This document shows positions 1 to 64,000 of a stretch of DNA of 64,000 nt, one piece after another. A model generated the notes under the pieces. It searched no databases. It saw only the letters and a program-made list of their open reading frames with translations, and had not been told where the DNA came from. This DNA comes from Botryllus schlosseri (lineage: Eukaryota). The stretch is taken from positions 35,218,001 to 35,282,000 of the forward strand of contig CM119372.1 of assembly GCA_051294905.1 (NCBI GenBank), in the 5' to 3' direction. The translations under genes were made by a program, and so were the position numbers. Numbering within the stretch: position 1 is the stretch's first letter; each line of letters opens with the position of its first letter.

Positions 1-607
1 TTGCGAGTATAGTTGGACTCAATTCTGTAAATGACGCGTATTTATAATTTCAAGGAGGGTTTCCAATATTAAATGCAAGAAATGTGACAATAAATCATGC
101 GAAGTGCTAAGAAACATTTCCAGTCAAATAAATCTGGTACGATGAATGTGGCTGGCCCCTGGTTACGTCAATGCGTCGAAACTGATGTTTTAGTCATCAC
201 CAAATTTCGCGGTCAGGCTAATCAAATTTTGGTTGGCCTTGCAAATTTACCTGATGTGATATATAATTTCGAGAATTACGCCGCAGACCACACAAAACCT
301 TCTCGCGTGCCGCATTTGGCCTGCGGGGCACAATTTGGCCGCTCCTGATCTGTATCGTTACTAATAACAGTGATTGATGGTACATAAAAATCCGATTATA
401 GATTAGTAATTTAAAGATACCTTTGAAAGCAATTGTTTTCATGATAAAAATGTTGGAGTCGAAGTCAGGGTCATTTTCACAAACTCTGACTTCGACTCCA
501 GTAGGGATTTTTTCCACGACTCCGACTCCGACTCCAGCAACCACAGTTTTCACGACTCCGACTCAAGCGAATATTACCAAAACTCCGACTCCAACTCCAC
601 CACCCCG
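1..607 (-). mobile_element. Partial copy of the composite (GACTCC)n hAT-type MITE
   Basis: Aligns with ~10460-11150, including the end of the inner element and the GACTCC subterminal repeats. Confidence 0.8.
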
Positions 608-2301
608 CTTTGCAGACAAATCTAGTGTCACACTAACCTTAATGTGACACCAGGCCGACTTAAATGATACAGGGGTGGGCACATTTTTCATCATCATCAG
701 ACCATGTCATCGTAACAACACTGTTTGGCTGTCACTTATTGGATATGGTACCGAACACAGTGGACTTGGAAACGACCAAATCAACCACAGAAGACCGATC
801 ATCGCGCAACTAAAAATATATTACGTACATGTAAGCGATAGGTCGAGTACGGTAGCAACCAAACTTTATTACCTTCGCAACCAATAATTCAAGAATCACT
901 GGCGTAACGCATGTCGTTGCCAGCGGCAGAAAAACGGTTGGTCGTATTCCTTTCTTGAAACGTTAAATAATAATAAATTGAATGTTTGGCACGCACGCTG
1001 GTAGATAATTGACAATTTTTGACATTTTGGCACGCTGCACACAAAATGTTGCCGGCTTCTGCCGTAGAACTATAATTGTGCGTTGATTTGCGTGAGTCGG
1101 CGGCGGTCAACATGCAATTTGAATTTAGGAATTTCAAGTCAACTTCGAAATTTTCTTCGCGCAATGCGCGATTTTGAGTGGCTTGATTTTTCATTTAAAA
1201 ACATAGTAGTGTTCTTGTAATCTGACCACTGCACTGTACAAATGCGAACCACCGAGTGCAATTATGCGCCTTGTCAAGAAATACCAATTCGGAATCGTGT
1301 ACGTCTCACGGATGAAGATTTTTCTGGTACGTTTGCGTGATTCCAATATATATTTTGGCTATTCCGAAAATCCTGATGGGAAGTCAAGATATAAAAATAT
1401 GCAACAAAGTGATTAAGTACAATCCGAATGTGCATCATCATTAAATATGTGCCCAAAACTTTCGAAGACACCCCTCCAGCAGATCCAGCTGAAAAGCTGA
1501 TCATGGCTAAGAGGGAATAAATGTTCTCTAGAAATTGTGCAACTACTAATATTATCGACGAAATTCATCATAGAGACTAGTCGTCTATTTCCGGTAACTT
1601 TTCACATCCCTAATATTTGCGATTTCGTTGCGCATATAAAGCCTGCTGGAGCGTTCTGCTTCTATAATTTCAATATATCTTGCTCAAGGTATTTCACAAG
1701 AAAACTGTGATAACACAGAACACCAAAAGGGCCGCCGGCGATTCGAAGTCACCAAGCAGCCAATTTAACATTGATATTTGGTGTTTCGTTACGACTGGAT
1801 TCTATATATGTAATCGAAATGCGGCCGTGAATAGCAAAAAGGTTAAACAGCCACGATCAAGACAAACCTACTATCTCGTATAACCGACGACAGTCTCAAA
1901 TTTTGTATGAAGCTTGACCTCATTCATCAACCAGACTACACAGCCACCAATAATATCGTGCAACACTAAGAGACGCATTAACTGCAAAACGCGTGTAAAT
2001 AGTATATTCGCACTTTTACTGTTGAAAATGTTAATTGTCTTAAGCTTCGGAAAATACCATATGGCTCTCACTGTAATACCATTAAAAAGCTGTAACTTGT
2101 AAAAGATCTATGTAACTGAAGTCTCGCATGCTTAAAGAAGGTAACCAGCCCGATGAGTACAAGGTTTTACAGAGAAAATATGGCGGACACGGCGAATCCC
2201 ATGTCATAGTGAGTTCGAATTAGTACTACCATGACCTCACGAGTTTACAATTGTGACGCAACAGTTGATTGTAAAGTATGGCTCTTTGGGAGTTAATATG
2301 A

Positions 2302-2510
2302 TAGGGTTACCATATTTTGGAAATCTGAAAAGAGGACACTTTTTCAAAATTTTTATACTTGGAGGAGCCGGAGGAAAATCCTGAAAAAATTGTAAATTTT
2401 TCCACTTCGTGGTCGGTTGCCTAAAATTAAGGTCAACTTTTTGGCTCAACTCCCGGAAATGCAGTTTTTTCTTTCACATCATCAGGTGGTTGACTAAAAA
2501 AAAGCTGCCG
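2302..2510. mobile_element. Terminal fragment of a TAGGGTTACCATA-TIR MITE
   Basis: Reverse-complement match to the right end of 38518-38921. Confidence 0.65.
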
Positions 2511-3744
2511 AAATAGCCGCCGGAGCGTTACTACATTGCTGACTCATTGTGTCTCAATCGAACTTAGCCCTATATCTAACCAACGTATGGACGTATGGTA
2601 GCCAGGGCTGGGGAGTCGTAGTCGGAGTCGGTGGAGTCGGAGTCGGAGTCTGGCTAATTTTCGCTTGATGGAGTTGGAGTCGTGAAAACTATAGTGACTG
2701 GAGTAGAAGTCGGAGTTTGTAAATATGAGTCTGACTCTAACTCCGACACCAACTTTTTTATCATGAATACAATTGCTTTCAAAAGATTTTCAATAGTATT
2801 TTTATATTCCATCAATCACTGTTATTAATAACGATACAGATCAGGGGGGGGGCATCTCGTCACCCACGAGCGAAATGAGGCCCGCGAGAAGGTTTTGTGT
2901 GGCCTGCGAGGTAATTCTCGAAATTAGCAAATTGCAACAAAATGATAGAGGCATGTTCACCGCAACCGCGATATTGCTATGTCTAAACGCCAAATAATCC
3001 TGTCCTTTCCAAATGAGCCCAATATATGTGAGTAGCATATTTATTGATATAACTTATTCATTTCCTTTGTAAAAATGTTCGCGTGGCCAGGGCATAACTG
3101 CACACTGCACAGTTGCATGACATAATTGTTAGCAATTTTAAACCGTAGTAATTATAAGTCTTGTTTTCAATGTTACCTAGCTCGGTTCGCTCGTATTGGA
3201 CGACTAAAAAAGTTTATCAACATTCCAGTTGCCGCACAATGGTTCGTATACATATCATGTGGCCCTTTGGCCGAAAAGTTTTGCCACACCTGATAGAGAT
3301 AAAATTGGACATTATTTGCAAGTTGAAATTCAGTTGCATAGAGGAAGAAAATCGCAATATGCATCTTTGCGATGCAGTTACAAATTGCTGCAATTTTTGG
3401 AATTATACCCTGATACTGTGACATAGTAAATACATCGTCTGGTTTTGTAAAATTGATGTAAATAAAACCAGACGCTGCTTCCAAATTGACAAAATTAAAA
3501 ATATTTTTAGTGTAGTTTAGCTGATGGGGTCGGACAAATGATTAAGAAAGACCGCAAGTCCTAGTCTTTGAATACTTGACTTGTGCATGTATTGTGGACA
3601 TATGCTATTTGACTACTTCCTAAATTTCATTAATGACCAATGTCTATTAGTAGTCAAAGTGTGTGTGTTTATTATCAGATAGTGTGTAATGAGGAAGTTA
3701 GTAAGTTACATCTACAATTGAATAATATATTCATATTGAAATAA

Positions 3745-3788
3745 ACCCGAATATTTTCGGCTGACACTCGTCAGGGGTAATCGTCAGC
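3745..3788 (-). ncRNA. Minimal type I hammerhead ribozyme (PLE family 1)
   Basis: Reverse strand reads GCTGACgattACCC-CTGACGA-GTGTCAGCC-GAAA-ATAT-TC-GGGT, with palindromic AATATT stem III. Confidence 0.82.
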
Positions 3789-3881
3789 AACTAGTAGAGA
3801 AATGGAAAGAACATTGTATATCAACAATCGTATCACAAAATATGACGTCACCAGCATGAAATTTCATGAATGAGAGAGCGT

Positions 3882-4512
3882 TCAATGTACTATTTTTAGG
3901 TGGTACACGAACTCCTTTTGTTGACAGAGTTTTGGTTGGTGTATTTTGATAAAAGTCGACTCCAAGGCACACAAATGGAATTGTGAACGGCCTCGCCCAA
4001 CGATTCGAAATCGGTCGTCTCGATAATTATTCGCACAAATCGGATTATCTAACAGATGTTTGCCGATGGCAGAATTAATGACCTTTGATCGATCAGCATC
4101 AATCTTAAGCGGATGAGTTAAGGGTGAGCTTTTCACTGAGTGTGAAGCACGTGTTCTGATGAATCTGGGGACATGTTGGTTTATGCGTTCCTGCAGACGT
4201 TTTGACGTTCTTCCCACGTAGCCACAATCACAGTGGCACTTATATTCGTACACTACATTACTTTGTTGAAGTGCAGGCAGAGCGTCTTTGCGTGTTTGAG
4301 GGAGCAGTTGTGTTGTTGTAAAAATCACATTGGTTTTGACTGTGTCGTAACACTTACTGACCGCAGAAATCAATTGTTTTTCAAAGCGGGTGGAAATGTG
4401 GCCAATCCAAGGTAGATGGATATAAACATCTTTTACTGTTCGTTCGGTGGGCTCTGTTGGTTTTTCTGCGTTGAATTGCGTTAATTTCCGCTCTATGCCG
4501 CGGCTGATGTCG
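3882..4512 (-). pseudogene. GIY-YIG endonuclease half of the Penelope-like ORF (inverted arm, frame intact)
   Basis: ORF 3882..4580 contains LPWIG, NVVYEYKCHCDCGYVGRTSKRLQERINQH, SAIGKHL and LESTFIK...PKLCQQKE. Confidence 0.88.
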
Positions 4513-5459
4513 TAGTCGAAAAGCGCAATACCAACAAATTTGAAACGTCTGTCGTCAGCAAACCGACATTCACAGGCCAATACCTTCGCTGGAATTCATT
4601 TAGTCCTCGACGCAGAAAAATTAACCTCATAGGCACCCTCGTGCATAGAGCGTTGATGATATGTTCGGGTAACAAACTGAGTTTAGAACTTGACAACATC
4701 CGAAAAATCTTACTAGATAACGGTTACCCCGAACACGTCATCAGCCGCGGCATAGAGCGGAAATTAACGCAATTCAACGCAGAAAAACCAACAGAGCCCA
4801 CCGAACGAACAGTAAAAGATGTTTATATCCATCTACCTTGGATTGGCCACATTTCCACCCGCTTTGAAAAACAATTGATTTCTGCGGTCAGTAAGTGTTA
4901 CGACACAGTCAAAACCAATGTGATTTTAACAACAACACAACTGCTCCCTCAAACACGCAAAGACGCTCTGCCTGCACTTCAACAAAGTAATGTAGCGTAC
5001 GAATATAAGTGCCACTGTGATTGTGGCTACGTGGGAAGAACGTCAAAACATCTGCAGGAACGCATAAACCAACATGTCCCCAGATTCATCAGAACACGTG
5101 CTTCACGCTCAGTGAAAAGCTGACCCTTAACTCATCCGCTTAAGATTGATGCTGATCGATCAAAGGTCATTAATTCTGCCATCGGCAAACATCTGTTAGA
5201 TAATCCGATTTGTGCGAATAATTATCGAGACGACCGATTTCGAATCGTTGGGCGAGGCCGTTCACAATTCCATTTGTGTGCCTTGGAGTCGACTTTTATC
5301 AAAATACACCAACCAAAACTCTGTCAACAAAAGGAGTTCGTGTACCACCTAAAAATAGTACATTGAACGCTCTCTCATTCATGAAATTTCATGCTGGTGA
5401 CGTCATATTTTGTGATACGATTGTTGATATACAATGTTCTTTCCATTTCTCTACTAGTT

Positions 5460-5502
5460 GCTGACGATTACCCCTGACGAGTGTCAGCCGAAATATTCGG
5501 GT
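5460..5502 (+). ncRNA. Minimal type I hammerhead ribozyme (PLE family 1; one A missing)
   Basis: ACCC-CTGACGA-G-TGTCAGC-C-GAAA-TAT-TC-GGGT. Upstream GCTGAC is complementary to loop II GTCAGC. Confidence 0.75.
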
Positions 5503-6961
5503 TTATTTCAATATGAATATATTATTCAATTGTATATTGAAGTTCTGTACCTCCAAGAAGCTCTTTAAGTTACATCTCTGTATCAGTTGCTGACTCATAC
5601 ACAAGAGCTACACTTCGGTTTGTTTTGTCGACCTTTTAATAATACAGGATTAGATATATGTCATGTTTGAACGATTCATGCATATTAGGATATTAGAGAG
5701 TCCATGTTCATCAAATATGATGAAAGGAAGGATGTTTTGAAATGCAATCTTTCATGTTGATTGCGTAGTGAATAATTCGATCTGTGCCACAATGAAACAA
5801 TTTTGCGTGCCATCGTTAATAATGTTTGTATATGTTTATTGGTTATATGATAGTCATTTAACCGTTACTATGGCATATAACTTCCGAAGTAAATTGGTAT
5901 TACTGTTGGAGTCGAAGTCAGAGTCGGCACATTTAAAGACTCAGGAGTCAGAGTCGGAGCCGGAGTCGGAATCGGTACGTTTTAAGATTAAGGAGTCGGA
6001 GTCGGTATATTGAAAATGTGTGCAGTCGGAGTCGGAGTTGGAGTCGGTGGATAAATTTACCGACTCCACAACCCTGATGGTAAACCTATAATATGGAAAA
6101 TATTGGGCCAATATGGCTCTTCGGACGAAGAAGGTTTCCGACCACTGGGTTATACCAACATAAAAACCATGACATCAAATTTGACAGATGTGACATCGCC
6201 TACTAACAGCCTTAGCCTATAGATGTGCTTGTACAATGTACAATTGTACATCTACATCAACACAATAAATTAAACGATTTAAAACTGAAAATATTTGATG
6301 ACTTGAAATCGACTCGAAACCAAAAAACTTGAGATCACTCCTGGCTTGATTGGAAAACTTGACTCTGGACCAAATTTACATTGACTAGAAATGACTTGTA
6401 ACCCGAAGAAATAGTGACTTCATCCCAATGTTTCGTGAACGCGGATTATTCAGAACAGGATGTTAGCGTTAATTACGTGAACAGGAACAACCTACGTGAC
6501 AATGCGAATTCAAACATATATCACTTATAGCCTGTGCGCCCTGTCTGCATAGCATAATAGGACTCGTTATCTGTTACCAGAGTGTGCGATTGGTACCATT
6601 CGAATAGTGTCATGCATAACGATGTGACTTCAGCAAAATCAGTTATGATGAGTTGCTGTTACAATATTATTGGTCCAGCAGGGGTCCCCATCTGGATCTA
6701 TTTTCTACGTTATGATTATATTTATTTTGTGCTGGATTTCATATCTGTATGGCTCACTGTCTATCGCCTCAATGAGAAATTAAATAATGATGTCGAAAGA
6801 CTGCAGAATTCCGATATTTCACAAATGTGTTTACGGTGTAGAAGTTTCCCAGTTCTGTTTGCGAATCTCTGAAGTATTCGCACCATCCATTTGCCATGCT
6901 GTACTAATCCAAATATAGTAGAGTACTGAATCATAATTTGCAACCAAATCGTACATTTCAG

Positions 6962-7574
6962 GTGGAACTTGCTTATGCTCGATGGTTGCTTTATCAGTCG
7001 CACACTACATTATAATATGCAAGAGGGTACGAATGAAATTCTCGCAATTGAGTGCTTCTGCAGGTATGCATTACCTGCAGTAAGTTTTGTTGTGGGTTAC
7101 ATGTGATTTTCTAATTTTGTTAAGATTCATATGTAAGCATGCGTAATTTTGCCTATTCAAGTCCATCGATCTCAATGTGATTTAATGATTTTTCCTGTGT
7201 GGAAGAAATCAAAAGCAGTAAATGGTAGTTAGATTTACTCAATTTTTTCAGCTATTATCTTCACCTGGATTTGGTCTGGGCTGTGGAACACTGTGTTGGT
7301 GATGAGCGATGGATACGGATCCGACAGATTGCATTCCTTCTGCGGAATCGTTTGGACTTCACCTGACAAATACTTAGTTCAATATTGCTTATATATGATT
7401 TTCTGCTTCGCTGTGCCGCTAGCTGTAATGATCTTTTGCTACAGCTCAATCCTGATACGTGTTCGAAAAGTGGGTTGTGTAAAAGTTAGGTGCTGTAGCC
7501 TATATATAAATACTTAAATGATAATGCTGTTCATTATCTGTTGTCCCACATTCGGAAGAAGCTGAATTACGTCC

Positions 7575-7605
<31 letters not shown>

Positions 7606-10600
7606 CTCTCGGCCGAGTTCAGATTACATTCCGAATTCATATAGTATCTGACACAACTATACGGGGAATTTTTTTAGCTCTGCGGTAACATGGCTGTTGT
7701 CATTTCAATGCGAAAACGTGCCACGGCGTAGTAATATCTGCCCTTATCACTTGAACAATCAATTCATTCATATCATTTAACCACAATTTATTGCTATAAC
7801 CATTCGATTCCTTTGAAATTTCCCGAATTTTAAATAGCAATAACTGAATAAACTGCCTGCAACAGAGGAAATGGTAAATATGAATGGAGTGAATAAGTTG
7901 TATGGCAACTCCGCTTCCATGATGCAGCTTGTCTATCGAATTTGGCTGTCATTATTTAAATCTGTTGAATGATGTTAATGAGACACCGTGGGTTTTATGT
8001 AGTTCTTGTCATGTTCTAAGGAGGCGAAGAAACCTTCTGACTCGAAAACACCGACAACGCTGTTACGGACGATGAAATCACTTATTTCGATCCTGCTAGC
8101 ATTTGTTATTTGCTGGTTCCCGTATGCGACCATCGTCATATTGAAGATAATGATACAGGAAGATATTGTAAGAATTACTGATTAGTTTCAGCGGGTGACA
8201 TAAAATTTCAAATCTGAATATTTAGGACTATTATCCGGAAATGTTCGCTTTCCTGGCAGCAAAAACCTCGTACCTGTCATGCCCGATCATCTACGTCATG
8301 AAGAATCGCAATGTGAGCGTAGTTGTGACTATCGTAATATGCTATGATAAATTTCAATTGCTAATTATTATCAACTGAGATGTTGTGCTGTCAGGTTTAT
8401 ATAAATCGTGTACTCTTCAGTCAATTTATAAATATGTTATGTTCCCATTTACTTAAAGAGATAAGCTAAAGCGTATTACATAGGGATGGTGTGAACCCCT
8501 GAAAGGTTCAGGTTCGTGTGAACGCAAACCTTTTTGAAAGGTTCTGTGTGAACCTTATGACGTCAGGCTAATTCTAACCCTACATTTCAGTAAAGTGATA
8601 TATTTAATATCAATGTACACGAAAACCTCGCGACGACTCAGACCACATTATGCCACAATTCTGAAGTGAGCTACATGCTGACATTTTAGACGACACAAAA
8701 TGTATCAACTGAAGCAATTAAATGCCACAATAATCCGGTAAAATCAATATCTTCGGCCGTCAACAATTTCGACGATGACTTGCAAGGGATTATAAGCTTA
8801 CGCCTTAACTGTCGAAGCCAGAGCGGACAATGTATTCGGCGTCTAACTATTGCGATATCGATATTGGGAAGAGTGTAAAACAGGTTTCCACACTTGCTAC
8901 CGATATTACCCAATAATCAAATTATACAGTAGTCGACACCCCAATCGGACAGATTTGGTTTTAAGATACAATAAACATCAAATCAAGATGGATTCCGTAC
9001 GCCTTCTGCCTTATAGACAACGACGTTTCTTTCAGGGCTGTGGAGTCGGTAAATTTTACCACCGACTCCGGCTCCGACTCCGACTCCACACATTTTCAAT
9101 ATACCGACTCCGACTCCGACTCCGACTCCTGAGTCTTTAAATGTACCGACTCCGACTCCGACTCCGACTCCTGGGTTTTTAAACGTACCGACTCCGACTC
9201 CGACTCCGACTCCCGACTCCGACTCCAGCATTATTACCAATTTACTTCGAAAATTATATGCCACATTGTCGGTTGAATGACTATCATACAACCATTAAAC
9301 ATATGCTATGCAAACATATGATTAACTGTGGCATGCTAAATTGTTTCATTGTGGCACTGCTCGAATTATCCCCTATGTAATTAACATGAAATAAAGATTT
9401 GCTAAATATCCTTCCTTATTCAAGTTTTATTACATGGACTCTCTAATATCCTGAAATGTATGAATCACTCAAATACGGCAGATATCCAATCCTGTATAAT
9501 AAAAATGTAGATAAAAAATCCAAGTGTAGCTCTTGTGTATGACTCGGCAACTAATAAAGAAATTGAACTTACTAATTTTGTCATTGCACACTATCCTGAT
9601 TACAAGCACACACACTCTTACTACTAATAATAGACATTGGTCATAAATGGAATTTAGTTAAGTAGTCAAAGACCATAGCCTATGTCTAGTCTGCATGTAG
9701 CCTACTTAATCAAGTATTCACGGATTGGGACTTGCAGTCTTTCTTAATCATTTGTTCGACCCAAACAGCTAAGCTACAGTACAAATATTTTTAATTTTGT
9801 CAAGTGGGAAGCATCGTTTGGTCATATTTACATCATTTTTACAATTTTACAAAACCAGCCGATGCATTTTCTCTGTCACAGTATCATGGTATAATTCCAA
9901 AAATTGCATCGATTTTGACTGCATCGCGAAAACGCATCTTGCGATTTTCTTCCCCTCTGCAACTGAGTTGTAATTTGCAAGTAATGTCTAATTTTATCTA
10001 TATCAGGGGTGGGCAACTTTTTCGGCTAAAGGGACACCTGAGATTTACGAACCATTGCGCGGGCAACTGGAATGTTGATAACCTTTTTTTTTAGTCGTCG
10101 ATAGGAGCGAACCGAATTAGGTAACATTGCAAACAATACTTATATCAATACGCTCTAAAATTGATAACAATATGTCATGCAACTGTGCAGTGCGTAATCA
10201 GGCCCTGGTCGCGCGAAGCGCGAATTTTTTTGGCAATATAACGACTGAATTAGGCTATAGCTATATCAATAAATACGTCGCTAACATACATTGGGGGTCG
10301 CATCTGTATACCACTGGGCTCATTTGGCAAGGACAGGATTATTCGACATTTAGACATAGCAAAATCGATGGTATCAGTGAACATGCCTCCATCATTTTGT
10401 GCAAATGTTTTGTCGACGATCTCGCTGCGAGTGCACAAGCGAAGCCGTATCTCCTAATTGCGAATATAGTTAGACTCAATTCTGTGAATAATATGTATTT
10501 ATAATTTTCAGAAGGGGGCTCAAATACTGAATGCAAGAAATCTAGTGACAATGAATCATGCGAAGTACCGAGAAAAATTTCAAGTCAAATAAATCTGCTA

Positions 10601-11776
10601 TGAAATATTCTACTTCATGGTCATTGGTCATATACGAAGATCTGGGATAAATGTGGCTGACCCCTGGATACGTCAATGCGTCAGAACTGTTGTTTTAGTC
10701 ATCATCAAATTTCGCGGTCATGCTAATCAAATTTTGGTTGGCCTTGCAATTGTACCTGATGTCATAAATAATTTCGTGAATTACCTCGCAGGCCACACCT
10801 AACCTTCTCGTGTGCCAAATTTGGCCTGCGTGCCACGGGCTGGCCGCACCTGATCTGCATGGTTAATAATAACAGTGATTGGTGGTACATAAAAATTATA
10901 TTGAAAATTCTTTGAAAGCAAATGTTTTCGTGATAGAGAAGTTAGAGTCGGAGTCGGAGTCGGAGTCGAAGTCATAGTCATTCTCACAAACTCCGACTCC
11001 GACTCCAGTCAGTATTTTCCCACCGACTCCGACTCCGACTCCAGCTATTATAGATTTTACGACTCCGACTCCGACTCCGACTCCATCAAGTGAAAATTAC
11101 CCCGACTCCGACTCCGACTCCACCGACTCCGACTCCGACTCCACAGCCCTGGTTTCTTTATATCAATTTCAATTATTTATTGAATAAGCATAATTCGTCG
11201 ACTACCTACATCTACTGTATTTCGTTTTTGATGATGAGTGATTGCGGGTCAAGCTCACAGCAGAGAGTCACTAAATGTTCACAACAGGAAACTGAATATC
11301 ACGAGCAAACCTTTGTAACAAAGTAAGTAAAACTTTTGAGATTGGCAAGGTGCATGCTTGTTTGGTGTTGATTTTTTTTATGCTGCCAGTGCCTTGCATA
11401 GAGTGGTCCGAAGTTGAAATGCAAATAATTTAAACAAAAGATGTTATAATGACGTGGAAAATAGTAATACATGAAAAAAGTTCACAGTGCAAAATCTAAC
11501 GAGGTTCGTTTGTAAACGTGAACCTCCAAATTCTGAGGTTCACACACAGAACGCGACCGTGAATATCACGTTCATACCATCCCTACTATTACAAGTACTG
11601 GGGATTTGACGCAAGATCGCATACATGTAATAAATTACAAACACGAATATATTATCTTTCCATTTCAGATAAGAAAGGAAGTCAAGTCCGTGTTCAACAT
11701 CTGCACAGCCTGTCCCAAATCACAGAGGGCCAAACAGAACGTTGCCAGGACGTTCATGGAAATCAACACCGTTTGA
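6962..11776 (+). CDS. Divergent ciliary-type opsin, paralog A (exons 3-7; exons 1-2 not found, probably upstream of the window)
   Basis: GT-AG exons 6962-7063, 7252-7469, 8024(or 8021)-8167, 8226-8312 and 11669-11776 join in frame. They have the same lengths (102/218/144/87/108 nt) and phases as paralog B. The protein has SVAHYIIICK, YGSDRLHSFCG, FVICWFPYA and LAAKTSYLSCPIIY (Lys296 codon 8262-8264); stop TGA at 11774-11776. Confidence 0.88.
9033..11151 (-). mobile_element. Composite (GACTCC)n hAT-type MITE, full length
   Basis: TIR CAGGGCTGTGGAGTCGG; perfect 8-bp TSD GTTTCTTT (9025-9032, 11152-11159). Confidence 0.92.
10004..10852. mobile_element. Inner CAGGGGTGG-TIR hAT (Charlie-like) MITE nested in the composite
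   Basis: CAGGGGTGGGCAAC...GGCCGCACCTG; flanks ATCTATAT/ATCTGCAT. Related to the free copy at 19017-19715. Confidence 0.75.
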
Positions 11777-13945
11777 GATTTAGACCTAAAGACTACAGCG
11801 CCGCTGTCTCGAAAAATCATTAGTTGTAGGCAATTAGGTCTTACGAGTTGTCGAATTGTGACTATTGTTGTGACACGTCTTGTGTGGTGACGTACGCAGG
11901 GAAGGTTGGGGATCGATTTCGAAACCCTTCCTTCTGAAATGGCTATGTTATATTTGTAAGCCCAATTAGAATTTAGCAATTGGTGACTGACCGATCAATA
12001 CGATGACACTTTCTAAGGTGCAGCCTAGCATTTCTGAACTGCTATCTGGAAGGGAACAACTGAAGTGACACCGATTTTCAATATATATCCATTATAATGT
12101 TTTCGTTTTATGTGGAAATTATATTTTATTGGTTTTGTTCCTTAACACAGTTCTTTTTGAGATGTGCAGTTGGATGTGTATATATCGTAAATTTTTGTTG
12201 GTATGGCTAATCGAAAATTTGGGTTTCTTGGACATTGGTGTAGCTAGGGGGGTCGAAAGGGGCGATGCCACCGCCCAAATGTTAGTAAAATTTTTGTAAA
12301 ATCGATAAATATTACAGTATTTTGGGGCAGATGAATGCAACCTAAAACTTTTCTTCGTCCGTACATGTCGTGCTTTTATTATCGATATCCCGAAAAAATA
12401 TTTCTTCTGCAAATACCCAGTACCCATAATTGAATTTAGCTGAATTTTCATTTATGAGAATACAACAGTATACCAGTAGATACACTAGAGTAGCCCGAGG
12501 TCGTTGAATTGATTGAGTCTAGGAGTGTCAGCTCAATAGGAGGGTTGGGGACTGTTAGTCCCGGCAATTTCCATTCCGGGACACGCGACGACATATAAAG
12601 TAGGCTACACGCGACCCCTCAAAGTGCGCTCCCAAAATGATTGACGGTCATTAAACCGACGCATGTATTCCAAAGCCTTTGATATAGATTTTCGGGTGCT
12701 TAAGTAGCTGGCGCCTCATGATCCCGTCTCTGCAATCAATCCCCTCCGACATAAATGCGACTGGCACAGGATAATATCGCCACTTCCCGTTAAAAAGTGC
12801 TAATTTGTAATCGCACGAGTCTGATCAAAAGAGATTTTTTTAAATTTGGCTGGTATGTACCAGCGATTCCAATCTTGAAAGTAGCGGCAATGTTTACCAG
12901 AGTTTACTAACTAACCGTGCTTTAACGAAGTATTTAATAAGAATGGACACCACTTGCTCATATACAAGAACCAATACCATTGATCATATTCTTTCATTTA
13001 TTTAAAACAATTTTACGATCCGCGCGACTAGGCCCGAAATTCACACTGATAGTTCATCACTTAATGTCAGTGATTTGGGCTCGTCCGTGAAACGATCGCG
13101 TAATATAAGTTATAGTTGGCAACTGGAAGCTTCCGTAGCAGCGGTTCACAACCGAGAGTCCACGAAGCATTTTCAAGGGGTCTGGAAATGTCCAAATTAG
13201 CAAAATGATTGATAACCTAATTTGTATTTTTTTCAATAAAGAAATCACAAGGCAGTTTCTCTTCATAACAGCTAAAACTTCAGGACTCACATAGACAGAA
13301 TGGCTGTCTGAGATGAAATATTTTACTGTGCAAATTCATTTTAATTGCCAATAGCCTACTGATACAAACATCTTGCTGTTTAGAGATGTTTTGTTGTGGT
13401 TCTGGAAGAATTTGTTTCCAAAAATCAATTTTCTTTTATGATATAAATAACCACAAGAAGAGCTACTAGATATAAATAACTAGGCTGGAAGTTACATGCT
13501 CATAAAAAATTGTTTCTCATTATTGGTGTCATATGTGTTGTGAGCTACCCAAAGGTGTCGTCGGAAGCGTTACACATAATTATTATATTGGCCATGACCT
13601 ATCATTGTGGAAATGGATTTTCAGCACTCATTAAGATCAAATCGGCGGCGCGGATTATTTCCAAGATACCATCACGCATTACAAGATATTCAGCTACCAA
13701 ATCCGCTTTGAAATAACATAAGTCTTACCAATTTAAGCATAAATAGTATGATGTTTTTTTTTCCAGAAAAGTCATTTTGTTGCTATTTATCACTAGCCTA
13801 CAGTAAATATTTGCACAAGACAGACGACGGTTGCACGGTAATTGAACTAAATTTAAATTAAAACTTGAGGGGTACGTGAGGACCCGTGACAGTTCAAAGA
13901 GGCCGGGTCTGCGAAGACAAAAAGGTTGAGAACCACTGTTCTGTA

Positions 13946-14025
13946 GGGTATGTGTGTGTGTGTGTGTGTGCGCGTCTAAGAACAGTATGTATAAAGGGTA
14001 GTGATGAAATTGCCCATGGAAGGAT
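13946..14025 (+). repeat. (TG)n microsatellite within a short dispersed repeat also at ~35961-36040
   Basis: Both read AGGGTA(TG)n followed by similar GGGTRGTGATRAAATT sequence. Confidence 0.55.
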
Positions 14026-14155
14026 GCACGGTTCTGCGAGGTGTCCCATGGGGGAGCTCCCCCAAACTCATAAAAATTTGCGACAATTACGTCATCGAAT
14101 TTTTGGCCCCGAATATTTTTTTACACGGCTTTTAACAGTAAATTCATATTTATTG

Positions 14156-14201
14156 ACTCGAAGAACTTTTCGCGTGCCTCTTATCAAGAGCAACCGGCAC
14201 G
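14156..14201 (-). ncRNA. Minimal hammerhead ribozyme, U3-A8 variant (inverted arm)
   Basis: Exact reverse complement of 18853-18898. Confidence 0.72.
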
Positions 14202-14438
14202 ATAAAGGATACAGAACAGAGATGGATTCAAAACCAAATGGCGAATTGTGACGCAATAATGAAAATTTATAAATAACATGAATGGATTTTCAACCATAGC
14301 AACAATGCGGTGTATATAGCAACAAGCAACTTCAAGAAGTACTGCCCGTGAGGAATAACATACAAATACAATGAGACAATGCAGCAACACAGAATAAAAA
14401 TTGTACAGAAATACGGACGAATAGCTAAGCAACAACAA

Positions 14439-16272
14439 CTAGTGTGAGATTTTAAGATTATACAAAAATTCTTTCTGTCGACAAAGGACCGGGTTGTTGA
14501 GTTTGATGAAAGTGGATTCCAAAGCTGTTAAATGAAATATGGTTCTACCCTTGGATAAAACTGAAAACATGTCGTCTGAATAGTTTGAGGCGCAAGACGG
14601 GTTGTCGATCAAATGCTGGCCAATTGAAGAACTGCATGCCAACACTTGGCTGTACGATTGGGATTTTGATGCGTGTTTCTGTTTACATTGCTGAGTGATA
14701 TTTTCAGAATCAGGAGACTGCGATGCCGATCTTATCCCCTTAGGAACATGCTGTTTGATACGCTCTAGCAAGCGTTGGGATGTGCGTCCCACATACCGAC
14801 TGTCACAGTGGCATTTGTATTCATATATGACCATACTTTGATGAAAAGCAGGCAGCACATCCTTTCGCGTGTTGGGCAAAATTTGTTTCGTTGTATATAC
14901 AATCCTCGCATTAAAAGTGTTGTAACATGATTCGACGCATGATCTGATTGATTTGGTGAATCTATTGGAAACAGAGCCAAGCCAAGGAAGGTGTATGTAC
15001 ATTGTACACCGGGCATGTGTTAGGGCCGAAAACTGTAGGTTGTCTGAATTTACGCATTTTCTCCGCAATGGCAGAGTCAGTGATGCTATCGGGATATCCA
15101 TTTTTGGACAAAATGGATCTAATCCAATTTAATTCTGCGGACAATTTGTCTTTACAGCAAATCATAAGTGCTCGATGCACAAGGGTAGAGATCAAATTTA
15201 ATTTACGCTTTTTCGGACAAAAGGAGTTCCACCTAACATAATGACCGGTGAATGTTGGCTTCCGATAAACTGATGTGGTGAATTGATGACCCGTTTTTTC
15301 TACCAAAACATCAAGAAACGGTAGGGAACTATTTTGTTCTTTATCTACTGTGAATTTGAGGGATTGATGCATTGAATTTAACGTATCGAAAAAGGCATCA
15401 CACTGTCGCTCACTTTGAAAAACCACAAACGTATCATCAACGTATTGATAATACATAAGAGGTTTATCAGAGTCCGAAAATAACTTATTCTCATGGAACC
15501 CGACAAAAATATTCGCGAGGGTGGGTCCCAATGGTGAACCCATGGCCATGCTGTCAGATTGCTTATACATCATGTCGTTGAAACAGAATTCAACCGACGA
15601 CGTTGATATTTCAAGCAACTCCAAGAATATTTCCCGCGGAATTGAAGGAGGTTCAAGCTCACCATTGTAAAGAGTGTCAGCGCAAATATTGAAAGTTTCA
15701 GTCAATGGCACATGGTAAATAAACTAACAATATCGAATGAGCTCATATATACATCATTGGGATCAAGACCGAAATTACGAATTTTCTCAACGAATGTGAA
15801 TGAGTCACTCAAGCAATTATTTGAATGAACAGACCGGACGGGTTCGATTATTGCGTTGAGCCATTTTGCTAAACTAGGTTGTGCCGAACCAGACATAGAA
15901 AGAATTGGACGCAGTGGCGTATTAGCTTTGTGTATTTTCGGCAGGCCATACATACGCGGTCTTTGTGATCCACACGGTCTGATGAATTCATAGACTTCTT
16001 TAGGGATAACCTTCTGATTCTTCAGAGCTAGTAGACGACGCTGTAGTTACCCTCATTCTTTTTCGTATTATCATTCGAACTCGATGGTCCGAGGAAATGA
16101 ACTTGGAGGAATCTTGAAGAATGCTCTCCATCTTTTGGCAATAGTCGGCTTTGTTGAGAATGACTACTCCGTTACCTTTGTCCGGTTTTGTTATATAAAT
16201 ATTCTTGTTGGATCGAAGTGATTTAATAGCTTGCCAACATTCCTTGGTCATTAAAAAATCACCAACGTCAAT
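14439..16272 (-). pseudogene. Frameshifted Penelope-type reverse transcriptase plus GIY-YIG endonuclease
   Basis: Consecutive ORF pieces contain KPDKGNGVVIL, YGLPKIHK..PLRPI, SFDIVSLFT, AMGSPLGPTLANIFV, YVDD, FLDV, KPTFTG and YEYKCHCDSRYVGRT. Frameshifts lie near 16000-16090, 15710 and 15000. Confidence 0.93.
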
Positions 16273-16403
16273 ACGTCAACGTCAACGTCAACGTCGATAC
16301 GTTAAATTGGATGCATCAATCCCTCAAATTCACAGTAGATAAAGAACAAAATAATTCCCTACCGTTTCTTGATGTTTTGGTAGAAAAAACGGGTCATCAA
16401 TTC

Positions 16404-17756
16404 CAGGGCCGTAACTGCCGCACCCCAAACCCCCCAATTGGGGGGGCCCGAGCTCGAAGGGGGCCCAAAATTATTTCGTGAATTAGCATAAATTATAGAG
16501 TATTTTTTGAAAATTTAAGCAACTTTATTAAAAATTTTTCGCGCTGCGCGCGATTTCAAGTTGCCAAGTATCTTGAATATTGGGTACCCTTCCCACAAGA
16601 AAAAATACGCAAGATTTATAGAAATGGGCATATCAGCGTCGGCCATTACCTCGCCACGACGCACCAAGACGTGTAAAGTTTTAGGCCATGTTACATGCGA
16701 CTGCAAGAAGTGTGCCAGAACGATCGGCAGCGAGAAAACCTTGGCCGAAAAGGACTGCCCTTATGCTGACCGAAAACTTCGTTATATATACAAAATACAT
16801 GTGGGTTTAATAGTCCATAGGTGCCTAAATGACTGGCACCTAAATGTTCGTGTCTGGACAATCTGAACCTCACAAGACAAATACCACCCCGCAGGGAAAA
16901 AATATATGCCAGTGAAGAAATACCAATTTGAAATCGTGAGATCTTTTAGTTTAGTACGTTTCGACGATTGTATATTTTTGATATAGCAGACAGGAGGTCA
17001 CGAAATAACATCATGTAACGAAGTCATACCAACGGTTCCACCTGCCCGAAGATGTTTAATTATTATTTACGGGCTCTACATTTTCCAAGACAACACCTGA
17101 CTCAGCTTTACCGGTAAATCTGATCACGTGAGCAACTGAGTGTAGAGGACAAGAAATTGATAGCAATATATATGCAATTCCCGATCTTATTGACCGATTT
17201 TATCTTGAATTATCGAAAATTTTCGCGCTTCGCGCTGGCTTACTACGCAATACATCTATACTTTCGTGGCAAAGTGAGCAACGTGGTGGCGGCTTGGAGG
17301 GTCGGTTTGTCACCCTATGGGAGCCAAAGACTCCAGTTTTTGGGGGGCCTGACGAAGTGCTGTTTCGTTCCTGCCAACGGGTATACATTACATCCGGAGA
17401 TGTTTATTTATTATTGAGGGGTCCTACCCTTTCAAACACACCTCACTCTGCTCTACCGGTAAATCTGATTACGTGAGCAGAGAAAGGATAAAAATTGATA
17501 GCAATATATATGCAATCCCAGATCATATGGCCCGATTCAGTCATGAATTGTAGAAATTTTTCGCGCTTCGCGCGTTTAGGCGATAACAACTGTCTCACCA
17601 AACGGACACCCAATATAGATGATAAGCAGCGGTAAACAACGTAGAGCCTGAGGGGGGTCTGGGGGGCGAAGCCCCCCAGAAGTTGAGTTTATCACCCTAT
17701 GGGGGGCCCAGGACCAACGTTTGGGGGGGGCCTGACGAAGTGCTGTTACGGCCCTG
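16404..17756. mobile_element. hAT-type non-autonomous DNA transposon inserted in the PLE arm
   Basis: TIR CAGGGCCGTAAC; perfect TSD ATCAATTC (16396-16403, 17757-17764). The uninterrupted site is visible in the other arm (~15283). Internal direct repeats at ~17096-17370 and ~17442-17750. Confidence 0.93.
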
Positions 17757-18852
17757 ATCAATTCACCACATCAGTTTATCGGAAGCCAACATTCACCGGT
17801 CATTATGTTAGGTGGAACTCCTTTTGTCCGAAAAAGCGTAAATTAAATTTGATCTCTACCCTTGTGCATCGAGCACTTATGATTTGCTGTAAAGACAAAT
17901 TGTCCGCAGAATTAAATTGGATTAGATCCATTTTGTCCAAAAATGGATATCCCGATAGCATCACTGACTCTGCCATTGCGGAGAAAATGCGCAAATTCAG
18001 ACAACCTACAGTTTTCGGCCCTAACAAATGCCCGGTGTACAATGTACATACACCTTCCTTGGCTTGGCTCTGTTTCCAATAGATTCACCAAATCAATCAG
18101 ATCATCATGCGTCGAATCATGTTACAACACTTTTAATGCGAGGATTGTATATACAACGAAACAAATTTTGCCCAACACGCGAAAAGATGTGCTGCCTGCT
18201 TTTCATCAAAGTATGGTCATTGGTCATATATGAATACAAATGCCACTGTGACAGTCGGTACGTGGGACGCACATCCCAACGCTTGCTAGAGCGTATCAAA
18301 CAGCATGTTCCTAAGAGGATAAGATCGGCATCGCAGTCTCCTGATTCTGAAAATATCACTCAGCAATGTAAACAGAAACACGCATCAAAATCCCAATCGT
18401 ACAGCCGAGTGTTGGCATGCAGTTCTTCAATTGGCCAGCATTTGATCGACAACCCGTCTTGCGCCTCAAACTATTCAGACGACATGTTTTCAGTTTTATC
18501 CAAGGGTAGAACCATATTTCATTTAACAGCTTTGGAATCCACTTTCATCAAACTCAACAACCCGGTCCTTTGTCGACAGAAAGAATTTTTGTATAATCTT
18601 AAAATCTCACACTAGTTGTTGTTGCTTAGCTATTCGTCCGTATTTCTGTACAATTTTTATTCTGTGTTGCTGCACTGTCCCATTGTATTTGTATGTTATT
18701 CCTCACGGGCAGTACTTCTTGAAGTTGCTTGTTGCTATATACGCCGCATTGTTGCTATGATTGAAAATCCATTCATGTTATTTATAAATTTTCATTATTG
18801 CGTCACAATTCGCCATTTGGTTTTGAATCCATCTCTGTTCTGTATCCTTTAT

Positions 18853-18898
18853 CGTGCCGGTTGCTCTTGATAAGAGGCACGCGAAAAGTTCTTCGAGT
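18853..18898 (+). ncRNA. Minimal hammerhead ribozyme, U3-A8 core variant (PLE family 2)
   Basis: CGTGCCggtt-GCTC-TTGATAA-G-AGGCACG-C-GAAA-AGTTCT-TC-GAGT. Same architecture and position as the family 1 ribozyme. Confidence 0.72.
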
Positions 18899-19016
18899 CA
18901 ATAAATATGAATTTACTGTTTAAAGCCGTGTTCAAGTTTTGTACCGCCAATCAGCTATTCGAATATTTTTTTCTGGCTACGCACTTGTTTGTGGATACTT
19001 CTTGGTTAGCGTAACT

Positions 19017-19715
19017 CAGGGGTGGCCAACCTTTTTGGCCAAAGGGCCACATTCGATTGCTGAACTATTGCGCGGGCCACTAGCCGCGCAAGGCGCGAAA
19101 TTTTTTCGTAGTTCATAGGTTAATAATATTGTCATTTGACTATATTGCGGGCCTTCTGTATATCGCAAGGCGCAGTTTGCAAGGACTGGACTATTCGGCG
19201 CCTGGACACATCGATATCGAAAGCTTCGACCAACTCGCGGCAATCATTTTGTGCCTGGGTTTCATCGTCGACGGTATTTCTGCGAGCGCAAACGCAAGGT
19301 TGCATATGCTTATATGTTGAACGACACTTTGTCTCGTAATCGCGAATATAGTTAGACTCAATCTGATACATTAGGCGTTCTTTCATTATCACAACGGGGT
19401 AACAATATTTAATGCAAGAAATCGAGTGACAACATGATGCGCGAAACGTGAAGAAAACTTTTACTTTTATTAAATCTATCGCAAATGATTCTGCTTTATT
19501 GTAGTGTACGAAGATCTACTGGCTGAACTGATATTTTGGTCATCACATCTCAAATGTTGCGGTCAGACTAATCAAGTTTTTGGTTGGCCTTGCAAGTTCG
19601 CAATCTGTGCAATTCATTTGTATTATATTACTAATTTCGTAAATTACCTCGCGAGCCACTCAAAACCTTCTCGCGGGCCAAATATGGCCCGCGGGCCACG
19701 GGTTGGCCGGCCCTG
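19017..19715. mobile_element. CAGGGGTGGCCAAC-TIR hAT MITE, free-standing
   Basis: Imperfect TIRs; perfect TSD GCGTAACT (19009-19016, 19716-19723). Confidence 0.9.
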
Positions 19716-20000
19716 GCGTAACTGTTCCGGCCGTAAGTAGCGGTGAAGAACCATTGCCTCGCATCTGGTTAAAATATACAATTGAGTTTTCTCTGAGCTC
19801 CTGTGATAAAACAATTTGGTAAAGTCACATCCTCAGGGATGACATCTTACTACCTGCACCAAGCGTACGTGACTAGTATTGTGACGTCATCACATTCGAG
19901 AACGTCAACGATGTTGCAATTGTAGGTTACTATACTGCAGAGTCGTGCTGTGAGGTTCATGGCTGGTGAGGAACTGACTCCCCTTAACATCAAACTTAAA

Positions 20001-21245
20001 CAGAGGTGGTCAGTAACGAAGTACTTCTACTTTTGGGAAGTACTCAAGTAATTTTCCTATACTTCTGGTACTTACTCAAGTAGATCCGATTTTCTCTACT
20101 TCTTCTTCGTATTTTTTTGTGATCTACTTACTTACTTTTCGCTATTTTCAGTTTGTCAAGTAGAAGTAGTTCAATCCATCAATACGAAAGATAACCTGAG
20201 GAATTTCGGGGCTGTTTTCACGGAGTACCAGCATTTAATATTCATAAAAGTCAAGTAAAGCCCAGAAATTTTGTTGCTTTCAGGGCACAGCAGTTGTGGA
20301 TTCACAAATATGTTTTTACGAAAGTATCAGTGAATATAATTCAGGAACCGGATTGCTTGGTTCCGCTCACGCCGTAGTGTTACCCATATCAAATATTTCA
20401 TCACAATAAATATGGCCCACCATAACGTTTGAAACTGCCGTTTCGCAATCTAGCAACCTACCTATCATATCGTAATCTAGCTGCCCATTAGGTGTGATGC
20501 TAATCTGGGAAATCCAGCTTTTTTTAAAATTACACCTGTTTTAGAAGATCACCTTTGAAGCTTTATGGACAAAAGCCATTAAATATATTTTCCGCTTTTT
20601 AGAAGTCGTATTTGTATTTCACTTTGAATTGCGAGTATCATACTTTACGTTCTAATTACTTTCAGTTCTTTTGTCTGCAGAACATACACGGTGAAGCATA
20701 AAAGCAAGTGTAGTAATGCCTCGATCTATTTTCCGAAAATAAAGCTACACTAAATATAACTTTTATGATCAACAACATTTGTTATTAACGTATACTATTC
20801 GCGCTAAGTGATGGAACCGTATCCGATACGACTTCTACGCATTGCTCTTCGCCTAAACTTGGGGCCTTATCATATGGGGTAGGGCGCCATGCCATGATAT
20901 TTTTAAAACGGGGTCTTCTACTAAACAAAGGGTTAGTATTGTATTTTCATATCAATACTATATTTTGACTCCCATGATGCGAAAGAACGCTTATTTTGTT
21001 GAAAATTGATACCTTCAGGGATGCATCAAAACGAATTAAGCTCTCTGCACCTTCCGTATAGCTCAATTCGCAGCTTTTGACAGTCCATGCGAACGAATTA
21101 GGACTGTTTTCAAAACTACTTACTTACTTGTGTATATTTAAAGTTAGTCAATTCTTCTTTTACTTCAAGTAGTTTTAGGGGGCTTATTGACGAAATACTT
21201 CTACTCGTACTTGAGTAGCTTTCTTGACTACTTTGACCACCTCTG
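20001..21245. mobile_element. hAT-type MITE with TACTT/AAGTA subterminal repeats
   Basis: TIR CAGAGGTGGTCA; perfect TSD AACTTAAA (19993-20000, 21246-21253). Confidence 0.9.
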
Positions 21246-24200
21246 AACTTAAATCGTCGAAGACAGTAGATGAAATGAATTGTTGGGGCGAGGGGGGTCA
21301 GTGCCTCACCAGCAATGATCCTCACCGCACGTCAGTGCCTTGCACTATCGCGTGCCAGTTTATTGTAATTTCTGATGTCGTTGTTCATTTATAGGAGATC
21401 ATGGTTAAAAAAAATTCTCTACTTCAATCAAGGACATATTTTTTAACGTCTTTGGTTAAAATTGATTTTTACTTCAAATGCAATCATAATACTTTCGCAC
21501 TTCCATCGTTCTCTTTGTACATGCGTTTGAAGTAGTCCACGTAACTTGTGGCTAATATGTGTCACCGCATAATTAGTCAATCCGTTGTTTGATTGATCGT
21601 TTGGTTAGTTAGAAATCTCAATGCTGCATAACAACGATCACTTTCGTATAGCGTAGGTGACGACGCAACTTTGACCTTGACGGCCCAAGCCAAAATACGC
21701 ATGATTATATGTCCCATGCGCCAATGACCAAGTTTGTTGTTCTTTTTAATAATATTGTAGTGTGATATTGATATTGTGTTGAGTCATTTTACTGTACTTC
21801 ATGCAGAAGTATTTTTATATGGATCCGGATCTGTCGCTTCATTGCATGGTATCTCTTATTGCGGTCTTAAAACACCGCATATTAAGTGGGATAGGATGGC
21901 GAAAAGAAGCCCCAACTAACCTTCAAGCATTGCAAGAGATTGCGTGAAATATTATAATAATATTATGTCAATGAATCGTTTCGATTACAGTAGTGATTGA
22001 GTATCTGGGTTATCCTTGATTGTACGGTATCCTAGCTGACTTGCGTGGCTCAACTTCAATCAAAGCCTTGGTATATACACCGAGAACGCGGAACATGTGG
22101 CGAGAATAAGCAACCAAAAGTTGTGAATACTTGGATAGGAATTCTGGAGTAGAACTCGGTCGGCTCAGTATGCCGCCAACTCATTGGTTGTGCATTTATG
22201 CAACCATGGAGCGGGCAATGGCACTAATCGCTACCGTTGACAATTTTTTGAATTGCTAATAGCATTCATTCCGTTATCAAAATCGCTAGATAACCATACC
22301 ATAACTATTACCGTAACGACATATACAGTTATTTCGTGGTATTTGCTTGGTGTACTGTTTTTAGACTTGCTGTTTGCCACGTCTAAATGGCGTAATCGAG
22401 TCGATGCTTTTCCATAATTATGTCATTATCCATCACACGTCTGGTCGTTTATGATCCACTAAAAACAGGCAATTCCGTTGCCGTGTGATATCAGCTATTG
22501 AATAATATTGTATTATGTAACAAAATAATGGCAGTTTATTCACCATCGATGTGGCATACTAATAGCGAATACCTTTACAGTGAGGGTCGTATAGTGTGTC
22601 GATATTTGAGAGCGTATATGCAATATCATATTGAAATTACAGAAAAAGGAATTATAGGCCAATCGAATGCAATTGTTATGATGCAACTGCACCAACGTGG
22701 AATACTCATATTCTATTTGACATGCGAATTTGCATGGATTGTTATATGTAATATGGTCATGGAAAATCTAGTATGTTCCATCTGAGAATGTTGGAACTCG
22801 GACATTCTACAGTCGAAACCACATGCCATACAGTAATCGCAACGTTCTTAGTACATTATTGAACGCTTAGTACTATTAATATTTAGTACCAAATCAACAC
22901 CAAACTTAGATTTCATCTGTACAGACGTTCTGCATTCGTGTAACAATCGCAATATCGATCATTATCGGGTCGATTATGTTCTTCTTGAGGAGTATTAATG
23001 CGCTGTTCGGGTACGAGTGTCATGTCAGTTTACTGCGCACGAACAAGGTGAGGAGCAGATGTCTGGACTGGTGAGACATAAATGGAAGTAGGATGTTAAA
23101 TAAGGTTTTTCAGTCAACATTGAAGAGCTTGAAATCAAGCATCTATGCAAGAATGTAGCTTTGAGAGCTGAGATGAATATGGTATTTGTCCGTTTCATTG
23201 AAATAGAGCCCTGAAGGAATATTTGTTCATTGTAACGCCGTTACAATGTCACTGCTCGCTGTACATGAGTAGAGCGCATCATCTGTTTGAGGAACAATGT
23301 CACCATGCTGCGTTAATAGCGACGTATTGTCTACTTCTCGGACTTGATTTGAAGACCGTTTGTGCTCCAATTCTACCTGATGCAGTCCCGACTTGCCTAC
23401 ATCTAGATTTGAGTAAGTTAATCATTAGAGACATTTTATTTTCCACTACCTTATTAAATATCCTATCCTCAAGAAACATCGGAAAATTCTAAGGATGTAA
23501 AACGTTAATTTTTATGAAATCCACGACGGCATTTCTCAGAATCGAGTAATATTGTGAATTGTGGAATTTGTATATATTTGAAAAACTTTAAGCCATATTC
23601 ACAAATACTACAGCATACGCAAAGACTTGTAATATCAAAATAGCAGACATTTTACCATAAAGCTCACCTGGTTCAGTATGGTCGTAGAATGCGCGCAGCC
23701 TTCAAGACAAAATGTGACCACGTCAAACTGAATCAATACTAGCTTATCCTCGAGAACACTTGATCTCGAATGTCATTAATAATTTTCCGTCAGTCGCAGA
23801 TATGCATCTTGTAATTTCGAGTGTAACCCCCTGCGATTAACAGTCAAATACTGGTGTCTTTTCAACCTGATTCACTACTCGAATCTACTTACTTGACCAC
23901 CTTTCATACTATTCATTTTGTAAACCCACAAATTAGAAATAGGTATTGTCAATTGATATTCAGAATAAATTACCGGTAATACTTTTAATTCTAACTAAAT
24001 AGCATTGCTAACTACTTTGAACACCTCTGTCCTAAACCTAATCCTAACCAAAACCCATACCCTCGGCTATTATGAATATTAATATTAATTGTGAAAGTGA
24101 GACAATGTGACGCTTATCCCCTTATCGTCAGCTATAAATGTAACAATTTACAACAACGAAATCACGTGCAAACGGACACGAGGTTGAACGAGCGGACGTG

Positions 24201-27200
24201 AGCGAAGCGATGAATCGCTCGTTGTCCACCGACGTCTCATGAGAAGAAACTATCTGTGTTGATCTGAAACAGTGTTTCCCAAAAAGTCAATAACAGCCAC
24301 TGATCCATGAAAATAGATAATGAAACTACAGACGGATGCCAAACACGTTGCTGCATGTTTGGTAGTCCGAATTGCACTAGCAATTTTGGTCGGTTCATAA
24401 ACAGGTGAGGCAATCTTGAAGCTGGCGACTGAATGGCAAAATTTATTAAATTCTGTCCAACACAAAAGCTATACAGTCGCTCTGAAACCTGATTATATAA
24501 GTTATAAGGTGTCTAGGGCACGGAGACCCCGAATTCACCCCTGAACCCGGAAATTGGCATTGTGTTGAACAATCGAAACGCCAAGCAGAGATTATGACTC
24601 TATTGAGAGTCTCTGTGAAACGGCGTTAAAAGTTCGGTGTCTTGTGACGTTCGAATTGTTAATGAAAATGCTAATTTATGGAGTTTGATTTTCAAGGAGT
24701 CTCAGTGCCTCGATCGGATTAAAATTCATATTTTCGGAAGTAAATATTATCGTTTGAGCACGATTTCATCAAAATTTAGACTCTGGTCGCCAGCTATAAT
24801 ATTACCATATCTATTGCGAAGCGACCAGAAACTTGTTTTGCACCTATCCGTAGGTTCATTATCGATAGTTTTACGTGACCGTGGTTCTGGCGCCGACTGC
24901 TGATCCAGTGTATCGGCTAAATTTGTTAGTTAAACGGCGACGGTGCTGAGCCTGCCGTTGAACCATTTCCATTATAGCCAGTGAGCTTCCAGCCCCAGCA
25001 ACGTTAGGTTTCGGTTATTGGCGAGGCTGTACTTCCTAAACTGCTTGCTTTGGTAGTTATCAGGCGTATCTTATTCGATTTTTAGTAAAATTATTTTTGT
25101 CATTCATGGAAACAGAAATTGAATACAAGCACGAATTATGTCGACCAGATGCGATCACAAAAATACAATTGCGCGATTGTCAGAAATTCGTATTTGGATT
25201 CGTGAAAGGAACTTGTGACCAGTATAGCATGGAATAAGGCCAAAAACGAAAACATTTTAGTGTGTGCCCCCTGACAATAAGGAACCCCAATCTGATTACA
25301 ATGTAATACGGTTATAACACTGGACAACAAACAAATTTCACCATGCTGGACAACAAACAAATTTCACCATGCTAAGTGAAAACGATTTTAGCGTAAATCG
25401 GGGGCGCTTGTCTCGAAAATGGCATTGGTTTTTGAAGATTGGCTCTCTTTTTCAAGATATCACCGAATTTGGACATTTTTTAAAATTTTATTTAAACTAG
25501 GTTACATTTTATCCTAACAGACTATAATAAATGTTTTAGTAGGTCCGTCTGTACTGAACCACGAGAATGTGAGAAATGTAAAACACAATTAGATCGGCGG
25601 AACGAAACTGTGCTGCATAAATCTATTATTTTCCGCATAGCGAACACAAAAATACCCCATTTATCAGTATTTTCATAGGATTCTCCTACTATATTGTCAT
25701 TTGTGGCTATTGTCGAAATAAACAAACAAGCAATAATTTTGTTTACCAATGAGCATTCATATCTTCTGGTAGAAATAAATCAATATCGGGATGTGCATAA
25801 TTTATGTTCTTAGATGCAACTCATGTTATTAACTCAATCTAGCTTGAAGTCATCTGCAAGAAATTCCTCCTGTACGATTTAGATTGGGACAGATTCGCAA
25901 TAGGCAGCCGGCCGTAATCAGTCATAATGTGAGTATCCCATCTATCGTGATATTTCTCTTCCATTTATTTGATTTATAGGAGAAATCTTCCACTCGTTCC
26001 CAACTCATATTTCCCGTTTGTATTAGGAAGCGATTCCAAGTATAGGTATTTCTATGCGGGCGGCGCATCATTTTCTCCGCTGCTCGCATCTGTACTGTGG
26101 GGCTCAGATTGCAAAGGGCACTACGACAATATTAAAATCGTAAAATGAGGTCTCGTTGAATCGCGCCTAGAGCGAATAAAATTTCGAAAATGATTAAAAT
26201 ATATCAAAAATTTAGGAGGCAATTCGTAAATTGAAATTTTCTTGTCGACTGCCGCCAACGCATACCAATTGAATTAATTGTCCATGTCCACGGCCGCAAA
26301 AACGTTCTTCTTCGGCCACAGGTTGGCCACCCCTGTACTAGAGAGTAACATTTTGAGGGTTTTGTTCGTAATTAAATATGTTTAACATGGTATTCATGTA
26401 ATTTTACGGTAGTGTCTGCTCTTACGGTAGAGTGCTGAGTCGAGGTAAAATTGATTTGCCCAGATAAACATATATAGGCTAATTTCGCGCCGAAGGCCGT
26501 GGATTAACCAACCACGCCAACTCGAATGCTATTCTTCTCTTCGACATGATCCAAAGATGAAGCGTTTTGTAGTAGAACCAAGCATCTTGTCTAGCTATCT
26601 TGCTCATTTCCCACTGTTACCAGACGTATTGCCTGTTACGAGTACAATGCGCCGCACGAAAACACCTGACAACGCATCGATACCTGACTATCCACAAAAT
26701 TAGTGAATCGAAAACGAATGATCGCACGAATTGCGCGGTTTTGCAAGTTGCTCGTATGTCGTCAGCAAGGTATAAAATCCTAATGTACCTCGCGGACCGG
26801 CAGAAAAGTCGTCGCGGACCGGCGGTTGAGAACCACTGCACTAGAACACACTTTACTACGTGCCATTGCTGTGTACAGCATTAAAATTCTGATTCGGTGT
26901 TTTAGCAGTAGCACTGTACTCGTTAACATTAAGCCATACAGCTCAATTCAATTTTTAAATGTGCGATTATTATTCAACTGTAACTGTAGTGAGAGCAATA
27001 TGGGTGGATATAACGACGTGATCAATAGAAATTCGATTTGTACCAAATGGCCAATGGTTTGACGTTTGATATTGGTGCACTCGTTGCGAGTCTATCCGGT
27101 GTCGATCAAGTTTATCTGAATATAATATTTTCCGAATGAAACAAATCGAATAATCGAATTAAACACTGTGCCATGCACATTGCGCCATGCCCATAACGAA

Positions 27201-29634
27201 TTAAACTATGCAGTATGCACATTGCACATTTACAAGTCACAGTGCGCGATAATCCGGGAATACTAGAGTATCAAGCAGACAGTAAGAATGAGTTAACGAA
27301 ACAGATGACTACAAATTGGAAATCGCGCATCAAATCAGTAATTTGTCTCCAACAGAAAATACCATGGGGTTTTGGGCTACTCTTCTGCCATCCCCTGTTT
27401 ACGCTCGAAAATCCTTACTGGAGTGAATGACGATGATGCGCAGTAATGAATTCCAATTAGCATGCATAATTGCATACTCAATAACACTGTCCAATTTCGC
27501 GGCCCGATTAAAGAACTATCACGAAAGAACGAGTATTTGCTCAACCGATTCATAGCAACGATAAGATGGAATTTCTCGCTCGTGCTCGTCATATCGACTT
27601 GTGCAACGAAATGACGTTTTTATCCTCTCTCCCATTTCGCGTAATACAGGGTGATCATTATTTTCGAACCGTATACAATTGGCCAACAAGGTTGTGCTGA
27701 TGATGATATTGCGAGTATGCCGAATACCCACAATATTCACAGGCATATTTCGCATAACGAGGTTCGGCACTCATGTGTGAAAATTGAACTTTGAACATAT
27801 GACTGCTCTGCTGTTTAATCTCCAGGAACATGGTTAGTCGGAAAAGGTAGCGCCAAAGAGGAAAAGATTCTTAATTTCGCGAAGGCCTGCTATTGAATTA
27901 TGTGAACTCAGCAGATATGGTTGTTGCATATATAATAGCACCTTATGAAATACGTCGGAGCCGGAGTTGCCCCTCAAATAACTGGTTACAGCTCCGGCTC
28001 CGGCTCCGGTCTCTGGCTCCGGCTCCAAAGCCATGGCCATGACTCCTTGTTTCTGTTCCAAACTTACATCTCATTCATGTAAAAATATCAATCATCATGT
28101 TGGCTCTTTGGCAAGCCAAACACTACGGGGATTACAAATTTCATCATTTAGACTTTACCTTGAGTCCATAAGCGCGAAGTTTCAGCCTAATGCTGGCGGA
28201 ACGTTTGCGGTGCCCAGCGTCTATTTTGATCTCTCAACGTCATGCCAAAGTACTCCTTGTAAGTGCACTTGGTGATATTTCACCTATTGAATCGCCTCAT
28301 GTTCTACGTGTTCTCGTAACATACGTAGCAAAACAAATATCTAGGTAATTACGACATTTTCTTTCTAGTTATCATTCAATTTTTAAGATACTTATTAAAA
28401 CAGCCATGAATTGAAAATTGCTGAAAATGATAGCAAGGAACAGTATCTAATATTAAAAAGCGTAGGAAAGCGTGTTACATTTGAGCCCATTAATCATCGG
28501 TGATGAGATAAGTGTCATTTGACTCTTTCTGTAGCTTAAATGAGGGGAGGTCGTGTTAATTGACGTAATCTGTCGTAAAAAGAGTCTCTAAATGATAATT
28601 TTCAGGAATAAACTAACTATTGCTTTATCAGTGCACCACAATGCACAAGTTAGTACTACACGGAAGAGGATATAAACTAATCTAAGCCCATATTCACCTC
28701 CTCAAGCGCGAGTTAACCTATATTACTCACAAACATACTACCTTTCATGGCATATGTGGGAAGACGCAATATCTGAAAAATAAAGCCAATTCGGCAAAAG
28801 TAATGCCATTTTTGGACACAGCGCCCCTGATACACCCCTAATCGACTTCACATATAATTATTTAAAATATATATATATATATATTTGTTGCCCTGAGTAA
28901 TCAATCACACCGTACCGCGTAGGTTAATGAAAGCTTAGCGGCTCGATATTGCCCATTAGCCGAACGAAGATTTGATTTATACGAAGTGCAGCGTTGGTAT
29001 AGCAATGACCATGTGGATCTATATCGAGTCGATTATGCGCTGATTATAGGTTACTGATATACCGTATACGGGGATGAGTCTCGTGACGCGACGCAGACGT
29101 GAGATAGATTAGGACTTGCTCAGGCTTTTAAGTTGGATGGCGTTGGGAAGTCTTACGAGCAAGCGCGCGAATGTAACTTTCAGCGATGGGACTGCTTCGA
29201 ATAATACCCGTTTCACGGAAATTATAGGTGAACAGATCACCACGTTAGTATGGTGTTCAGGAGGGTTTAGAAAAAGTCATTTCAAGGCAAATTTTATGCA
29301 GCCGGTAGCGTATGAGCAATGATGTGTAGTTGACGAGGCAATTTAATGCATTGTCTATTTCTATTAATAGATCTTGATTTCGGAGTATCAAAGTGAAGGT
29401 TCGAAACGTATTTATTTCTGGACGATGGTGGAGTAACATTTCCATTTTCGTTGAGAGCAGCTGGAACGTCCTGAAAATATGCACAGGAACAATGTATAGT
29501 TCAAATTGACCACTGAGTCACGCCACCGGTTGCAAAATTAGGTCAGAGCACAATTATGAGCGCAGCTGTTTTCTATTCGGTGATGTATCGTCTTGGCTGT
29601 TCATCGCGACTCATAACTGGTTTTTACGGTGCAG

Positions 29635-32600
29635 ATGAATTACACTACAAATCCTTTTTCTTTTGATCCTACTGATGCTGTCATCGATGGTGCTTCGTCC
29701 TGGAAAAGACACGTGCTGATAACCTACTTGCTATTCGTTTCGGTGCCAGGAATCGTTCTGAATGGTACCATCGTTTTCGTTCATATGAGCAAATACGAGG
29801 TGGGTACGACAATCTATTGTCGTTTACTCGAGTAATATTTCAAGAGTGACCGTCAGTGCTCGGATTCACCCGGTTCGAATCCACAGTACTGTCTCACTAG
29901 ATATTACGAGATAAGCGAACCGGGTCTATGCGATAAAACCGACACACAAAAATATTGAATTCAACCACTGGTTGTCGTTACTCGACGGCACAATTTGCGT
30001 TGGCATATTTTGGAAAGAGATATGTTTTCGTTATCTCTGAAAATGGGATTTTTCGGCCTTTCAAGACGTCCAATTTCCAATGATATCCTTGGCATGGGAC
30101 GTCAATGAAGTACGGAATAGAATTGGAGGGAAATATTTTATCACATCAACACAATAACAGCTGAATAACTATATTAATTTGCACAAATTTTTAACTCGGT
30201 CTCAAAGGCGTTTGAAAGTGATATTCTTTCTTAGCAGGGTTATTTGGTCTCTAGGAGTAAATATTTTGTCTTTAGTGGGGTTAAAAATATGAGAATTACA
30301 GAGTTGGTAATTCGTAGTCATTCCGTCAAGGTACAATAAAATGCAAAAGAAAATCTTATCAGCTGGCCCTGTAGATCTCCAGTAGATCTCCTAATTACAT
30401 TGTTGTTTATACATGTACTGCAAATCACATTTAGAGGTACTCACACAATGGAGAATGGACATCGAACGATACCCGAATGATGTTTGACTATTCATATTTA
30501 TGATCAGGTGAAGCATTTGCCTCACCTACGTAAAGATGTTTTTTTTTATATATTTTCAGCCAACCAATCGGAACAAAAAACCTATGACGTTGCTTATCAT
30601 CAATCTCTGCTTTGCCAACTTACTGAGTGCCATGGTGAGCGTCATCATGATTGTGCCCATTAACACAGGAAGTCTCGATACGACTGATCTCACCTGTGAA
30701 ATTTTCGTCCTCGTTCAAGGCGTCCTAGGTAAGTTGGCCGAATGCTGAAGTCATAAAGCAACTTCGTTTTCTGAGTAACCAATTATTCCCATGTCGATAA
30801 GCATTCTATATTGGCAAATGTGCAAATAATAACGTGGTAATCTAAAATCAATGTTGAAAGCATTCACTGTTAGCAACATGCTTGGAGGGCTTTGTAAAAG
30901 ATCCAGAGGTATTTAGTAGTGAATTATCATTTACCCCGACATTTTTAAAGGCTGAAGTGCATTTGTTTTCTGCTTGCCCCACCCGACTGGTGACAGTTTC
31001 GGACTAGTTAAAATTCTACTGTAGCAGTTTCAAAAAGTCAGATTACCAGCCTATTTTACTTCACAGTTTCTCAACTGAACGCGGAAAACGTTATATTATA
31101 TATCACTTTATGAGTGACGTTTTAATAAAAGTCGGTCGACATAGCTCTCTTGTCACCGTAGCGGAAATGATTTTCGAGAATAGCAACTATTTCCGGCGCA
31201 ATGTAGTCGTACTGCGATGGTGCCAAGAATGCAAAGAATTTCCACCAAATATGTTATTATGACGCGAAAAATTGTAATGTATATCTAAGGTTTCCAGTGC
31301 AGAACCTACCAAGGTTCGTTTGTGAACGTGAGCCTCTAAATGTCTGAGGTTGACGCACAGAACGCGAACGTGAACGTCACGTTCACACCATCCCTAATAA
31401 ATATCTCTGGTATTCCTCTCTTACCAGAAATATCTTTGACTTCTACGCAGAAAGCAACGAAGTACTAATCTTTCGAGATAAAGCGTTCTTATGTAGATTC
31501 GTCCATATATGTAGCCTATGTTTAAAATTTTTGACTATGGCACTCAGCAGCAATGGCGTCGTGCAACAAACCTGGGCGTTGTGAGTCTATTTTTCTACAT
31601 TGATCCATTACAGTGGCCTGTCCGTTAGCAATACGTATTCACGACATAGGAGCTGTCGAGTAGGAATGCTATGTCTACGGGCACATTGTTCCGTCGTGCT
31701 ATATTCTTCAAATAGAACCCCTGTTAGTTTTGACTTTTCTACTTCTACACGGGGAGGTTAGTAACGAAGTACATCTTCCTTTTTCGATATAGAACCTACG
31801 TGAGTCGGTTTTTCCTATGCTTGCACTACATTAATGGCTATATTTTTATAGTACTTCAACTTTTACTTGAACTTTTTCTAGGAATAACTACGTACTTTTG
31901 ACATTTAAGCTACACGAAATAGACATTAGTCTCGTGATGAGTTAGCACTACTGAAATAGCTTAAAATCGTCAATATAGAACTTTGTAAAATTAACACTGT
32001 ACCGTTGTAACTGACTAAATATCTCTTCTAATATTGCACCTGTTTATTCATCCGGAGTAATCACAAAATAAATGTTTTGATTTTGAAACGTCTTACGACT
32101 ACTCATCGATGTAGTCTCCAAACATTAGATTGTTTACTTCCACGTGACGTAGTTTTGACATGTCTTGGAAATGGACACTGCTAGTTACAAATCAGTTTTT
32201 TTCGACAACGCTAGTTTCATCTTAGTTTTGAGTCGGATTTCGTCTCTTGCTCTCACCGTGATGGGAAATTGCATTTCAAGGTATTTGAAGAGGACATGTT
32301 AAAGGTTCACTGCGCTCTAAAAATGATGTGGTCTCAAATTGAAGCGCAGATAGGAAAATTTATTTTGGACGCAGCCATCTTCTGCAGAAAGCCACCGTAA
32401 TGGAGCTGCAATTAAATGTTTAAATTATGCTATTTCGCGAACATTTTCACGGTGATGATTCCGAGCTGAAGCACCAAGAACCGCATGCACTTTCAAGCTA
32501 GCTTTGTTGCATCTCTCATTGATTTCTGCTCAGAGAATTATCTCAAAGCTAAGATTTTATTGAATTTCGGAGCCGAGATCAAGAGGGAAGTTATCCCAGC

Positions 32601-35600
32601 TTGAAAACCGTTTTCAAACATACGCCACTCTGTTTCGATCAAATTTACTTTGTGAGCACTTATCGGTAAAATGATCCGAATAAACATAAAAATTTATTGA
32701 CTGATGGTGACCTCAAGCAGCTACAACATACTGCATCCTCCGCGATTTCCCCTCGATTTAAGGAGCTTTTTAAGGCTCAAAGCGAACGCCAAGGGGAACA
32801 ATAAATTGATTTGTGTGATTTTGTTGGAACATGCTTTCGTGCTAAAAATCTCCATTCCTAATACTTTAGTATTCTCAATCGGCTCCATACACACTCTGAA
32901 GTTTGAAATTTGGCCAGGTAACGCAAACGTTTGGGAACCACTGGTTTCGAACCTTCCAAGGTTAGTTCGCGAGAGAATATTGAGATTTGCTTACCGAAAA
33001 CAAACGTGTACACGATCCCTAATTGGCATGCTCTGATTGTTTACTAATCGAAATAATTCGAATGACTGAATCACCTTGTCCACCAAAATCGTATATTTCA
33101 GGTGGAACTTGCTTATTCTCAATGGTTACATTGTCTGTCGCACACTACATCATTATATGCAAGAACATGCAGATTGAATTTTCACAAATGTGTGCTTTTG
33201 CAGGTATGCATTCACAGCATGTTAAATGTTCGGTTACCTGGGATAGTCTTATTTGGAGACATCTGAATTCCCTAAAATTGTATGTCAAATATACTTTGTG
33301 TCAACTCCCATCCATGCTGCATGCAGGTTTTGCAATAATCGTGATTGCCTTACCCTAAACTCCTTCTTTGTGGGGACAAGCTGAAATGCGGCACAGTTCA
33401 TTTCGTAAATCAACAATAAGTGGGATATGTTTTAGCAAGTTTTCTAACTTATTTTCTTTTTCGCTCTTCGTATCACTGCATTTCTTGGTGTCAATATGGC
33501 AATCCTTATGTCCGGAAAAATGATAGTAAACGAGAATAAAAACATGAAACATGGGCATAGTTGACAGAAATAAGTTCAACCTTTCTGGAAATTACGATAC
33601 ATCGACATACGGCAATATACTACAGTGTAAAACCGGGGAATCTGTTTAGCCGCTTTAGTGTAGGAGTGTGAGGCATACAGGTGCGGAATTATTGGGCAAC
33701 GAAAATACTTCGTCGACCTATTACGCGCCAGTGGACAGTGCACGGGTAACACCCGATCGATATCGTCGAGCACAAAGCATTCGCGTGATGGATGTGTTTC
33801 GACGAACGTGGCTGATGAACGCGGCTGATGAACGCGGCTGAGCACAGCACGGCGCTAGATGATTTGGCGAACATGCTACTCTGCAGAGGCCGGTGTCCAA
33901 AATTAGGCGGCTATAACACCAGATAAGGCCGACGAATGTTAGCCGAAACATTAGATATCGAAATGTCAGACATCGATATAGCCGGCAAGCGTCCTTGCTA
34001 ACTGAGACCCGCGGTAAAAATATGGCTCGAAAAGGAAATATGCCATCGGTTGCGAAAAAGGAAATTTTGATCGCGTTGATTCCAAGAAAAGAGTATTTCT
34101 CTTAGTCCGGTTTGGTGCTGACGAGTTTTGACAATATATTTTGAGTAGGAATACGATGTAACGACACGTTTGGACACAGTAATAAATACCAATTTACCCG
34201 CCCGAAGCCACTCCACGAGAACCTCGTCAATGGTCTTAACCCGGCGACATGAAAATGACTTGAACTGTGTAATTACGAGGTCTGAATGGTCGAAGACACC
34301 GTATCCATCAGTCCTACCATACTGATCCCACATATGCAAAATATGCCAGAGTCAAGGTTATTGACCAAACTCATTACAAAAATTTCGCATTGTATGATTT
34401 AAAGTTAAAGGCACACCAACACTCATTTTAAGGAGATAGGCTACACCTCCAATTTGAAAATCACTCATGCATCCATAAATTTGAACTTAATAGAAAACTC
34501 TTTCTGCAGTTTGAACTCGATATGCTTTGGTAATTCTTTTAACGTTGGTAAGCGTATGGAAACCACCGACGATTTTTCTACTTCTATTGTGTTTCCGTGA
34601 TTTTTTAAACAAATTTTGACGAACATTGCCGTGACAACTTTTTATTCGCGATGCTCCTTAGGAATCAAATCATTCTAAAGAAAAAGATGGAATCAACAAC
34701 GGGTAGCATGTGATTTTTTTTCATTTATTTCAAGAAATTGGAAACACTGTTCATAATTACTTTGACGTACCCAAATGGATGCTCCCTTATTGATACGCAC
34801 ACAAAAATCTTTTCATGTTGTTCATTACCCTAAAATATGTCAACCTACAAATTATCAAGTTAATCAGATGAATTTTTCATCTTAAAGAATAATTTAAGGT
34901 ATGACAATTTAAAGTTTCGAGAAAAAGCAATTTTCATTCCGTAACATGTAAAAGTCACAGTATTACCTTGCAAACATCGATAACGACACAGTTTTAACAC
35001 TAAAGCCCCCGCACCCACCCTAGAAGGATGTACCCATTCTGCCTAGGATCTGCATGTACATGTCAGTCATGAACTTACCTAGATCTTGGATACACTTGGC
35101 TAATGATACAAGATTCGGACAGATTGCCAACATTATGTCCCAGGACAAATGGCAGCAGATGTAAGCCTCCTGCATTTCGATGATAGTAGAAATATTCATT
35201 CAATAGATGATCCCGATATAGGCAAAGGTTTCAAAATGCAGTAAATTATCATCTACTTACAAATTTTCAAAATTTGGATCGATAGCAATTCAACCACTTC
35301 AATTTATGCCACAGGCCGTAGTCAATATTTTTCGAATAGATTGGCGGCGGCAATAGTCGCATATTCAAAACGCATTAGGGTCAAAGCTTAATGCTTATGC
35401 ACTTTAGGTCGCGGCAAGATCTATTTTCCCCGTAAGGCTGTAGTGACTGTCGTCCTAAAGTGCATGAGCCCGAGTCGATTAGTTTATCCGTCGACAGCAA
35501 ACAAATTTCGTCAAATTTGTCACAGGTAGGCGTTTCCAATCCATAAAAGCTTCGGGTAAATGAAATATGACATCTAATAGAACAAATATAAAAAATGGAT

Positions 35601-37861
35601 TTTTGAAAGTTTTCCAATTCAAGGGATAGCCTAACCCCTAAAGCCGCACTCATTAAGGTGCAATAATGTTACACAATGAGTAAGATATTGTTAAACTGAC
35701 CACAACAATTTAATTGCTTTTCATCAGTAAATTTTACTGAACAGCTCCTTAATCACACCATGCATGATATTATAGGCTACGGATTACCGTTCACTTATTC
35801 GAGCCGACTCGTATCGCCCACCGACTTATTCATGATCGATCACCAATGTTGGGTAGTCTATACCTAAAGCGAGTTGCGAGGTGAACTCGGAATTGATCCA
35901 ATCAATAGTGGAGAATTATGATTGCGAGCTACGTGATACCATGATTCACTTCGCTACGAAAAGGGTATGTGTGTGTGTGTGTGTGTGTGTTTGCGAATAC
36001 TGTGCAAAATGGGTGGTGATAAAATTCCATGTAGAAATATGAAGATCACAATTACGAGAACCGAGACTATCTATCGTTTTTATGGGGAAGATATGGTAAA
36101 GTGCTGCGATGGCGCTACTCAATCATTTGTATATATAGCCTTTCGGCATGGCCGTCGCAGACAAAACTAGTGACATGAATAAGGGTAATAGTGACCAAAT
36201 TATTTCCAGCTATCATTTTTACCTGGATTTGGTCTGGGGTGTGGAACACTGTGTTGGTGATCAGCGACGGATATGGCCCCGATAAATTGCATTCGTTTTG
36301 CGGCATCGTATGGAATTCACCTGACAAATACTACGTTCAATATTGCCTCTACTTGACCTGCTGCTTTGCAGCGCCGTTAACTATATTGGTCTTCTGCTAC
36401 AGCGCGATCCTATTACGTGTTCGAAAAGTGAGTTATACATAGCAGATTTTATGTTTTTAGTCCCTTTATAAATATATACTAATAATGTTCATTATCCGCT
36501 GCCTCACACGTGGAAGAAAACGACTATTAATTTCTGCCAAAACGAATGTATATTATATTCGACAAAGCTAAGTAGAAATTTTGTTTTCGGCCCTAATGTG
36601 ATTTTCGTCATTTCTATGCACAATCCACGCACCGTGTAGCTGAGGGGTAGGCTATGACTTATTTTTAGGGAATCTCGCGAAGTGATGGCTAAACGTTCGT
36701 GAATCGATTCTTCTGTTTCGGGAACGATGATGATGATGGCTATCCTGAACTCGAAATAGCAATATCTGAATAAACCGCGTGTCAGTTAGGAAATTGAAAC
36801 TGAATTAATAGCGGTCATCTAGCATCTCCACTGTTAGGCCACTTTGCTGCTATTCAATTTCATACAACATTGAAAGCAGTTAGATGCTTTGATTTTCACG
36901 TTTAACCCTCGCGCGGGCTATGTTGCAGTGTCGAGGCGAGGACAATTAGGGCTTTCAATCAACTCATTTAATGTATTAAGCAGGCGAAGAGACCTTCCGA
37001 CTCGAAAACACCGACAGCACTGTTGCGGACGATGAAATCAGTTTTTGCGATCATGCTGGCATTTGTTATTTGCTGGTTTCCGTACGCTGTCATCGCTATA
37101 TTAGAGATAATGATACGGCAAGACAAAGTGCGACTCATTGGTTACTTCTGACAAATAGCATACAATTTAAAATCGAAATATTTAGAACTCATACCCGGAT
37201 ATGTTCGCTTTCTTGGCGGCCAAAACCTCGTACCTTTCATGCCCGATGATCTACGTCATGCAGAATCGCAATGTAAGCCTGATACCATTGCACTTAGCGG
37301 CTTTGAGATGAACCTCGATTGCTAAGGATTTGAATGAGAAGTTTATATACATCGTGTAGCCCACGTATTCAATTTATAGATAAGTTTATGTTCGTATATA
37401 TCCCGTCTCTCAACAAAATACTAAAAGGAAAATTTCAATAATAGACTCCCTAAAGCAGTGGTGGTTAAAATCGTGATTTGTAGTACTTGAATCGAGTTAA
37501 AAGTAGTGCTGTCAATTTCGAGTAAATCTCAAGTAAAAGTGGCTATTCTTAGGACATACCAAATTCCAAGTAGGTATATCAAGCGCAAAGTACTTGGTGA
37601 GAGGGGCCTCTCGGCAAATAGTGGACGTCTACAGCAGACAGTGCTTGAGATTAAACGCAACGGGAGAATTATCGTACATAGGACAACATATACATTTTAC
37701 ATATGTGGGCAATTTTAAGTTAACGAATCGAATATATTCTCATTTCCTTTCAGATGAGAAAGGAAGTAATGGCAGTATTAAATCGATACATAGCTTGTTT
37801 CACACCAAAGCAGGAAAAGAAGGCATGTGCAGTGACGGTCATAGAAAACACCGCTTTTTGA
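29635..37861 (+). CDS. Divergent ciliary-type opsin, paralog B (7 coding exons, 330 aa, 7TM class A GPCR)
   Basis: Exons 29635-29799, 30560-30728, 33102-33203, 36210-36427, 36984-37127, 37186-37272 and 37754-37861 sum to 993 nt, open frame. Features: N-terminal NYT sequon, TM1 Asn, Cys110/Cys187 equivalents, CWFPY, Lys296 (37222-37224). Introns fall at rhodopsin-equivalent codons 121 (phase 1), 232 and 312 (phase 0). Confidence 0.92.
31290..31396. mobile_element. Right end of the TAGGGATGGT family element in opsin B intron 2
   Basis: Aligns with 11485-11585 and ends GTTCACACCATCCCTA. Confidence 0.7.
35045..35262 (+). pseudogene. piggyBac-type transposase relic in opsin B intron 3
   Basis: Manual translation ICMYMSVMNLPRSWIHLANDTRFGQIANIMSQDKWQQM*/LLHFDD..DPDIGKGFKM resembles the piggyBac LP..YW..MSR.R..LHF.D..D.L.K.RP segment. 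It has stops and a frameshift. Confidence 0.6.
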
Positions 37862-38517
37862 GAGGATAGCTGCTAAGTTGACCTCCACATTTGAACACAT
37901 TTGACAACGGCTTGTGTGGTTCCTCTGGTGTATACTGTTTATAATGAGAAAACTCTTGTTATCTATTTCATGATGATCTTATATTGCTGAAAACTAATTA
38001 CGCTATGATGTTGATCATTATCAATATATTTTTCGAATATACTTTCTTATACGTTGCTTGTGGTATCAAATACCGGTCGACAGCTTGAAACTTAAATATA
38101 ACTGATAGTGACTGTTACGCCGTTCTTAATACTACTTCATCTAAACTTATATTACATCAATATAAAATACTTGCCGCCTTACTATATTGGCACTTGTTTG
38201 TGCTTCCCCATATCCAATTGACTGCTTCATACAAAATAAGCTGAGATCAGCGATGTCCAAACGACGGATCACAACAACCAAAACCGTTTTTATTTGCTCC
38301 TAGCAAATTATGTTTGTTTGTTTGATTTAAGAAAGTCTTTCTCTGTTTCATGACATGAAAAAGATCATTAAACTGCAACTATATTAGTGGTTGCCAAGCG
38401 TTTTATACCTTCGGCCCGATTTCCAATTTGAAAATGTGACGTATAGCCACCTCCTGATTTTATTTGATTGACTATTAAAAATGGGAGCACGGTCTCCAGA
38501 AATTACTGCCTATTTCG

Positions 38518-38921
38518 TAGGGTTACCATACGTCCTCTTTTCAGAGGATTTGTCCTCTTTTTCGACTTTTTTGTAAGTGTCCTCGGAGGAGGCCCAAATG
38601 TCTTCTTTTTTGAGAATTTGTCCGCTTTTTGGAAAATTTTGGTTAAATGTATGCAAAAATTCGAATGAGATATAGGAAATTAGCATTAAGGTAAGGGCCC
38701 GTCGGGTCTTTCGGGAGTTGAGCCAGAAAGACGATTTTTTTAACCAACACCATCAACTTTAAGTAAAAAGTGTGTAAATTCGGAGTCGAATGAAAGTGAT
38801 GACCCTTTTAGTCAACTAACTACAAATCCGAGTAAATTACCAATTTTTCCGGATTTTTCACCGGTATTGAAGTCTGAAAATTTGTGTCATCTTTTCAGAT
38901 TACCAAAATATGGTAACCCTA
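38518..38921. mobile_element. MITE with TAGGGTTACCATA TIRs
   Basis: Perfect 13-bp TIRs; TSD degenerate. Confidence 0.8.
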
Positions 38922-39599
38922 GTACTTGGCTATTTGAAAGGCTGAATACTACCAAAATTAAAGTTCGCGACCTCCGCAACTCGGACGTTGAAAACCACTT
39001 CCGTACACCAGATAAGCTTTTGCGCATTGAAAAATACGTTGTGGATTAGTATAGTGTGTCAGTGCATATAGGTTGAAATGAACGAATTATATATGATATA
39101 AGAGCCGACATTGTCAAGGCAAAAATTGTGAAAAAGTCTGTTCCGGCCAACTCATACCCGATTCGTGACGTCAAGTAATTGTATAATTTTATAACCTATC
39201 CTAAATCAGCGACTTCTTCTTCTCGGACAGCTCCAATCTTAGAACGTTTTTGCACCAAAGGAACTACGTGCCATCAGTAAGCCGCTAGCATATGACACTG
39301 GAAGTATACACTAAACATATTAATTTACAAGTATACCTATCCCTTGGATTATACAAGTCAATTATGCGTTTCTGGGTTAGTTGTTTGATCTGGCTTATTT
39401 TTCGATCATGACATAGCCGTACAATACAATACATTCATCTGAACAAGCTACACATACAATATACAATGCGATAAGACACAGATAGGAGGATGTCGAACGA
39501 CACGCATCAGTAGCGATCCTTTACTCAAACATCCACCTCGGCCGAGAGTGCCCGATGTCACAGTTCTTTTTCAATGTTGATCTTTTTTGAAGCCGCGGC

Positions 39600-39763
39600 C
39601 CTTTCTACTAGTTCTTTCCATTCCTTGTGAGTGCTTTCTTTCTTCGGGTCTTTTTTTCTGGGCTTTCTGGGAAGAGGAGCCCAAATGAACCTCCGACGGG
39701 AATCGAAGCGGATCCACCTGCTTGGTAGGCGCTTATCGTCACCACTACGCTATCTCCCCCGCC
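39600..39763 (-). mobile_element. tRNA-derived SINE head or tRNA pseudogene
   Basis: Minus strand GGGGGAGATAGCGTAGTGGT (A box)...GCTTCGATTCCC (B box). The cloverleaf pairs poorly. Confidence 0.55.
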
Positions 39764-39787
39764 ATAGTAACGCCGCAGTAACGCGTG

Positions 39788-42725
39788 CACTGTTAAAAAT
39801 ATTCTATGCCAAATTACTGGTCTGGTCCTGGCAGCAGTTTTACGACTCTGAGACCAGTAAATTTGAAAAATATTTTCCAGTAAATATTATTGACCGTAAT
39901 TTATTTTTACAAAGACTGACTGTTAAAATTTTTACGGAAAATTCCCGTTATCTGATGTAACGGAAAACGGCTGTAATACCAAGTTACTGGTCTAGTCCAG
40001 TGCAGCAGTTTTACGCTGATGAGACCAGTAAATTCGAAATAACTCTCCCCGTAATATGATTTTACATATGCTGACCGTAGGAAATTTTACGGAAAATTTC
40101 CGTAATCTAAGGTAACAGAAATCTGCTGTAATATCAATATACTCGTCTGGTCCCTTGCAGCAGTTTTACGTTCCTGAGAGCAGTAAATTTGAATCAGGTT
40201 TATTTGGTGCGGGAACACGTAAAAAAAAAGTAAGTGTGGATAATGACGAAAATCCAGTCTTTCTTGTGGAGATCATCGGTCAGCAACTGCCTGAATGAAG
40301 AGGGCTTCATCAAAACTTCAGCAGCAGTTGAAGGACTGTACTTTGGGCCATGCTCTTTTGTAGGTTCTTCTATAATCTGAACAAAGATTATGCTGTCATC
40401 AACACCGTTACAATTTGGAAACTTTGAGACGCTATAGTATGACATACTGCGACTTTTCATATTCTTGTCAATTTCTCAAATAATGATGGCCTAGGATAGC
40501 GATGTCGAACATAAGGCCAGCAGGCCGCATGCGGCCTGCGAAGCAATTCTGAGTAGTTTGAAAAACCCCTGTATTACCCAGCACATTTTCTAACAAATGT
40601 TGAGATATTATTGTAAGAAATGCTTCCCGCAAGGCCACAAATGTCAAGATCATAGACCGTGATATAATTATCCGACAGTGGCGTTATGGTTTTACTCTAG
40701 TCATCATCAGGAACAAGTTGGTGATACTGACATCCAATTCCAAAAACTCCAAGAAGTGCACACTGAGTTCATATTTTTATGAAGAAATGAGCATAAAAGT
40801 AGTTATTCGTGAAGTGAAAACAAACTGTTATATGCAGGTCGCATGGAAAATATAATAGTTATAAAAAAATACAATTCAAATATATTTGGTCGCACTGCTG
40901 TATCACTTCTACTCTAAGGCCCCAGACAGACAGAGAAACCCGAATGACGATTAATAATGAGCCAAATTCTAACGTCTGCGTTTACAATTAAATCCCTTGT
41001 GTTCCTCAAAGCGCATACGATGAGTTAACGGCAGATTACGATTAAAACAAAGAGAGCATACAAATATGTCAGCTTATTCCGTGGTTAGAGTCAGTGTTTA
41101 AGCGGTTGAATTCAAACGATCAATCTTTGAACTTTTGCCAAACTTCCGTTGTTTGCGAGTAAAGGTGCTGCTAGAATATATCCATATGATATGATCGTGA
41201 ATGTTATGTAATATACCAAAATGTATACAGGATTGATAATAAACTATTTAAGCGAAAAGTAAGGTCGGGCGTTTTGATGTACCGTAACATTTTGGAATGA
41301 TTTGACTGATCCGGCCCGCGAGCGGTTTGAAAGTTTGAATCTGGCCAGCGACGCAAGTTGAGTTTGATACGGATACCCTTGGCCTAGGACTTCGTACCTG
41401 AATCATCTTTTCCAGCGTGATTGCAAACTTTTCTGGCAATACTCCTTTGCATCGCACGTCCAATGTATTTCGCACGGCATCGTGCTAGAAGCGAGAGGCG
41501 AAATGATCCCTTTCTATCACATAAGCATTCGACGTCATGATTCATAATGCCATAACGCTTCCATTTTCGTGTAGTTCAATGGCAGAAAATGTAATACATT
41601 CTTATAAGCCATAGCTTCTGTTCACCATTAAACTGTAACGAAAATACATACGTCTTCAGAAACAGGACTGAGAATAACTTGCCAGATTTGAGCTCGGATA
41701 CTGCTATACCTACGATATCCGCTATCAACACCTGCAATATTCTAAAGCTAGAGTTAAGCTGTGGCTTCGAAACCCTCAATATCTTACAGCAACGGATCTT
41801 GTTATTATCCAATACGAAAACATCGCGTCGATATAATAATTAATATCTATCTCGGAACATTCAGCCGCACGTGCTCAGGCTCAGATATGTCTGACGTCTG
41901 ACGCCAATATGTCTGGAATATGTATGACGTCACAATGTACTGTTCGCTCGAGCAGCTACGAATTCATGATGAAACAATTCACAAGTCCATTCGCAGGAAA
42001 AAGGTAAAGGACGTCTACTACTCTCGTCTCAATGGCAAAGGAGCATGGCGGCTAAACACCAGCTCCAGTGTTTCGATATATAGTTTGCATCATACATGCG
42101 TTAAGGAGTCTACAATGGTGGCAGAACTGGTCCAACAGATAATTACACAAAAGATCATACCTGCAGTAAAACTACATAACATACCAAATTCGCTTGCCAT
42201 GCTACTGTTGCTAGACCTTGATGTCTCAAAGGATACTATTTATGAAGCGATATAAACGATGGTATCTGCAATGCCCAAATGTTCGGATACCATTCACCGA
42301 TGAGCAATCAGCACGGCCATCGATGTCGTAATTTGGTTGATGATTGAAACATGATGTAATTACGAAAATCACATTTATATATGTACGTAAGACCGTAAGC
42401 GTGTAAAATGATCGAATTGTGAGTTCAATAGCAATGTTGCAAATAATGATTATCCAGTAAATCGCTTTTACGAATGCAAAAGTAAATCCGGAATACTTAT
42501 TATCCAGTAAATTGCTTTTACAAATCCAAAAGTAAATCTGAAATACTGGTTATCCCGTAAATTGCTTCTACGAATTTATTCTGTAATTTTTTTACCCTCT
42601 AAAAACAAGTAAATTTACTTTTGACGTGCCCGTATATTAATTTAACGGGCATTTACCGTTAATATAACTGACGGAACAAATTTACCGGTATAATTTTGGT
42701 AAATCTACGAATATTTCTAAGAGTG
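39788..42725. mobile_element. CACT-terminated (CMC/EnSpm-like) non-autonomous element
   Basis: Ends CACTGTTAAAAAT and ATTTCTAAGAGTG, with TG on both flanks. Subterminal tandem repeats: ~165-bp units at 39811/39981/40138 and ~48-bp units at 42450-42575. Confidence 0.62.
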
Positions 42726-45685
42726 TGCATGCATTACGGGACGCGGAAACCATCACAAATTGGTAATCAAATAATCAACACAATACGATCGACGAGCGCG
42801 CCTTGTAGAGCCGCTACAATGGAGTCGCGACCACAAAAGGTTGGAAACCACTGGATGTGTGGTGTTTATAAATCTCCGTGATGTGCACCGGCATAAGGCT
42901 GATAAACAATCTCATCGGTGGGACATGAACATGACTTTACGATGTGCAATTACGCTCCCTGTATTATCGAACTCATCATCCTCCACCAGCTGTATCGCAA
43001 ACTCTGATCATGTGGGCGGAGAGTAGTATTTAAATAGTAATACATGCAACAACCAATATTATTGACAGAATTCATTCCAATAATTTAACGACCAGATGCA
43101 TATAGAAACTTGATTTATATAGCAAGCACCCCTCCCCCCTGAAGTTGCATCGATTACCCGATAGTGTGGGCTCAAAATCATTGTTTATTTGGGCGGGAAG
43201 GGGCCGAAAACATATGCTTTCGGTCCCTGTTACACAACACACAGCCACATACTCCTGAACCGGATCGCGACCACCTCCGGTCCATGAGCAAAGCTTGGCT
43301 AATGTGACGTCATAACTCATTTTGAAATCCACTAGTGGGCGCTAAAGAGTGTCCGGAATTTGGGTTGCAGAAATATTGTAACCCTATGCTAGAAGAGTAA
43401 AGGAGTACTGAAGAGCAAATACTATGATACCATGATATGAAGAATGTAGCCACAAATAAGTTTCGCTCTGATGTCATGAAATCTTCATTTGCGCGACAAA
43501 TGACATCTCGATATATTGACTATTACTTGAGAAATACATTGATCTGTATTTCATCTGCTAGTTATAATATTTCTTCTTCGCGGTCGCCGAGTTGAGTGAG
43601 GAATATACTTTATTTGAGACTTAAATCATTATTGTTTTAAGGAGGCTATCTCAATGAAGTGTACCAATTTCCAGCTAATCAGAGTCATAATGTTTTAATG
43701 CACTATAGCTGTCTTCGTCCAAACGCTATCGCCAGACCACCTCAAGACCGAAGCGCTTAACACAAAGCTTCGCATTAAACTATCATGCCTACAACGCGAT
43801 GTCGGTTCGTGGTGAAGTGATGAAATTTGCCGCCACAATACCAAAAATGGTCGATATTTCAATTTATTTTACCGTGGGTTCTACTGGTAGGAAATAAGCT
43901 AAACGCCAATTTGCTGCGTTTTTTCGGACAACGTAACAATCTAATAATTGAAACCGGAAAATTCGAAGAAATAATAATGTTTAACCCTAACGTAACGTCG
44001 AAGATTCCTTTTATCATAATCAACAACAATGACGTGGCACTGCTAAGGTCAAAATTTTGAAGGAGAAACTACTGTCAAAGAGGTCGCATATATCCCCGTG
44101 TGATGATGCGTTGTTATCCGGTTACACATGTGCTTTACAGCCGTATGTGTTTGATCATGTTTTGATTGTAAATATAAACTTCTATTGTCTTTAATTTGAG
44201 CTATTTACAACACATGTCCTGACTAGTTCAGCGGAAACAATGGCATGTACATTTGTTCTCTTGTCGAGGTAACGGTGTGACAAGACCCTTCCAAATCACA
44301 ATAGATTCACGAATCGCAACAAGCCCGCATCCCATCCATAACTCCTCCACGTCCCAAATATACCATCAGATTGGATATCTCTATGATTGTTATATTACCT
44401 ATAGAAGGTTCAAGCAGAATTCTTTTCAGGTGATCGTTATCCATATGAGTACTGTTGCAACGTGATCACAGAAGAAAACGGGTATTATTTTTCCATTTTG
44501 TCTATTAGATCATGTTCCATTCAACCCGTAAACTTTTATAACGTAAAGAAACATAAGGAACATCACAAGTCGAATCGAGCAAGATTGCGACAAAGAGCCG
44601 ATCAAGCTCGTCTTATTGCATAAAATAATCTGAACCTTTCTAATGCTCTTCACATTTATGACACTAGGTTCCGTAAACATGAAAATGCTATATGAACTAA
44701 TTATTGTACTATCCCATTCATATATAGGTACACGAGGGATATGTTATGGTACACTGCGGGATGCTATCGACCAATGGCTTTGACAAATATGATCAATTTA
44801 TCACATGCATATTTTAGGCGAAGTAAGCAAGAGTGTTTTTCCAGATTTTCGTGATTCGAGAGGACGACTGATTCCGAATATGATCTTTTCATATTGGCTC
44901 AAGTTTTGGAGTAATCCTATTTTGACTGAAATTATTTGGACTAAAATGTCATATTTGAGCCTTCTGCGCTAGATATAATAGTAACTCAGTCGTGTTATAA
45001 ATCTAATGAATTGGATTTGTTCGTTGTATGTAAACAACGAGGACACTTATATCATACTTCTGCAACATCATACAATTATAGATGTGTTAGATTTATCCTA
45101 TAGTTAAGACGTTTTACGGATATATTGTAGCCTACATGCACCCGAATCGTATATATAAAAGTATATACATGAAATAATTGAAACATTGCATCATATTTCA
45201 ATCAGTTTTATGTCACATAAGGAACTTGTATGCAATAACATTCATTAATCTTAAAATAAAAATTGTATCTTATACGATTTTCACTACTGAGTAATTCTGG
45301 GCAGTCTCTGCCATATACCCTGATATCCTATAACCATGTCTGAAGGAACCACTCCCCTTGATCTTCACTCTAATCTTCAATATGATCAGGTAATTTATCA
45401 AAATGACTGGACAGGAAGTTATCTTTAATGGTAACGTTTACTTCAAATTTTTGCTATGCAAATATCAATGTTTGGACCAACTGTTTGTAGTTGGGTCCTT
45501 TGCGTTTGACCAAGATGATTTTGCTATATCATAGACCAGTTGTTCTGAATCGGTGTTCCAAGGAAAACCAGAGGCTCCAAGAGTCTGTCTCTGGGGTTCC
45601 CCAGAGGTAACAACACACACTCAATTCATGCATCTTATTTGTCATGATACGCTTGCTCGTCTTGGCCCTCATCGCGGGTGACAAG

Positions 45686-47294
45686 CAGAGTTGGATCAAT
45701 TGTAATTTGTAATTGATCTGAATGTAATTAATTACAATATTTCATGTAAATATAATTGTAATTTTAATTGAAGCATTTCTGTTATGTGTAATTGTATATA
45801 ATTGTAATTGTAATTTGATAAAAATTTTGCTCAATTACAATTTCAATTACATTGTTATGGAAACCTGACAATCACAACATAAAATAATCTAATCAATCAA
45901 TCATTTATTCGCCACACCAGTAAAAATCCGGTACGGACCAGGATGACGACGAGGGGCCGCAAGGCCTTAAGGCCTTAGTACACAGTCGCCACCTGTAATA
46001 ATTAGCCTATTTACATCGGTATTCTATGCGTGACGCGTTGTCACTAGATAATTCAGCCATGATAAACTGTTTCCCAAACTTCAGTAGCAACGCGGAAAAC
46101 TTTGTGAATTACATTATAGGCTAAACCAGTGGTTGTCAAACTGGCGGGCGTGCCCCCATTGGGCGGCGTGAAAGCATCTGACGGGGGCGCGAAGCTTCGG
46201 TAAACTGAAATTTTTCGGCGCTTGGCGCGATTCACCTCCATTTCATAGTTATTGCTCTGTGTATAGTCGGAATTTCATATTGAAGAATTCTCTCATCTAC
46301 AGTCATAACCTTCCATAACATCAAACTATCTATAAGGATTCCGAACATTCTGGTTTCATTATGTGATATGACGATAAGGGGGACACGGAATATTTCACTG
46401 TCATAAAGGGGGGCGTGTCTAAAAACGTCAGAGAACCAGTGAGCTAAGCTAAATCTTGATATTTCAAAAATTGATCAACAGCAGATAAGCTCTTCCAAAA
46501 CCTGTTCTGAAACATTTCCTACACCACGGCCAGAGTTTTATTTTTAAATGTCGGACCAGTACCGAGGCTTGCTGCAACAATTGCAAAAAGAAATGCAAGT
46601 TTCCAATCAAGACTTATCAAACTTGATCACGCATTTGTTGAGATGTTATCCCAATCATACCTCCAATCTTGGCCAAATTTACTGGGGCCAGAAATTTTCA
46701 CACCCTGATGTTCATCAAATGCAATCTAACAGTTTCCGAGCAAGTGAAAATGTAAGTGTGAACCAAAATGTTGTAATGCGGCGTTCTCAGGAGGTTCTTC
46801 CCTTTGCATTTATTGTATTGTAATTTTACACATCTTATCGGTATCATCCTTATCGCTGACGCCTTACCAGTTAGATTTCATTATCCTCACTCAGCTCTGA
46901 ATAGCCTAATCGTTTGATTACATTTCATTGACTGTCCTGTAGCCTATTCGCCGTCAGTCGCTCAAACTTTTGGTTGTTAACAGTCGCTTGAAACGTTTTT
47001 CTGTGCTTGTAGTTTTCAGTACTCATGAAACATGAATACCGAATAGCTTGAGATTGTTGCTAATTACGTCGCTACGGCTGTCAAAGAACACCTCTCTACC
47101 GAATCAATTTTGTTTAACAGTAATTGCAATTGTAATTGTAATTGTAATTACTTACATGTTTAACAGTAATTCTAATTGTAATTGTAATTCGACAATTTTA
47201 GCATTGAGTAATTGTAATTGTAATGTAATTGAAAAATCCAAGAAGGTAATTGTAATTGTAATTGAACTGAATCATTGTAATTAATACAACTCTG
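45686..47294. mobile_element. hAT-type element with (AATTGT)n subterminal repeats
   Basis: TIR CAGAGTTG; perfect TSD GTGACAAG (45678-45685, 47295-47302). Confidence 0.9.
46127..46441. mobile_element. Small CAGTGGTT-TIR MITE nested in 45686-47294
   Basis: CAGTGGTTGTC...GAGAACCAGTG; flanks GGCTAAAC/AGCTAAGC. Confidence 0.65.
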
Positions 47295-47995
47295 GTGACA
47301 AGTAGTTAGGAAGAGTGAATGTTGTAATTGTACTAGAAATGTACTAGTTAGATGTGTATTGTGGTGGAATTTTGTTTTTGTGACTCAGCGAAATTATGGG
47401 CGAAGTATTACAGATTAGCGTAAGTGTTCCGCAGGTTAGTAAAGGCGGAGAACCACTTCCCTACACCTAGAAGGAATTTCATTCAGCGAGCACATTTCTT
47501 TTAAATTGAAATTAGAATATATCATCCGCATTTGAATCGTTTCTTTGTTGAGTGCATTGACGAACAGCTTTATTAGCACTAATTTCACGATTCTATCCCT
47601 GGGTATCAAAGGCTCATTTATTATATTAGCTCATACAATTCAAACACTGGTTCTTGCGCCAGTACTGGATTTTTGCGCCCTGCTGTCCCACAGATAAAAA
47701 ACGGGGGCACTTTTTACAACCACTTTTTCGCTAGGCAGAAAATTGACCATTTTCAAACAGATGAGCCACATATGAGTATAGGAATAAGCTTTTAAATGAC
47801 AAATATGATTATTCCATCCTTTGCTTTCATATTGTTAGAATGCCCAGTTGCATTTTGTTTCTGTCACGTCACGTTTTTGAGATAAAAAAAACTTAGGTAA
47901 TTTTATTAAAATAAAATATAATAAAATGATTATTAAATTGCCTTGAAGCGTAGAGATTTTTTTAATCGGAACTAGCTAATTTCTTTATGATGACC

Positions 47996-48199
47996 TTAGT
48001 TCGTATGTATACTGGTGTAGCTTTCTCTCTTCAAGTTACACCTGTAATCCACCATTATGTGACAATTCCCTCTCCCGTAGTAGCTCTCTCCCACTCCTCT
48101 AAGATTTTGTGACTGACATCGCCAAGGTTTTGCAGGAAAGTAATCCATAGGATTTTTAAGACATTTTATGTTTATACTCTGCTCATGTCTTTCATCCAT
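47996..48199 (-). pseudogene. Degenerate transposase C-terminus, probably Chapaev3-like
   Basis: The ORF track reads LKNPMDYFP...YYGRGNCHIMVDYRCNLKRE, recalling the H.DFFP.NLG...RYQG.W...M.ADYCW.LKR motif. Family assignment is from memory only. Confidence 0.45.
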
Positions 48200-51100
48200 T
48201 CTATGTTGAACATTTATTTCACGAGGTCTTGACGTTCTTCAGCATTTCTGTTGCCAAGAAGCCGCTGGCAACTTGAGGTGGCCAGTTTCTAATTACTTCT
48301 ACCATTTTCAGAGTATACTTCGGCAGAATTTGTAGTACTTTAATAGTACTTTCGCTAATGGTTATGTTTCAAACTACTTACAATTACGTTTGGACTTTTT
48401 TATGCAGAAATACTTACTTCTTAGAATTTTGATTGTTTAAATACAGAGAAATTTTAAGATAAGCTTGTTTCTCTTATATAAGTGAAAATATCTTAAAAAC
48501 AACATCAGAGGTCGCCTACTCCGGTATTCAGGCGAAATCATCGTTCTATACCGGTAAGTATTTTCGAAAATTCTTCAATGGAAAGCAAAAACTAAATTCC
48601 AATCCTCGCATAGATTTTAAAATGGTAGTAAACTCTCTGTCAAGCATGATGGGCCACAAAGACGGAACTGCATCTACCCGACAATGTTACAGTTGTTTAC
48701 AATTTAAACCAGTGGTGCCAAACATACGGTTCGTCAGACCATTTCATCCGGCAAGCGATGTAATACTGATTAATTGAAAAATGCTTGTATTTTCCCGCAC
48801 AATTTCTTTCAGGATTTGAAATATATCGTAAGAAATACCTTCAAGTAAATAATCTCTAAATATAATCAAATTTTTACATAGTGTTCGCTCACGTTATTTC
48901 CAAGCGAGGGCAGTGTTCACTAGGGTTGTCCAAAATTTGGAAAATCTCAAAAAGTCTCCGTGATTGTGTCTCATTCTATATATTATTGATAAAAAACAAC
49001 AATTAGCTTGAAAGAAGCTTGCAGGAAAGCCGTTAAGATTTCGGACAAAGCGTTTGAAAGTAGCTGCTCAAGAATGGGCGTGCCACTGACTATAGAACGG
49101 CGTGAAGACTAGTAATCAAATAACCACGGCTCTTGATTGGCTAATCGGCTATGCTTCAATGACCACGGCAGCAGCAGCTTGCTGATTAGGTGTTCAAGAA
49201 GTCTGCTACCGGCGGGGATTCTGAGTGCGCATTGTTAGTAGTTTGGCAGGTGATGATTTAAGATCAATTCAGGACATGTTGAGGTACGAAATACATGATG
49301 AACAAACAACACCTGCTTCACAGAAGCTTTTACAGCATGACTGCTTTATTGTGAAGGAAACGACTGAAGCCTACATGTCGTGTTTTCATCGAGAGAAAGC
49401 GAAGGCGCTTATGCAAGTGTTGATCGAATTCACCGTTTCAGTACGGATCCACCATCAGTGAATATAAATATATAAAGCTTAACAATGACACTATACTTTG
49501 TGTGATCTTAATGGGCTGAAGCTGTAGTATATAGGTGACGTTTTGAATGCTCTAGGGATCGGCGGAATCAGCCGGTTATGCTTGGCACTTATCAGAAGCC
49601 TACAATAAATTGAATGCACTTGTAGGCGTTGTTAAAGTCCTTAATGATAACGCAGAAAAGAGGTGGTAATGTACGCACACTCGCACAGGCTGTGCTGGAT
49701 ATGGCATGTCAAAGTCCTTATTGATCCCGCAGAAAAAGAGGTGTAAAGAAAAGCACAGACTATGCTGCTTATAGTATCCAGCATAGTTTGAATATCATAT
49801 TCAACAACAAAGGCTATTTCACCAAGCTATACACTTCCTGGAAGGCAGAGAACAAGGCAAGCTCCGTAGTCGGCCTATCCTGAATGTATTTTTATGTATT
49901 TATAAAACGTGTCTGTGAGTTAAAAGAGTTTAAAATGTATCATGCCTACCATTGTTTTGAATTATGACGGCAAATAAATATAATTTTTGTTAATCGATCG
50001 TCACTTTCTCATTGCCTAATATCAATACAGCCACCGAGCACCATGTATTAACAATATAATTCACTGCTTTCAATTTAGAAATACAATTATTACGTCGCAG
50101 AACATGGTTAAAATTTTTGACTCGGCCGCCTAGGCATTTTCTTCTTTCATTTGGCCCGCAGTAAAAATAGTAGGTGCCTAGCCCGTTTAATAAAACTAAG
50201 TATTTTGTTTGTGCTTGTAACAATCATACTATATTCAGCGGAGTGTTGGAATCAAGACACCACCTTTGAGTCACAATAAATTTGGAATCACTTGAAATAC
50301 GGACTAGACTAGAGTCAAGTCAGATCATTTTGAAATTTTCACTTGTAAATTTCAAGTCAAGTCACAGACATTTTCAATGTTACTCTAATAAAAAAGGTAT
50401 TCTCAAATATGCTAATCAAGTCTGCAAAATTTATCACAATTCTAAATGCGGTTTACTGCAGGCCTGTCAAGTTTTTTCGTATATTGGCATGCCATTTTAC
50501 CGTTTACTCATGACACACCGAACATCTAGTAATTCTAAAATTCTAGTAGGAATAAGGATGAGCAAGACTTTAAGGCAGAGGGAATGCGTAGCTTCTAATT
50601 ATTAAAAAAAGGAAACATAGGATATCAGCCATGCAATGCAACAGTTTCTGTTGAATTACCCAGTCAGTCGAAAGAATCGCTCTGAATGCTCCTCTTGAAA
50701 GCGCATCAACATCGTTGATAAAGTTGTCTTTTGGGATTTACTTTCAAGAAGAGAATAATACTTTGATCGCAAAGGTATATTGTAATTGTAACCATGCGAA
50801 CAAAGATATAGATCGCTTGTTGACATGGATTTCGGTATTCAGGAATGAGCATAGAAATATAATTGGTCACTGGAATGTCCGACCACGAGATGTGATTAAA
50901 TATGATATTGGTGTAATTCCAAACATTGTCTACATTTGGGTATGTCAGTGACTCGTAAGCTTTTTCCATTTTCACCAAACCCTTTCAAGAATTGTAAATA
51001 TAAAAACGATGATTGCATGCCTAAACGGATCCCTAAAGTTTAAAAGCCTACATTAAACAGTAATTAGTCAGACTACACGCGAGCATCTAACACCCAACGC

Positions 51101-52365
51101 TAAGCCTGAGAATTCCCTGTTCTACATGCATGGTCGTAACATGACTGTGAAACAACCCGAAAATTTTACACCACTGGGCCTCCATAAGAGTATTGACGCT
51201 TGAAATTAAAGTTTGGTCGTACGTAAGTTCTTCACGCACGGAGGAATGTTACAAAATGCAGAGGTATACGCATAAGCATTTGTTTGATGTTTATTCAGCA
51301 TTTTGATTTTAGCTCAATCTTCAATCCTTACCAACGCCACTTGACGGGGGTTTGGAACAAAGCAGCTACAGCCTTGATTACAAATTGTTGCATCAACTCC
51401 ATGCGAAGTGAAGTCCATATTGGTACTGATTTTGTCACATTCCAGTGGTCCCATGTACCCGGTCAGACACGAGTTGATGTGCTCAGATAAATGATCCACA
51501 ATTGTGAAAGCATGTATATTCTATGCAACAATATGGTTAGTTAGTCCGATGTTGCTGTTTTACACAATTCAGGTGAGCGGTATGTAGTAATTGGTGGTTC
51601 AAAATCATGATATAGGGCAACAATAATAATTTTCCTCCGCCTCTCCATAATTACTAACATTATGGTAATAGTTGAGATAGTAGTAATTATACTTTTCACA
51701 GCAATTGTACGGGAGATTGAAACCGTGATTGATATTGAGTGAACAATGTCTTGCGCACTACAACTAAATATCCTGTACACCGAAGTCTCAGCAAATTGAT
51801 AGGACATTTTTAAAGAGTATCAAATTTCTCTAATAACGGGAACGCAATTGTATTCGAATACAGGAGGTATTCTTTTAAACTGATAGCTAGGCAAGAATAC
51901 ATATAAGACACATGCTTACACGACATGTCATACCAAATTGTCATCGCAGGTGTTCGTTTGAATCGGATAAGATTTCTTGCTAAAATAATACATTTTCGTG
52001 ATGTAAGACAGGCATAAGGAGCCAATCAGCAATGTGGGAATTAAATGACACATTAGTTGACCAAGTTAAATTGCTGAATTAGTTTGTATCAGTGCCTTAC
52101 GTTTCATAACAGGCGAGGCAGACGACATCCAAGTGACATTCACCAACATATGGAGCTAAAAAGGTAGATGAGTCAGTTGGCTACTCGATTATTTATCATC
52201 ACATAACCACTCTACTTTTTATCCATTATTATTGATTATAGAGGTAGAGAAATCCATCACCCAGAAAATCTTTATATAGGATAGAATATAATGGATTGTT
52301 CCATATGAAATGGCATGACGGAAAAAAACATTCACGATTGTACGCATCATTTCCAATTACACTAT

Positions 52366-53012
52366 ACCATAAGAGTTACGACACAGTAAAGACCAACGTG
52401 ATTTTCACGACAACGCAACTGCTCCCTGCAACTCGTAAAGACTTCAACAACGCAATGTATTTACGAATTTATAGTGTCACTGTGATTGTGGCTACGTGGG
52501 AAGAACGTCAGAGCGCTTGCAGGAACGCATAAATCAGCGTGTCCTTAGATTCATTAGAACACGCTCGGTGAAAAGCTCACCTGTAACTCATCCGCTCAAG
52601 ATTGATGCGGAACAATCAAAGGCCATAAATTCTGCAACTGGCAGACACTTGTTGGATAATCCCGCATGTGCGAAAAATTATCGAGACGACAGATTTCGCA
52701 TAGTCGGAAAGGGTCGTTCTCACTTTCATTTGCGTGCCTTGGAGTCGACTTTTATCAAAATACACCAGCCAAGGCTGTGTCAACAAAAAGAGTTCGTGTA
52801 TCATCTAAATTTGTACATTGAACGCTCAAAATTTCATGCTGGTGACGTCATATTTTGTGCTACGATTGTTGATATACGCTATTCTTTTCAATTATCTACT
52901 AGTTGCTGACGATTACCCCTGACGAGTGTCAGCCGAAAATATTCGGGTTCATTCCAATATGAATATACTATTCAATTGTATATTGACGTTCTGTACCTCC
53001 AAGAAGCTGTTT
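52366..53012 (+). mobile_element. Penelope-like family 1, simple 5'-truncated degenerate copy
   Basis: Aligns with ~4890-5565 (GIY-YIG, 3' region, ribozyme, tail). TSD AATTACACTAT at 52355-52365 and 53013-53023. Confidence 0.9.
52905..52948 (+). ncRNA. Minimal type I hammerhead ribozyme (PLE family 1)
   Basis: Identical to the 3745-3788 motif although the surrounding element has diverged. Confidence 0.82.
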
Positions 53013-53683
53013 AATTACACTATTAGGGTTTGGTACACTTAGAAATAATTGCATATGGATAAATAAAAGTGAAAGTTTTGAACCGGGTTTTACGAAAGTC
53101 TGAGTCGCGTTCCGGATTTCGGAGATCGCAGAAAGTAGGCTAAACGGATTTCACATGTAGTGTGGCAAAATGCCCACTATACCACTTTGGTAATAAATGG
53201 ATAACTTCATATTTGTTGTTACCAGCACATTTCAATCTTTCTTTCCGGCAGTTAAATAATCTCATTCAGGTATCGACCGTTGTATTTGGCTGCGGTTGTA
53301 GCATGTATGCAGACACTTGACGTATCCACGCTGTGCATTGCGTTTATTCAGCACAGTAGTTTTGAAATAATTTTCCAAACCCTGCAAATGCTCAGTAGTT
53401 ACTAGCTTAAGCCTTCTACAACTTCGCTAAATATTTTTGTATACGTTCATGACTTATCATAGTATCTATTACCATAATATGGGCCGTAATCAAATTTCGG
53501 CTAGACAAAACTTTCCAAAACTATTCGCTGATAAATATTTGTAGGTTTAGTGTTAGCGCAGAATCGTTAAAAAATTCGGCTCGATCGAATGGTTAATGGC
53601 AACTGTTGACTAGACGTATTTATTTGGGCCCAACCAATTATCATTAATGTGTGCTGCGATTGTACGAATCGTTAGCCTTACAG

Positions 53684-54524
53684 CAGGGGTGTCAAACTCA
53701 AATTGCTCGCGGGCCGGACCAGTCAACTGATTCCAAATTGTTACCTCTTGTTCTTGATTTTCATTTGGATACTTGATCATCAAGCATATATAGATAATGG
53801 ATCATAGGATTTTAAAGTGGCAAGTCGCAACACATTTATTCGCGAACAATAGAATTGACAAAAATACGACGATTGGCTAGTTGAATACAGTTAAGAAGCG
53901 CTAAAACGGAGACGTCAACTACGATATACATTAGCATATTTTATTCTCCCTTTGATTTAGTCGTAATCTGGCTCTAGCCCTGCATATGCGGTATGATATT
54001 TAATTTGAGACGCAGAAGTTGGAAATTGGTTTATTAATATTAAGCCGCGAGTCCGGTCTCTCTCATGTCTGGGGATCTATTGGGTCGAAAGTGACACAGC
54101 AGTGCGACAATAGATATTTCAATTATACATTTATGCAACTAATATATTTTCCATTTCCATGTAAACGGCATATAACGGTTCCGCATTGGCGTTTTCGCTT
54201 CTGTAATAACTACCTTGGTCCATATTTGTATAAAACTTCTTGTAAATTTTGTCCTCTAGAAATAGGATGTCAATTTCATCAACTTGTTACTAGTGGTAAC
54301 TACAAAAAAACCACGGTACCGTAACTGGGTTAGAATGTTATTATGTTAACTGTTAGAATGGGGCCTGTCAACATGCAACTATTTCCTGCAAATATCTAAA
54401 CATTTGTTACAAATGTGCTGGAAAACATAAGAATTTTTTGATCTACTCAGAATTGATTCGCGGGCGGGATGAGATCGTCTGGCGGGCCGGATGCGGCCCG
54501 CGGGCCGTATGTTTGACACCCCTG
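53684..54524. mobile_element. CAGGGGTGTCAAAC-TIR hAT MITE
   Basis: Perfect 14-bp TIRs, GCGGGCC subterminal motifs, flanks CCTTACAG/CCTCACAA. Confidence 0.85.
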
Positions 54525-55537
54525 CCTCACAATCGTTGTGGCAGATTTATCTCACCTTGTATTGTTTCAATGATTTGCGATTGTACTTACAAAGCCTATT
54601 TTCACATTCGTGTAGATTTTGTTTCGGGTTTTGACGAGAAGAGTGGTTCTCATCTGGTGTTCCCTGAGTCAGTCTCGATGTTTCCTTATGGACACACGCA
54701 TACCAAACTCATATACATATGATTTTTGTTGACTCGCCCAATCTGGTTATCATTGTTTGAAGGCAATTATGCCGGATTGGTAGTCGAACTGTGACTGTTT
54801 TGGCGATACGTCGTGTGCAATGGCGTACTTAGTGGAGGTGGAAATTGAAACCCCGTCCTTCTGATATGCTAATTATATCTCCAATATTTACAAATGGCTT
54901 TGGAAGTAAGAAATTGATATCCCACCGTTACGCTTCGACAGAACAATGGCGACACTTTTATAGGTGAATGCTGTAAATCCATGGGTGAAAAAGTCCGTGT
55001 TTGCCAGTACAGGGTGTAAATCAGGTTGACGTCACTGCCAGGTAATGAAAACAAACCATATATCTCCAATCTCCATACGAATTTGTGTATTTGACTCATT
55101 TATACCCGTTGAAATGAGTGTTAAAGCACAAAATGGTTCCATAAAGTGCCGTTTACACTATTTACACCCATGCTGATGGATTTTTGTAGGCTGACACCTC
55201 TTAACTGGTGTCTCAGGGTGACAGCAGAAGTCACACTGATTTGCAATAAATATTCATTATATTGTTCAGATTTGCTTAAAAATCATAGTGGTAATGTTTA
55301 TCCTTTTAACACTCACTGTTGATCTATTGATCTATTGACCCTCCATTGCCTAAATATACCAGTTACAGAATATATTCTCTCCTGCGAATTATTTCTCTAG
55401 ATCTATCTGTTACTTTTTCCGATCGTTTCATTTAATATATACTGAGCGTGGCGCAAATGACCATCATCGGTTGAAAGCGCCACTTTTTTCCATAATAATA
55501 AAAACTCACAGTTAATGCACACTTCATTTTGTTAACA

Positions 55538-55811
55538 TGTTGTTGTTGTTTGAGGTATTCGTGGTGTTTGTCGACTACTATGGTCATTTACACCAGGCCA
55601 ATTTTCTTCATTTATATTCCGATGTTGCCGACTTGTAGCAGGGCCACTTCTACGCTTTGTATAAAACACCGATCACGCGGATGAGGTGGCGCGGAGGTGC
55701 CTAGATAACCTTCAACACTTGGGCAGGGATCCTGGAGTCGACCTCGATCAGACTCGAACTCGCAACTCATTGGTGTTGCAGCTGTGGATTATACCACTAC
55801 GCTATCTCGCC
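55538..55811 (-). mobile_element. tRNA-derived SINE with (ACA)n tail
   Basis: Minus strand GGCGAGATAGCGTAGTGGT (A box)...GAGTTCGAGTC (B box), then a body and an AACAACAACAAC tail. Confidence 0.65.
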
Positions 55812-56306
55812 ACTTCAGAGTGAACATGTAATCTATCGTAATTATTGATCAGAGAAATTGTTCCCTCAGGTTACTAACAAGTTAGAACCACTGGAATTTA
55901 ACAATGTTTTTATTGAACGAATCGATGCGATAAATCGGTGATCGGCGAATCGATTTCATTGGTACCATTTGAAATAAATTCCGAGCTCATATCACCATCA
56001 AATAGTGAAAACTGGCCTGTGATTCAACCCAAATATGATTGAGCCTATTTGATGAGGCATATTACTTTGTCCTCTTACCTGTGCTGTTTCACTGTAATTC
56101 CTTGTTCCACCATTGAATCTAATCACGCCAGTAACCTCGAACATTTGAAGACATTTGCTGGACTGGAGAAAATCTGGATGTACACGCACTTCCTTTTTGC
56201 CAACATGGCATTGGAAAAGGGGTCGGGGGATTATAAGATTTGTTTATGATGGATTGCGTGATCGCAAGTGAGGCTTGTATTCACTGGGCCTAACCTCTCC
56301 TTTATC

Positions 56307-56912
56307 CAGGGTTGTAATGACTCGAGTCATGACTCGACTCGACTTGAGTCCGACTCGAGTCACGTTTTTCAGATGACTCGACTTGACTCGAGTCATTTTC
56401 TCAAATTACGGAAATGACTTGACTCGACTCGACTCGAGTCAATTTGTGTATTGACTCGACTTGGACTCGAGTCATTGCGCATGACTCGAACCAAGTCATA
56501 TGACTCGAGACTCAGACGGCCAAGACCGACCTTTCATTGTAATTTCGAGGAATAGTAAAGTAATCGCACTATTTGGATTTCGTCTATTGGTACTGGTACT
56601 TGAAAATGCGCCCAGAAACTTCTAAAAATGACGAAAATTAGTATATTATAAATGCGAACCTTTCGATATCACCAAACAGGGTTACAAAAAGTGGATTTAA
56701 CAAGCCTTTAACTGGAAACTGGGCAGTCAACACAATGACTTTGAATCGACTCGAGTCATAATACCATGACTCGGACTCGACCCTCTGCTCGGGGACTTGG
56801 ACTCGGACTTAACTCGGTGGTGAATTGAAAATGACTCGACTTGACTCGAGTCAAAACTATAAAACTGAGATTGACTTGTGACTCGGAGCATTGTGACTTG
56901 GTTACAACCCTG
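56307..56912. mobile_element. hAT-type MITE with GACTCGAGTC subterminal repeats
   Basis: TIR CAGGGTTGTAA; perfect TSD CCTTTATC (56299-56306, 56913-56920). Confidence 0.92.
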
Positions 56913-57212
56913 CCTTTATCCCTATTCCTGAACTGGCATGCAAATTGTCTAATTTGCCAATATATATATGACTTGTTGCCAGTATAGTGGACGCTAACTG
57001 TCTCACGTGAATTTCCATGGCAATAACACCACAATGGCCTTCTCTGAGGCAGAAAAGAGTATATAAACTACATATATTCAAAAATTGGGACATGGCATTT
57101 TTACGATTCAGTATATTTTTATTCATGTTTACCAATCGCGCAAAGTGCTTACATCGTAGGTATCCTATACAACTTCTCAGCATTGCTCTTTGACTATACT
57201 ACGGGTCTCATA

Positions 57213-57620
57213 ATATGGGGTAGGGCGCCACACCATGATATTTTCTAAAACGTGCAGTTCGATTAAACAGGATTATTATCACCTTTCCATACTAATAGTA
57301 TCATTTTCATCCCATGATGCGGACAAATGCTTATTCTGTCGAAAATTGAATACCTCATGGTATGAATCAATATGAAACAAGCTCGGCACCTTTCGCATAG
57401 CTCAATTTGTACCTTTTGACAATCCATACGAACGAATTACGATCGTTTTCTCAACTACTTACTTACTTGAGTATATTTAAAGTCAGTCAATTCTACTTCT
57501 ACTTCAAGTAGTTTTAAGTTGCTTATGGAAGAATTACTTCTACTCATACTTGAGTAGATTTTTCAGTCACTACTTCTACTTCTACTTGAGTAGCTTTCTT
57601 GACTACTTTGGCCACCTCTG
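57213..57620. mobile_element. Right-end fragment of the CAGAGGTGG MITE family
   Basis: Aligns with ~20872-21245 and ends GGCCACCTCTG. Confidence 0.8.
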
Positions 57621-59492
57621 TGCACTACACGTTCACCTTCGCAACTGCACGATTAACACTACAACAGGGCTAGGCATAGCCTGTGTATCTATAAAACAAA
57701 ACAGTTATTCATTTGATAATAACGCAAACGCGTCAGAAGCATTACCGAAATTTTATAAGCTGTTCACAATTCAGTGTTCATCCACAATAACCAATGTGTC
57801 AACAGTACAGGTGGAATCAGTTGTGCCGATTTGTAAAACAGTATAGAAATGTGAATCCGTATGCAGCGATCTGCTGATAAATTCGCAGATTCTGCTTTTA
57901 GTCTAACTTCAGGACGTACAATGTCGATAGCATCAGGTCCATGATACCTTTGAATACGTGTCAGAAAATGTGTTTAACGTGTTACTGTCTGTACCATGTT
58001 ACTTGCCTTCTTCACGTTTTTCTTTTTGTGAAGACCCGCACCTCAACATAACTCATTGTTTTCCTAACCGTTTAAATAACTCGGTTGCTTTCTTTAGCAC
58101 AACATCTCATAATTTGATTAATCGTGCCTATGTACAAAATTTCGCCGTTTAGATTGTATTGAACAACGTTCATAATGAGTTGTGACCGAGGTTATAAATG
58201 AGCTGTACCTATCTGCGCAATGTACACATACTTTAGAGCACGAATTTACCTAGCACATGCACCGACTAAGAGGTTTGACCGAGTACATTATTTAAAGTAA
58301 TACAGTTACTGTAGTTCACAATCGTTATCGGAATGAAGTCATTTCAGCTCTTATTCAATGGTGTGTTCAGCAATCCAAATATTTCAAAAATGCGTGTGCC
58401 CCGAGTAAAACTGTAACTTACCAGTACCATGGTGAAACAATTTTAATTACATCGCTGCAGTAATTCGACTTTTACGACGCGTTATATCGCAACGGCCCGT
58501 GGCTATAGTTTACCCATTCCAGTACTATACGCTGTCGGTTTGCGAAGTCGATAGCGTATTGTGTCACTGCGCTGCGATTGTCGGATTTTTAGTCAACAAT
58601 GAGTGAGGAAAGTTCGTCTGCGCTTCAAATAATAATTTATTCTCTGCGTTGCCTACTTAACATTCCTCGTTAGTTGAGGGGGTTCGAAAACAGGGCGACA
58701 ATGGCATTCAATTAATACTAATTGTTAAAAATTCTGTTCAGTTTATGATGAGTCGTACTATGATAAAGATATGACATGGTCTATCTTTCCCCACCTGTAC
58801 ATCATCTCTCCTCTCGCTCTATATTTCGGACCAATGAATGAATAAATTCTATGATTTTGGGTTTAAAAATCTTTAAAGTCAAGTCAATCATGAACATCGA
58901 TAGAAAATTCACATAATTATTGGTGGTTTAATCATTGAAGGTTTCACAGCTGTATTTTACTCACCCTGACGACAGGTGCGATGAGACTTCACATGGTGAC
59001 TATATTGGATATTAGAGCTACTCGACTGACGTATCGCTGTCTTAACGTGGACCTTTTTAGGGTTAAATAAGGACCTTATCTGTCTCAGGATTTACTTACT
59101 TTACTAGCAAAACAAAATCCATTATTGTTGATTGCAGCTGCAGAATTATTTTCCAACTGCTGCCCGTGAAAACCTTCACTGCATTACAATCAAATATATA
59201 AAACTCACAAGAATATGTCAATTCTCCAACTACAACTGTCACCAATAAAACAAGAAATGGATTTTGCGCTTGCAAATACCGTTTAATCTGATTTTGTATA
59301 TGGTTGTATCGTAATACATTTGTATGACAGTAAATTATGTCGTGAGAGGTACCACGGTCGCAATACAATTTTTAACTTCGGTCACCGGAACTTTGCTAAA
59401 AGTTGTTGAGTGACCATATAGTACCATAAGCGCCTAAGTATTCTTCTGACCGGCTTTTAACAGTAATATGTTTCATGAACTCTTTTCCATAG

Positions 59493-62400
59493 TTAGAGTT
59501 TTCAATATGGCGTCTCACAGTAAAATAAAAGGACGTCAAACTCAGAATCCTGATGTGATAGGGAAAAACAACGTCTATGGCATAACAGAAAAGCAATATT
59601 CAACTCCTCTATTGATCAATAAGGTCAAAATACGAGATTCCCTCTCCGATCAGCTAATCGAAGGCACCCGACTTTTGCAACTTATTTCTGCTGGCCAAAA
59701 CAAGAGACGTATGGGCACAAGTTATCACGTATGTGTCACGGGAAAGGATGGGTCCGGACGGAGCACAGTCCTGGCAGCGTTACTCGCAGATATTAAAGTA
59801 AAACGATCCCAGACATTGTTCAGTGGTATTGCAGCAGTTATTTCGATTAGTTGTGGCAATACACGAATAAAAAGGCAAAGAGGAATAGTTGATTCCATAT
59901 TTGGTGATATTGGAAACTCAGGAATACAGTACTTCAAATCAAAGGGCACTTTTCGGATTGACATACTATCTGTAGGTAAAATGAAGAAATGGATGGACGA
60001 GAATTCCCCAAAGATTTGCTTTGTGTTCGATGATCTTGATCGGATCCTCGTGCAATCGACGGCCAATAGAAAGAGCGTTTCCATTGACACGCTGACTCAA
60101 ATCATCTCGGGAAAAAAATATCCGGGGTGCATTATCGTAACTTCTTGTCATCAAGATAATATAGATTTGATATTGCAGATAGAAAATGTTATCGTTACAA
60201 GACGTTTTTGTACGCTTGGCTTATCATCAGCCACAGTTCAATCCATCGCAAATGAAGCACTCAATGAAGAAGTCTGTAGAACAGCTTTTCTCAAAATGAC
60301 ACCCTACACCACAGCGTTATGCGAAAATCCTATGCTTTTGTATTACACCATTGAGGGACTTGCAAATAATGCAAAAAGCTCGCCACGCGGAATGTCAGGC
60401 ATATTTATGAACCTTTTAGATACGGTGAGAAAAACGAACTATATTAGCGATTTCCAAAAATTCATGAAGCTATGTTATGACACTAGAAAGACTGGCAAGA
60501 CTTCATTCACCAAAGCTGACCTTGTGAAAGTTGGAATGACTTCTTCTGATACAAGGGCATTACAACTTGATTCTCTTTTCATAACTAAAAAAATCAAGTT
60601 TGGGGACAACGTCACGCTGACTTTTTGTCATCCTATTATTCTTGATGGATTCGTTGCACTATACCTCTACAGTAAAAGTAAATGGGAGACAACGGATGAA
60701 TATGAAACAGTTATCGACGATATCAACTTCATTGGAGCCTGGAAAATGTTGAGTGGATTTGTTTCGGAAGAGCGTAATAAAGCACTATTATGTGATCTGA
60801 TCTCTACGGGTAAATTTCTTGCGATTCGAGTCGTGTGGAGGATTCCTGTATTTCACCGTTTATTTTCAGACCCGGCGAAAAAGCAACAACTTAGTATCGA
60901 ATACGACTTCAAGAGAAAATATATATTAAAACTCAGTGGAATACTACTAAGACGTTGGCTCGAAAATATCAGTGGTATCGACGATCAGCTTCATGGCCTG
61001 CATTTGCTGTCAGAGTCTGACATTACTGGATATAATGATCTAACTGAAGGATTAGAAACCTTCCTGATGAAATCAGACAAAAACATTAAATTTAATCGGA
61101 GTGACGCGAGCGCTCTCGCTGTTTACATTTGTTTTCCTGATAAGATGAAGCAACTGAACCTTGACAATTGTAACCTTTCGTTAGATTTCCTGAATACCTT
61201 GAATGAAGACCTGGGTAAATTAAAGGGAAGTGTAAAGGTAACACAGTTTTAATTTACGCCTTAGGCTTGTTTAGTATGTGATAAGCGCAGTAACATTATT
61301 ATTGCTTAGAATTGTCTACATTCCAATAGCAGTTTCCCAATGAATTTGACAATTTATACCGACTTGCTTTTATGGGATCAAGGCAACAACATAAACCCGG
61401 GGTGGGCAGATCTTTGAACTCGCGGGCCGCATTCAACATTTGAATCCATTCGCGGTCCGCTCTATTAAGGATTATTGGGAATATAAACCAAAATGCAACA
61501 TTGGTATTTCATTATAAAGTGAGGACATGGAGATTATATCGTCGTATCACAAAACGCAACCAGGACGCTAACAAACCTAATGGATAGTTTGATGGCATAG
61601 AAGGTTACGACGGTTGATGAGAGATTTTTAAATATGAAATTCATACTAAATACAGATTAATAACCATTAATCGGATGTAAATAGAGCGGAGTGCGACAAT
61701 TTTTTTTTAGTTGGGCTCAGCTTCGCACCTCCATTCAGATGCTTTCACGTCCCCAAAGCGGATGCACTTCTCAGTTTGAGAACCACTGCATTATAATTCT
61801 CATGGTGAAATGTACTGAGAAAAGTTTAATCAAGTCCCTGCATTAGTTCGATTATTATTGCGCATTTTATCAATTTTTTTTTTGATAAGTTTCTTTAGAC
61901 TCTCACGGGCCGTACAGAATGATGCTGCGGGCCGCATGCGGCCCGCGGGCTTTAGTTTGCCCACCCCTGAGATATACATTAAGTATTAACAGTGTCGTTT
62001 GTATCACTTACAATATGAAATATTGAATAAAAATATTGAATCCAGAATGACTCCGCTAGCTAATGCATAATATTTTCATTTGCCGTTGTCGAACGTCAAT
62101 GCAATATTTCTCTAGAATATTTCTCTAGAATGGTTAGGTTGAATAAATAAATGCTGTTCACCACATCCGTCCATTAGCGTAGAACTGCAATGAATTGGTG
62201 AGGCTTTATTTCCGAAGGTACAAGATTCACCATGAGAGTATTATTAATATTATTAATAATAATAATAATATTTGCACAACACGGTGGCCCTTATCGCTTT
62301 TTCAGGCTATCGTGTGGCCATCGTGGTCTCTGCTGCCGACTTGTAGCACGGCTCACTTTATGTCTGGGCTTTTCAATACACTACGGTAGTAGTGAGATCG

Positions 62401-62726
62401 GCGTTGAGGAGCCCATTTCCATTGGTGTCGTGACTTAGTGCGGAACCAACTGCGCCACCGCTCCCACCCGCTTCTCCAAATAGAGATATATACTGCGATG
62501 TATACTGTATAAATATATTTTTATTTCATAATAGTTGGATTTATTACAGATTGATACTGCGACCTTTACTGAACGCTGTGGGATTAAAGAAGTGAAGGAC
62601 AAAGATGTTCAATTTATCGAACATTTCCTGAAATATGTATCAAATTTCTGTGATTTAACCGGCTGGAAATTTACCGAAGACCATGTCTCCCGTATACAAG
62701 TTGCACTGGATGAGATTAAGAAACCA
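59493..62726 (+). CDS. NACHT-domain (NLR-like) protein with start of an LRR-like region; gene continues beyond the last visible exon
   Basis: The 594-aa ORF has Walker A-like GKDGSGRST, Walker B CFVFDDLD, IIVTS, LCENP, winged-helix-like FCHPIILDGFVALYL and LRR-like LNLDNCNL. Acceptor before 59493 (first ATG 59507), probable 60-nt intron 60810-60869, donor after 61237, next phase-0 exon 62535-62726. Confidence 0.8.
61397..61969. mobile_element. CAGGGGTGGGCA-TIR hAT MITE in an NLR intron
   Basis: Near-perfect TIRs; flanks ACATAAAC/AGATATAC. Confidence 0.8.
62240..62470 (-). mobile_element. tRNA-derived SINE with (TTA)n tail
   Basis: Minus strand GGTGGCGCAGTTGGTT A box. Shares TGCCGACTTGTAGCA with the SINE at 55626; (AAT)n run at 62255-62270. 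Confidence 0.5.
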
Positions 62727-62891
62727 GTAAGAGATCTGGTTATAAATCTACATTATATATTGGATGGGACAGACTCTTATTTGAATCTTCAAACAATGTA
62801 GGGATAATGAAAAATAAATATTGTTGCAACGAATGTCATTGTAAGCTTTTGTGTAAAGGGGCAAGGAGTATACGATACGTTATACTATGAC

Positions 62892-64000
62892 CAGGGCTGT
62901 GAAGTCGGAGTCGGTGGAGTCGGAGTCGGAGTTTGGCTAATTTTCGTCTGATCGAGTCGGAGTCGGAGTCGTGCAAACTATAGTGGCTGGAGTCGGAGTA
63001 GTGGAAAGAATACGGACCGGAATCGGAGTCGGAGTTCGTGAAAGAACTCTGACTCCGACTCCAACTTCTTTATCAGGAAAACAATTGCTTTCAAAGGATT
63101 TTCAATATAATTTTTATGTACCACCAATCACTGATATTAGTAACGATACAGATCAGGGGTGGCCAACCCGTGACCCACAGGCCGAATGTGGCCGCGAGAA
63201 GTTTTTGTGGGGCCTTCGAGATAATTCTCGGAATTGGTTATAACATCAGGTAAAATTGCAAGGCCAACCAAAATTTGATTAGCCTGACCGCGAAATTGGA
63301 TGATGACTAAAACAGCAGTTCTGACGCATTGACGTAACCAGGGGCCAGACACATTTATCCCAGACCGTGTATGATCAAAAAGTAGAACATTTCGTAGCAG
63401 ATTTTTTTGTGTTGAAATTTTTCGTAGCACTTCACATGATCTATTGTTACTGGATTTCATGCATTCAACATTGGATCCCCCTCCTGAAAATTATAAATAG
63501 CCTACTTGTAATCTACAGAATTAAATCTAACTATATTCACAATTAGGAGATAACATGCAACTTCGCTTGTGCGCTCGATGCGAGATCGTCGGCGATGAAA
63601 CATTTGCACAAAATGATCGAAGCATGTTCACCGAAACCGTCGATATTGCTATGTCTAAACGCCGAATAATATCGTCCTTGCCAAATGAACCCAGTGTTAT
63701 ACAGAGGTGACCCTTAATATATGTAAGTAACATTTATATTGATAGAACTCATTCATACCTTTGAAAAAATTTCGCGCTTTGCGTGACCAGGGCATGACTG
63801 CACACTGCACAGTTGCACACGGAGTTTTCATGACATAGTTGTTATCAATTTTAAATCGTAGTAATATAAGTCTTGTTTTTAATGTTACCGAATTCGGTTG
63901 GCTCCTATCGGACGACTAAAAAAAGGTGTAACATTCCAGTTGCCCGCGCAATGATTCGTAAACATCATGAGGTCCTTTGGCCGAGAAGGTATGCCACCCC
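62892..64000 (+). mobile_element. Composite (GGAGTC)n MITE, runs off the window
   Basis: Starts CAGGGCTGTG with GGAGTC repeats; the inner CAGGGGTGGCCAAC element starts at 63154. Homologous to ~10005-11151. Confidence 0.88.

Follow-up and report, generated by a model that had tools for sequence, protein, structure and literature searches.

Gene B, an opsin-like gene of Botryllus schlosseri, lies in a window of 64,000 nt (assembly GCA_051294905.1, contig CM119372.1, positions 35,218,001 to 35,282,000, forward strand). Its predicted protein has the lysine of a retinal-binding opsin together with altered motifs for G-protein activation. The locus raises the question whether such a gene is a decaying duplicate, a receptor with another way of signalling or a cue other than light, or a protein for the handling of retinal.

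Gene structure and key residues

The model of gene B comprises seven exons, and the six introns all have GT-AG sites (Table 1). The CDS of 993 nt is translated into 330 amino acids, the length that the first-pass annotation had given for the spliced protein. Sequence similarity supports gene B as an opsin-type 7TM gene. Pfam 7tm_1 matches the single exons 2, 4 and 5, each under the 30.5-bit cut-off. Among PDB entries, exon 4 matches the human MW/LW cone opsins best (E = 1e-6), and the best full-length matches of gene B are tunicate and vertebrate c-opsins. Full-length phmmer comparisons with tunicate opsins gave 110 bits for gene B (E = 2e-33) and 161 bits for the related copy p6 (E = 5e-49).

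Table 1. Positions of gene B, its key codons and paralog A in the window.
Feature	Position	Strand	Content
Gene B	29635..37861	+	opsin-like, seven exons
Gene B exon 1	29635..29799	+	start codon, TM1; phase 0 end in intracellular loop 1
N-terminal N-x-T sequon	29638..29646	+	exon 1
Gene B exon 2	30560..30728	+	TM2, N83, C110, F113; phase 1 end inside codon 121
N83	30617..30619	+	exon 2
C110	30695..30697	+	exon 2
F113	30704..30706	+	exon 2
Gene B exon 3	33102..33203	+	TM3 with A134-H135-Y136 instead of E/D-R-Y; phase 1 end, three residues upstream of TM4 F-T-W
AHY	33140..33148	+	exon 3
Gene B exon 4	36210..36427	+	TM4 (WNT-VL, lacking Pro-Pro), extracellular loop 2, D181, C187, TM5 with Y223; phase 0 end at 232/233
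D181	36281..36283	+	exon 4
C187	36299..36301	+	exon 4
Gene B exon 5	36984..37127	+	intracellular loop 3 (L247, nothing acidic), TM6
C-W-F-P-Y	37068..37085	+	TM6 motif
Gene B exon 6	37186..37272	+	TM7, K296, C-P-M-I-Y; phase 0 end at 312/313
K296	37222..37224	+	exon 6
CPMIY	37240..37254	+	exon 6
Gene B exon 7	37754..37861	+	helix 8 (F313 to M), short tail, stop codon
Paralog A	6962..11776	+	exons 3-7 only; open frames, GT-AG sites
Paralog A exon 3	6962..7063	+
Paralog A exon 4	7252..7469	+
Paralog A exon 5	8021..8167	+
Paralog A exon 6	8226..8312	+
Paralog A exon 7	11669..11776	+
Paralog A AHY	7000..7008	+
Paralog A K296	inside 8256..8270	+
Paralog A CPIIY	8280..8294	+

Residue numbers follow the standard landmarks of bovine rhodopsin. 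They were anchored by an alignment that included tunicate opsins as well as Xenopus pinopsin and by HMMER alignments with PDB opsins, in which the lysine of gene B is aligned with the TM7 lysine of rhodopsin. The first-pass annotation had described a retained K296, the changes of ERY to AHY and of NPxxY to CPxxY, and the substitutions D83N, E113F and E181D; a check of the codons agreed with all of these. S186F, A292F and the loss of the TM4 Pro-Pro, also named there, were seen in the alignment with the tunicate opsins and Xenopus pinopsin. Position 292 was read gap-free upstream of K296, and in TM4 WNT-VL replaces WNT-PP. The claim that the substitutions of exons 3-7 are common to paralog A held for AHY, D181, F186, F292, K296, CPIIY and the TM4 change.

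Signalling class A receptors have a motif set of E/D-R-Y, an acidic residue at 6.30, D2.50 and N-P-x-x-Y. Gene B has AHY, L247, N83 and CPMIY at these positions. The comparison set consisted of 135 opsins of 300-480 aa and was biased towards VA opsin, parapinopsin, pinopsin and tunicate c-opsins, which made up most of it. R3.50 was present in 135/135 of these sequences, E or D at 3.49 in 133/135, D2.50 in 133/135, and N7.49 and K296 each in 132/135. An aspartate at position 181, rather than the usual glutamate, occurred in 4/135.

A tandem family with fixed motif changes

Nine exon-4 copies are present in the genome, all on the plus strand of a single chromosome within 450 kb (C2:35.10-35.56 Mb). 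Four are full 7-exon open models, three are partial and open, one is truncated and one has a stop. No exons 1-2 were found within 16 kb upstream of paralog A, which is therefore a 5'-truncated copy. Copy p9 has an in-frame TGA and kept K296; no exons 1-3 were found for it. In copy p7, the exon 5 acceptor is AA where p6 has the homologous site. No exon 7 was found for the C-type genes and no exon 1 for p8. The first-pass annotation had missed both the 5' truncation of paralog A and the membership of gene B in nine tandem copies of three types.

The eight gene models fall into three types that are 42-46% identical overall, so the conservation of K296 taken alone is weak evidence. All eight have AH[YF] at positions 134-136, K296, D181 and a cysteine or serine at 302. 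N83 and L247 are present in every copy that contains those exons. The AH[YF] family also retains the C110-C187 disulfide pair, G121, F212, Y223, F261, W265 and Y268 as well as the CWxP motif, P7.50 and Y7.53. The switch changes are D2.50N, E3.49A, R3.50H, E6.30L, N7.49S/C and F313M/I. In the predicted proteins, the residues expected to hold retinal are kept, and every conserved charged or polar switch of canonical G-protein activation is replaced by a new residue that is fixed. An acidic residue at 113 or 181 is provided by D181 (GAT or GAC in all eight modelled copies), with F or Y at 113; D181 occupies the usual counterion site and is a putative counterion. The pocket varies among the types: F or Y at 113, F, Y, V or D at 186, and F or S at 292.

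Between intact copies, dN/dS ranged from 0.06 to 0.31. The values were 0.30 for B-p2 (dS 0.20), 0.28 for B-p5 (dS 0.64) and 0.21 for p6-p7. Comparisons of p6 and p7 with p8 gave 0.06-0.08 at a saturated dS (>2). The pair p5-A had a dN/dS of 0.53. A134, H135 and D181 are conserved despite synonymous codon differences (GCA/GCG, CAC/CAT and GAT/GAC). Old paralogs have the changed motifs in common, which argues for a new constrained state and not for decay. These comparisons support motif changes that are real and are kept under selection.

Samples of roughly 6-13% were taken from each of four bulk RNA runs under the species label, with unstated tissues and stages, and amounted to 5.6 billion letters. 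No read fell on an exon in these samples. A single read with a partial fit was placed at exons 5/6, and the remaining reads lay on an intron repeat.

Origin and relatives

All six introns of the AH[YF] genes are those of a canonical c-opsin gene with ERY and NPLIY in the same genome (C14:11.52 Mb, 62% identical to a Styela clava opsin), in position and phase. Three of them, at codon 121 (phase 1), 232/233 (phase 0) and 312/313 (phase 0), lie at what are presumably the exon boundaries of vertebrate rhodopsin. Three further introns of the tunicate gene, in loop 1, loop 2/TM4 and extracellular loop 3, are likewise common to C14 and the AH[YF] genes. The exons measure 163/105/224/147/90 in C14 versus 163/102/218/150/90 in the C-type copy p6. 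A section of PMC5648526 names three conserved introns as a hallmark of all c-opsin groups, and the AH[YF] genes have these three in position and phase. The match of six introns with a canonical c-opsin gene supports a c-opsin origin.

The protein tree, which was calculated without r-opsin, Go-opsin, RGR, retinochrome or a non-opsin outgroup, contained a monophyletic AH[YF] family (100/100) with a stem of 1.38. The family formed a polytomy with Opn3 and the tunicate plus vertebrate clade. In AU tests, p was 0.084 for a position with the tunicate c-opsins, 0.39 with tunicates plus vertebrates and 0.18 with the peropsins, so that c-opsin, deep and peropsin-side placements were not told apart. The derivation from c-opsins proposed in the first-pass annotation is carried by the six introns and the best matches; the protein tree did not confirm it. 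Very probably, the family is real, is under selection and derives from c-opsins, with AH[YF] and [CS]PxxY as its motifs. Duplication within the lineage of tunicate ciliary-type (vertebrate-type) opsins would have given rise to the tandem genes, which would then have diverged strongly.

An exhaustive HMMER search with an exon-4 profile in 1.84 billion representative proteins yielded 68 matches at E <= 1e-3, with neither a relative above 50 bits nor an orthologue. The best match (49.9 bits) was rejected as an orthologue: it is a 99-aa fragment near-identical to a C16 paralogue and does not belong to the AH[YF] family. A word-indexed search of longer proteins with exon 4 gave nothing at E <= 1e-3, and a metagenome scan with the exon-4 profile gave 121 pattern matches, of which 0 were confirmed. 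AHY/CPxxY opsins were not found described in the tunicate and ascidian opsin literature that was searched. The protein search and this literature are in line with the earlier suggestion of an undescribed lineage.

Functional interpretation

As judged from the kept and the replaced residues, the AH[YF] family most likely binds retinal without canonical G-protein activation. The proteins would bind retinal as an E181-type, bistable-like pigment, and a classical activation of Gt, Gi or Go would not occur. Their role may be non-canonical signalling or light-dependent retinal handling; in the latter case they would be photoisomerases or buffers of retinal that had converged on RGR and retinochrome. 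The first-pass annotation had named a convergent photoisomerase, a retinoid store and a UV pigment as candidate roles. We give a non-canonical, retinal-handling mechanism a probability of about 0.4. Substitutions of R135 abolish transducin activation. Rhodopsin R135L shows constitutive phosphorylation and arrestin binding, as stated in part of PMC3959821. The C-terminal tail of gene B is short in the alignment and has neither a VxPx-type end nor a Ser/Thr cluster, so an arrestin-biased reading is not favoured. According to passages of PMC8628405 and PMC9368030, signalling opsins have conserved D83/N302, R135/Y223, K231/E247, Y306/F313 and NPxxY, and it is here that RGR and retinochrome deviate. 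An altered NPxxY is no proof of lost signalling: the MT2 melatonin receptor has NAxxY and still signals, and an NAxxY form of bovine rhodopsin retained activity (both in a portion of PMC9368030). Against retinal handling, the nine-copy tandem array with a dN/dS of ~0.3 is more reminiscent of sensory receptors that are diversifying. To our knowledge, the known photoisomerases are encoded by single- or low-copy genes.

The AH[YF] proteins may still be G-protein-coupled photoreceptors with alternative microswitches (His 3.50, Ser/Cys 7.49 and Asn 2.50), and the copies would then be spectrally or kinetically diversified sensors. K296, D181, Y223, CWxP, P7.50 and Y7.53 are kept, the new switch residues are fixed without drift, and pocket positions 113, 186 and 292 vary by type, as expected for tuning. 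GPCRs with a non-standard NPxxY can signal, as described in a segment of PMC9368030. Such photoreceptors are nevertheless unlikely. The arginine at 3.50 is invariant in the comparison opsins, and its loss is disruptive in rhodopsin (PMC3959821, in part). Five switch positions are altered jointly, including both ionic-lock partners (H135 and L247); a joint loss of switches is the pattern that part of PMC8628405 reports for non-signalling opsins.

A light-independent function is also conceivable. Opsin-derived receptors of chemical or physical cues, or constitutive scaffolds, would have kept the lysine for structure or to bind a ligand other than retinal, and the tandem expansion would mirror a diversification of ligands. 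This explanation fits nine tandem copies whose dN/dS is moderate (0.3) and whose extracellular and pocket positions vary. It also fits the loss of the VxPx-type end at the C-terminus, a feature of canonical tunicate and vertebrate opsins. The zero reads in bulk RNA samples are consistent with rare specialised cells. However, K296, an acidic residue at 181, C187-G188-I189, W265 and Y268 are retained between types at saturated dS, and K296 is usually lost in opsins known to have abandoned retinal binding (gluopsins and nemopsins, in an excerpt of PMC9368030), which makes a function without light rather improbable. Unexpressed or decaying duplicates, with a low dN/dS left over from recent duplication and gene conversion, are very improbable. 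The lack of exon coverage in the four sampled RNA runs agrees with decay, and clear defects are present in two of the nine copies (no exons 1-2 in A; an in-frame TGA in p9, for which exons 1-3 were not found). The AA acceptor of p7 exon 5 and the dN/dS of p5-A point in the same direction. Against decay, four copies are open over all seven exons and have every splice site intact, and key residues are preserved through synonymous changes. Recent duplication or gene conversion cannot explain the low dN/dS of p6 and p7 with p8 at dS >2.

Comparison with known systems

The nearest full-length matches of the AH[YF] family are tunicate ciliary-type opsins (Ci-opsin1 of Ciona, those of Styela clava and Clavelina, and the C14:11.52 Mb gene). 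Both groups have seven exons and the same six introns (C14 gene), and share K296, C110-C187, Y223, CWxPY, P303 and Y306. The AH[YF] proteins are only 24-30% identical to the canonical C14 opsin of the same genome. They differ from the tunicate opsins by AH[YF] for ERY, [CS]PxxY for NPxxY, N for D83, L for the acidic residue 247 and F/Y for E113. They also have a shorter N-terminus, have lost the Pro-Pro of TM4 and have no V-x-P-A at the end of the tail.

Like the AH[YF] proteins, RGR and retinochrome, which are photoisomerase-type opsins of the peropsin/RGR group, have kept K296 and deviate in residues for G-protein activation, and retinochromes replace N7.49 as VPxxY or YPxxY (parts of PMC9368030 and PMC8628405). 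The AH[YF] family has [CS]PxxY, in contrast to NAxxY or [VY]PxxY in RGR and retinochrome. It apparently differs from RGR and retinochrome in opsin group and gene structure, with introns of the c-opsin type; an attachment on the peropsin side was not rejected (AU p = 0.18). The nine-copy tandem array is another difference from these photoisomerases. Passages of a TARA Oceans preprint present 9 tunicate opsin sequences that are highly divergent and unstable in placement (bioRxiv 10.1101/2024.11.07.622103). They were peropsins/retinochromes by reciprocal BLAST there and are set beside the AH[YF] family by description only.

The tail of the AH[YF] proteins is short with few Ser/Thr, a difference from atypical class A receptors that act via arrestin or scavenging. 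Such receptors, for example the atypical chemokine receptors and C5aR2, do not signal through G proteins and have lost R3.50 or the DRY context in an otherwise intact and conserved receptor. They have peptide ligands and are unrelated to opsins.

Tentatively, the AH[YF] genes could represent 'atypical' opsins of independent chordate origin: c-opsin-derived, with all G-protein microswitches re-fixed (N2.50, A-H-Y/F, L6.30 and S/C-P-x-x-Y), a kept retinal site and a nine-gene radiation, and acting as light-driven isomerases or buffers of retinal or as novel non-G-protein light signallers. This combination is possible, though doubtful as a whole. It would be convergent with RGR and retinochrome, inside the lineage leading to the vertebrate visual pigments. 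As a natural experiment, the family would show which of its microswitches an opsin can do without under continuing selection. As non-G-protein light signallers, the proteins would have a titratable histidine at 3.50. As photoisomerases or retinal buffers, they would provide a second independent route of light-driven chromophore recycling in chordates.

The opsin-like repertoire of Botryllus schlosseri includes the nine AH[YF] genes, at least 7 further divergent exon-4 copies and canonical genes. For Ciona, part of PMC2396169 lists 3 opsins and 3 opsin-like genes, a much smaller set.

Gene model and substituted residues

The opsin-like gene B was modelled with seven exons, six of six introns GT-AG, a coding sequence of 993 nt and a protein of 330 aa. 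Residue numbers follow the standard bovine landmarks and are anchored on opsin alignments. Codon check and alignment confirmed all substitutions listed in the first-pass annotation: N83, F113, A134-H135-Y136, D181, F186, F292 and C302-P-M-I-Y, with K296 retained. TM4 reads WNT-VL, compared to WNT-PP in canonical tunicate opsins. Two further changes are a methionine at 313 and a leucine at 247 (6.30), a site that is D/E in Xenopus pinopsin and canonical tunicate opsins. Among 135 stored opsins of 300-480 aa, mostly vertebrate non-visual c-opsins, R3.50 is present in 135, E/D at 3.49 in 133, N7.49 in 132 and D2.50 in 133.

Location of features in the window and in the same assembly
Feature	Location	Strand	Content
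Gene B	window 29635-37861	+	B-type opsin-like gene
Short repeat	window 31295-31400		gene B intron 2
Copy A	window 6962-11776	+	A-type, exons 3-7 only
TM6-like peptide	window 6697-6744	+	16 residues, upstream of A
TM6-like peptide	L005 951-998		p5 intron 2
Nine AH[YF] exon-4 copies	C2:35.107-35.560 Mb	+	tandem array
Copy p9	C2:35436207 (L009, L017-L018)	+	exon 4 with in-frame TGA
Canonical c-opsin gene	C14:11521001-11524300		ERY, NPLIY, K296
Two canonical opsin genes	C14:11.52-11.55 Mb		tandem
Divergent exon-4 copies	C16:14.39-14.47 Mb (L010, L011, L028)
Divergent exon-4 copies	C2:37.13-37.28 Mb (L012)
Divergent exon-4 copy	C8:19.05 Mb
Divergent exon-4 copies	C6:13.59 and 25.44 Mb
Open frame	window 14962-15723	-	between A and B
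Open frame	window 18025-18615	+	between A and B
Open frame	window 59450-61252	+	600 aa, NACHT match

The AH[YF] family

Exon 4 of B and exon 4 of a C-type copy, searched against the 495-Mb assembly in which the window spans C2:35218001-35282000, retrieved the identical nine copies. They form the AH[YF] family, named for the motif in place of E/D-R-Y, and follow the order p3, p7, A, B, p9, p5, p2, p6, p8 along the chromosome. Eight were modelled from genomic DNA. The B-type genes B, p2 and p3 have 7 exons and 330 aa, and the A-type p5 has 7 exons and 328 aa. The C-type genes were modelled for exons 1-6 (p6, p7) or 2-6 (p8). A is a 5'-truncated copy, since its DNA homology to p5 (89.6%) begins only downstream of p5 exon 2 and neither exon 1 nor exon 2 was detectable within 16 kb upstream of A. 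Judged by its sequence, p9 is a pseudogene fragment, because the in-frame TGA replaces the Trp after C187-x-I-x and exons 1-3 were not detected across 8 kb upstream. Serine replaces Y178 in p9, and its TM7 reads C-P-V-V-C with K296 still present. Just upstream of exon 3, both A-type copies carry a TM6-like peptide whose 16 residues share 43.8% identity with a stretch of B exon 5; this peptide may be a relic of exon duplication.

All eight modelled copies share AH[YF] at 134-136, K296, D181, Y223, CWxPY and [C/S]-P-x-I-Y. N83 and L247 occur in every copy containing the respective exon. Position 302 is serine (AGC/AGT) in the C-type and cysteine (TGC) in types A and B; these codons lie a single step from each other and from Asn AAC.

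Origin

The gene structure provided good support for the c-opsin origin proposed in the first-pass annotation. All six introns of the AH[YF] genes match the canonical C14 gene in place and phase: in loop 1 two residues before R-T-P (phase 0), inside codon 121 (phase 1), three residues before F-T-W of TM4 (phase 1), at 232/233 (phase 0), at 282/283 in extracellular loop 3 (phase 0) and at 312/313 (phase 0). Exon lengths of the C14 gene and the C-type genes are near-identical. The introns at 121, 232/233 and 312/313 are presumably the three conserved c-opsin introns, according to the exon boundaries of rhodopsin. All c-opsin groups are reported to share three introns in position and phase, unlike xenopsins, r-opsins and others (excerpt of Vöcking et al., PMC5648526). 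The shared introns thus support a descent of the family from the tunicate c-opsin lineage. For the C14 opsin itself, identity is 62% with a Styela clava opsin and 47-49% with opsins of Ciona and Clavelina.

Exon 4 of B alone had human MW/LW cone opsins as best PDB matches (E = 1e-6). Among stored proteins, tunicate c-opsins were the top matches of spliced B (Clavelina 'pinopsin-like', 110 bits; Ciona opsin, 104 bits) and spliced p6 (Ciona opsin, 161 bits). The maximum-likelihood tree of 33 rows, built without r-opsins, Go-opsins, RGR and non-opsin outgroups, gave no support for this origin. Its AH[YF] clade (100/100) has a very long stem and forms a polytomy with Opn3 and the tunicate plus vertebrate clade. 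AU tests rejected neither a placement with tunicate c-opsins (p = 0.084), nor with tunicate and vertebrate opsins (p = 0.39), nor with peropsins (p = 0.18), so the protein tree is powerless to place the family.

Selection and growth of the array

Nei-Gojobori estimates between AH[YF] copies
Pair	dN/dS	dS
B-p2	0.30	0.20
B-p3	0.31	0.22
B-p5	0.28	0.64
p2-p3	0.28	0.05
p6-p7	0.21	0.05
p6-p8	0.06	2.6
p7-p8	0.08	2.1
p5-A	0.53	0.18

The p5-A ratio fits relaxed constraint on the truncated copy A. Synonymous divergence (dS) of the C-type from types A and B is saturated. Despite synonymous codon differences among the copies, Ala134, His135 and Asp181 are unchanged; the unusual residues are therefore a constrained state older than the split into three types. 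Matched dS values of p2/p3 and p6/p7 (both 0.05) and of A/p5 and B/p2 (both about 0.2) suggest that multi-gene blocks underwent segmental duplication twice. The array at C2:35.10-35.56 Mb was thus likely enlarged by blocks of at least two genes, not by single genes.

Possible function

AH[YF] proteins keep the retinal-site residues; activation-core residues are replaced and fixed. They would bind retinal, D181 serving as the counterion. In opsins generally, the commonest counterion is Glu181 (excerpt of PMC6513861). Canonical G-protein activation would not be driven by these proteins, which may be retinal-handling proteins or non-canonical signallers. Signalling opsins conserve D83/N302, R135/Y223, K231/E247, Y306/F313 and NPxxY; RGR and retinochrome deviate most at these sites, with NPxxY changed at N in retinochromes and at P in RGR (excerpts of PMC8628405, PMC9368030). 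A simple photoisomerase is at odds with nine tandem copies at moderate dN/dS and with the fact that receptors with non-standard NPxxY can signal (excerpt of PMC9368030). Rhodopsin R135L is hyperphosphorylated and binds arrestin constitutively (excerpt of PMC3959821). The arrestin bias considered in the first-pass annotation is not favoured by the tail, which in the alignment is short, with few Ser/Thr and without the canonical V-x-P-A end.

Distribution and expression

The proposed novelty of the family was supported. An exhaustive HMMER search of 1.84 billion representative proteins with the exon-4 profile gave 68 matches at E <= 1e-3 and none of at least 50 bits; AH[YF] copies score 70-175 bits against each other. 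The best match was a fragment of the divergent C16 paralogue. Named matches included Clavelina 'vertebrate ancient opsin-like', peropsins, opsin-3, parietopsin, a box-jellyfish c-like opsin and lophotrochozoan opsins. Because proteins of Ciona, Clavelina and Styela clava are in the collection, these proteomes either lack the family or have it unannotated. Literature searches on tunicate and ascidian opsins found no account of such opsins. A preprint mentions nine tunicate opsins from TARA data that diverge strongly and lack a stable placement.

Four bulk RNA runs with the same species label, sampled at about 6-13% each (5.6 billion letters in total), were aligned to window 29000-38500. Within this sample, no exon coverage of gene B was found. 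A single read fitted exons 5/6 partly; others lay on a second intronic spot and, for the most part, on the intron 2 repeat. The repeat reads stem from copies elsewhere, because all fit partially and then continue into unrelated sequence. The result shows only that gene B was not abundantly expressed in the sampled runs.

Other opsin-like genes and neighbours

Beyond the cluster, the assembly has at least seven more divergent opsin-like exon-4 copies, which share 29-38% identity with the cluster and with canonical opsins. In L028, the C16 copy carries S-R-Y, D83 and E181. Together with the two canonical C14 genes, this opsin-like repertoire is large for a tunicate. The open frames between A and B, with an RVT_1 reverse-transcriptase fragment (E = 1e-6) and a weak GIY-YIG match (E = 7e-4), look like retroelement debris, possibly Penelope-like. 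The NACHT match of the 600-aa frame (E = 9e-6) falls slightly short of the Pfam cut-off; this frame probably represents one exon of an NLR-type gene.
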